NCBI RefSeq assembly: GCF_000008665.1
Contig: NC_000917.1
Span: 480,001-512,000, forward strand
DNA length: 32,000 nucleotides
Source of the DNA: Archaeoglobus fulgidus DSM 4304
GTDB lineage: Archaea; Halobacteriota; Archaeoglobi; Archaeoglobales; Archaeoglobaceae
Direction of reading: 5' to 3'
Positions 1 through 32,000 of the stretch are shown piece after piece. Below the pieces are notes generated by a model. It had not been told where the DNA came from. It saw nothing but the letters and a program-made list of their open reading frames with translations, and ran no database searches. The number at the start of each line of letters is the position of its first letter. Position 1 is the first letter of the stretch. Position numbers and translations under genes: made by a program.

Positions 1-528
1 CTTTATGTTCTCCCTGGCTATCTCCGCCATCTCCTTGGCAAACTCTTCCCCTACAATGGGAGCGAGAACCTCATATCCCTCAAAAGCAGCCTCCTCGAAG
101 GCGGAGTAAACGGAATCGTACTCCTTCATGAGTTTCTTCCCGATTTTCTCAAGCTCCTTGAAATCGATATTCAGCTTTTCGCCGATTATTTCGAGCCACT
201 TGAATGCCTTCATCTCGTTCTTCCACTGCTGAAGCTTCTCCCTTCTCTGCCTCTCGTTGACGTCCTTTATCGAGAGGTCAATGTGCCCTCTTTTCGGATT
301 TACATCGAGTACCTTGCATATTACCTTCTGTCCTTTTTTGACGTGCTCCCTGATGTCCTTAATCCAACCTGACGCGACCTCGCTAATGTGAACCATCCCT
401 TCTCTGCCCTCGTACTCATCAAGGGAAACAAAGGCTCCAAAATCGAGCACCCTCTTAACCGTTCCTATGACAATCTCGCCCTTAGAAGGATAACCACTTC
501 TCTTTATGATTAGCCTCTTTTCTTTCAT
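1..528 (-). CDS. eif2a: translation initiation factor aIF-2 alpha subunit (first 176 codons; 3' end runs off the window start)
   Basis: This ORF is absent from the ORF track because it is open to the window edge. My reverse-strand translation from the ATG (complement of 526-528) reads MKEKRLIIKRSGYPSKGEIVIGTVKRVLDFGAFVSLDEYEGREGMVHISEVASGWIKDIREHVKKGQKVICKVLDVNPKRGHIDLSIKDV... That is an S1/OB fold followed by the helical domain typical of e/aIF2-alpha. A purine-rich RBS (GGAAGGGAGAAGG) lies directly upstream. Confidence 0.9.
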   Translation of the reverse strand, partial: MKEKRLIIKRSGYPSKGEIVIGTVKRVLDFGAFVSLDEYEGREGMVHISEVASGWIKDIREHVKKGQKVICKVLDVNPKRGHIDLSIKDVNERQRREKLQQWKNEMKAFKWLEIIGEKLNIDFKELEKIGKKLMKEYDSVYSAFEEAAFEGYEVLAPIVGEEFAKEMAEIARENIK

Positions 529-564
529 CCTTCTCCCTTCCTATTTCAGTGAATTTAAATATTG

Positions 565-1263
565 TTACCACGGCAGTTCGGAGGCATTAAAAACCGGCCC
601 ATCAGCGCAAACTCTCAGACCATTCTCTATCACGCAAGAGCCACAAACACCAATGCCGCACCTCATGTACCTTTCAAGCGAGAACTCAGCCTTGTCAAGT
701 GCATCCCTCTCCTTCAAAAAGTCGTATGTTGCTCTCAGCATCCCCTCGCTTCCGCAAACGTAGATTTTTTCGTATTCATCGAGCTTTTCAAGCTTTAGGG
801 CATCTAAAACGGTTCCCTTTAAACCAAAACTTCCGTCCTCGGTTGTAACCGTGATTCTGTCAAATTTATCAAGCCAAAATAAGTTTTTGGCGGTTCTCTC
901 GCCATAAACAACACTCACTTTTGAGCCGCATTTCATCAGGTACTCGTAAAGATACTTCATTGGTGCAATTCCAATACCCCCCGCAACGATAAGGGCGCGC
1001 TTTGATGGCGTGAAGGCGCTGCCGAACGCACCCCTTACACCGACATACTGCCCCTCTTTTGCATTAATCAGACTTGCGGTGGTCTCGCCAACGGCCTTCA
1101 CCGTTACCGAATTTGAGGAGGATAGGCTGAGTGGTATTTCCTCACAACCCGGAACGTAAACCATTACGAACTGACCGGGGTAAGACCGCAGGCTGATACT
1201 GAAGTACAGTGTAGCCACCTCGTCAGTTAATCGCTCAATTTGCGTGATTCTTGTATAGTACAT
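565..1263 (-). CDS. PyrK-family FAD/NAD(P)-binding oxidoreductase with a C-terminal 2Fe-2S motif (resembles the dihydroorotate dehydrogenase electron-transfer subunit)
   Basis: The 232-aa ORF has an FNR-like fold signature (RxYS-like 'LRSYPGQFVMV' and 'IVAGGIGIAPM'). Its C-terminal cluster motif is 'RYMRCGIGVCGSCV...VCADGPVF', as in PyrK, AsrB and HydG-type subunits. No pyrD is adjacent, so the physiological partner is uncertain. Confidence 0.75.
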   Translation of the reverse strand: MYYTRITQIERLTDEVATLYFSISLRSYPGQFVMVYVPGCEEIPLSLSSSNSVTVKAVGETTASLINAKEGQYVGVRGAFGSAFTPSKRALIVAGGIGIAPMKYLYEYLMKCGSKVSVVYGERTAKNLFWLDKFDRITVTTEDGSFGLKGTVLDALKLEKLDEYEKIYVCGSEGMLRATYDFLKERDALDKAEFSLERYMRCGIGVCGSCVIENGLRVCADGPVFNASELPW

Positions 1264-1331
1264 GCCCCCGCCTCGACAGCAACATTTATAAAGATATTCG
1301 GAAAATCTTAAACAGTTAATTGTTTAGTTTG

Positions 1332-1350
1332 ATTGCAACTAAGTTGCAAT
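1332..1350. promoter_or_regulatory. perfect inverted repeat ATTGCAAC-TAA-GTTGCAAT in the divergent intergenic region; candidate operator
   Basis: I read it directly: 8-bp arms with a 3-bp spacer. It lies between the PyrK-like start (1263, minus strand) and the wHTH gene start (1444, plus strand). Confidence 0.35.
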
Positions 1351-1410
1351 GCTTTTACCATAATATGAAATTGTACCAAAGGTTTGTACTCATAACTGGT
1401 AACTTTTTGG

Positions 1411-1424
1411 AAAAGCTTAAATAC
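1411..1424 (+). promoter_or_regulatory. BRE/TATA promoter (AAAAGCTTAAATAC) for the wHTH gene; probably a leaderless transcript
   Basis: The TATA centre lies about 25 nt upstream of the ATG at 1444. The same AAAGCTT+A/T-rich box recurs before other first-in-operon genes in this window (9014, 12002). Confidence 0.45.
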
Positions 1425-1443
1425 AAGTGCATCTTAATAGCAC

Positions 1444-1668
1444 ATGATGATGACCGACCTACCCGAAAACATACGCAAAACTGCTGTGGCTCTGCTTAGG
1501 CTTGGGGAGGCAACTGCTGAGGACATAGCCAAAATTACCGGGCGTAAAAGGTCCACGGAAAGCTACTACCTGAACCTGATGGCTGACTTGAAGCTTGTCA
1601 AGAAAAAGAAGGTTGGTCGAAAAATCTACTTCATCTTCAACTCTCGCGACCAAGAAAAAAGGCAATAG
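1444..1668 (+). CDS. small winged-helix DNA-binding protein (ArsR/TrmB-like minimal wHTH)
   Basis: The 74-aa ORF reads '...AVALLRLGEATAEDIAKITGRKRSTESYYLNLMADLKLVKKKKVGRKIYF'. That fits helix-turn-helix plus beta-wing spacing. The antisense ORF 1459..1665 has no motif. Confidence 0.6.
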   Translation: MMMTDLPENIRKTAVALLRLGEATAEDIAKITGRKRSTESYYLNLMADLKLVKKKKVGRKIYFIFNSRDQEKRQ

Positions 1669-2295
1669 TCCGTTTTTTGAAGGGTCACTTTTTCAGGTTG
1701 TTGGTTGTAGTTATGCTGATTTGATTATTATTGCAGTTTAATTTATAAGTTATTTAATTCTTTAATATACCATAAAAATAATTTTTTTATTAAATTTTGT
1801 GATATTATAATAGGCTTTAAAAAATAAAAAAATCCACCGATATTTTAGCAATATAATTATACATCTTGTCTAAAATTATGTTACACAATTTTTGTAACAA
1901 AAATTTTTAGGATTTCCTAAAACATAAAGAAAGAGTAACTCAGTTGTTTCAAAAATTATGTGAATAAGGGAATTCGGATGTGTTTAATGGGGGGTAACTG
2001 CAAAAATTGCCAAGGTTGTGGTATTTATCATGAATTGTATATTGTCTAGTTACAAATTTTGTAGAATGGCATTTTGTGAGATATTTAATTAAATTCAAAT
2101 AAATACTAAGTTAAAAATTTTTTGACTTCTAAGTATATTTTAAATCAATCGAGGTTTTATATATATCTTTTGTGTCTTTTAAAAATTCCTATATCTTATT
2201 TTAAGTTTAATTTTTCATTGAAATTAAAAAAATAAAATAATACATAACGTATTAAAAATCAAAGTGCTTATTAACAAAGATGTCGTAGAAAAGTT
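1669..2295. other. 627-bp strongly AT-rich non-coding region upstream of gyrB, with oligo-T terminator runs at its 5' end and several palindromes
   Basis: The track shows no ORF of 60 aa or more on either strand. Base composition is visibly far below the ~48% GC of the flanking genes. T-runs at 1672-1679 and 1689-1695 follow the wHTH stop. Confidence 0.6.
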
Positions 2296-4180
2296 GTGAG
2301 TCCTGATCAGACGGCTGTTGAGTACACGGCAAAGGATATCGAAGTTCTTGACGACCTCGAAGCTGTAAGGAAGAGGCCTGGAATGTATATCGGTGGAGTA
2401 GGAGTGCGTGGACTTCATCACCTTCTTTGGGAGGTGGTTGATAATGCGGTTGATGAGGCCCTTGCGGGTTACTGCGATACAATAAAAGTGAGTCTTCACA
2501 AAGATGGCTCGGCATCGGTAGAGGATAACGGGCGAGGCATACCTACGGAAATGCACGAGTTAGGCAAATCAGCGCTTGAAATAGTGATGACGAAGCTTCA
2601 CGCTGGGGGAAAGTTCTCGAAGAAGGTTTACCGCGTTTCCGGGGGCTTGCACGGAGTTGGTGTATCGGTTGTTAACGCACTCTCGGAGTGGCTGGAGGTG
2701 TGGGTCAAAAGAAACGGTAAAATCTACTACCAGAAGTATCAGCGCGGAAGCCGGTCACCGAACTGAAGTTCTTGGAGAGACGAAAGAGCACGGCACTACG
2801 GTGAGGTTCAAGCCGGACAGGGAGATTTTCGAAACGACGGAATTCAAGTATGAGATAGTGGCCCAGCGCCTGAAGGAGCTCGCGTATCTCAACCGCGGAT
2901 TGAAGATTATACTATTCGATGAAAGGGAGGGTAAGGAAGAGACGTTCCACTTTGAAGACGGGATAATCGGTCTTGTGAGGAGCCTAAACAGGAATCGAAA
3001 GCCTCTCCATGAGCCCATTTACATTGAGACCACTAAGGACGGAGTGAGTGTTGAGGTCGCAATTCAGTTCACGGATTCGGATGTCGAGAACATTCAGGCT
3101 TTCGCCAACAACATCAACACGTCAGAAGGTGGCTCCCACGTCGTAGGCTTTAGAGCGGGGCTTACAAGAGCGGTAAACGAGTACGGCAAAAAGCACCTCA
3201 AAAAGTTTGAGCCTGTCACCGGAGTTGACATAAGGGAGGGGCTTACGGCTGTTATAAGCGTCAAAGTTCCTGAACCGCAGTTTGAAGGGCAGACAAAGAC
3301 CAAGCTCACGAACAGCGACGTCAAGACTGTCGTCGAGTCTGCGGTTTACTCGGGAGTTTTAAGGTGGCTTGAAGAGAATCCGGCTCAGGCTGAGACGCTT
3401 CTCAATAAGTTTATTTTGAATAAAAAGGCAAGGGAGGCTGCGAAGAGGGCCAAGGAACTTGTAAAGAGGAAGAACGAGCTGATTACAACCCTGCCCGGAA
3501 AACTCGCCGACTGCTCATCGAAGAATCCTGAGGAGAGGGAGCTTTTCATAGTTGAGGGCGAGTCTGCCGGGGGTTCAGCTAAGCAGGCAAGGGACAGAAG
3601 ATTTCAGGCAATCCTTCCGATAAAGGGGAAGATTATAAACGTCGAAAAGGCGGGAATGGCCAGAGTGCTTAAAAATGACGAGATTAAGGCCATAATCTCA
3701 GCCATAGGTGCTGGGATCGGAAAGGATTTCGACATAACAAAGGCAAGATACCGCAGAATCATAATAATGACTGACGCTGACGTCGATGGGGCACACATAA
3801 GGACGCTGCTGCTGACCTTCTTTTACAGGTACATGAGGCCACTGATAGAGAGCGGCTACCTCTACATAGCCCAGCCCCCGCTGTATCAGATAAAGAAGGG
3901 GAAGAAGAGCTACTATGCCTACTCCGACGAAGAGCTGAAGAGGACGCTGGAGCAGGTTGGTGGTGGAGAGGTGCAGAGGTACAAGGGTTTGGGAGAGATG
4001 AACCCGCAGCAACTCTGGGAAACTACGATGAACCCGGAAAACAGAATTTTGATCCAGGTAACTCTTGAGGATGCCAAAAGGGCAGACGAGCTTTTCAGCA
4101 TTCTCATGGGCGAGGATGTGGAGAGCAGGAGGAACTTCATAATGGCCCACTCGAAAGAGGTGAAGAACCTTGACATTTGA
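2296..4180 (+). pseudogene. gyrB: DNA gyrase subunit B; the reading frame is interrupted as sequenced (two apparent 1-nt deletions at about 2748 and 2768)
   Basis: ORFs 2296..2766 and 2657..4180 together make a complete GyrB. They carry the GHKL motifs 'EVVDNAVDE', 'DNGRGIP' and 'GGLHGVG', the TOPRIM motifs 'VEGESAGGSAK' and 'IMTDADVDGAHI', and the tail 'YKGLGEMNP'. The third frame across 2748-2768 encodes KPVTELK, which bridges '...YQKYQRG' to 'VLGETKEHGTTVRFKPD'. Confidence 0.9.
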
Positions 4181-4931
4181 GAAATACAGCAGGCAGATTA
4201 TGATTTTTGGGGAGGAGGGACAGAGAAGGTTGAGCAAAGCCAAGGTTCTTGTGGTCGGCGCGGGGGGTCTTGGTAGCCCGGTAATAGCCTACCTCGCAGC
4301 AGCGGGCGTGGGAAAAATTGGGATAGTTGATGGCGACACAGTCGAGGTTTCCAATTTGCAAAGGCAAATTATACACGCTGGGAATCTCGGGGAAAATAAG
4401 GCGGAGTCGGCCGCAGAATTTGTGAAGAAGCTCAACCCCGACGTTGAGGTGGATGTTTACCCCTTCTCAATAACTCCCGAAAACGTTCTTGAGGTCGTTG
4501 AGCGATACGACGTTGTTGCGGGCTGCCCCGACAGCTTCAGGAGCAGGTTTTTGCTGAACGATGCTTGCATGATTTTAAAAAAGACGTTCGTCCATGCGGC
4601 CGTGTATGCATGGGAAGGGGAGGTGGCAACCTTCACGGGAAAGCCGTGCTACAGATGCTACATTCCGAAATCACCTGAAGAGAGTGGAAGGGCCATATTA
4701 GGAGCTACTGCCGGGGCATTTGGCTGTTTGCAGGCGGCAGAGGTAATTAAAATCATCACCGGAAGTGGTGAACCGCTCATCGGAAGGCTGATAAGGGGAA
4801 ACCTTGCCGAGATGGAGTTCTTCACAATCAACATTCCTGAGAGGGATGACTGTCCTGTTTGCTCAGGAAGGCTGAAAGGTATTTTCGACGAAAACTACGT
4901 TGATGATTGCACAATCAGACGCCTTGAGTGA
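4170..4931 (+). CDS. ThiF/MoeB/HesA-family E1-like adenylyltransferase, paralogue 1
   Basis: The 253-aa ORF carries 'YSRQI', the nucleotide loop 'VVGAGGLGSP', and two CxxC pairs (CYRC, CPVC). The TTG start at 4170 keeps the conserved YSRQ motif and overlaps the gyrB stop by 11 nt. There is no rhodanese domain. The crossover-loop Cys present in paralogue 2 is absent here. Confidence 0.85.
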   Translation: MTFEKYSRQIMIFGEEGQRRLSKAKVLVVGAGGLGSPVIAYLAAAGVGKIGIVDGDTVEVSNLQRQIIHAGNLGENKAESAAEFVKKLNPDVEVDVYPFSITPENVLEVVERYDVVAGCPDSFRSRFLLNDACMILKKTFVHAAVYAWEGEVATFTGKPCYRCYIPKSPEESGRAILGATAGAFGCLQAAEVIKIITGSGEPLIGRLIRGNLAEMEFFTINIPERDDCPVCSGRLKGIFDENYVDDCTIRRLE

Positions 4932-4999
4932 TTTATCAAACTCAAAAATGTATTATTTGGCCGAAACATATTTATTGCAGAGTTGAGAAGTCAATAAGT

Positions 5000-6223
5000 A
5001 TGACTACAATTAACTTTCTTGGAGGATGTAGAGAGGTTGGAAGGTCAGCGGTTATGGTAGATGGTATTATGATTGATTACGGTGTAAAACCTTCTGACCC
5101 TCCTGAATTTCCGTTGAATGGTTTATCCCCAAGGGCTGTAATTCTCTCACACGGTCATCTCGACCACATCGGGGTTGCTCCGAACCTAATGTACTACGAC
5201 CCTGAGGTCATTCTCACCCCTCCATCTCACGAGCTTTCAATGATACTGCTGAGGGACTCGATGAAGATAATGCACCCCCCTCCCTTCACCAAGAGAGAGC
5301 TTAGGCAGTTTGAGAGCAACATAAGGGAGGTTGAGTACGAGGAGCCGATAACAGTGGGAGATTACGAGGTTGAGTTTTTCAATGCCGGCCACATTCCGGG
5401 TAGTGCAAGCATCCACATGAGAGGGGATGTAAACATTCTCTACTCAGGAGACATCAGGCTTGAGGAGACGAGGCTGCTTGAGGGGGCCAATACGGACTAT
5501 CCCGAGACGGACATACTTATTGTCGAGAGCACTTACTTCGGGACTGAGCACCCTGACAGAAAGGAGCTTGAAAGAGCCTTTGTTGAGAGCGTGATTGACA
5601 CACTTGATATGGGGGGTCATGCGATCATCCCCGCCTTTGCGGTTGGGAGGACTCAGGAAGTTCTGATGATCCTCGAAAGGTACGGAATAACTCCCTATGT
5701 AGACGGAATGGGTAAGGAGGTTGCGCAGGTTATTCAGAGGCATCCTGACTTTATCAGAAGCCCGAAGGAGCTCAAGAGGGCCGTTAGAAACGCAATCCCC
5801 GTCGAGTGGAGGCAGAGGGAAAGAGTGCTGGAGGAGCCGTCAGCCGTTGTGACTACTGCCGGAATGCTCAACGGCGGTCCAGCGATGTTCTACATATCGA
5901 GGCTCTACAACGACGAGAAGTCGAAGATACTGCTCACGGGCTACCAAGTAGAGGGGACAAACGGGGACATGGCACTAAAAACGGGCATGCTAAACCTCGG
6001 AACAAGGGTCGTGAAGCTTAAAATGGGTGTCGAGCAGTACGACTTCTCCGCGCATGCGGACGACAGGCAGCTGAAGGAGTACGTTAAGAGGGTTGTTGAC
6101 AGAGGGGCAGAGGTCGTCTTCACAATTCATGGTGAAGAGACGGAGGCGTTTGCAGAGTGGATTAAGGACAACATTGGAGTTGAAGCGTACGCACCGAAGA
6201 ACGGAGAAATCTACGTAATATGA
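5000..6223 (+). CDS. beta-CASP family metallo-beta-lactamase RNase (aCPSF2-like, no KH domains)
   Basis: The ORF has 'LSHGHLDHIG' (HxHxDH) and beta-CASP motifs A, B and C ('ESTYFG', 'FSAHAD', 'TIHGE'). I prefer the ATG at 5000 ('MTTINFLGG') over the GTG at 4928 given in the track. Confidence 0.85.
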   Translation: MTTINFLGGCREVGRSAVMVDGIMIDYGVKPSDPPEFPLNGLSPRAVILSHGHLDHIGVAPNLMYYDPEVILTPPSHELSMILLRDSMKIMHPPPFTKRELRQFESNIREVEYEEPITVGDYEVEFFNAGHIPGSASIHMRGDVNILYSGDIRLEETRLLEGANTDYPETDILIVESTYFGTEHPDRKELERAFVESVIDTLDMGGHAIIPAFAVGRTQEVLMILERYGITPYVDGMGKEVAQVIQRHPDFIRSPKELKRAVRNAIPVEWRQRERVLEEPSAVVTTAGMLNGGPAMFYISRLYNDEKSKILLTGYQVEGTNGDMALKTGMLNLGTRVVKLKMGVEQYDFSAHADDRQLKEYVKRVVDRGAEVVFTIHGEETEAFAEWIKDNIGVEAYAPKNGEIYVI

Positions 6224-6840
6224 GGGTGCTTCTTCTTTCCGACATTCATTCTTCAACGCAAAACCTTGAAAAAATTCTGAAAGCCGCCGAATACGATGCT
6301 GTTTTCATCGCCGGAGACCTCACGCAATTTAGGCCGAAGGATGCCAAGGTGGTTGATGAAATTATTTCTGAACAAACTGACTCATGCCTTGCCGTGCACG
6401 GTAACTGCGACCATGAGGCAATCTTGGGTGAGAAATACAAGGCTTTAAAGTTCATTCACGGCAAAAGCGTTGAGTTTGACGGCTACACAGTTCACGGGGT
6501 TGGTGGCTCCGGAATTACGCCCTTCAACACGCCGTCAGAGTACACTGAGCGGGAAATTCTTGAAATCATGGACAACTTTGTACTCAGAGATTTCAACATT
6601 CTCCTCTCTCACTGTCCTCCAAAGGGGTTTCTTGACAGGACCTACTCAGGAGTGCACGCTGGCTGTGAGGCGATAAGAGAGAGAATGATAGAGTTTGACG
6701 TAATTCTATGCGGCCATATCCACGAAAGTCACGGAGTAGTGGATTCACCCCAACTCATCGTCAACCCTGGCCCGGTGATGTGGGGGAGGTTTGCGGTCAT
6801 CGATGTGGAGAAGAAGGTGGTGGAGCTCAGGAAACTCTGA
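6220..6840 (+). CDS. calcineurin-like metallophosphoesterase (MJ0936/YfcE-like)
   Basis: The motifs are 'LLLSDIHS', 'AGDLT', 'HGNCD' and 'CGHIHESHG'. Its start overlaps the beta-CASP stop in an ATGA junction. Confidence 0.8.
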   Translation: MRVLLLSDIHSSTQNLEKILKAAEYDAVFIAGDLTQFRPKDAKVVDEIISEQTDSCLAVHGNCDHEAILGEKYKALKFIHGKSVEFDGYTVHGVGGSGITPFNTPSEYTEREILEIMDNFVLRDFNILLSHCPPKGFLDRTYSGVHAGCEAIRERMIEFDVILCGHIHESHGVVDSPQLIVNPGPVMWGRFAVIDVEKKVVELRKL

Positions 6841-7786
6841 AGTACCTAATCTCACCATTCTCCTCCTTCTTACCGACAAGTCCTTTGTGGTACAGGTGTT
6901 CTAAATGGGCAATGGTCTCACCGACGGCAAACCATTTCTGCACGACGTGCACGTCTGCCCACTTTGTATAAACCAAATCCCATGTTATGCTCGGTGCAAC
7001 CTCCCAGGCTGTTTTCGGCGTATTCAGGGCAGATAACGCTTCCCGAAGTCTTTTGGAGTGGTGCTTTTTAATCTCCTCCACTCTGGTTTTCAGGTCGTTC
7101 CACCTACGCCTGTGGCCAGGAAGAACGAGTTTTACGTCCAGATTTTCGACTTTCTCAAGGCTTTGCAGGTAGCTCGAGAGCGAATCCTCGAGGAAAGGCC
7201 ACCACGTTATGTTTGGTGTTATGTCTATCAGCACGTGGTCTCCAGAGAAGAATATCTTCCTGCTTTCGTCGTAAAGGCACGTATGGCCGGGAGAGTGGCC
7301 GGGGGTCTCGATGGCTTTGAGCCTGAAGCTGCCAACTCTAACCACTTCCCCAACTGCAACGAACTCGACATCGTCCTTAACCCAAAAATTCCTTCCCGGA
7401 TGAAGGGAGAGTATCTTCTCAGCTTCTTTTGCGGGAAATCCGTTTTTGATGTAAAATTTCAGCAAATCCCGCCAGTAATCCTCTTCAACCATCGTCTCCC
7501 TTACAATTTTGGCCTCGGTCTCTCCCATTAGGACTTCATCCGCAAGTTTTGCCGCCAAGCCCATGTGGTCCGCATGCATATGCGTGCAGAAAACTCTGAA
7601 GTTCCTCACATTCAGCTCTTCCAGGGCTCCCTTTATGCTTCTGTAGCACGATTCCCTGTTAAATCCCGTATCAATCAGCAGGGCTTCATCACCATCCATG
7701 ACAAGGTACGAATTGGTGTACCTGAGAGGGCTTCCCTTTAGTGGCACTTCTATTCTGTAGATGCCGTCAGCAATCCTTTCCACCAT
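6827..7786 (-). CDS. MBL-fold metallo-hydrolase
   Basis: The motifs are 'THMHADHMG' (HxHxDH), 'TPGHSPGH' and 'GDHV'. The internal ATG at 7786 ('MVERIADGIYRIEVPL') is preferred over the 344-aa track ORF. The 3' end overlaps the convergent phosphoesterase gene by 14 nt. Confidence 0.8.
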   Translation of the reverse strand: MVERIADGIYRIEVPLKGSPLRYTNSYLVMDGDEALLIDTGFNRESCYRSIKGALEELNVRNFRVFCTHMHADHMGLAAKLADEVLMGETEAKIVRETMVEEDYWRDLLKFYIKNGFPAKEAEKILSLHPGRNFWVKDDVEFVAVGEVVRVGSFRLKAIETPGHSPGHTCLYDESRKIFFSGDHVLIDITPNITWWPFLEDSLSSYLQSLEKVENLDVKLVLPGHRRRWNDLKTRVEEIKKHHSKRLREALSALNTPKTAWEVAPSITWDLVYTKWADVHVVQKWFAVGETIAHLEHLYHKGLVGKKEENGEIRYFRVS

Positions 7787-7914
7787 CCTTTCACCAACAT
7801 CGAAAAAAATTATAAGAATTTCTCTTCCATCAGAAGCACAGGAAGAGGGCGGAGCGAACAAAGAATTTATATACTATCTTGCATTGATAATTGAAAAAGA
7901 AATGGGGGATGTTC

Positions 7915-9015
7915 ATGAAATCAATCGTTGAGGAGGCTCTTGCAAGGGCTGAGAGAGAAAAGAAAGAAAGGATAGAAGGAAGGGGTTTTGAGGACGTGGA
8001 GGATGAAATACTGCAAGTGCTGCATGAGCTGAAGACTGTAATCAAGGTCATAGGCGTTGGAGGTGGCGGCTGCAACACCATAACAAGAATGTACGAAGAG
8101 GGAATAGAGGGTGCGGAGCTTATAGCCCTCAACACCGATGTCCAGCACCTTTACTACACAAAGGCCAACAGGAGAATTTTGATAGGGAAAAGAAGAACCA
8201 GAGGTCTGGGTGCTGGAAGCCTGCCGCAGGTTGGCGAGGAGGCTGCGAGAGAAAGCGAGGACGAGATAAAGAAGCTTGTAGAGGGCTCGGATATGGTATT
8301 CGTTACCTGCGGCCTCGGCGGTGGAACGGGAACTGGAGCGGCACCTGTTGTTGCTGAGGCTGCGCAGGAGGCAGGGGCGCTTACGATTGCAGTCGTAACC
8401 TTCCCGTTCTCGGCTGAGGGAGCTGTAAGAAGGGCGAACGCCGAAGCTGGACTGGAGAGGCTGAGGGAGGTTGCCGACACGGTAATCGTAATCCCGAACG
8501 ACAGGCTTCTTGAAGTAGTTCCGAACTATCCGATGCAGCTCGCCTTTAAGGTGGCAGATGAAATTTTGATGAGGGCAGTTAAGGGCATTACGGAGCTTAT
8601 AACCAAGCCTGCACTAATCAACCTCGACTTTGCTGATGTAAGGACAGTGATGGAGAAGGGCGGAGTTGCAATGATTGGTCTCGGAGAGGCAAGTGGTGAG
8701 GACAAGGCTGCGGAGTCTGTCAGAAAGGCTCTGAAGAGCCCGCTTCTCGACGTGGATGTTTCAGGAGCCAAGGCAGCGCTCGTCAACGTTACTGGCGGGC
8801 CCGACATGACCATTGAGGAGGCTGAGAGCGTAATTGAGGAGATTTACAGCAAGGTCGACCCTGATGCAAGAATCATATGGGGAGCCATGATTGACCCGGA
8901 GCTTGAGAACACCATGAGGACGCTGATCATCGTTACGGGTGTGAAAAGCCCGCAGATACTCGGTAGGAAGGGTTATCCTGTCACAAGAAAGTACGGGATT
9001 GACTTTGTAAGATAA
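7915..9015 (+). CDS. ftsZ: cell division protein FtsZ
   Basis: The tubulin signature '[13 protein letters not shown]' and 'GVGGGGCN' are present. The ATG at 7915 is preceded by GGGGGAT (7904-7910). Alternative starts at 7891 (TTG) and 7909 (ATG) cannot be excluded. Confidence 0.9.
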
Positions 9016-9027
9016 AGCTTTAAAAAC
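9014..9027 (+). promoter_or_regulatory. BRE/TATA promoter (AAAGCTTTAAAAAC) for secE-spt5-rpl11
   Basis: The TATA centre (~9022) is about 26 nt before the ATG at 9048, which implies a leaderless mRNA. Confidence 0.45.
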
Positions 9028-9047
9028 AGGTTGTGGATATTAGCGGC

Positions 9048-9233
9048 ATGCAGATCAACGAAGTACAGTCGAAGCTCAAGGAGTACTACAATGTCCTGAA
9101 GATGGCGAGGAAGCCCGACTGGGAAGAGTTCTCAATGACCGCGAAGGTGGCCCTCGCCGTAATGTTCATAGTTGGCTTTGTCGGCTTCGTTATTTACATT
9201 CTGATGGAAATACTTCCGGGTGCCCTGAAATGA
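9048..9233 (+). CDS. secE: protein translocase subunit SecE (Sec61-gamma)
   Basis: The 61-aa protein has an amphipathic N-terminus and a single C-terminal TM helix ('VALAVMFIVGFVGFVIYILMEIL'). It sits in the conserved secE-nusG/spt5-L11 gene order. Confidence 0.8.
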   Translation: MQINEVQSKLKEYYNVLKMARKPDWEEFSMTAKVALAVMFIVGFVGFVIYILMEILPGALK

Positions 9234-9682
9234 GCAGGTTCTTTGCTGTTAAGACAACAGCCAACCAGGAGAGGGTTGTGGCCAACTTAATGGACATGGC
9301 AGCGAGGAAGCATAACCTTAAAGTATACTCCATTCTCGCCCCAAAGGAGCTGAAAGGGTACATTATAGTCGAGGCTGAAACACCTGATGACCTCTTGAAG
9401 GCTATAAGAGGTCTGCCGCACGTGAAGGGTGTTGTTAAGGGGGAGATAAGCTTCAGCGAGATAGAGCACTTTCTGACCCCGAAGAAGGCCGCAGAGCAAA
9501 TTAGAGAAGGGGACAAGGTAGAAATCGTCTCCGGGCCATTCAAAGGTGAAATGGCCATCGTCAAAAGGGTGGATGAGGCAAAGAATGAAATAACGGTCGA
9601 GCTTCTTGAAGCTGTTGTGCCAATTCCCGTAACGGTAAAGGCTGATCACGTGAGAGTGATAGACAAGAAGGAGGAGGTGTAA
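9230..9682 (+). CDS. spt5: transcription elongation factor Spt5 (NusG homologue)
   Basis: An NGN domain ('[16 protein letters not shown]...GYIIVEA') is followed by a KOW motif ('[22 protein letters not shown]'). It has an ATGA start/stop overlap with secE. Confidence 0.9.
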
Positions 9683-9684
9683 AA

Positions 9685-10158
9685 ATGGTGCAGGTGGTAG
9701 AGGTTCTGGTACCAGGAGGTCAGGCTTCTCCGGGTCCACCTTTGGGTCCGGCAATAGGTCCTCTCGGTTTGAACGTGAAGCAGGTTGTTGACAAAATAAA
9801 CGAGGCTACGAAGGACTACGAGGGGTTGAGCGTTCCGGTCAAAATAATAGTCAAGGACGACAGAAGCTTTGAGATTGAGGTTGGCATCCCTCCAGTTTCA
9901 GCGCTGATTAAAAGGGAGCTGGGGATTGAAAAGGGAGCCTCCAATCCGGGCAGGGAGGTTGTTGGAAACCTCACGATGGAGCAGCTGCTAAACATTGCAA
10001 GGATAAAGAGGCAGCAGTCCCTGTCATACACGCTTAAAGAGGTAGTCAAAGAGGTCCTCGGAACCTGCAACTCGATGGGAATAACCGTTGAGGGCAAAAG
10101 CCCGAAGGAACTCACAAGGATGATTGAAGAGGGACAGGTCGAGATTCCAGAGGAGTAA
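9685..10158 (+). CDS. rpl11: 50S ribosomal protein L11
   Basis: The sequence '[34 protein letters not shown]' is the hallmark L11 N-terminal domain. Confidence 0.95.
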
Positions 10159-10165
10159 AGTCAGC

Positions 10166-10861
10166 TCAGGTCTCCGCAGCACAGAAGAGCTCGTATAAGG
10201 CGGAGAAAAGCTCCTCATAACCTGTTTTTTTAATATTTGAAATTTTTATTGGTCTATATGGTATAGTTGTCAGCTCAATAAAATCTACGAGTTTCTCCAT
10301 CAGCTCAGCGAGCACACCCTCTCTGTGCTTAATCTCACCCAGCAATGACCTGACATCTACATCCGCAACATCCGACTTGGTGAAGGCCGTCAAAGTTGGA
10401 AGAGAGAGGCGAAGGGAAACGATAACATCTTGCATTATGGCGGAAAGAAGACTCTCGGGATCGGTGACTGTGGTCAAATCGACCAGAAAGAGCGAGCAGG
10501 AAAAGCTCCCCGAAAGCTCCCTAACGAACTTTCTCCCCGCTTCACTGTAGATGAAGAGCTCAAGCTGCCCCGGCGTGTCGTAGAGCACGAAGTCCCCTTC
10601 CGCCTTCAGCTCTTCAGCGTGTTCCGAAGCAATCTCGACGGATTTAATGAGGGCACCGTTAACGCCAAGCCCGTATTCAACCATAACGTTCTCGGTTTTG
10701 ACGAATTCTCTTACGTTCTTGTCAGCACGGTAAGCCGGGTCGCTTGCGGGGTCGAGGTTAACGCATTTAACGCTGTAGCCCCTCTCCTGCAGGAACTCTG
10801 AGAAGCTTCTCACAAAGGTGCTCTTACCGCTGCCTGCACATCCGAGAACGAACACCTCCAT
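10166..10861 (-). CDS. GPN-loop GTPase family protein, with the eponymous motif reading GVN
   Basis: The P-loop is 'GCAGSGKST'. 'NLDPA' and 'YDTPGQLELF' are also present. The position of the GPN motif reads 'EYGLGVNGAL'. Confidence 0.8.
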   Translation of the reverse strand: MEVFVLGCAGSGKSTFVRSFSEFLQERGYSVKCVNLDPASDPAYRADKNVREFVKTENVMVEYGLGVNGALIKSVEIASEHAEELKAEGDFVLYDTPGQLELFIYSEAGRKFVRELSGSFSCSLFLVDLTTVTDPESLLSAIMQDVIVSLRLSLPTLTAFTKSDVADVDVRSLLGEIKHREGVLAELMEKLVDFIELTTIPYRPIKISNIKKTGYEELFSALYELFCAAET

Positions 10862-10862
10862 T

Positions 10863-11549
10863 CTACCGCCTCATCAGTGCGAAGGCGGAGCCGACTAAAA
10901 AGGATAGCGTTACGAAGAAGAGGGTCTGGAAAAGTTCAAGGTTTGCTGAAGCTCTCGATAACTCCGCATCAATTTTTGTCAGGTTTGCCTGCAAATCCTC
11001 ATTGGTTGCTTGAAGCTGCCTTACAGTTTCGTTCATTTTGGAAAGTTCCAACCTTAGCTCATCAATCAGCTGACTGTAATTTCCCGCCTTAGACTTGTAC
11101 AGCTCAAGCTCCCTCTTCAGCTCATCGTTTTCGGTAGCTAAGTTCTGAAGCTTGTCGTAGAGGTCAACGTTTATTTTGTTCAAAACCTCGAACAGCTTTT
11201 TATAGTAGCTCACTTCACCCTCAAGCCTTTGAACCTCCTTTCTCAAGCTCAAAACTTCATTCTCCGCCTCAACTAAGCTTTCTTCTGGATTTGGGTCCTT
11301 CTCAACCTTGATTGTGATGACATCAGTTGTCGTGTTCGTTCTGATCTCGATTTGCTCGTTTCCGAGGCATGAGTGCGTGATTTTTATCCCATATTCCCCA
11401 GGAGGGAGCGTGGAGGAGTTCTGGAGGGTGTCGAGAAAGTACATGCACTCGTCAAGGGTTACTGTTGCCTGCTCGTTGAGGGTGAGGTTGACAACATCGC
11501 CCTGAAAGGCAGTTGTGGCAGAGATTAAAGCAAGCAGAAGGAGAATCAC
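10863..11549 (-). CDS. hypothetical secreted or membrane-anchored coiled-coil protein
   Basis: An N-terminal signal-like segment 'MILLLLALISATTAFQ' precedes a small Cys-containing domain. About 110 aa of heptad-rich sequence follows ('LRKEVQRLEGEVSYYKKL...LKRELELYKSK...LRLELSKMNETVRQLQATNEDLQANL'). A C-terminal TM anchor 'LFFVTLSFLVGSAFALMRR' closes the protein. It contains several N-x-S/T sequons. Confidence 0.6.
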   Translation of the reverse strand: MILLLLALISATTAFQGDVVNLTLNEQATVTLDECMYFLDTLQNSSTLPPGEYGIKITHSCLGNEQIEIRTNTTTDVITIKVEKDPNPEESLVEAENEVLSLRKEVQRLEGEVSYYKKLFEVLNKINVDLYDKLQNLATENDELKRELELYKSKAGNYSQLIDELRLELSKMNETVRQLQATNEDLQANLTKIDAELSRASANLELFQTLFFVTLSFLVGSAFALMRR

Positions 11550-11959
11550 ACTCCCACCCCCGCTATGCTGCTCTTAACCAGCTTCCAGACCTTTGCAAAA
11601 TCCTCTAAGGAGACAAATTTTCCTTTAATGTAGATGAAAATACCGTTTCCCCTCATCGCGTATCTGTAGTCGCTTCCCGAAACGAGCAGAATTTCCTCGC
11701 TTCCCATGCTCCTCATCAGAGTTCTGATTTCGTCAATCTCGTAGTCGTCAACGCCCTCAACAATTTTTTTATCGCCTGCAATTGCAGCCACGCTTACGAG
11801 GTACTTTGTCATTAGATGGCTGCAAAGCTCTTCAAGCTCCATGGGTCTTAAAATCTCCCTACCCCTGTATCCCTTCATGTTTAGAATTTTGTCAGTTATA
11901 ATAAATCCCGCTACCACTCCTATGACGGCAAGGACAATCTGCCAGCTAATACCGACCAC
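11546..11959 (-). CDS. hypothetical N-terminally membrane-anchored protein (possible Roadblock/LC7-like fold)
   Basis: An N-terminal TM helix 'IVLAVIGVVAGFIIT' is followed by an alternating strand/helix pattern. There is a 4-nt start/stop overlap with the downstream coiled-coil gene. The fold assignment rests on pattern only. Confidence 0.5.
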   Translation of the reverse strand: MVGISWQIVLAVIGVVAGFIITDKILNMKGYRGREILRPMELEELCSHLMTKYLVSVAAIAGDKKIVEGVDDYEIDEIRTLMRSMGSEEILLVSGSDYRYAMRGNGIFIYIKGKFVSLEDFAKVWKLVKSSIAGVGV

Positions 11960-12001
11960 CTTAACTCATGTTAGCAGAAGATTATTTTTAATTTTTCCAT
12001 G

Positions 12002-12014
12002 AAAAGCTTATAAC
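12002..12014 (+). promoter_or_regulatory. BRE/TATA promoter (AAAAGCTTATAAC) for the radical-SAM gene
   Basis: The TATA centre (~12010) is about 26 nt before the ATG at 12036. Confidence 0.4.
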
Positions 12015-12035
12015 TCTTTCACCAAATGTGCCTTA

Positions 12036-12882
12036 ATGTTGGTTTTTGGGCCCGTACCTTCTAGGAGGCTGGGAAACAGCCTTGGTGTTAACAACATTCC
12101 TTTCAAGCACTGCAGCTACTCCTGCGTTTACTGCCAGCTTGGCAGGACGCCAAAAACAACTGTGGAGAGGGGAGAGTTCTACGAACCCAAAGATATTTTA
12201 GATAGCGTAAGGAGAAGGATAGATGCTGTGAGAAAAGAGAAAGTCGACTACATCACCTTTGTGCCCGATGGTGAGCCGACTCTGGACAAAAAATCTCGGT
12301 GCCGAGATTTCGATGCTCAAAGATTTGGGGAGAGTTGCAGTTGTAACCAACTCATCCCTGCTTTTTATGGAAGACGTGAGGCTGGAGTTGAACTTAGCCA
12401 ACCTAGTCTCGCTCAAAGTCGATGCCGTTGATGAATTGCTCTGGCGAAGAGTTAACCGCCCCCATCCAGCCCTTAAGCTTGAAGATATACTCGATGGAAT
12501 TTCAAAGTTTGCCGAGGATTACAACGGCACCCTTATAACCGAAACCATGCTTATTGACGGTCTGACAACTCTGGAGGAGGTAGAAAGAATTGCTGAATTT
12601 CTCGAATCCGTTAGCCCCGATAAAGCGTATCTCGCAATCCCCACCCGGCCCCCTGCAGAAAATGTTAGGGGTGCGGAGATAGATTTCGTGCTTGAGGCGG
12701 GACGGATTTTCAAAAAGCACGTTGATGTGGAACTGCTTATTGAGCCGGAAAAAGGAGAATTTGAAATAAAAAATAAAGAGGACATCTTGGCCATCGCCTC
12801 CGTCCATCCAATTAGAGAAGACATCCTTAAGAGTTATCTGAAGAAACTCGGTTTGGAGTCGAAGAATTGCTCGATGAGCTAG
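12036..12882 (+). pseudogene. radical SAM protein; the frame is broken by an extra A in the A6 run at 12288-12293
   Basis: ORF 12036..12431 carries 'GPVPSRRLGNSLGVN' and the CxxxCxxC motif 'CSYSCVYC'. ORF 12259..12882 continues the protein in the +1 frame. Removing one A gives '...FVPDGEPTLDKNLGAEISMLKDLGRVAVVTNSSLL...'. Confidence 0.8.
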
Positions 12883-12924
12883 AGGAAGAAAAATTTCAGG
12901 GAGCAAAAAATATTTTAAAAAAGT

Positions 12925-14541
12925 TTAATACATTTCAATGAATGGTTCTTCTATATCAACCATCGCATTTACAATTAGCTCCACCAACCCGCCGTAGTAG
13001 ATTCCGCATTTCTCGGTTGCGTTGTAGTGGGTGAGAATGTCCCTGATTGCCCCCTTGCAGTTGCTGCAGGGTGCGCAGACGTACTTGTTTATTTCGGGGG
13101 AGATGCTGTCCTGGAAAGCATCAAGAATTTGCTTAAACTTCATCCTGCTCGCCACCTTAACCCTGAACTCAGGGAAGTTCATGGAGTTCATTATGGCGAA
13201 ACCGCTACCGCCACCACAGCAGTAGTTGTAAACCCCGTTTGGATGCATTTCCCTGAACTGCGGGCAGATTTCGTTGAGAATCCTGCGCTGCGGCTCGACA
13301 ATACCCATCAGCCTAACAACGTTGCACGGATCGTGCAGTGTGACCGGGAAGTTATTCTTCTCCGGGTCGAGGTTAAGCTTCTTTTTCCTCACAATGTCCC
13401 AGAGCAATGGCAGGCAGCTTTCTCTCGGTATCTGGTACTCATCTACGAAAATTCTATCGGCAATGACTGTCAGAGCTTTGTGTGCATGCCCGCACTCTCC
13501 AACCACAATTCTGTTTACATCAAGCTTTCTTGCGATTTCAGCGTGTTTGAGGGCTATCCTTGAGAACTGCACGTCATCATACCAGACTCCGTAGTTAACA
13601 GCATCGTAGCCAACCATCTCACTGCTAAGCGTCCAGTCCAGCCCTGCTTCCTCGAAGATTATGGCGAAGGCAGCGATGTTTTCCGGCCAGCTGAGGTATT
13701 CTCCTGCATTGTGGTAGAGAAGGATGTCCGCTCCTTTTACATCCACGGGTATCTTTATCTTCTTTCCCGTTCTCTCCTCTATCTCCTCCTCAATGAACTC
13801 GATGATGTCTTTAAATCCTTCAGTGGTTAAGCCCGTTGAAGAGCCCTTTTCGAGGTGCTGAACTGTCCCCTGCATGTGCAGGGATGAAGGAGCTATTCCC
13901 ATCTCCTGGCTGAAGAGCTTCCTTATTTCTCTCGTTATCAGGCCGTTGTCTATTCCGAGGGGGCAGGTTTGGGTGCATCTTCTGCAGAGGGTGCATCTGT
14001 AGGCGAGTTCAGCGAGCCTTGTGACGGTCAGAGCGTTCAACTCGATATCAGCACCCGTAAATTTACCAAGCAACCCACCTGTGGGCTGTAGGTATCTTTT
14101 GATTATCCTCCTCAATACTTCCGACCTGTAGGTTGGTCTGTAAATTTCCTTCCTCCCGCTTGACACGAAAATGGGACAGGCTTCACTGCAGGTCTGGCAC
14201 CGGGCGCAGTACTCAAGGGAAAGCATTAAAGGCTGCAAGAATGTCCAGTTTGCCTCCCTGTCAAGGAGCTTTCTCAGCCCGGAAAGGAACCTCTCAACCA
14301 GCTCCTTTTCCTCTTCCTCATTCTGCGGTTTCCAAGGCTCGTCTATGGCTATGTAGCCGTCAAGCTCAGTAACGTACTTCTCGCTCCACTCAGGATTTGG
14401 TTCCTGAAGCTCTGGCTCATCCCCGCTGTCGTAGGGTGGGGGGAGCTTCAGCAAATCCTGAAGATGTATGTAAGCTAGCCTTTCGTATGGTAAGGCTATA
14501 TCCTGAACAGTAATCAACTCGTCCTTCTTCCTCCAAACCAT
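12925..14541 (-). CDS. DsrK/HdrD-like iron-sulfur (CCG-domain) oxidoreductase, tandem paralogue A
   Basis: The 538-aa ORF has two ferredoxin-type motifs ('CARCQTCSEACP', 'CTLCRRCTQTCP'). It also has C-terminal CCG-type cysteine motifs ('HDPCN', 'NYCCGGGSG', 'CAPCSNC'). A GGAGGTGG RBS precedes the ATG at 14541. Confidence 0.8.
   Translation of the reverse strand: MVWRKKDELITVQDIALPYERLAYIHLQDLLKLPPPYDSGDEPELQEPNPEWSEKYVTELDGYIAIDEPWKPQNEEEEKELVERFLSGLRKLLDREANWTFLQPLMLSLEYCARCQTCSEACPIFVSSGRKEIYRPTYRSEVLRRIIKRYLQPTGGLLGKFTGADIELNALTVTRLAELAYRCTLCRRCTQTCPLGIDNGLITREIRKLFSQEMGIAPSSLHMQGTVQHLEKGSSTGLTTEGFKDIIEFIEEEIEERTGKKIKIPVDVKGADILLYHNAGEYLSWPENIAAFAIIFEEAGLDWTLSSEMVGYDAVNYGVWYDDVQFSRIALKHAEIARKLDVNRIVVGECGHAHKALTVIADRIFVDEYQIPRESCLPLLWDIVRKKKLNLDPEKNNFPVTLHDPCNVVRLMGIVEPQRRILNEICPQFREMHPNGVYNYCCGGGSGFAIMNSMNFPEFRVKVASRMKFKQILDAFQDSISPEINKYVCAPCSNCKGAIRDILTHYNATEKCGIYYGGLVELIVNAMVDIEEPFIEMY
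13868..14019. repeat. near-identical tract shared with 15487-15638 (about 96% identity over 152 bp)
   Basis: My manual alignment at offset 1619 found about 6 mismatches, all confined to 13960-13970. Confidence 0.85.
14138..14418. repeat. near-identical tract shared with 15730-16010 (4 mismatches in 281 bp)
   Basis: My manual alignment at offset 1592. The tract encodes the identical peptide 'EPELQEPNPEWSEKYVTELDGYIAIDEPWKPQNEEEEKELVERFLSGLRKLLDREANWTFLQPLMLSLEYCARCQTCSEACPI' in both genes. Confidence 0.9.
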
Positions 14542-14552
14542 TAAACCACCTC

Positions 14553-16118
14553 CTAAACAATACTGAGAATTTTCTTTTCAACGTTCTCAACACAGTTCAA
14601 AACAATCTCAGGGATTCCCACACACTTCATATTGAACCTGTTGAGGCCAAAATGCTTGAGGGCGTGGTTTATTGTCATCTTGCAGTTGCTGCAGGGAGCA
14701 CAGACATACTTCTGCACTTTCTCGCTGACGTCAGAGTTGAAGGCATCTACAATCTGCTTAACTTTAAGCCTGCTCGCTATCCTCGCCCTGAAGTCGGGAA
14801 AGTTCATTGTGTTGATAACTGCAAGCCCCCCTCCTCCGCCGCAGCAGTAGTTTTTCACGCCGCTTGGCTTCATCTCCCTGAACTGGGGGCAGACGTCCTT
14901 CAGAATGTCCCTCTGTGGCTTGATTATGCCTGTAAACCTCGTTATGTAGCAGGGGTCATGAAGGGTGACTGGAAAGTCGTTTAAATCGGCGTCAAATTTG
15001 ATTTCTCTCCTTCTGACAATTTTCCACAGAAGTGGGAGATAGCTCTCAACTGGAAAAAGCTCGACGAAGAACCTTTCAGAAGTCGTCAGCAACGTGCTGT
15101 GCGCATGCCCGCTCTCACCAACCACAATCCTTTCAACGTCAAGCTCACTCGCTACTTTAACATGGCTCAGAGCTATTCTTGCAAGCTGTATATCGTCATA
15201 CCACATTCCATAATTGACCGCATCGAGGGCCGGAGCTTTGCTGCTCAGCGTCCACTCATAGCCAGCCATTTCGAAAATGATTGCCATTGCGGCTATGGTT
15301 TCAGGGTGATGGATGTAGTCCGCAACGCTGTGAATCAGGAGGATGTCAACTCCTTTAACGTCCACTGGAAGATAGTACCTCCTTCCAAGCACCTGACTTA
15401 CCATGAACTCTATCTCTCTGACAAAATCCTCCATTACGATGGGTGTGAAGCCAACGGATGTGCCATCAACAAGCTGCTGCACACTACCCTGCATGTGCAG
15501 GGATGAAGGAGCTATTCCCATCTCCTGGCTGAAGAGCTTCCTTATTTCTCTCGTTATCAGGCCGTTGTCTATTCCGAGTGGACATGCGAGGGTGCATCTT
15601 CTGCAGAGGGTGCATCTGTAGGCGAGTTCAGCGAGCCTCAAAATGGCCTTTACCGTCAGCCTTCCCCTTCTCTTCCCGCCCTTTGTTTCCCTGATGATTT
15701 TTCTGAACATCTCTGACCTGAAGAGGGGGCTGTAAATTTCCTTCCTCCCGCTTGACACGTAAATGGGACAGGCTTCACTGCAGGTCTGGCACCGGGCGCA
15801 GTACTCCAAAGAAAGCATTAAAGGCTGCAAGAATGTCCAGTTTGCCTCCCTGTCAAGGAGCTTTCTCAGCCCGGAAAGGAACCTCTCAACCAGCTCCTTT
15901 TCCTCTTCCTCATTCTGCGGTTTCCAAGGCTCGTCTATGGCTATGTAGCCGTCAAGCTCAGTAACGTACTTCTCGCTCCACTCAGGATTTGGTTCCTGAA
16001 GCTCTGGCTCCTCTGAAAATGGAACGTGGGAAAGTTCGCTCAACCTGAGCCTGAGAATCCTCTTTTCCACCTCACAAAACTCCTCAAAAGAAATAAAGTT
16101 GAAGATGTATTCTGGCAT
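14553..16118 (-). CDS. DsrK/HdrD-like iron-sulfur (CCG-domain) oxidoreductase, tandem paralogue B
   Basis: It has the same motif set as paralogue A ('CARCQTCSEACP', 'CTLCRRCTLACP', 'HDPCY', 'NYCCGGGGG', 'CAPCSNC'). I prefer the ATG at 16118 ('MPEYIFNF') over the track start at 16175, which would overlap the upstream gene. Confidence 0.8.
   Translation of the reverse strand: MPEYIFNFISFEEFCEVEKRILRLRLSELSHVPFSEEPELQEPNPEWSEKYVTELDGYIAIDEPWKPQNEEEEKELVERFLSGLRKLLDREANWTFLQPLMLSLEYCARCQTCSEACPIYVSSGRKEIYSPLFRSEMFRKIIRETKGGKRRGRLTVKAILRLAELAYRCTLCRRCTLACPLGIDNGLITREIRKLFSQEMGIAPSSLHMQGSVQQLVDGTSVGFTPIVMEDFVREIEFMVSQVLGRRYYLPVDVKGVDILLIHSVADYIHHPETIAAMAIIFEMAGYEWTLSSKAPALDAVNYGMWYDDIQLARIALSHVKVASELDVERIVVGESGHAHSTLLTTSERFFVELFPVESYLPLLWKIVRRREIKFDADLNDFPVTLHDPCYITRFTGIIKPQRDILKDVCPQFREMKPSGVKNYCCGGGGGLAVINTMNFPDFRARIASRLKVKQIVDAFNSDVSEKVQKYVCAPCSNCKMTINHALKHFGLNRFNMKCVGIPEIVLNCVENVEKKILSIV
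15487..15638. repeat. partner of repeat 13868-14019
   Basis: See the entry for 13868-14019. Confidence 0.85.
15730..16010. repeat. partner of repeat 14138-14418
   Basis: See the entry for 14138-14418. Confidence 0.9.
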
Positions 16119-16134
16119 CCCCTTACCTCTGTTT

Positions 16135-17061
16135 TTACCTCCTCTTTCTTCTCTCGGCCAGAGCCCTGACCTCAAGAACAGGTTCGATGGCTGTAGCCTC
16201 TTCCGCCCATGTCAGGTCTGCCCTTATGTGAGGGGCCGACCACTTCACTTTGTAGCCGAGATGAAGCGCAATCCTTTCCCTCAGCGGTGAGTTTACGAGG
16301 TTCGGAGTATCTTCCCACAGCACCTGATGGTAGGTGAAGTACTTAGCAATGAAGTGGGACATCTTCGTGTTGGGGATATAGGCAACAAGCAGGGAAAGCA
16401 GGGCTGTGTGGAGGGCAACTGCAGCCGGCAGCTCGCCTGTAGGAGTGAATGTAATCAGCGAGACGGCAAAGGCTTTGGCATGCTGGAACTCCATGTCAGC
16501 CCTCATTGCGAGTAGGCCGGTAACAGCTACGGCAAGTATGAAAAGCAGGTTGAAGTAATCCACCGGCGAGCTGTAGGTTCTGAGCTTTCTGTCTATCGCC
16601 CTGTTGAGCAGCAACGCAGTTGTGCCGAAAATCAGAAGTGTGACGCCGATACCGAAGACGATGGACGCAGCATTTGTTAGATCTAAGCCCACGCACAATA
16701 CTTCAAAAGCTGCAGAAGCGAAAATGAGGGCAAACCAGAGAAGCATGAGGTAAATACCGGCGTGGAAGGGGAAGGTTAAGAACCACAGGCGGCGGTTGTA
16801 CTCGAAAGCCCTCTTAATGAAGAGCATCTCCAGCAGCATTTCCTTAAGCTCCCCGGCAAAGGATGTTTCCCTCGGTTTCTTCCACCATTCGGTCTCCTCG
16901 TAGTAGCTTCCTCCGTACTTCGCCCTGTACTTTTCATGCGGGACGGGATACAGCTCCCATCTGAGATGCAGTGGCATCGACAGATACTTCAGAAACTTCA
17001 CCGATACAACTAAAAAGAAAACTGCAATCCCAAAGTAAGCAATTGCTTGCACCCAAATCAT
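16135..17061 (-). CDS. DsrM/NarI-like integral membrane cytochrome b-type subunit
   Basis: The 308-aa ORF has multiple TM helices. Its N-terminal motif 'LHLRWELYPVPHE' and conserved His residues in helices ('FPFHAGIY') match the NarG-gamma/DsrM family. It is the first gene of the minus-strand M-K-K operon, and a GGAGGTGG RBS precedes it. Confidence 0.7.
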   Translation of the reverse strand: MIWVQAIAYFGIAVFFLVVSVKFLKYLSMPLHLRWELYPVPHEKYRAKYGGSYYEETEWWKKPRETSFAGELKEMLLEMLFIKRAFEYNRRLWFLTFPFHAGIYLMLLWFALIFASAAFEVLCVGLDLTNAASIVFGIGVTLLIFGTTALLLNRAIDRKLRTYSSPVDYFNLLFILAVAVTGLLAMRADMEFQHAKAFAVSLITFTPTGELPAAVALHTALLSLLVAYIPNTKMSHFIAKYFTYHQVLWEDTPNLVNSPLRERIALHLGYKVKWSAPHIRADLTWAEEATAIEPVLEVRALAERRKRR

Positions 17062-17419
17062 TGCACCACCTCCTTATCGTCAATAAATCTCTCTCTTTTG
17101 AATTATTTAAAATTTTCTCAAGTTTTTAATAATTAAGATAAAAAATTTAATTTTTATTTTTTATATACATGCAATAGCTAATAGTCTAAAAAGGTCAAAT
17201 CAAATGTTTGCAATTTCAATATCGGTTTAAAAGGTATGAGATAGAGACTTAAGGCGAAAAAAACAGCAATTTAGGTTATGAGCTATAAAAAACGAAAATT
17301 TAATAATTTAAAGTCTATTAATGCTTTTTTTAAATTATTATTATGCTAAAGATGAATCTTATCTTTGGAAAACTTTATAAGTGGGACAGAGAAAAAAATG
17401 CGTTGGAGGTGAAAAAGCC
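17062..17419. promoter_or_regulatory. 358-bp AT-rich divergent control region between the two DsrMK-like operons
   Basis: No ORFs are present. It contains a TATA-like AAAACTTTATAAG at 17369-17381, about 43 nt before the ATG at 17420, which has a GGAGGTG RBS at 17405-17411. Several A/T tracts and a TTAGGTTA half-site (17270-17277) are also present. Confidence 0.5.
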
Positions 17420-18115
17420 ATGGCTGGAGAATTAGCATGGTTTATTGCGAACATTCTGCCCTACATAACGCTGGCAGTGATGACACTGGCCCTCGTTTAC
17501 AATTTTGTGAAATGGCTGGTTATGCCGAGGCCTGTAGTGTGGGCAATATTTCCAGCAAAGCATAACACCGTTGAAATATTGCTCGGACTGGTGAAGAAGA
17601 TTTTCGTCCTGCCGGGGCCGAGAAAGGTTGACATCTCCATCTGGATTCTGGCGATGCTCTTCCACATCGGTCTGATTGTGAGCCTTAGCTTACACGCCAA
17701 GTACATATTCGTTCCATCGCTTGGGCCTATGGAGTACTACCTCGGTGCGGCTGCCGGCGTTGCTGCCGCAATTGGAACGATAGGTTTCTTCATCAGGAGA
17801 ATTGAAATGCACAAGACGAAGGTCGATTCAACCTTTGCGGACTACTTTGCACTGATACTGCTCATGGCCACCCTTACTCTCGGTGCCTACCTCAGAATTG
17901 GCGGAATCATGGACCACGAGCACATGTGGATGTGGGTTAGAGGAATTCTGACCCTCTCCCCAGTGGACCCGCCAACGCACCCACTTTTCCTTGTGCACAT
18001 AACCTTGGCGCAGATTTACATGATGTACCTGCCGTTCAAGACGCTCATACATCCGATAGCGATATTCTTCGGTCAGAAGGTGATTCTGGACGAGAGGCAC
18101 ATTTACCCGAGGTGA
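17420..18115 (+). CDS. NarI/DsrM/HdrE-like membrane cytochrome b-type subunit (short form)
   Basis: The protein is 232 aa from the ATG at 17420 and has 5-6 predicted TM helices. His residues sit in helices ('AMLFHIGLIV', 'LHAKY', 'LFLVHITLAQ'). It lies immediately upstream of a DsrK/HdrD-like gene. Confidence 0.7.
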   Translation: MAGELAWFIANILPYITLAVMTLALVYNFVKWLVMPRPVVWAIFPAKHNTVEILLGLVKKIFVLPGPRKVDISIWILAMLFHIGLIVSLSLHAKYIFVPSLGPMEYYLGAAAGVAAAIGTIGFFIRRIEMHKTKVDSTFADYFALILLMATLTLGAYLRIGGIMDHEHMWMWVRGILTLSPVDPPTHPLFLVHITLAQIYMMYLPFKTLIHPIAIFFGQKVILDERHIYPR

Positions 18116-18120
18116 TATGA

Positions 18121-19554
18121 ATGGTTGAGGAGAAAGTTGTTGAGAAGGGAAAGGAAAGGGCTGTTGAGGTAACCAAATGGAGAAGAGTTTTTGACGATTA
18201 CCGCGCAATGTCTGATGAAATTCTTCGCCCTGACGAGCCAAAGAAGGAGAAGTTTCTGGAAGCGATGAGAAAGTATTTGACCAAACAGAACTGGCCCTTC
18301 CTCCTGCCATACAAGCTAACGCTCGAAGCATGCACGAAGTGCGGTACCTGTGCAGAGGCCTGCACAATGTATCTCGGCAGCGGAAGGAAGAAGATTTACA
18401 GTCCCGTTTACAGGTCGGACATGCTGAGGAAGATATACAAGAAGCACTTCACCCTCACCGGAAAGCTCTTCGGGCCATTAATTGGCGCCAAAGACCCGAC
18501 TGAGGATGACATAAATGCCCTTGCGGAGTCAGCCTACCGCTGCACAGTCTGCAGGAGGTGTGCCCTCGCCTGTCCCTTTGGTCTGGACAACGGGCTGATT
18601 ACAAGAGAGACAAGAAAGATTTTCGCCGACCTCGGAATTGTTCCAGACGAGCTAAAGGACAATGGTGTTGAAAACCAGCTCAAGTACGGAAATGCTCCGA
18701 AGATTCCCTACGAGGCGTTTATGGACATCCTTGAGTTCATAAAGGAAGACATTGAGGATGAAAAGGGCGTGGAGGTAGAAATTCCCGTTGACAAGAAGGG
18801 AGCGAAGTATCTCATAATGAACAACGCAGGTGATTACCTCGCTTTCACTGAGACAGTTCAGGGAATTGTGGAGATAATGAACTACGTTGGGGAGGACTGG
18901 ACTCTAAACTCTCCAAAAACGGGTGTCAACGACATTGTCAATTACGGTCTGTTCTACAGCGACGAAGATTTGGTCAGAGTGATGAAGGCCCACGTTGAGA
19001 CTGCAAAGAAGCTGGATGTTGAATATCTGGTCGTTGGAGAGTGCGGGCACGCATACGACTCCATTGCCCACTTTGCCAAAGACCTAATCCCACCGGAAGA
19101 GAGACCATTCAAGGTCATAAGCTGGATGGAGCTTCTTGACCAGTTTATAAGGGAAGGCAAATTGAAACTTGACAAGGAGAAGAACCCTGAGCCCGTAACC
19201 TTCCACGACTCTTGCAAGTGGGGAAGAACTGGTGGGATTTACGAGGAGCCAAGGAGAATACTGCAGGCAGCCTGCAAGGACTTCAGAGAGATGTACCCGA
19301 ACAGAGAGTGGAACTACTGCTGCGGTGGTGGCGGTGGATTCGCCATCATGGCCAAGGACGACTTCCTGAAGTTCAGAATGGAGACCTACGGCAAGATGAA
19401 GGTTCAGCAGCTCAAGCAGACTGGTGCAAAAATAATAGCAACAATCTGCTCCAACTGCAAGGCGCAGTTCAGAGAGATGATAAACTACTACAACCTCGAC
19501 ATGCGCTTCTCCGGAGTTAGCGAACTCGTTGCCAACGCCTTGGTTTACGAGTAA
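18121..19554 (+). CDS. DsrK/HdrD-like iron-sulfur (CCG-domain) oxidoreductase, paralogue C
   Basis: The motifs are 'CTKCGTCAEAC', 'CTVCRRCALACP', 'HDSCK', 'NYCCGGGGG' and 'CSNCK'. The start lies 5 nt after the membrane-subunit stop. Confidence 0.8.
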   Translation: MVEEKVVEKGKERAVEVTKWRRVFDDYRAMSDEILRPDEPKKEKFLEAMRKYLTKQNWPFLLPYKLTLEACTKCGTCAEACTMYLGSGRKKIYSPVYRSDMLRKIYKKHFTLTGKLFGPLIGAKDPTEDDINALAESAYRCTVCRRCALACPFGLDNGLITRETRKIFADLGIVPDELKDNGVENQLKYGNAPKIPYEAFMDILEFIKEDIEDEKGVEVEIPVDKKGAKYLIMNNAGDYLAFTETVQGIVEIMNYVGEDWTLNSPKTGVNDIVNYGLFYSDEDLVRVMKAHVETAKKLDVEYLVVGECGHAYDSIAHFAKDLIPPEERPFKVISWMELLDQFIREGKLKLDKEKNPEPVTFHDSCKWGRTGGIYEEPRRILQAACKDFREMYPNREWNYCCGGGGGFAIMAKDDFLKFRMETYGKMKVQQLKQTGAKIIATICSNCKAQFREMINYYNLDMRFSGVSELVANALVYE

Positions 19555-19582
19555 ACTTTTTTCTTTTTTAATTGCTTAGAAA

Positions 19583-19591
19583 AATTTATTA
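19583..19591 (+). promoter_or_regulatory. TATA box (AATTTATTA) for thrS; probably a leaderless transcript
   Basis: Its centre (~19587) is about 27 nt before the ATG at 19614. Confidence 0.4.
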
Positions 19592-19613
19592 CTCCTCCAT
19601 TTGTCGCTTTTTC

Positions 19614-21473
19614 ATGAAGCTTCTGCTGATTCACGCTGATTACATGGAGTATGAGGTGAAGAAGAAAACGAAGCTTGCGGAACCTTTTGATGGCAAAGGT
19701 GAGAGGGTTGAGGAAGTTCTCGTTGCTTTCACCTCTGTGGAGAAGGGCGATGACGAGAACGTTGTTAGGAAGGCCGCTGAAGCCATAAGAGAGGTGGCCG
19801 AGAAGGTCAACGCTGAGAGGATAATGATTTATCCTTACGCCCACCTCTCGTCAAATCTTGCCGATGCTGAGACTGCCGTTAAGCTGCTGAAGCAGCTTGA
19901 AGCTGAGCTTTCAGACTTCGAGGTTCATCGCTCCCCCTTCGGATGGTATAAAGCCTTCAGGATTTCATGCAAGGGTCATCCGCTGAGCGAGCTTTCGAGA
20001 GAGATTGGAGGAGAAGCTGAAGCTGAGGTAACTCAGGCGCTGAAGGATGAGGAGGAGAAGGTTGTAAGCTACTGGTATATCCTCACCCCTGAAAAGGAGC
20101 TCGTTGAGGTGGAGAAGTTCGACTTCACGGGCTATGAGAAGCTGAGAAAGTTCGTCAACTACGAGATTGCCAAGAGGAGGGCTGTTGATGTCACTCCTCC
20201 GCATGTGGAGTACATGAGAAGGCTTGAGCTCGCAGATTATGAGCCAGCGAGCGATTCGGGGCACATCAGATACTATCCCAAGGGCAGGCTGGTGAAAACG
20301 CTCCTTGAGCAGTTCATAACGAGAAAGTGCATTGACTATGGCGCCATGGAGGTTGAAACTCCCATCATGTACGACCGCAACCACCCCACGCTGAGGAGGT
20401 ACCTCGAAAGATTCCCTGCAAGGCAGTACATCATCAAGGGGGACAAGAGGGAGTTCTTTTTGAGGTTCGCTGCATGCTTCGGTCAGTTTCTGATGCTCTC
20501 CAGCTCGACCATAACCTACCGCAATCTCCCCCTGAAAATCTACGAGCTTACCCGCTACTCCTTCAGGAAGGAGCAGAGGGGAGAGCTTGTTGGATTAAGG
20601 AGGCTCAGAGCCTTTACGATGCCCGATATGCACACAGTGGCAAAGGACATGGAGCAGGCGAAGGAGGAGTTCTTCAACCAGTACCGCCTGTCGGTGGAGG
20701 TTCTGAGGGAGATTGGGCTTGAGCCTGAGGACTACGAGGTGGCGGTTAGAATAACCAAGGACTTCTATGAGGAAAACAGGGAGTTCGTGCACAGCCTCGT
20801 TGACATTCTGAAGAAGCCCATTCTCATCGAAATGTGGGACCACCGCTTCTTCTACTTCGTCCTCAAATTCGAGTTCAACTTTGTGGATGCGCTCGACAAA
20901 GCCTCTGCCCTCTCAACGGTGCAGATTGATGTGGAAAATGCCGAGAGATACGGCATTACCTTTGTAGATTCCGACGGGAAGGAAAAGCACCCCTACATTC
21001 TGCACTGCTCTGTCAGCGGAGCGGTGGAGAGGGTGATGTATGCACTGCTTGAGAAGGCAAAGTTCATGCTTGATGAAGGAAGGCTGCCAATGCTTCCAGT
21101 GTGGCTCAGCCCCACTCAGGTTAGGGTTATTCCCGTTAGCGAGAGGTTTGTCGATGCGGCCATTAAGATTGCCGATGATATCGCCAGAAACGGAATAAGA
21201 GTGGACGTTGACGACAGGAACGAAACGCTGGGCAAGAAGATTAGGGATGCGCAGACCGAGTGGATTCCATACATTGCAGTTGTCGGAGAGAAGGAAATTG
21301 AGAGCGGGAAGCTTGCAGTCACCGTAAGGGCTGAGTCAACGCAGAAGGAGCAGAAGAGAGTGGAGATGAGTGCAGAGGAGCTTGCTGAGAGAGTCAGGTC
21401 GGAGTGCGAGGGCAAGCCCTTTATGCCCCTTCCCTTACCAAAGTTGCTCTCTCTAAGACCCTCATTCAGGTGA
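19614..21473 (+). CDS. thrS: threonyl-tRNA synthetase, archaeal type with an N-terminal editing domain
   Basis: The N-terminus '[19 protein letters not shown]' matches the archaeal DTD-like editing domain. The class II core motifs include '[24 protein letters not shown]'. An anticodon-binding domain lies at the C-terminus. Confidence 0.9.
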
Positions 21474-21478
21474 GAAAG

Positions 21479-21802
21479 ATGGCCAAGGAGAAGAAGAGAA
21501 AGGAAAGGGAAGAGAAGCCTGAAGCACCAAAGGAGGAAGAGTACAATCTGGCCAAGGAGATGAAGAAAACTCTTACCCCGATACTTATGGGAGTTGTTGC
21601 TGGCATTCTTTCCTTCCTCGCAACGGGCGAGTTCAGGCAGAGGGATGCCTTCGGCATCATAATCCTCGTTTTCCTCATCTACGTGCAGAAGTTCATCCTG
21701 CCAAAAATGGGGATTGAGCTTGAGGGAAAGGACTGGGCTGGGATTGCTTTCCTGACCTTCTCAAGCTGGTACATAAGCTGGACGATTATGCTGAACCTGT
21801 GA
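21479..21802 (+). CDS. hypothetical small membrane protein (Lys/Glu-rich N-terminus, 3 predicted TM helices)
   Basis: The ATG at 21479 ('MAKEKKRKEREEKPE...') lies just after the thrS stop. Hydrophobic segments are 'ILMGVVAGILSFLA', 'FGIIILVFLIYV' and 'AGIAFLTFSSWYISWTIML'. The 3' end overlaps convergent mtaD by 17 nt. Confidence 0.55.
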   Translation: MAKEKKRKEREEKPEAPKEEEYNLAKEMKKTLTPILMGVVAGILSFLATGEFRQRDAFGIIILVFLIYVQKFILPKMGIELEGKDWAGIAFLTFSSWYISWTIMLNL

Positions 21803-23054
21803 GCCTTTTTGCAACTTCATTGGCCTTTTCTATTATTTTGAGCTCCTCCTCCTCGCTCCTGAACACCCCGCCCTCAACCACCACCTCTCCTTTCACTATT
21901 ACAGTGTCAACGCAGCCTGAGGAGGCAGCATATACAAGATTGGCGATGAGGCTGTGCTCTGGCTGCATGTAGGGCTTTGCTAAGTCCACCAGAACAATAT
22001 CGGCCTCGTAGCCCTCCTTTATTACTCCAGACTTTATGCCAAAAGCCTTTGCCCCGTTAAGCGTTGCAGCCTCGAAAACCTCCTCCGCTTTTAGCAGAGT
22101 TGGGTTGCTGTGGTGGAATTTCTGCAGCAAAGCGGCGAACTTCATCTCCTCCAGCATGTCGAGGTTGTTGTTGCTTGCCGCACCATCTGTGGCAAGGGTG
22201 AAGTTAACTCCAGCCCTCTTCATTGCCTCATACCTTATCGCTTTACCGACGCAAAGCTTCATGTTGCTCGCAGGGCAGTGGGCAACGCTCACCCCCTTCT
22301 TCGCCAGAATTTCAATTTCGGCATCCTCCAGCCAGACGCTGTGGGCAGCGATAAGCCTCTTGCTCAAGAATCCAATTTCATCCAGAGCCTGAACGATCAG
22401 CTTCCCGTGCTGCTTTTTAAAGTCTAAAACCTCCTTTTCCGTCTCTGCCAGATGGAAGTGCATGAAGATGTCCATCTCCTCCGCTATCTCAGCAGCCCTC
22501 CTCAACCCGTCAAGGCTCACAGTGTAGACAGCATGAGGGCCTATCGCTCTAAGCACATCGTACTTCTCAATCTCCCTCAGGCTTTTCACCGCATTCTTCA
22601 GGTTCAACTCCAGCAAATCGGGATTGAAGAAGTCGAAGAAAGCTGCAGAAACGCATGCCCTTATTCCGCACTCCTCAGCCGCCCTTGCAATAGCTTCGGG
22701 GAAAAAGTACATGTCGTTGAAAAACACCGTCCCGCTCTTCAGCATCTCAACGCATGCAAGCTTCGTTCCCCAGTAAACTGCTTTATCATCCAGTTTTGCC
22801 TCCAAAGGCCATATTTTCTTCTCCAGCCACTCGTGAAGCTGCATGTCGTCAGCGTAGCTCCTGAAGAGAGTCATTGCAGCGTGGGTGTGGGTGTTGAAGA
22901 AGCCGGGAATAACAGCTTTCCTGCTGCCGTCAATGACGACATCGCTCTTCACAGCCTTACCGCCTATTTCGGAAATCTTTTTCCCTTCAACCTTCAGATT
23001 TCCCTCCACAATTCCCTTGGGAGTCAAAATCTTGGCATTCTTGATGAGAATCAT
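21786..23054 (-). CDS. mtaD: amidohydrolase of the 5'-methylthioadenosine/S-adenosylhomocysteine deaminase family
   Basis: The sequence 'GFFNTHTHAAMTLFRSYADDMQLHEWLEKKIWPLEAKL' matches the MtaD/TM0936-type motif. The metal ligands HxH, 'HFHLAET' and 'TDGAASNN' are present. Confidence 0.8.
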   Translation of the reverse strand: MILIKNAKILTPKGIVEGNLKVEGKKISEIGGKAVKSDVVIDGSRKAVIPGFFNTHTHAAMTLFRSYADDMQLHEWLEKKIWPLEAKLDDKAVYWGTKLACVEMLKSGTVFFNDMYFFPEAIARAAEECGIRACVSAAFFDFFNPDLLELNLKNAVKSLREIEKYDVLRAIGPHAVYTVSLDGLRRAAEIAEEMDIFMHFHLAETEKEVLDFKKQHGKLIVQALDEIGFLSKRLIAAHSVWLEDAEIEILAKKGVSVAHCPASNMKLCVGKAIRYEAMKRAGVNFTLATDGAASNNNLDMLEEMKFAALLQKFHHSNPTLLKAEEVFEAATLNGAKAFGIKSGVIKEGYEADIVLVDLAKPYMQPEHSLIANLVYAASSGCVDTVIVKGEVVVEGGVFRSEEEELKIIEKANEVAKRLTGSA

Positions 23055-23126
23055 TGGCCATTATCCTGACTGCTGGGATAAAATTCTTTTGTCCTCTTTA
23101 TTACTGCCATGAATTTAACACTGACC

Positions 23127-23140
23127 AAAAATTATTAATA
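23127..23140 (+). promoter_or_regulatory. TATA-like box (AAAAATTATTAATA) for the ThrC-like operon
   Basis: Its centre is about 27 nt before the ATG at 23163, consistent with a leaderless first gene. Confidence 0.4.
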
Positions 23141-23162
23141 CTCATAGCATCTTAACAACGTT

Positions 23163-24377
23163 ATGTATCTGGTAGCGTTGAAGTGCAGGATATGTGGAAC
23201 GGAATACCCGCCCGAACCCCTTTACCACTGCAGCCTCTGCTTCGGGCCGCTGGAAGCCGTTTACGATTACGAGGGGATAAAGGAGAGCGTGAGTAAAGAG
23301 GAGATTTCGAAGAGAGTGCAGAGCGTATGGAGATACAGGGAGTTTTTACCCACCAACCATGATCCCGTTGACCTCGGAGCAGGATTTACGAGATTCATAC
23401 ACGCAAAGAACCTTGGAGAGTGTCTGGGACTAAAGAACCTCTACCTGCTGGACGATTCGACCAATCCAACCTACTCCTTCAAGGACAGAGTCGTGAGCGT
23501 TGCAGTAACCAAGGCGCTGGAGTTCGGGATGGATGTTGTTGGATGCGCCTCTACCGGAAACCTCGCCGGAAGCTTGGCAGCGCACGCCGCTAAGGCTGGA
23601 CTGAAAGCTTTCATATTCGTTCCTGCTGGTATAGAGAAGAACAAAATCGTTCAGGCTCTCGTGCATGGAGCTACGGTTGTTGAGGTAAATGGAACCTATG
23701 ACGACGCCAACAGGCTCGCTGCGGAAATAGCGGAGAAGAACAGGAACTGGGGATTCGTGAACATCAACCTCCGCCCCTACTATGTGGAGGGAAGCAAAAC
23801 CCTTGCCTTTGAAGCTGCGGAGAGGCTTGGATGGGAGGCCCCATCTCAGGTGGTGGTGCCCGTCGCATCTGGAGCGCTGCTTTACTCGATTTACAGAGGT
23901 TTCAAAGAGCTTGAGACAGTTGGACTTATCGATTCGGCTGAAGTTGCTTTCAACGCCGCCCAGCCTGAGGGATTTCCGGTAGCGAGGGCTGTGAAGGAGA
24001 GAAGACAGGTTGAGCCAATAGAGAGGTTCAGCACGATAGTCCACAGCCTCGCCATAGGGAATCCAGCGGACGGAATCTTTGCAAAGGAGGTTGTGGAGAG
24101 AAGCGGCGGTTACGCTGAAGACCCGAGCGACGCTGAGGTTATCGAGGCTGTCAAGCTCCTCGCGAGGACTGAGGGGATTTTCACCGAGCTTGCTGGAGGT
24201 GTGACAGTTGCTGCTCTAATAAGGCTGGTTGAGGACGGCAGAATTGACAGAGACGAGAAGGTTGTGGCGTATCTCACAGGAAACGGGCTTAAAACAGCTG
24301 AAGCTGTGGCAGAGACTCTGAGCACCGTAAAGATAGATGCCAGAGTAGAAGAGTTTGAGAAGGTCTTGGGGAGGTGA
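23163..24377 (+). CDS. threonine synthase-like PLP enzyme (ThrC paralogue or family member) with an N-terminal Cys4 ribbon
   Basis: The PLP-lysine motif 'NPTYSFKDR', 'CASTGNLAGSLAAHAAKAG' and a C-terminal 'TGNGLK' are present. The N-terminus is 'CRICGTEY...CSLCFGPLE'. The gene is translationally coupled to the downstream MoaD/ThiS-like gene. Confidence 0.85.
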   Translation: MYLVALKCRICGTEYPPEPLYHCSLCFGPLEAVYDYEGIKESVSKEEISKRVQSVWRYREFLPTNHDPVDLGAGFTRFIHAKNLGECLGLKNLYLLDDSTNPTYSFKDRVVSVAVTKALEFGMDVVGCASTGNLAGSLAAHAAKAGLKAFIFVPAGIEKNKIVQALVHGATVVEVNGTYDDANRLAAEIAEKNRNWGFVNINLRPYYVEGSKTLAFEAAERLGWEAPSQVVVPVASGALLYSIYRGFKELETVGLIDSAEVAFNAAQPEGFPVARAVKERRQVEPIERFSTIVHSLAIGNPADGIFAKEVVERSGGYAEDPSDAEVIEAVKLLARTEGIFTELAGGVTVAALIRLVEDGRIDRDEKVVAYLTGNGLKTAEAVAETLSTVKIDARVEEFEKVLGR

Positions 24378-24381
24378 AGGG

Positions 24382-24648
24382 ATGGCGATAAAGGTCAGGC
24401 TTCCAGCATCGATAAATCAGGGAGATCTGGAAATTGATGCGGAGAAGCTTACGGTAAACCAGCTAATAGCTCTGCTTTCTCAGATTACCGGCAAAGACCT
24501 CGAAAAAATTCTGAAGAGGGACGGTGAGCTTTCACCCTTCATCAGCATCTTTGTCAATGGCAGGAATGTGAGGTATGCTGAGGGGCTCGAAACTGAGGTA
24601 AGAAGCGGGGACGAGGTTTCAATCGTTCCGACGGTGGCTGGTGGTTAA
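24382..24648 (+). CDS. MoaD/ThiS-family beta-grasp sulfur-carrier (ubiquitin-like) protein ending in Gly-Gly
   Basis: The 88-aa protein ends '...GDEVSIVPTVAGG' followed directly by the stop. The RBS GGGGAGGTGA spans the thrC-like stop. The size and the 'FVNGRNV' / 'GDEVSIVP' pattern are typical of MoaD and ThiS. Confidence 0.8.
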   Translation: MAIKVRLPASINQGDLEIDAEKLTVNQLIALLSQITGKDLEKILKRDGELSPFISIFVNGRNVRYAEGLETEVRSGDEVSIVPTVAGG

Positions 24649-25452
24649 ATGCTGAACAAGGAGCAGGTAAAGCGCTACGGAAGACAGATTCTGATTCCAG
24701 AAATTGGTGGAAGAGGTCAGGAAAAGCTTCTGAAGGCGAAAGTGCTTGTTGTGGGAGCAGGTGGGCTCGGAAGCCCCGCAATAGAGTTTCTCGCAGCTGC
24801 CGGAGTTGGCAGGATTGGCATCGCTGATGGAGATGAGGTGGACATAACGAATCTCCACCGCCAGACCATTCACGCAGGAAATCTTGGCGTAAACAAGGCT
24901 GAATCGGCAGCGAGCTTCGTTGAGAAACTCAATCCTGATGTGGAGGTTGATGTGTATCCCTTCCACCTTTCTGCAGAGAATGCGAGAGAGGTGATATCGA
25001 AATACGACGTCGTGCTGGACTGCACCGACAGCTTCAGTTCGAGGTTCCTGATAAACGACGCATGCGTTCTGGAAAGTAAGCCTTTCGTGCACGCTGCCGT
25101 GCTGAGATTTGAAGGGCAGATTATGACAGTTATCCCCCACGAAACTGCCTGCTACCGCTGCTTTCTGCCCGAAGCTCCTCCGCCCGGCAGCGTTCCGAGC
25201 TGCAGGGAGGCGGGGATAATAGGGACGACCACAGCATTTTTTGGAGTTCTTCAGGCCAACGAGGCGATTAAGCTCATTCTTGGCACAGGTGAGCTTTTCA
25301 CCAACAGGCTTCTCTACGCCGACATCCTCCACAACGATTTTAACTTCATTGAGGTAAAGAAGCAGGAGAAGTGCAGGGTGTGTGGTGAGAGTGGGATTGA
25401 GGAGCTGAGGAGTGATTACTATGTCGAGACGTGCAGAATCGAGGCAGATTGA
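24649..25452 (+). CDS. ThiF/MoeB/UbaA-family E1-like adenylyltransferase, paralogue 2
   Basis: The motifs are 'YGRQILIPEIG', 'VVGAGGLGSP', CYRC and CRVC zinc motifs, and the crossover-loop Cys in 'PSCREAGIIG'. Its ATG follows the carrier-protein TAA with zero spacer. There is no rhodanese domain. Confidence 0.85.
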   Translation: MLNKEQVKRYGRQILIPEIGGRGQEKLLKAKVLVVGAGGLGSPAIEFLAAAGVGRIGIADGDEVDITNLHRQTIHAGNLGVNKAESAASFVEKLNPDVEVDVYPFHLSAENAREVISKYDVVLDCTDSFSSRFLINDACVLESKPFVHAAVLRFEGQIMTVIPHETACYRCFLPEAPPPGSVPSCREAGIIGTTTAFFGVLQANEAIKLILGTGELFTNRLLYADILHNDFNFIEVKKQEKCRVCGESGIEELRSDYYVETCRIEAD

Positions 25453-25678
25453 GGCTAATGAAGTCCTTGATATTCGCGGAGAAGTTTGCCCTTTCACCTT
25501 CATCGAGACAAAGCTCAAGCTTGAGGAGATGAAAAGCGGGGAGATTCTTAGGGTTATCATTGACCATGAGCCTGCAGTGAGAGACGTGCCGAGGAGCGTG
25601 GAGCAGGAGGGGCATGAGGTTCTTTCAGTGGAAAAGGTAGGAGAGAAAGAATGGAGTATTCTTATAAAAAAGAAGTAA
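25421..25678 (+). CDS. TusA/SirA-family sulfurtransferase
   Basis: The active-site motif is 'LDIRGEVCPFTFIETKLKLEEM'. The 'GEILRVIIDHEPAVRDVPRSV' pattern is also present. The ATG at 25421 follows GAGGAGTGA. The gene overlaps the E1 3' end by 32 nt. Confidence 0.8.
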   Translation: MSRRAESRQIEANEVLDIRGEVCPFTFIETKLKLEEMKSGEILRVIIDHEPAVRDVPRSVEQEGHEVLSVEKVGEKEWSILIKKK

Positions 25679-25710
25679 AAGCTTTTTGAATATTTTTATA
25701 AAAGCTTTTT
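25677..25710 (+). terminator. hairpin-capable pair of AAAAGCTTTTT elements ending in T5; possible terminator that also overlaps a TATA-like TTTTTATAAAA
   Basis: The 11-mer occurs at 25677-25687 and 25700-25710. Each contains the self-complementary AAAAGCTTTT, so the two copies can pair into a 10-bp stem with a 13-nt loop. The structure lies directly after the tusA stop. Confidence 0.3.
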
Positions 25711-25808
25711 AACACCGTTAAATTTTCAGGGAGCAGTTTTTCACGAAATTATCAAAACCTCGCAAAGCTATTTAAGAAATAAGAGTGATAGTTCAGTGAG
25801 GTGATGTT

Positions 25809-26192
25809 ATGAAACTGGCAATTGTTCTGGCAAGTGGTGAGTTGGAGAAGGTTCAGGCTGCGAGCATTATTGCAAGCACCGCCGCAACGCTCGGCGAGGT
25901 AATGGTTTTCGCCACAATGGACGGGTTGATGGCCTTCAAGAAAGACGTGGTGGAGAACAAGGCATGGAAGGCTGGAGAGCTTGGTAAGGGCATGATTCAG
26001 GCAAATGCACCGCTCTTCATAGACGTTCTCAAGCAGGCAAAGGAGGTAGGAAATCTGAAGGTCTATGCCTGCGGTATGGTCATGGACATGCTGAAGATGA
26101 GCCTTGACGACTTCGTTGACATCTTTGATGACGTCATTGGCGTCACGAAGTTCCTCGGCATGGTTGAGGACGCAAAGGTTCTCTTCATCTAA
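25809..26192 (+). CDS. DsrE/DsrF-like (COG2210-type) sulfur-relay protein
   Basis: The 127-aa protein starts 'MKLAIVLASGELEKV...' and has a conserved Cys in 'VYACGMVMDM'. A GAGGTGA RBS precedes it. It is immediately followed by a second TusA gene. Confidence 0.7.
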   Translation: MKLAIVLASGELEKVQAASIIASTAATLGEVMVFATMDGLMAFKKDVVENKAWKAGELGKGMIQANAPLFIDVLKQAKEVGNLKVYACGMVMDMLKMSLDDFVDIFDDVIGVTKFLGMVEDAKVLFI

Positions 26193-26212
26193 ATTTTTTG
26201 GGGGTGGTTGAG

Positions 26213-26434
26213 ATGGTAGTTGTTGACGCAAGGGGAAGCTACTGCCCGGGCCCACTGATGGAGATGATTAAAACTCTCAAGCAGGTTGAGGTTGGAGAGG
26301 TTGTTGAGGTTCTCTCCAGCGATGAAAGCAGTGCCAAAGACATTCCTGAGTGGGTCAAGAAAGCTGGACATGAGCTTGTTGAGGTAAAGAAGGAAGAAGA
26401 CTACTGGAGAATTGTTGTTAAGAAGTTGAAGTGA
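26213..26434 (+). CDS. TusA/SirA-family sulfurtransferase, second copy
   Basis: The active-site motif is 'VDARGSYCPGPLMEMIKTLKQV'. The ATG at 26213 has a GGGGTGG RBS and is preferred over the TTG at 26198. Confidence 0.8.
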   Translation: MVVVDARGSYCPGPLMEMIKTLKQVEVGEVVEVLSSDESSAKDIPEWVKKAGHELVEVKKEEDYWRIVVKKLK

Positions 26435-26435
26435 T

Positions 26436-27578
26436 ATGAAAAACATTGTTATTGTTGGTGGAGGAGTTGCTGGAACCATTACTGCAAACTACCTCGCAAT
26501 GAAGCTCAGGGAGGAAATCAGGGAGAAGAACGTCTCCATAACCCTGATTTCAGACAGGGAGAAGCAGCTCTACGAGCCGGGACTGCTTTACCTCATTTTC
26601 AACAGAATGGAGGAGAGCGAGATTCTCAAAGATGTTAAGTACCTTCTTGACCCGCTAATTGAGCTGAAGATTGCAAGGGCAACGAAAATTGATGCGGAGA
26701 AGAGCAGGGTTGAGCTTGAAAATGGAGAAGTGGTAAACTACGACTACCTTGTCATCGCTACAGGTTCAAGAGTTGCTCCTGAGGAGATGCCGGGGCTTGT
26801 TGATGGCGGACACTGGTTCTACAACCTTGATGGGGCAAAAAGGCTGAGAGAGGAGCTTGCAAGGTTCAAGAAGGGAAAGGTTGTCGTCAGCGTAATGGGA
26901 ATCCCGCACAAATGCCCCGTTGCACCCATTGAGGTTACCTTCATGCTCCACGAGTTCTTCAAGATTCACGGCGTGAGGAAGGATGTGGAGTTGCTCTACA
27001 CCTACCCGATAAACAGAGTCTTCACGATGGAGGAGGTTTCCGACCTTGTCCAAAAAATGTTCGACGAGAGGGGGATAAACTACAAGACCTTCTTCAATCC
27101 CGTAAGCATCGACCCTGAGAAGAAGGTCATTGAGACTCTGGAGGGTGAGGAGGAGCCATACGACCTCCTTATAGCAATCCCGCCGCACAAGGGCTCTCAG
27201 GTAATCATCGACTCAGGCCTTGGCGATAGAGATGGCTGGGTCCCGACTGACAGGTACACGCTGAAGGCCGAGGGACTGGAGAATGTGTATGTTGTTGGAG
27301 ATGCGACGAATTTGCCAGTAAGCAAAGCAGGCAGTGTGGCACACTTTGAGGCGGAGGTTGTGGCGGAGAATATAGCTGCGGAGATTAAGGGCCTGCCCCC
27401 AACAGCCAGATACTTCGGAAAGGCGATGTGCTTCATCGAGACGGGATTCAGCGAGGCGACATACATATGGTTCGACTACGAGACACCACCGAAATTCGTA
27501 AAGCCTAACAAGTTCATCCACTGGATGAAGCTTGCCTACAACAGAATGTACTGGCTTACGGCAAGAGGTATGCTCTGA
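26436..27578 (+). CDS. sulfide:quinone oxidoreductase-like FAD-dependent pyridine-nucleotide-disulfide oxidoreductase
   Basis: An N-terminal Rossmann motif 'IVIVGGGVAGTITA' and 'YVVGDATNLPVSKAGSVAHFEAEV' are present. Two Cys lie at SQR-like positions ('GIPHKCPVAPIE' and 'GKAMCFIETG'). The start is 1 nt after the tusA stop. Confidence 0.7.
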   Translation: MKNIVIVGGGVAGTITANYLAMKLREEIREKNVSITLISDREKQLYEPGLLYLIFNRMEESEILKDVKYLLDPLIELKIARATKIDAEKSRVELENGEVVNYDYLVIATGSRVAPEEMPGLVDGGHWFYNLDGAKRLREELARFKKGKVVVSVMGIPHKCPVAPIEVTFMLHEFFKIHGVRKDVELLYTYPINRVFTMEEVSDLVQKMFDERGINYKTFFNPVSIDPEKKVIETLEGEEEPYDLLIAIPPHKGSQVIIDSGLGDRDGWVPTDRYTLKAEGLENVYVVGDATNLPVSKAGSVAHFEAEVVAENIAAEIKGLPPTARYFGKAMCFIETGFSEATYIWFDYETPPKFVKPNKFIHWMKLAYNRMYWLTARGML

Positions 27579-27587
27579 GGTGGTAGT

Positions 27588-28001
27588 ATGTCGGAAGAGG
27601 AGACTGTCAAGCAGCTTGAGCCCCTTCTGAAGAAAATAGCGGAGAATCAGGAGCACCTCATAGAGGCGATTGACAAGCTGGTCTGGCTTGAGAAGAGTGG
27701 GAATCTCGATGCTCTGCTTGGATTTTCAGCCCTCATCAAAATCGTTCAGGACTCAATCAGCGATGCGGTGGTGGAGAGGAACATGGAGATGATATCGAAC
27801 ATAGGCTTGATTTCGACCAAGTTCACCAGCGACAGAGCTTTGGTTCTGCTCAACGCTCTTGGAGATGCGATCTGCAGGTGCGAGAGGGAGCCTGAGCCCG
27901 TTGGCATGGTAGGGCTGATGAAAGCACTCAGAGAGCCTGAGGTGCAGAAGGCTCTGGGAATGCTGCTGAACATCGCGAGGGAGCTTGGGAAGAACATATA
28001 A
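27588..28001 (+). CDS. DUF1641-like small helical protein (a common partner of SQR-like flavoproteins)
   Basis: The 137-aa protein has a helical repeat pattern and a C-terminal 'GLMKALREPEVQKALGMLLNIAREL'. The family name comes from my memory of this motif and its neighbourhood. Confidence 0.6.
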   Translation: MSEEETVKQLEPLLKKIAENQEHLIEAIDKLVWLEKSGNLDALLGFSALIKIVQDSISDAVVERNMEMISNIGLISTKFTSDRALVLLNALGDAICRCEREPEPVGMVGLMKALREPEVQKALGMLLNIARELGKNI

Positions 28002-28028
28002 ATTTTTTAAACTTTGTTAACAACGTTA

Positions 28029-28038
28029 ACTTTAAATC
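28029..28038 (+). promoter_or_regulatory. TATA box (ACTTTAAATC) for the LarE-like gene
   Basis: Its centre (~28034) is about 27 nt before the ATG at 28061. Confidence 0.4.
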
Positions 28039-28060
28039 TTTTTTCTCAGAACAACAACCG

Positions 28061-28858
28061 ATGAATCCAGAAACACTGGAAAAACTGCAGAGGATGAGAG
28101 GATTTCTTGAAGGTTTCAAAGGGGTTGTTATCGCCTTCAGCGGTGGTGTTGACAGCTCAACTCTTGCTGCGGTCTGCAAGGATGCAGGACTTGATGTTCT
28201 GGCAGTAACGGTTGTCTCTCAAAAATCTCCGTCAAGGGAAATTAAAGATGCTGCAAAAATCGCAATGGAAATTGGCGTGAAACACGAGTTTGTCAATATG
28301 GACATTCTGACACCGGAATTCAGGGAAAACACATCTGAGAGGTGCTACTTCTGCAAGAAAAAGGTTCTTTCATCTCTGGTGTCCTTGGCCGAGGAGAGGG
28401 GTTACGATGCAGTTTTTGAAGGGACAAATGCGAGCGATTTAGAAGGGCACAGACCGGGATACAAAGCTGTAAAGGAAATGCACGGGGTTTACAGTCCTTG
28501 GGCTGAATTTGGGATTACGAAGAAGGAAATAAGGATGGTAGCGAAGTCCATGGGGTTTTCGTTTTACGACAAGCCGTCTCTTGCCTGCTTGGCTTCGAGA
28601 ATCCCTTCTGGCGTTGAAATTGACGAGCGAAAGCTGAGAATGGTCGATGAGGCAGAGAATCTGGTGATAGAAATTGCTGGGGTGAGGCAGGTAAGGGTGA
28701 GGAATTATGACGGTGTTGCAGTCGTGGAGGTCGGTGAAGAGGAGATAGGCAAGCTACTCGAAAAAGCGACGATAGTGAGGGACAGGCTGAAGGAAATAGG
28801 ATTTAGATCGGTTCTGGTTGATCTGGAGGGCTACAGAACGGGGAAGCAGCTGTTTTAG
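28061..28858 (+). CDS. LarE-family PP-loop ATP pyrophosphatase / sulfur transferase (TIGR00268-like)
   Basis: The PP-loop is 'AFSGGVDSS'. Three conserved Cys are present ('CYFCKK' and 'PSLACLASR'). The C-terminal domain contains 'VRVRNYDGVAVVEV'. Confidence 0.8.
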   Translation: MNPETLEKLQRMRGFLEGFKGVVIAFSGGVDSSTLAAVCKDAGLDVLAVTVVSQKSPSREIKDAAKIAMEIGVKHEFVNMDILTPEFRENTSERCYFCKKKVLSSLVSLAEERGYDAVFEGTNASDLEGHRPGYKAVKEMHGVYSPWAEFGITKKEIRMVAKSMGFSFYDKPSLACLASRIPSGVEIDERKLRMVDEAENLVIEIAGVRQVRVRNYDGVAVVEVGEEEIGKLLEKATIVRDRLKEIGFRSVLVDLEGYRTGKQLF

Positions 28859-29570
28859 ACATCAATTGCGTCCCCTCTAACAACTACATTTGTTGCAAAG
28901 GACACTGCAGCCAAACCACTTTTTTTCGCACACCTTTATCGCAGAATCCAGTATCGCCGCCTTGGACACCACAAGAGGTATTCCGGCTCTCACACATTTC
29001 ATCGCTATACCCCTCGAAATTCTGCCTGACAGTAGCAAGAAAGTCCGGCTCAGGTCAACCCCCATCAATAGAGCCGCCCCTATGGCTTTATCAACAGCGT
29101 TGTGCCTTCCAACGTCGTATCTCCGGACAATTAATCCATCTTTCCCCACTATTGCAGCAATATGATATCCATGTGTTCTCTCATACTCTTCGACGTTAAG
29201 ATAATCCAGAGCCCTTTCTGTCTCGGCATATTGAGAACCTCTCTCCCACTTCAACCTTCCCTACAACTTCATCCTCTCTGTAGATTCCTATGCATCCGGA
29301 AGACCTGATGGTGGATTCGCCCGGATTTCCATTCACATTGACGAAGACCGCATTGCTGTTCTGCAAACAGGGTGCCTCACGGAATTCGATGTCTTCAACA
29401 GATTTGGCAATCCCTTCAGAGATCAGAAATCCAACTGCAAGCTCTTGCAGATTTTTTGGAGTGCACATTATTCTGTATGGTGTTCTACCCACAAAAATCG
29501 TGAACTGATCCTCTTCTGCGAGTTCAAGAGGTTCGCCGATTTTTTCAATCACGTATAGAAGTTTAGCCAT
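28855..29570 (-). pseudogene. fdhD: FdhD-family sulfurtransferase (formate dehydrogenase accessory protein) with two frameshifts
   Basis: The N-terminal ORF 29196..29570 carries 'TPKNLQELAVGFLISEGI'. The C-terminal ORF 28877..29254 carries 'YDVGRHNAVDKAIG'. The first frame break is near 29225-29240. The second is in the T7 run at 28920-28926. Removing one T restores '...AIKVCEKSGLAAVSFATNVVVRGDAIDV' with a stop at 28855-28857. Confidence 0.75.
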
Positions 29571-29608
29571 AGGTTAAAAACCTTAACATTTCCTGCATTA
29601 ACCAAAAC

Positions 29609-29618
29609 CTTTAAATAA
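29609..29618 (+). promoter_or_regulatory. TATA box (CTTTAAATAA) of the feoB promoter
   Basis: An A-rich BRE-like AAAACC precedes it. The predicted TSS is near 29640, about 33 nt before the ATG at 29673. Confidence 0.45.
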
Positions 29619-29634
29619 TTTAGGTTAACCTAAA
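29619..29634. promoter_or_regulatory. perfect 16-bp palindrome TTTAGGTTAACCTAAA; DtxR/IdeR-type 'iron box'-like operator
   Basis: I read it directly. The half-sites TTAGGTTA / TAACCTAA match the classical DtxR/IdeR operator halves. It lies between the TATA box and the predicted TSS of feoB, and a DtxR-like gene lies downstream of feoB. Confidence 0.6.
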
Positions 29635-29672
29635 AATAAATGAAGTGTCACAGTGTTAATCAACCCACAGTG

Positions 29673-31561
29673 ATGGAAAGCAGTCGCAGAAAGGTAGCTC
29701 TTTGGAAATCCGAACGTGGGGAAGAGCGCACTTTTTTACGCATTAACAGGAAAATACGCAACTATTTCAAATTATCCGGGAACCACAGTTGACGTTGCAA
29801 TTGCAAGAATGAGGGATATTGAGGTGATAGACACACCGGGAATGCATTCCTTGGTTCCTGTAACCGGTGAGGAGGAGGTTGCGAGAAGACTGCTTGAGGA
29901 GGTTGATTTGGTAGTTCATGTTGTTGATGCCAAGAACATAAAGAGGGCGCTTCCCTTCACTCTTCAGCTAATCGAGGCGGGTTTTAACGTGATTCTCGTT
30001 CTCAATCTCGTAGATGAGGCTGAGAAGCTCGGTATATTCATCAACGAGAAGATGCTTGAGCAAAGGTTGGGAATTCCCGTGATAAAGACAATCGCAACGG
30101 AGAAGAGGGGCGTGGGTAGCCTGAAGGAGGAGATCAGAAGGAGAATTGATGGGGGAAAGGACGGCAGGCAGGTTATCAGTTCAGCCCCCAGATTGAGAAG
30201 GTTGTCAAGGAAGTTGAAGAGATGCTTGAAGGAGACTACAGCATTTCCAAAAGGGCCATGGCGATTTTGCTGCTTTTAAAAGACCCCATTTCCCTTGAAA
30301 TGGTTAAAAAGGAGAGAAATTATGATAAAATAGTGGAAAGGGTTAACGTCAGCGGTGTTCTCCCCTACGAAATAATGAGGGAGATTTATGAGGATGCGGA
30401 AGAGATGCTAAACGGGGTTATGAGATATGAGGAGACTTCAAAAGGGTTGACAAAGAAAATAGGGGTTCTCTTCCTGAATCCGCTGTTCGGCATTCCCCTC
30501 AGCATCCTGTCCCTCGCCTTTATCTACCTCCTTGCCGGGTATATCGGTGCGCAGATTCTTGTTGATTTTATAGAGACGTGGTTCGAAGAGAACATTAATT
30601 CAGCTGTCAATGCCTTCCTTTACCAGAACGTTCCGAACTACTGGGATCAGGGAGTTGATCGGCGGAGATTACGGGATTATAACGCTGAGCATCAGATACG
30701 CGATAGCAATAATCTTCCCGATAGTGACGACCTTCTTCCTCGCTTTTTCGATTCTGGAGGATTCAAGATTACTACCGAGAACCGCTTATCTGCTCGATGG
30801 AGTCTTCAAGAAAATCGGAATGAGTTGTAGGACTGTCATCCCGCTCCTGCTCGGCACGGGTTGTGGGACGATGGCAGTCATCGTGACCAGAATTCTTGAG
30901 ACATGGAGGGAGAGGATTATAGCCACGGTTTTGCTTGCTGTGGGCATACCATGCAGCGCCCAGCTTGGAGTTATGATTGGTATAGCTCCCGACTTCATAG
31001 CGATGCTGATGTGGATTTCAATCGTCACTGCGGTTCTCCTGATAACCGGATTTTTCGCTTCCAGAATTTTACCGGGAGAGGGCGGTTTTCTTCATGGAAA
31101 TTCCACCGGTGAGAGTGCCGAAGCTTGAGAATGTGTTTTACAAAACCGTGTCGAGGCTTGAGTGGTATTTCAAGGAGGTTCTGCCAATCTTCGTTCTTAT
31201 CAGCTTCCTGATATGAATTGGCAGAATAACCACAGTCTTCGATATTATAATCGCTGCACTGAGCGTTCCGGTTTCGGCTATAGGTCTGCCTGCTGAAGCT
31301 TCAAAGGTGTTCCTATATGGTTTCTTCAGGAGGGATTACGGTGCTGCAGGACTTTTCGATATTGCTGGCGAGGGTTTGCTCGGATACAATCAGATTCTGG
31401 TGGCCATGGTTACTCTTACACTCTTCGTTCCCTGCGTAGCGCAGTTCAGCGTAGTATGCAAGGAGAGAGGACTTAGACAGGGGGTGCTTGTTTTTGTGCT
31501 TTCCGTAACGATAGCCTTTACTACAGGCTTTGTAACCGCCTTAATGTTAGGGGTGGTGTGA
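29673..31561 (+). pseudogene. feoB: ferrous iron transporter FeoB, disrupted by four frameshifts and one in-frame TGA
   Basis: The G-domain motifs 'GNPNVGKS', 'PGTTV', 'DTPG' and 'NLVD' are present. The membrane domain carries 'LEDSRLLPRTAYLLDGVFKKIGMSCRTVIPLLLGTGCGTMA', 'FFMEIPPVRVPK' and 'GFFRRDYGAAGL'. The pieces lie in ORFs starting at 29673, 29716, 30222, 30610, 31088 and 31307, in different frames. A TGA at 31214-31216 replaces the expected Trp ('FLI*IGR'). Confidence 0.9.
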
Positions 31562-32000
31562 TTGATTTCAGAAAAAGCGGAGAATACTCTGAGAGAAATG
31601 TGGATGGCTGAAGAGGAGGGCAAGGAAGTAGATAAGAATTCCTTCGATGAGGGGGGTGATTGAGGAGCTTGAAAGGGAGGGGCTTGTGGGCGTAAAGGAC
31701 GGAAAGCTTGTTTTTACATAGGATGGGAGAAAGAGGGCTGAGAAAATCGTAAGACTTCACAGACTCGCCGAAAGGCTTCTCAGCGATATTCTTGGCTTTA
31801 AAGATGTAGAGGAGCATGCGTGCAGGTTCGAACATCTGATAGACGATGAGGCGGAGGAGGCAATCTGCACCCTTCTCGGCCATCCTCAGGTTTGTCCTCA
31901 CGGAAGGACAATTCCTGCAGGAAATTGTTGCATAATAAAAGAGACAGAGGTTGAGAGAGTAATCTACAGGCTAAGCGAACTCTCGCAGGGAGACGAGCGG
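31562..32000 (+). pseudogene. DtxR/MntR-family metal-dependent transcriptional repressor (with a FeoA-like C-terminal domain starting at the window end); carries a frameshift and an in-frame TAG
   Basis: My translation reads '...EKAENTLREMWMAEEEGKEVDKNSFDEG' (frame 2), then 'VIEELEREGLVGVKDGKLVFT*DGRKRAEKIVRLHRLAERLLSDILGFKDVEEHACRFEHLIDDEAEEAICTLLGHPQVCPHGRTIP' (frame 0). The frame change is in the G6 run at 31651-31656. The TAG is at 31719-31721. The gene runs off the window end. Confidence 0.8.

What the first reader, a model, noticed from the sequence alone, without database searches (positions are those of the whole stretch)
23163..25678. Translationally coupled ThrC-like PLP enzyme, GG-terminated beta-grasp carrier, E1-like adenylyltransferase and TusA: a predicted protein-thiocarboxylate-dependent C-S bond-forming pathway
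Seen in the sequence:
- The ThrC-like stop (24375-24377) lies inside the RBS GGGGAGGTGA of an 88-aa ORF that ends ...VAGG directly before its stop.
- The E1-like ATG (24649) follows that stop with no spacer.
- A TusA ORF (Cys-Pro motif 'RGEVCPF') overlaps the E1 3' end by 32 nt.
- The ThrC-like protein keeps the PLP lysine motif SFKDR.
- The E1 keeps GxGxxG, two CxxC pairs and the loop Cys ('SCREAGIIG'), and has no rhodanese domain.

Established knowledge: ThiS/MoaD-type carriers are adenylated by ThiF/MoeB-type E1s and converted to C-terminal thiocarboxylates. These donate sulfur to PLP enzymes. Examples are CysO/MoeZ/CysM for cysteine in Mycobacterium and HcyS/HcyF/MetY for homocysteine in Wolinella. 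I also recall a ThrC-like MetM with a ThiS-like MetO acting on O-phosphohomoserine in Streptomyces.

Inference:
- This archaeal operon makes a thiol amino acid, with homocysteine the most economical guess, from a phosphorylated hydroxy-amino acid plus carrier-COSH.
- TusA replaces the missing rhodanese domain as persulfide donor.
- No JAMM protease is needed, because the GG end is genetically encoded.
- The divergent neighbour mtaD (SAH/MTA deaminase family) adds a methionine/homocysteine context.
Basis: partly seen in the sequence, partly recalled or inferred. Interest (0 to 1): 0.8.

Follow-up and report, generated by a model that had tools for sequence, protein, structure and literature searches.

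The report
Archaeal protein-thiocarboxylate homocysteine synthesis operon
Four tightly packed Archaeoglobus genes most likely make homocysteine, the methionine precursor, by passing sulfur from a small carrier protein to a threonine-synthase look-alike; this pathway type was first shown in Streptomyces in 2024, and here it comes with its own activating enzyme and sulfur-relay protein.

Summary
The four genes match A. fulgidus AF0551-AF0554 gene for gene.

The ThrC-like/carrier pair, usually with the E1 and TusA, recurs in Archaeoglobales, Methermicoccus, Methanohalophilus, Methanoperedens, Halorutilales, Nitrospirae, a deltaproteobacterium, SAR202 and actinomycetes. In Nonomuraea the orthologous pair (48% identity) follows a SAM riboswitch, as published for Streptomyces metM-metO.

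In my tree this clade excludes solved threonine synthases in 100/100 bootstraps. It replaces four of five ThrC residues I recall as phosphate-binding. A. fulgidus has a second, expressed thrC (AF1316) and separate moaD, moaE and moeB. AF0551-0554 are near-silent on published arrays.

In Geoglobus and Methermicoccus the module ends an assimilatory sulfate-reduction operon.

Best reading: an archaeal, self-contained MetM/MetO-type homocysteine synthase system, in which an E1 without rhodanese plus TusA replace MoeZ and no Mec/JAMM is needed.

Limits:
- No biochemistry was done.
- S. albulus MetM itself was not compared.
- O-phosphoserine/cysteine chemistry and residual threonine synthase activity are not excluded.
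- The mtaD neighbour is weak context.

This is a new variant of a known kind, of moderate interest.

The parts
23055..23162 (.). Divergent intergenic region between the amidohydrolase gene and the ThrC-like gene. An AT-rich TATA-like box (TTATTAAT, 23132-23139) lies about 27 nt before the ATG. There is no Shine-Dalgarno sequence, so the first gene is probably leaderless (inference).
   Evidence: Sequence read. No riboswitch or other Rfam family is found here, even at E<=1.
23163..24377 (+). ThrC-like PLP enzyme of 404 aa (AF0551 ortholog). It has an N-terminal CxxC...CxxC zinc ribbon and the PLP lysine K107. It is the predicted carrier-thiocarboxylate-dependent homocysteine synthase (MetM-like).
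   Evidence: PALP; TIGR00260 358 bits; about 200 bits to solved ThrCs, which align only from residue 55; clade and signature motifs; T88L, S155I, R160Y and N188S relative to T. thermophilus ThrC; 48% identical ortholog behind a SAM riboswitch.
24382..24648 (+). Sulfur-carrier protein of 88 aa (AF0552 ortholog; ThiS/MoaD beta-grasp, MetO/CysO-like). It ends in Gly-Gly directly before the stop codon. Its RBS overlaps the upstream stop codon.
   Evidence: the best solved relatives are CysO of Amycolatopsis (4n6e_B, 1e-9) and of M. tuberculosis (3dwg_C, 1e-7); orthologs follow the ThrC-like gene in 15 loci, and every archaeal one ends GG-stop.
24649..25452 (+). E1-like adenylyltransferase of 267 aa (AF0553 ortholog). 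It has GxGxxG, two CxxC pairs and a Cys-bearing crossover-loop insertion (PPGSVPSC), and no rhodanese domain. It is predicted to adenylate the carrier C-terminus.
   Evidence: 70 (best solved relatives are Uba4, ThiF and MoeB); 16, 21 and 74 (conserved position after the carrier gene); the paralog elsewhere in the window lacks the Cys loop.
25421..25678 (+). TusA-family sulfurtransferase of 85 aa (AF0554 ortholog), overlapping the E1 gene by 32 nt. It belongs to an E1-linked TusA subfamily (LRGEVCPFTF...DHEPA..DVPRSV). It is the predicted persulfide donor to the E1/carrier.
   Evidence: the subfamily motif is conserved in Archaeoglobales, Methermicoccus, Nitrospirae and a deltaproteobacterium, and differs from the Sir-linked and DsrE-linked TusAs.
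25679..25712 (+). Three T5 runs within about 35 nt after the TusA stop, in a repeated AAAAGCTTTTT. This is a probable archaeal oligo-T terminator that ends the four-gene unit.
   Evidence: Sequence. It fits the arrays, where AF0551-0554 are silent while AF0555-0557 are expressed.
25809..26192 (+). DsrE-like protein of 127 aa with a single Cys (AF0555 ortholog). It is a probable sulfur-relay partner and a separate transcription unit here.
   Evidence: A DsrE-like gene lies immediately upstream of the ThrC-like gene in Ferroglobus, Geoglobus, Archaeoglobus JdFR-37, Mnemosynella and Methermicoccus.
26213..26434 (+). Second TusA (AF0556 ortholog; CPGP motif), paired with the DsrE-like gene.
4170..4931 (+). 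Stand-alone E1 paralog of 253 aa (AF0531 'moeB' ortholog), 53% identical to the operon E1. It is context only, and shows that the operon E1 is an extra, dedicated copy.
   Evidence: It is expressed at about the array mean in A. fulgidus.
21786..23054 (-). Divergent MtaD/TRZ-ATZ-family amidohydrolase of 422 aa (AF0550 ortholog). It is a neighbour only and probably not part of the system.
   Evidence: the best solved hit is the MTA/SAH deaminase 4f0r (4e-75). Adjacency is seen only in the A. fulgidus group (L006).

Best explanation
The four translationally coupled genes form a self-contained pathway that makes homocysteine from a protein thiocarboxylate. It is of the MetM/MetO type.

Proposed steps:
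1. The E1 adenylates the Gly-Gly C-terminus of the 88-aa carrier. This is inferred from the domains.
2. TusA delivers a persulfide sulfur, probably to the Cys on the E1 crossover loop or directly to the acyl-adenylate. DsrE-like and TusA partners may feed TusA. In relatives an assimilatory sulfite reductase may do so. This step converts the carrier to its C-terminal thiocarboxylate (inferred).
3. The ThrC-like PLP enzyme binds O-phosphohomoserine and eliminates phosphate. It lets the carrier thiocarboxylate attack C-gamma instead of adding water at C-beta (inferred from orthology).
4. An S-to-N acyl shift and hydrolysis release homocysteine and regenerate the carrier. This is assumed by analogy with CysM/CysO and MetY/HcyS.

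Shown here: the gene anatomy, domain content, conserved synteny, clade separation from true threonine synthases, SAM-riboswitch control of the actinobacterial ortholog, and the presence of separate thrC, moaD, moaE and moeB genes in A. fulgidus.

Not shown: any enzymatic step.
For: Anatomy and coupling.

Synteny. ThrC-like followed by carrier, E1 and TusA occurs in:
- Ferroglobus, Geoglobus, Archaeoglobus JdFR-37, Mnemosynella, Nitrospirae and a deltaproteobacterium;
- Methermicoccus and, with the ThiF gene divergent upstream, Methanohalophilus;
- G. acetivorans.
The ThrC-like/carrier pair alone occurs in Methanoperedens, SAR202, Halorutilales and Nonomuraea.

Link to methionine. The Nonomuraea ortholog (48% identity) lies 14 nt behind a SAM riboswitch (RF00162, 68.7 bits against a gathering score of 44.4). 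A 91-aa carrier ending AGG-stop follows it. S. albulus metM is reported to have an upstream SAM riboswitch and to convert O-phosphohomoserine to homocysteine with MetO thiocarboxylate.

Phylogeny. The window protein, all carrier-linked homologs and the riboswitch-linked homolog form one clade. It excludes solved ThrCs in 100/100 NJ bootstraps and all other family members in 89/100.

Signature motifs. The clade shares SFKDRV, STGNLA, VNxNLRPYY.EGSKT, P.ASG and IGNPADG. True ThrCs have GSFKDRGM, STGNTSAS, NSVNP.R.EGQKT, PVGNAGN and IGNPASW. Mapped to T. thermophilus ThrC, the changes are T88L, S155I, R160Y and N188S.

Not the housekeeping ThrC. A. fulgidus has thrC-2 (AF1316) expressed at about 1x the array mean, while AF0551-0554 sit at about 0.1x in five conditions. 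Close relatives of the Methanohalophilus copy are Methanoperedens and ANME-type MAGs, not cultured Methanosarcina, so the distribution is patchy and paralog-like.

Not the Moco system. Separate moaD (AF1624), moaE (AF2179) and moeB (AF0531, also in this window) exist.

Sulfur-assimilation context. Geoglobus carries Sir-TusA-AprA-like-ferredoxin-Sat-DsrE-ThrC-like-carrier-E1-TusA on one strand. Methermicoccus has the same run with an extra TusA between Sat and DsrE, and SepCysS and TauE lie next door in both. ATP sulfurylase, PAPS reductase and sulfite reductase lie beside the Methanohalophilus copy.

Carrier. It is closest to CysO-type carriers that serve PLP enzymes.
Against: - No biochemical or genetic test exists for any archaeal member.
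- S. albulus MetM itself could not be retrieved, so the link runs through a riboswitch-marked Nonomuraea ortholog and second-hand descriptions of Hasebe et al. 2024. That paper is not held, and one search returned only Streptosporangiales.
- NCBI's thrC equivalog model scores the protein well above its cut-off (358 against 167 bits).
- The Microcystis homolog is 51.6% identical to MetM and sits next to a metO-like gene. It was reported to have threonine synthase activity in vitro and did not behave as a full MetM in vivo. Members of the clade may therefore be bifunctional.
- The operon is near-silent in all published A. fulgidus conditions, so its physiological role there is unproven. Those media contained yeast extract and sulfide.
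- The roles I assign to the ThrC phosphate-site residues come from memory of the T. thermophilus structures, not from a tool.
- The tree is neighbour-joining on representatives that carry no annotation.
Confidence: 0.68

Rival explanations
1. The system is an O-phosphoserine-dependent cysteine synthase. The ThrC-like enzyme would carry out a beta-replacement on O-phosphoserine with the carrier thiocarboxylate. This is what M. tuberculosis CysM/CysO does, and cysteate synthase (a ThrC homolog) does it with sulfite. It would give free cysteine to archaea that otherwise make Cys only on tRNA.
For: - The carrier's best solved relatives are CysO proteins.
- No cysteine synthase, sulfhydrylase or cystathionine enzyme appears by name in the A. 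fulgidus gene table.
- SepCysS lies next to the cluster in Methermicoccus and Geoglobus.
- ThrC-family enzymes can use O-phosphoserine (cysteate synthase; Graham et al. 2009, from memory).
Against: - The orthologous pair in Nonomuraea is controlled by a SAM riboswitch, which marks methionine genes, not cysteine genes.
- The characterised clade member MetM uses O-phosphohomoserine.
- The cysteate synthase model scores only 67 bits against a cut-off of 325.
Confidence: 0.1
2. The protein is an ordinary threonine synthase that merely sits next to a general-purpose SAMP/UbaA-type system. That system would serve tRNA thiolation, tungsten/molybdenum cofactor synthesis or protein conjugation.
For: - TIGR00260 thrC scores 358 bits, above its cut-off.
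- The carrier scores 54.4 against the SAMP1 model (cut-off 60) and passes moaD_arch. The E1's best NCBIfam match is UbaA, though below cut-off.
- The Microcystis relative shows threonine synthase activity.
Against: - Adjacency and translational coupling are conserved across two domains of life.
- A second thrC is expressed while this one is silent.
- Separate moaD, moaE and moeB genes exist.
- The clade is separate from solved ThrCs and four phosphate-site residues are replaced.
- No MoaE, NcsA/TtuA or JAMM gene lies within about 8 kb.
Confidence: 0.07
3. The module makes a different thiol or C-S metabolite, such as a non-proteinogenic thio-amino acid or a cofactor precursor. Or it is bifunctional, making threonine without the carrier and homocysteine with it.
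For: - The ThrC family is functionally plastic. Many uncharacterised clades and fusions appear among 1,609 cluster representatives at E<1e-30.
- The operon is silent under standard growth.
- The Microcystis enzyme has several activities.
Against: - SAM-riboswitch control of the ortholog.
- Embedding in sulfate-assimilation operons beside SepCysS fits primary amino-acid sulfur metabolism.
- No tailoring or export genes are conserved alongside.
Confidence: 0.12

Closest known systems
MetM/MetO pathway of Streptomyces albulus (Hasebe et al. 2024, Appl Environ Microbiol 90:e01247-24; known to me through)
   Same: - A ThrC-homologous PLP enzyme is encoded immediately upstream of a ThiS/MoaD-like carrier.
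- The proposed chemistry is O-phosphohomoserine plus carrier-COSH giving homocysteine.
- The window protein groups with a SAM-riboswitch-controlled actinobacterial ortholog and shares its signature motifs.
   Different: - In Streptomyces the carrier is activated by the shared MoeZ (E1 plus rhodanese) and, according to the GapMind preprint, matured by Mec. Here a dedicated rhodanese-less E1 and a TusA are translationally coupled to the pair, and the carrier ends in GG, so no peptidase is needed.
- There is no riboswitch here.
- The host is archaeal.
- In relatives the module is fused to sulfate-assimilation genes.
HcyS/HcyF/MetY system of Wolinella succinogenes and the 'type 4e' sulfur-assimilation operons of Iyer et al. 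2006
   Same: - The product is homocysteine made from a protein thiocarboxylate.
- The E1 lacks rhodanese and is accompanied by SirA/TusA.
- The genes are linked to ATP sulfurylase, APS/PAPS reductase and sulfite reductase (compared).
   Different: - The C-S bond-forming enzyme there is MetY, an O-acetylhomoserine sulfhydrylase of fold-type I. Here it is a ThrC-like fold-type II enzyme that presumably uses O-phosphohomoserine.
- HcyS needs a JAMM protease (from memory). The archaeal carriers here do not.
CysO/MoeZ/CysM/Mec cysteine pathway of Mycobacterium tuberculosis
   Same: - A carrier thiocarboxylate donates sulfur to a fold-type II PLP enzyme acting on a phosphorylated hydroxy-amino acid.
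- The window carrier's closest solved relatives are CysO proteins.
   Different: - The PLP enzyme there is a CysM/CysK-family cysteine synthase acting on O-phosphoserine, not a ThrC-family enzyme.
- The E1 carries a rhodanese domain.
- The product is cysteine.
Canonical threonine synthase (ThrC; solved structures 2zsj, 6cgq, 1uim, 2d1f)
   Same: - Same fold and same PLP lysine.
- About 200-bit similarity.
- Probably the same substrate, O-phosphohomoserine.
   Different: - It forms a separate clade (100/100 bootstraps).
- It has an N-terminal zinc ribbon that the solved enzymes lack.
- It carries T88L, S155I, R160Y and N188S at the site that, from memory, holds the phosphate in T. thermophilus ThrC.
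- It is always linked to a carrier gene.
Haloferax SAMP1/UbaA ubiquitin-like system
   Same: A beta-grasp protein ending in GG plus a rhodanese-less E1 with a loop Cys. The scores against the SAMP1 and UbaA models fall just or well below their cut-offs.
   Different: - It is operonic with a PLP enzyme and TusA.
- A second E1 in the genome could serve the general SAMP roles.
- Conjugation was not tested and cannot be tested here.

Membership tests
MetM/MetO thiocarboxylate-dependent homocysteine synthase system | The ThrC-homologous PLP enzyme belongs to the MetM clade rather than to functional threonine synthases. | tested here: met
   The NJ tree places the window protein with a SAM-riboswitch-controlled Nonomuraea ortholog and all carrier-linked homologs. 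Solved ThrCs are excluded in 100/100 bootstraps, and the signature motifs are shared. Caveat: S. albulus MetM itself was not in the tree, so the proxy is the riboswitch-marked ortholog.
MetM/MetO thiocarboxylate-dependent homocysteine synthase system | A ThiS/MoaD-like carrier gene (metO) lies immediately downstream of the ThrC-like gene. | tested here: met
   The carrier ATG is 4 nt after the ThrC-like stop. The same adjacency occurs in 15 loci.
MetM/MetO thiocarboxylate-dependent homocysteine synthase system | The enzyme converts O-phospho-L-homoserine plus carrier thiocarboxylate to L-homocysteine. | not testable with these tools
   This needs enzyme assays. It is inferred only from orthology and context.
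MetM/MetO thiocarboxylate-dependent homocysteine synthase system | Methionine/SAM-responsive regulation (a SAM riboswitch upstream of metM in Streptomyces). | tested here: not met
   No Rfam family is found in the window or upstream of the gene, even at E<=1, nor in the other archaeal or bacterial loci. A riboswitch is present in the Nonomuraea ortholog. This feature is probably lineage-specific rather than defining.
MetM/MetO thiocarboxylate-dependent homocysteine synthase system | The carrier is activated by MoeZ (E1 plus rhodanese) and matured by Mec. | tested here: not met
   The E1 has only a ThiF domain. No rhodanese or JAB domain is among the called genes within about 8 kb. The carrier ends GG-stop. 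This is a difference in accessory parts, not in the core.
Canonical threonine synthase (TIGR00260 equivalog) | Scores above the curated model cut-off. | tested here: met
   357.9 bits against a cut-off of 167.1. The more specific models PRK08197 (276.6 against 303) and PRK05638 (239.9 against 421) are not met.
Canonical threonine synthase (TIGR00260 equivalog) | Conserved phosphate-site residues of T. thermophilus ThrC (T88, N154, S155, R160, N188; their roles are recalled from Omi 2003 and Murakawa 2011). | tested here: not met
   The window protein has L134, N200, I201, Y207 and S236, so only N154 is kept. The Nonomuraea ortholog shows the same pattern.
Canonical threonine synthase (TIGR00260 equivalog) | It is the genome's threonine synthase. 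| tested here: not met
   A. fulgidus VC-16 has thrC-2 (AF1316) expressed at 0.6-1.1x the array mean, while thrC-1 (AF0551) sits at 0-0.1x.
Cysteate synthase (TIGR03844) | Scores above the curated model cut-off. | tested here: not met
   67.2 bits against a cut-off of 324.9.
ThiS/MoaD sulfur-carrier proteins | A beta-grasp domain with a C-terminal Gly-Gly available for adenylation. | tested here: met
   PF02597 at 2.7e-13 and TIGR01687 at 54.1 bits, above its 49.5 cut-off. The protein ends VAGG-stop. Solved relatives are CysO and SAMP1. The fold itself was not modelled.
MoeB/ThiF/UbaA E1-like adenylyltransferases | A ThiF adenylation domain with a nucleotide-binding GxGxxG and a Zn-binding pair of CxxC motifs. 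| tested here: met
   PF00899 at 5e-85. The motifs were read. Solved relatives are Uba4, ThiF and MoeB. All equivalog models fall below their cut-offs, for example UbaA at 310 against 450.
TusA sulfurtransferases | A TusA domain with the conserved N-terminal Cys-Pro motif. | tested here: met
   PF01206 at 3.3e-25. The motif here is VCPFT, so the second Pro of the usual CPxP is Thr. This holds across the conserved E1-linked subfamily.

The most novel reading that the evidence does not exclude
In Archaeoglobales, Methermicoccus and some Methanosarcinales the module may be the last stage of a fully protein-bound sulfur assimilation line. The line would run sulfate, Sat, AprAB-like reductase, sulfite reductase, TusA/DsrE-like relay, E1/carrier thiocarboxylate, ThrC-like enzyme. 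The neighbouring SepCysS would draw on the same relay. In that case both cysteine and homocysteine sulfur would be delivered as persulfide or thiocarboxylate, without free sulfide and without a cysteine desulfurase. This would give a concrete answer to how methanogen-related archaea and ANME assimilate oxidised sulfur and load SepCysS.
Probability: 0.2. Interest if true: 0.7.

Novelty: new variant of a known kind. Interest (0 to 1): 0.45.

Why it matters
**Annotation.** These genes are annotated everywhere as 'threonine synthase', 'MoaD' and 'ThiF'. Re-reading them as a methionine-branch pathway changes metabolic reconstructions for Archaeoglobi, ANME/Methanoperedens, some halophilic archaea, Nitrospirae and SAR202.

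**Experimental value.** The archaeal version carries its own activation and sulfur-relay genes in one operon. That makes it a compact, thermostable system for reconstituting the whole route from TusA persulfide to homocysteine. It can also test whether TusA plus an E1 loop cysteine can substitute for a rhodanese domain.

**Ecology.** Its fusion to assimilatory sulfate-reduction genes in Geoglobus and Methermicoccus bears on the open question of how methane-cycling archaea assimilate sulfate.

**Limit.** The core chemistry is not new, because it was published for Streptomyces in 2024.

Tried and rejected
1. Reading Hasebe et al. 2024 directly: the paper is not held. I relied on two citing papers.
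2. Retrieving S. albulus MetM. The homolog search from the window protein listed only archaeal relatives. The search from the Nonomuraea ortholog was saturated by Streptosporangiales. No direct comparison with MetM was therefore possible.
3. Testing whether the experimentally proven Methanosarcina ThrC (MA1610, from memory) is the carrier-linked type. The search from the Methanohalophilus protein returned no cultured Methanosarcina. This argues against it only indirectly, and Graham et al. 2009 is not held.
4. Looking for a SAM riboswitch or any RNA element in the window and in ten other loci: none found.
5. Naming cluster representatives through cluster look-up gave almost no organism names.
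6. Searching for a prior description of the archaeal cluster. Makarova & Koonin 2010 and Iyer et al. 2006 mention links to cysteine synthase and sulfhydrylase but not to ThrC. Yu et al. 2018 on ANME sulfate assimilation does not discuss it. Hocking et al. 2014 does not discuss AF0551-0557 in the main text.
7. Confirming a DUF39 homocysteine route in A. fulgidus. The only lead is AF0847, annotated 'guaB-1' but placed in COG class R. It is unverified.
8. Rosetta-stone fusions. One ThiF-PALP fusion representative (P0283) is truncated and may be a gene-calling artefact. The published cysH-thrC fusions in Thermoplasmata could not be placed in my tree.
9. I considered and dropped structure prediction. 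The tool returns no coordinates or complexes, so it could not test docking of the carrier tail.
10. I treated the mtaD neighbour as functional context and rejected it, because the adjacency is not conserved outside the A. fulgidus group.

Full report
**1. Observation**

Reading the window directly confirms every sequence feature in the finding.
- The 404-aa ThrC-like ORF runs 23163-24377. Its TGA (24375-24377) is the last triplet of GGGGAGGTGA (24368-24377).
- An ATG four bases later (24382) opens an 88-aa ORF that ends ...PTVAGG-TAA (stop at 24646-24648).
- The next base, 24649, is the A of the ATG of a 267-aa E1-like ORF, which stops at 25450-25452.
- An 85-aa TusA ORF starts at 25421, 32 nt inside the E1 gene, behind GAGGAGTGA. 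It stops at 25676-25678.

Pfam and NCBIfam assign the four products as follows.
- The first is PALP at 5e-67, and it scores 358 bits against the thrC model TIGR00260.
- The second is ThiS at 2.7e-13, and it passes moaD_arch (54.1 bits against a 49.5 cut-off).
- The third is ThiF at 5e-85, with no rhodanese domain.
- The fourth is TusA at 3e-25.

Gene callers on metagenome contigs that carry the identical protein call the same four genes.

**2. Where the window comes from**

The order and strands of the window's genes match A. fulgidus VC-16 AF0530-AF0559 gene for gene. The run is gyrB, moeB..., ftsZ..., thrS AF0548, AF0549, trzA-1 AF0550 (minus strand), thrC-1 AF0551, 'MoaD' AF0552, thiF AF0553, AF0554, AF0555-0559. 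This follows. The finding is therefore the AF0551-AF0554 cluster of an A. fulgidus-like archaeon.

**3. Is the linkage real?**

The ThrC-like, carrier, E1, TusA order recurs in many genomes.
- Ferroglobus, Geoglobus, Archaeoglobus sp. JdFR-37 and Ca. Mnemosynella carry it at 69-74% identity.
- Two Nitrospirae and a deltaproteobacterium carry it at 52-54% identity.
- It is also present in Methermicoccus shengliensis and G. acetivorans.

Methanohalophilus mahii has the ThrC-like/carrier pair with ThiF divergent and a TusA nearby. Methanoperedens, a SAR202 bacterium, a Halorutilales archaeon and Nonomuraea keep the ThrC-like/carrier pair alone. All archaeal carriers end GG-stop. Some bacterial ones have short tails after GG. 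The TusA that follows the E1 belongs to its own conserved subfamily, LRGEVCP[FYL]TF...DHEPA..DVPRSV, found in both domains.

**4. What the ThrC-like protein is**

Its best solved relatives are genuine threonine synthases from Aquifex, B. subtilis, T. thermophilus and M. tuberculosis. They score about 185-200 bits and align only from residue 55, so none has the N-terminal zinc ribbon.

An exhaustive search finds 1,609 cluster representatives at E<1e-30. I aligned 109 of these family members and built a tree. The window protein, every carrier-linked homolog and the Nonomuraea homolog form one clade. That clade excludes the solved ThrCs in 100/100 NJ bootstraps and all other members in 89/100.

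The clade has its own motifs: SFKDRV, STGNLA, VNxN[LI]RPYY.EGSKT, P.ASG and LAIGNPADG. True ThrCs have GSFKDRGM, STGNTSAS, NSVNP.R.EGQKT, PVGNAGN and IGNPASW.

Mapped onto T. thermophilus ThrC, K61 is kept (K107) but T88, S155, R160 and N188 become L, I, Y and S. From memory of the T. thermophilus structures, these residues hold the phosphate that ThrC retains as a catalytic base for adding water at C-beta. Losing them fits a gamma-replacement enzyme. This step is inference.

**5. The link to methionine**

A tblastn search of the plasmid collection hit a record that is really the 11.85-Mb chromosome of Nonomuraea gerenzanensis. There the ortholog is 48% identical and keeps the zinc ribbon. It starts 14 nt after a SAM riboswitch (RF00162, 68.7 bits against a gathering score of 44.4). 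A 91-aa ThiS-like ORF ending IPAVAGG-stop follows it.

This matches what is reported for S. albulus metM-metO. There is an upstream SAM riboswitch. MetM is a ThrC homolog that converts O-phosphohomoserine to homocysteine using the sulfur carrier MetO. MoeZ and Mec are the helpers. The ortholog is conserved at 83% identity or more across Streptosporangiales and is always named 'threonine synthase'.

I could not obtain S. albulus MetM itself.

**6. Not the housekeeping ThrC, not the Moco system**

The full gene table of Hocking et al. 2014 lists a second threonine synthase, thrC-2 (AF1316), at 0.6-1.1x the mean array signal. AF0551-AF0554 all sit at 0-0.2x in five conditions. Their neighbours AF0550 and AF0555-0557 range from 0.5x to 2.3x.

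The same table lists separate moaD (AF1624), moaE (AF2179) and moeB (AF0531). The moeB paralog lies in this window at 4170-4931 and is 53% identical to the operon E1. It lacks the eight-residue loop insertion that carries the Cys.

Relatives of the Methanohalophilus copy are Methanoperedens and ANME-type MAGs rather than cultured Methanosarcina. So the gene is a patchily distributed paralog.

The array media contained yeast extract and sulfide. Silence there is compatible with a repressible biosynthetic operon, but it proves nothing about function.

**7. Sulfur source**

In G. acetivorans the module is the 3' end of a same-strand run. The order is sulfite reductase-like, TusA, AprA-like flavoprotein, ferredoxin, ATP sulfurylase, DsrE-like, ThrC-like, carrier, E1, TusA. 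Methermicoccus has the same run with one more TusA between the ATP sulfurylase and the DsrE-like gene. TauE and a bona fide SepCysS (501 bits against a cut-off of 365) lie next door. M. mahii has ATP sulfurylase, PAPS reductase and sulfite reductase beside the pair.

In the sulfate-respiring A. fulgidus type these assimilatory genes are absent. A DsrE-like/TusA pair follows instead, with an SQR-type flavoprotein and a DUF1641 protein. Three T5 runs after the TusA stop and the array data suggest this is a separate transcription unit.

Iyer et al. 2006 had already noted that rhodanese-less E1s in sulfur-assimilation operons always come with SirA/TusA.

**8. Mechanism proposed**

1. The E1 adenylates the carrier's Gly-Gly end.
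2. TusA persulfide converts the adenylate to a thiocarboxylate, possibly through the E1 loop Cys. The persulfide would be fed by the DsrE-like/TusA relay or by sulfite reductase.
3. The ThrC-like enzyme eliminates phosphate from O-phosphohomoserine.
4. The thiocarboxylate attacks C-gamma.
5. Acyl shift and hydrolysis release homocysteine.

Only the parts list, the conservation and the regulatory link are shown. All chemistry is inferred.

**9. Rivals**

- O-phosphoserine/cysteine chemistry is the most serious rival. The carrier resembles CysO, SepCysS is a neighbour, and no cysteine synthase is listed in A. fulgidus. The SAM riboswitch and the MetM data argue against it.
- A chance neighbour of a general SAMP system is unlikely, given sections 3 and 6.
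- Bifunctionality stays open. The Microcystis relative of MetM shows threonine synthase and deaminase activities in vitro.

**10. Novelty**

The pathway type is published (2024). The open literature I could search does not describe archaeal members. One 2025 paper states that the distinct ThrC lineage was seen only in cyanobacteria.

Three things are new here:
- the self-contained four-gene architecture, with a dedicated rhodanese-less E1 plus TusA, a carrier that ends in GG, and no peptidase;
- its breadth across archaea and anaerobic bacteria;
- its fusion to sulfate-assimilation operons.

I rate it a new variant of a known kind, of moderate interest.

Noticed in passing
window 25809-28001 (+): A cluster of DsrE-like protein, TusA, type III SQR-like flavoprotein (369 bits against a cut-off of 525) and DUF1641 protein (AF0555-AF0558). 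In A. fulgidus arrays the first three are expressed, and their signal is higher in thiosulfate cultures than in sulfate cultures (0.7-1.4x rising to 1.4-2.3x). AF0551-0554 stay silent. This could be a module that turns sulfide or thiosulfate into persulfide and feeds TusA.
   Followed up: partly
window 28061-28858 (+): A LarE-type PP-loop ATPase (TIGR00268, 268.7 bits against a cut-off of 150; AF0559). A 60% identical homolog lies just downstream of the E1-linked TusA, on the opposite strand, in Archaeoglobus JdFR-37 and Mnemosynella (L004, L005). It may be another conserved sulfur-insertion neighbour.
   Followed up: no
window 28877-29570 (-): FdhD, a sulfurtransferase for the molybdopterin cofactor, is split into two overlapping ORFs of 124 and 125 aa in different frames. 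The same split appears on independent metagenome contigs (L017, L018), so it is a real frameshift or pseudogene rather than an error in one assembly.
   Followed up: partly
window 29716-31561 (+): An FeoB-like iron transporter is broken into at least four consecutive or overlapping ORFs (GTPase part, then Gate-domain pieces). It looks like a decayed gene.
   Followed up: no
window 4170-4931 (+) compared with 24649-25452 (+): The two E1 paralogs in the window are 53% identical. Only the operon copy has the 8-residue crossover-loop insertion with the Cys (PPGSVPSC). The stand-alone 'moeB' copy has no loop Cys at all.
   Followed up: partly
L014 9468-10655 (-); L022 1-1047 (-): A bona fide SepCysS (TIGR02539, 501 bits) and a TauE-family permease sit next to the sulfate-assimilation/ThrC-like cluster in Methermicoccus. 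Geoglobus acetivorans has the same pair, although there the SepCysS-like gene runs off the locus and was identified from Pfam domains only. This hints at a shared sulfur relay for Cys-tRNA and homocysteine synthesis.
   Followed up: partly
L006 580-1709: In a 96%-identical Archaeoglobus MAG, the ThrC-like gene lacks residues 151-176 and changes frame at the junction. The contig has only about 4.5x coverage, so this may be an assembly error or a pseudogene.
   Followed up: no
proteins P0219, P0242, P0261, P0176, P0233, P0283: Other ThrC-family representatives carry fused domains. Three have a C-terminal LeuA allosteric (dimerisation) domain and two have a C-terminal PadR domain. One has an N-terminal ThiF domain (P0283), but it is truncated and may be a gene-calling artefact. 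A 2024 paper also reports cysH-thrC fusions in Thermoplasmata.
   Followed up: partly
L020 (NZ_LT559118.1): The PLSDB 'plasmid I' of Nonomuraea gerenzanensis is an 11.85-Mb record with only 10 annotated features. It is evidently the chromosome, filed as a plasmid.
   Followed up: no
L021 2468-2968 (-): In the Halorutilales genome a JAB/MPN peptidase gene lies about 3 kb from the ThrC-like/carrier pair, even though that carrier gene directly overlaps the ThrC-like stop codon. I did not check whether the two are functionally linked.
   Followed up: no

Follow-up and report, generated by a model that had tools for sequence, protein, structure and literature searches.

A conserved DsrE–TusA–SQR–DUF1641 cassette in Archaeoglobus fulgidus: a candidate sulfide:menaquinone oxidoreductase with dedicated sulfur carriers and a membrane adaptor

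In Staphylococcus aureus, the cst operon encodes a type II sulfide:quinone oxidoreductase (SQR) together with CstA, a multidomain sulfurtransferase (rhodanese/TusA/DsrE-like), and CstB. A sulfurtransferase is joined to the oxidoreductase itself in the Rhd442–SQR fusion (PMC11094781). In Methylacidiphilum, an operon comprising a type III SQR, TusA and DsrE2 is 1.7-fold up on H2S (PMC10205796); note that an induction of only 1.7-fold has to be counted against a sulfide:menaquinone reading. On the side of quinone chemistry, DUF1641 corresponds to the HMP family (HucM, ForE, YjlC/Ncp), whose members have been characterized experimentally as enzyme scaffolds, membrane docks and menaquinone conduits (PMC13524794, PMC13433803, PMC8808070). 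SQR genes adjoin most HMP genes (PMC13433803), and SQR is described in the literature as the commonest, possibly ancestral, HMP partner. The locus analyzed here joins these two so far unconnected lines, the HMP/DUF1641 quinone conduits and the TusA/DsrE sulfur relays.

Gene content of the cassette and its recurrence across genomes

Within the window, i.e. the whole 32,000-nt stretch of A. fulgidus DNA that was analyzed, region 25809–28001 contains four + strand ORFs coding for a DsrE2B-like protein, a TusA, an SQR-like flavoprotein and a DUF1641 protein:

25809–26192, + strand: DsrE2B-like sulfur carrier (127 aa) whose one conserved Cys lies in KVYACGMV
26213–26434, + strand: TusA sulfur carrier (73 aa counted from the ATG), motif DARGSYCPGP
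26436–27578, + strand: type III-like SQR (380 aa), FAD motif and redox Cys160/Cys332
27588–28001, + strand: HMP (DUF1641) protein (137 aa), a predicted scaffold that docks the SQR at the membrane and conducts quinone

The ORF calls agree with a previous sequence-only reading of this stretch, which had described four co-directional genes separated by gaps of 20, 1 and 9 nt and starting 130 nt after the first TusA gene (TusA1 stop at 25678, cassette start at 25809). The motifs singled out by that reading (YACGMV, RGSYCPGP, HKCPVAP and AMCFIETG) are all found in the translations, and its family assignments are matched by profiles PF13686, PF01206, PF07992 and PF07849. The ORF of the cassette TusA (TusA2) offers an alternative TTG start at 26198, and a GGTGG lies 7 nt 5' of the ATG at 26213. 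No N-terminal signal sequence is present in any of the four cassette products, and the SQR opens directly with its Rossmann motif. A search with locus tags AF0553–AF0558 returned matches to unrelated accession numbers only.

The gene-neighborhood check suggested together with that reading was run on 80 related loci from other organisms, spanning Archaeoglobi, Nitrospirota, Alpha- and Gammaproteobacteria, Campylobacterales, Aquificales, Moorellaceae and Anaerolineae, with counts restricted to loci with enough contig sequence. The order DsrE–TusA–SQR–HMP, on the same strand, is found in 66 of the 80 loci, an arrangement far beyond chance; the linkage thus recurs across phyla and is not unique to A. 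fulgidus. TusA lies directly 5' of the SQR gene in all 76 testable loci, and an HMP gene comes after the SQR gene in 77–78 of 78, the median distance between the two being 11 nt. DsrE, present in 68 of 76 loci, is missing from the other 8 and is therefore not essential to the cassette core. The SQR is genetically locked to TusA and usually to a carrier of the DsrE family, and both carriers have a conserved Cys. The cassette stands alone amid unrelated genes in Inmirania, Nitrospirota, Geoglobus, Rhodospirillales, Persephonella and a deltaproteobacterium. It is commonly carried by aerobic and microaerobic sulfide oxidizers and is also present in iron reducers, e.g. Geoglobus, so that its role is not bound to dissimilatory sulfur metabolism. 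Altogether, the cassette is a real conserved module of many bacteria and archaea that is only partly described. SQR–TusA–DsrE (Methylacidiphilum) and SQR–HMP synteny are both already in the literature, and our literature search found no paper naming DUF1641, TusA and DsrE together; the previous statement that this is not a described system therefore applies to the combination but not to its two overlapping parts.

The flavoprotein and its three partners

The flavoprotein matches PF07992 (Pyr_redox_2) at 82 bits, its FAD-type GxGxxG motif being GGGVAGT (residues 8–14). It has exactly two Cys residues, C160 (PHKCPVAP) and C332 (GKAMCFIE), which are invariant among 38 homologues and align (E 1e-38) with the catalytic Cys of human SQOR in KC-AGAP and TSC-PLVTG, which we take to be Cys201 and Cys379. 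The third Cys typical of type I enzymes (A. aeolicus Cys124, A. ferrooxidans Cys128) is absent, the feature that reportedly defines type III in the SQR classes set by Marcia et al. in 2010. The second Rossmann unit, KVVVSVMGIPHKCPVAP, as read in the sequence, is devoid of an NAD(P)H-type GxGxxG. The AF2 model of the flavoprotein (mean pLDDT 92.7), compared by Foldseek, gave TM values of 0.90 with human SQOR and 0.89 with A. aeolicus SQR (0.86–0.90 for solved SQRs overall), versus 0.73–0.80 with NDH-2. The assignment to SQR-type flavoproteins, proposed previously on the basis of Cys residues at both SQR positions, is thus supported by the alignment of these residues with those of human SQOR, by the missing NAD(P)H motif and by the SQR fold.

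Among SQRs, type III is the nearest class: the best curated match of the flavoprotein is the NCBIfam model NF049943 ('type III SQR, selenoprotein subtype', an 'exception' model), aligned over the full length with an E of 2e-110, at a score (369 bits) under the cut-off of 525. The numbering of C160/C332 agrees with Cys159/Cys339, which a passage of PMC13047784 gives as canonical for type III SQRs, and a published study (PMC4584964) already groups Archaeoglobus sequences with type III/V SQRs. In alignments, the protein ends after a region equivalent to residue 392 of the 430-residue A. aeolicus SQR and residue 360 of the 418-residue human SQOR; its C-terminus forms one short helix in the AF2 model (residues 359–376), and this tail is largely conserved among homologues. 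The type III SQR–TusA–DsrE2 operon of Methylacidiphilum is orthologous-looking with respect to the A. fulgidus cassette, and its response to H2S speaks for sulfide as the substrate.

The DsrE-like protein scores 53 bits against PF13686 (DrsE_2; cut-off 25) and 26 bits against PF02635, and its match to the NCBIfam DsrE2 model is partial and far under the cut-off. Its best solved relative is 2QS7 (E 7e-15, Cys aligned), which is named DsrE2B in PMC11094781, and 99% of 68 cassette homologues retain the active-site Cys. It is DsrE2B-like in that it combines a DsrE/DrsE_2 domain and a conserved Cys with a soluble DsrE2B as nearest relative. TusA2 matches PF01206 at 88.7 bits and contains the CPGP motif (C-P-x-P); its Cys is present in all 76 cassette homologues, and the stretch D-A-R-G..C-P-G-P-L-M-E-L-I is at least 90% conserved.

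The HMP gene, co-oriented with the SQR gene, starts 9 nt past the SQR stop in A. fulgidus, and its product matches PF07849 at 58.6 bits (cut-off 21) in its C-terminal part (residues 99–135). A profile built from the cassette HMPs matches ForE1 (2e-8, full length, profile 19–160 versus residues 9–158), Ncp (1.9e-8), YjlC (3e-8) and HucM (6e-4); the homology to solved members thus extends past the 39-residue PF07849 domain. Cassette HMPs are 128–146 aa long in archaea and reach 377 aa in bacteria via repeated helical modules. Sequence homology predicts the HMP tube architecture for the cassette protein. The AF2 model of the monomer is poor (pLDDT 57.6, pTM 0.32), which an obligate, intertwined HMP tetramer would account for. 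The Cys residues of the CRC motif (96–98) were considered as redox residues and rejected, as they are not conserved outside Archaeoglobaceae. Since DUF1641 is the HMP quinone-conduit family, a quinone, and not NAD(P)H, is the expected electron acceptor of the SQR, a point that the sequence-only reading had left open.

Transcription units and neighboring genes

The genes flanking the cassette and the candidate control elements are as follows:

23163–24377, 24382–24648, 24649–25452 and 25412–25678, + strand: ThrC-like gene, Ubl ending in GG, E1 and TusA1, respectively, outside the cassette
28061–28858, + strand: LarE-like gene (TIGR00268 at 268.7 bits), outside the cassette
28877–29254 and 29196–29570, − strand: FdhD, two ORFs in the A. 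fulgidus strain (partial matches to TIGR00129 and PF02634), outside the cassette
25736–25780, + strand: putative cassette promoter region (inverted repeat and TATA-like box)
23152–23164, + strand: palindrome TTAACAACGTTAT, abutting the ThrC-like ATG, in the same place in Archaeoglobus loci L001, L003 and L004
25709–25721, + strand: palindrome TTAACACCGTTAA (TTAAC-N3-GTTAA), candidate operator just 3' of a TATA-like TTTATAAAA (25696–25704)
28017–28029, + strand: palindrome TTAACAACGTTAA, 32 nt 5' of the LarE-like gene, kept 5' of LarE in L003 and L004

The description of the whole region as ten consecutive sulfur-transfer genes was loose: DUF1641 is a quinone/membrane adaptor and does not belong to the sulfur-transfer proteins, and FdhD is split into two ORFs. 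The putative promoter region consists of an inverted-repeat element, GTTTTTCAC-N6-ATCAAAACC (25736–25759), with a TATA-like CTATTTAAGAAAT (25768–25780) 3' of it, and a Shine–Dalgarno (SD) sequence, GAGGTGAT, lies at 25798–25805. The inverted-repeat element is kept 5' of the DsrE gene in 9 of 9 aligned Archaeoglobaceae loci, and a promoter function is suggested for the region 25736–25780. An Rfam scan of 22900–29800 yielded nothing above noise, so that the 130-nt gap contains neither a riboswitch nor an sRNA of a known kind; a scan with bacterial promoter and terminator models, which is uninformative for an archaeal host, gave counts at the level of shuffled sequence.

A single ten-gene operon was considered and rejected on account of oligo-T tracts after the TusA1 stop and after the HMP gene, the cassette's own promoter element and, in Archaeoglobus L003, a reverse-strand multihaem cytochrome gene that splits the E1 unit from the cassette. 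Judged from these signals, the ThrC-like/Ubl/E1 operon and the cassette are separate transcription units. Besides A. fulgidus, the ThrC-like/Ubl/E1 unit adjoins the cassette in only 3 of the 80 loci, all from the genus Archaeoglobus (L001, L003 and L004), and L003 alone has LarE-like/FdhD genes downstream of the cassette. The hand-off of sulfur from the cassette to E1/Ubl/ThrC-like, LarE and FdhD proteins, as previously put forward, is therefore no general rule, the adjacency being Archaeoglobus-only, marked by boundary signals and interrupted in L003.

TTAAC-N3-GTTAA occurs three times in the window, versus 0.06 expected, each time 5' of a sulfur-related unit, and is confined to Archaeoglobus loci among the 1.1 Mb of loci scanned. 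L003 and L004 do not share the copy of the palindrome at 25709. The presence of the palindrome 5' of three A. fulgidus units lends modest, strain-level support to their co-regulation.

Proposed mechanism, competing readings and known systems

We regard it as fairly probable that 25809–28001 is a self-contained operon for a predicted cytoplasmic type III-like sulfide:menaquinone oxidoreductase and three dedicated partners. In the mechanism that we propose, (i) HS− would attack the Cys160/Cys332 redox centre beside the FAD; (ii) two electrons would pass from the FAD to menaquinone, reached via the HMP protein and not via a long amphipathic tail of the SQR itself; (iii) HMP, by homology a tetrameric hydrophobic tube, would dock on the membrane and bring the quinone to the SQR, whose short conserved C-terminal helix is the likely HMP docking element; (iv) rather than leave the enzyme as polysulfide, the sulfane sulfur would move as a persulfide onto the Cys of TusA, of the DsrE2B-like protein or of both; (v) the carriers would supply sulfur consumers that vary by organism, the TusA1/E1/Ubl/ThrC-like, LarE-like and FdhD genes being plausible ones in A. 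fulgidus. We infer in this way the nature of the substrate, sulfide, and the direction of electron flow, as well as the SQR–HMP complex, the sulfur transfer to TusA/DsrE and its downstream targets. Several points count against the reading: in a sulfate reducer, spending menaquinone on the oxidation of its own end product looks futile unless the flux is small; the cassette extends to iron reducers; the type III model is matched under its cut-off; the HMP monomer is poorly modeled; and 8 of 76 loci lack DsrE.

The same enzymology might serve only sulfide detoxification or respiratory sulfide oxidation, with TusA and DsrE buffering sulfane sulfur and no link to thiocarboxylates, LarE or FdhD. This possibility is doubtful but deserves serious consideration: it fits the unrelated neighborhoods in which the cassette is found in the six groups named above, the Archaeoglobus-confined adjacency to the E1 operon and its disruption in L003, the reading of sulfide induction in Methylacidiphilum as detoxification (PMC10205796), and the role in curbing sulfane-sulfur stress during sulfide oxidation ascribed to sulfurtransferases in work cited in a passage of PMC11094781. 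Three points argue against it. A. fulgidus is an anaerobe living in its own sulfide, for which detoxification by oxidation to menaquinone gains little; the palindrome common to the ThrC-like operon, the cassette and LarE hints at co-regulation; and the IscS of A. fulgidus has no cysteine desulfurase activity (PMC7585200), so that another source of persulfide is needed.

The last two points bear on a broader form of the sulfide:menaquinone reading, in which the HMP-tethered type III SQR would be the persulfide generator of A. fulgidus, converting sulfide into TusA/DsrE2B sulfane sulfur at the expense of menaquinone, feeding the TusA1–E1–Ubl/ThrC-like, LarE-like and FdhD proteins, and replacing cysteine desulfurase, with TusA as the obligate sulfane acceptor of this SQR clade. 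Taken as a whole, this scheme is rather unlikely. According to a passage of PMC4584964, Chlorobaculum tepidum type III SQR gives no membrane SQR activity once the other sqr genes are deleted, a point against the sulfide:menaquinone reading; if TusA were the obligate acceptor, this might explain why a type III SQR looks inactive in a membrane assay.

It is quite improbable that the enzyme works in reverse, TusA and DsrE bringing in sulfur as a persulfide or thiosulfonate (derived from thiosulfate, S0 or polysulfide) and the flavoprotein reducing it to sulfide with menaquinol via HMP. Menaquinol, at about −75 mV, would be a poor reductant for sulfane sulfur, at about −270 mV; aerobic and microaerobic sulfide oxidizers commonly carry the cassette; and all characterized relatives oxidize sulfide, including, as cited in a passage of PMC10205796, heterologous type III enzymes. 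The computed results as such leave the catalytic direction free, and the position of the carrier genes 5' of the enzyme gene, the general knowledge that A. fulgidus reduces thiosulfate and sulfite, and the thiosulfonate carried by Metallosphaera DsrE/TusA pairs (Liu et al. 2014, cited in a passage of PMC11094781) would suit a reductive role. Finally, a sulfide-independent flavoprotein (CoA-disulfide/persulfide reductase, NADH oxidase or NDH-2-type enzyme) lying beside sulfur carriers by chance is hardly credible, even though NCBIfam CoA-disulfide reductase models give weak matches (E 1e-6 to 1e-10, far under cut-offs) and NDH-2 is a proven HMP partner (PMC13524794), because the second domain has no NAD(P)H GxGxxG, neither of the two SQR redox Cys varies, the protein resembles SQRs more than NDH-2 or CoADR in both sequence and fold, and Ndh–HMP pairs are found in Bacillota only, and there in Bacillales only (PMC13524794, PMC13433803).

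If the SQR of the sulfide:menaquinone reading does load TusA directly, this would provide one route for sulfide into cofactors, thiolated tRNA and thiocarboxylates in anaerobes devoid of a functional cysteine desulfurase. The A. fulgidus cassette is well suited to testing TusA as the sulfane acceptor of a type III SQR, and its thermostable and minimal version (137-aa HMP, 380-aa SQR) makes a good candidate for a first SQR–HMP structure.

Compared with known systems, the A. fulgidus SQR resembles the type III enzymes of Caldivirga maquilingensis, Sulfurimonas denitrificans and Methylacidiphilum fumariolicum (MFUM_v2_0219) in having two Cys near positions 159/160 and 332/339 and no third one, a likeness drawn from their description; unlike the hosts of the characterized type III SQRs, its own host is a strictly anaerobic sulfate reducer. 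Like the S. aureus cst operon and the Cupriavidus SQR–Rhd442, the cassette associates an SQR devoid of the third Cys with Cys-based sulfurtransferases taking sulfane sulfur. It differs from both in the class of its SQR, in having neither persulfide dioxygenase nor rhodanese, and in that its carriers are separate small proteins accompanied by an HMP adaptor. The DsrE3A/TusA and DsrE2B systems of Metallosphaera and Saccharolobus and the DsrE3B/C–TusA relay to sHdr likewise place a DsrE-family trimer-type protein next to TusA, with a single active Cys in each; these relays feed sHdr or Dsr oxidation with thiosulfonate or persulfide from other sources, whereas the carriers of the cassette are paired with an SQR, and its A. 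fulgidus neighborhood contains neither hdr nor dsr genes. Finally, as in HucSLM of Mycobacterium smegmatis, ForCE and Ndh–Ncp/YjlC of B. subtilis, the gene of a quinone-reducing dehydrogenase is directly followed by that of a small, entirely helical protein whose PF07849 domain is C-terminal, and the cassette SQR has a shortened, conserved C-terminus like the HMP-bound Ndh (PMC13433803). The HMP partner in the cassette is an SQR, a pairing known from gene neighborhoods only (PMC13433803), in contrast to HucSLM, ForCE and Ndh–Ncp.

A four-gene cassette found in several phyla

The cassette comprises four co-directional genes, identified by ORF calling and by Pfam and NCBIfam searches:

25809–26192, + strand, DsrE-like protein (DsrE2B-like)
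26213–26434, + strand, TusA
26436–27578, + strand, SQR-like flavoprotein
27588–28001, + strand, DUF1641 protein (PF07849)

The family assignments of the sequence-only reading were each borne out by both databases, the four motifs that it quoted were all found in the ORF translations, and the ORF coordinates confirm that the genes are spaced by 20, 1 and 9 nt and begin 130 nt after the upstream TusA gene. Note that the TusA ORF opens earlier, at a TTG (26198), and that the ATG is preferred as start: a GGTGG Shine-Dalgarno sequence precedes it.

A one-genome-per-species scan yielded at least 585 genomes with an SQR relative, from which the best 80 loci were fetched and their ORFs searched with the window proteins and derived profiles. 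The following statistics hold for this sampled clade, which is 49–98% identical to the query. Where the contig reached far enough, TusA lay directly upstream of the SQR gene in 76/76 loci, the DUF1641 gene directly downstream in 77–78 of 78, and the DsrE-like gene upstream of TusA in 68 of 76; all four genes occurred together in 66 of the 80 loci. The hosts include Archaeoglobaceae, Nitrospirota, Campylobacterales, Aquificales, Moorellaceae, Anaerolineae, Alpha- and Gammaproteobacteria (Magnetospirillum, Inmirania) and also iron reducers; DsrE is missing from several Nitrospirota and some Alphaproteobacteria loci. Median gaps are 11 nt (SQR–DUF1641), 62 nt (TusA–SQR) and 23 nt (DsrE–TusA), and the cysteines of the carriers TusA and DsrE are 99–100% conserved. 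The flanking genes differ wholly from lineage to lineage, which makes the cassette a self-contained module.

In many Alphaproteobacteria another, more divergent DsrE–TusA pair lies immediately 5' of the cassette's own (loci L025, L026, L037, L041, L042, L048, L051, L056, L064, L069, L070 and L077). Directly ahead of the cassette, a deltaproteobacterium has genes for a histidine kinase and a sigma-54 response regulator (L086, 4417–6939), and a Nitrospirota MAG has one for a CRP-family regulator (L082, 8932–9624).

The flavoprotein and its probable link to quinone

The flavoprotein, 100% identical to an A. fulgidus entry named 'NAD(P)/FAD-dependent oxidoreductase', contains exactly two cysteines, C160 and C332. 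When phmmer aligns the protein to human SQOR (E 1e-38), HKC160PVAP pairs with the cysteine of KC-AGAP and AMC332FIE with that of TSC-PLV, the catalytic pair Cys201 and Cys379. Both cysteines are invariant among 38 homologues, with identity down to 51% (blocks PHKCPVAP.E and G...CF.E), and their numbering agrees with Cys159/Cys339, the canonical pair in type III SQRs (PMC13047784). Among curated models the top match is to NF049943 of NCBIfam ('type III SQR, selenoprotein subtype'; full length, E 2e-110, below the cut-off of this exception model). The confident AlphaFold2 model (mean pLDDT 92.7) best matches human SQOR (TM 0.90), Aquifex SQR (0.89) and Acidithiobacillus SQR (0.86), with NDH-2 structures ranking behind (0.73–0.80). 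The second nucleotide-binding unit (KVVVSVMGIPHKCPVAP) contains no GxGxxG motif, which speaks against NAD(P)H dependence. This is a short protein that ends past the stretch matching Aquifex SQR residue 392 (of 430) and human SQOR residue 360 (of 418). The model shows just one helix at the C-terminus (359–376), and the sequence of this tail, H..K..YN..YWL.ARG.L, is largely conserved among homologues.

The DUF1641 proteins HucM, ForE and YjlC/Ncp form a tetrameric hydrophobic tube that serves as dehydrogenase scaffold, membrane dock and menaquinone conduit to the enzyme (PMC13524794, PMC13433803, PMC8808070). PF07849, now labelled HMP, is matched by the window protein at 58.6 bits. A profile of cassette HMPs matches three of these characterised proteins with alignments that span most of the length: Ncp/YjlC and ForE1 (2e-8 each) and HucM (6e-4). 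The majority of HMP genes adjoin SQR genes, SQR being the proposed ancestral partner, and in HMP-bound Ndh the C-terminal region serves docking and not membrane insertion (PMC13433803). The short conserved C-terminus of the SQR would fit a similar docking arrangement and, together with the HMP, makes quinone the likely redox partner, a point that the sequence-only reading had left open.

Cassette HMPs range from 128 aa in Archaeoglobaceae to 377 aa (L011, L014, L024, L040, L055, L065 and L074), the archaeal form being the minimal version. The two cysteines of the window HMP are not conserved. In longer members a helical module (..L.RSGAL.TL....TD.MVER..) recurs several times, suggesting tubes of different lengths.

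Putative promoter elements and neighbouring sulfur genes

Oligo-T runs follow the stop codons of the upstream TusA gene (TusA1) and of the HMP gene. About 8 nt separate an inverted repeat, GGTTTTTAC-N6-TTTTCAAAACC, from a TATA-like box 3' of it (25736–25780), and nine Archaeoglobaceae loci keep both elements in front of the DsrE gene (alignment including L001 and L003–L009), indicating that the cassette is its own transcription unit. A dedicated regulator probably binds this repeat, which is distinct from a second palindrome, TTAAC-N3-GTTAA, present three times in the window versus 0.06 expected:

23152–23164, upstream of the ThrC-like gene
25709–25721, upstream of the cassette
28017–28029, upstream of LarE

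Across 1.1 Mb of fetched loci this palindrome is confined to Archaeoglobus (L001 at 569 and 6206; L003, from Archaeoglobus sp. UBA230, at 2937, 9593 and 15122; L004 at 3956, 4647, 12346 and 14699), where it is promoter-proximal and takes the form TTAACA-N-(C/T)GTTA(A/T). The genes behind it (the ThrC-like operon, LarE, a lone TusA, and SepCysS-like, FmdE-like and FTR1-like permease genes) make it a candidate operator for a regulon of sulfur (or iron-sulfur) assimilation. It is present upstream of the cassette in A. fulgidus strains and not detectable there in L003 or L004, which suggests that the cassette belongs to this regulon in the former and not detectably in the latter.

The sequence-only reading had linked the cassette to the adjacent E1/carrier genes. 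As a general rule this link is not supported: among the fetched loci, ThrC-like/Ubl/E1/TusA1 genes lie upstream only in the Archaeoglobus-genus loci L001, L003 and L004, and are absent from that position in the other Archaeoglobaceae and Geoglobus loci examined. Of these loci, L003 alone has LarE and FdhD directly behind the cassette. FdhD is a single ORF there (10433–11131) and is split in the window into overlapping ORFs (28877–29254 and 29196–29570; − strand, 28877–29570), by a frameshift, as a pseudogene or through sequencing error. In L003, too, the gene for a C-terminally anchored multihaem cytochrome c of 534 aa (5494–7098, − strand) intervenes between the cassette and the E1/TusA1 operon. 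In Geoglobus acetivorans (L083), a ThiS-family gene (8167–8433), two genes 5' of the cassette with a reverse-strand gene between, may be what is left of an association with a sulfur-carrier protein. Elsewhere in the window are a second ThiF/E1 paralogue (4170–4931, + strand; PF00899, 240 bits) about 20 kb upstream, and a membrane cytochrome b gene of the Nitrate_red_gam type with an ORF of 477 aa after it (17381–19554, + strand).

Proposed mechanism and known systems

A. fulgidus has menaquinone. We propose that (i) sulfide would reduce the Cys160/Cys332–FAD centre, a direction of catalysis that the sequence does not fix; (ii) electrons would exit to menaquinone delivered via the HMP tube; (iii) TusA and/or a DsrE2B-like trimer would accept the sulfane sulfur as persulfide; and (iv) these carriers would hand it on to lineage-specific consumers. 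All four proteins lack a signal sequence, which would place the proposed complex on the cytoplasmic membrane face. For a sulfate reducer, oxidising sulfide is sensible only at low flux, in biosynthesis or homeostasis. A caveat is that the type III SQR of C. tepidum showed no activity in membranes (PMC4584964). The IscS of A. fulgidus has no desulfurase activity (PMC7585200); possibly the operon replaces cysteine desulfurase as persulfide source, the hints being adjacency and a motif shared within a single genus.

The sequence-only reading knew of no such described system. Our literature search found no paper naming DUF1641 together with TusA and DsrE, and the A. fulgidus operon itself is previously unstudied; the components and the pairings SQR–TusA–DsrE and SQR–HMP are already published, with no SQR–HMP complex characterised. 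SQRs without a third cysteine need acceptors, and in the S. aureus cst operon sulfurtransferase domains are encoded with a type II SQR. Such a domain is fused to type II SQR in Rhd442 fusions (PMC11094781), and a Methylacidiphilum type III SQR–TusA–DsrE2 operon is up 1.7-fold on H2S (PMC10205796). The acceptor-dependent SQRs, the type II SQR–sulfurtransferase pairs and the Methylacidiphilum operon are precedents for the proposed persulfide-uptake step.
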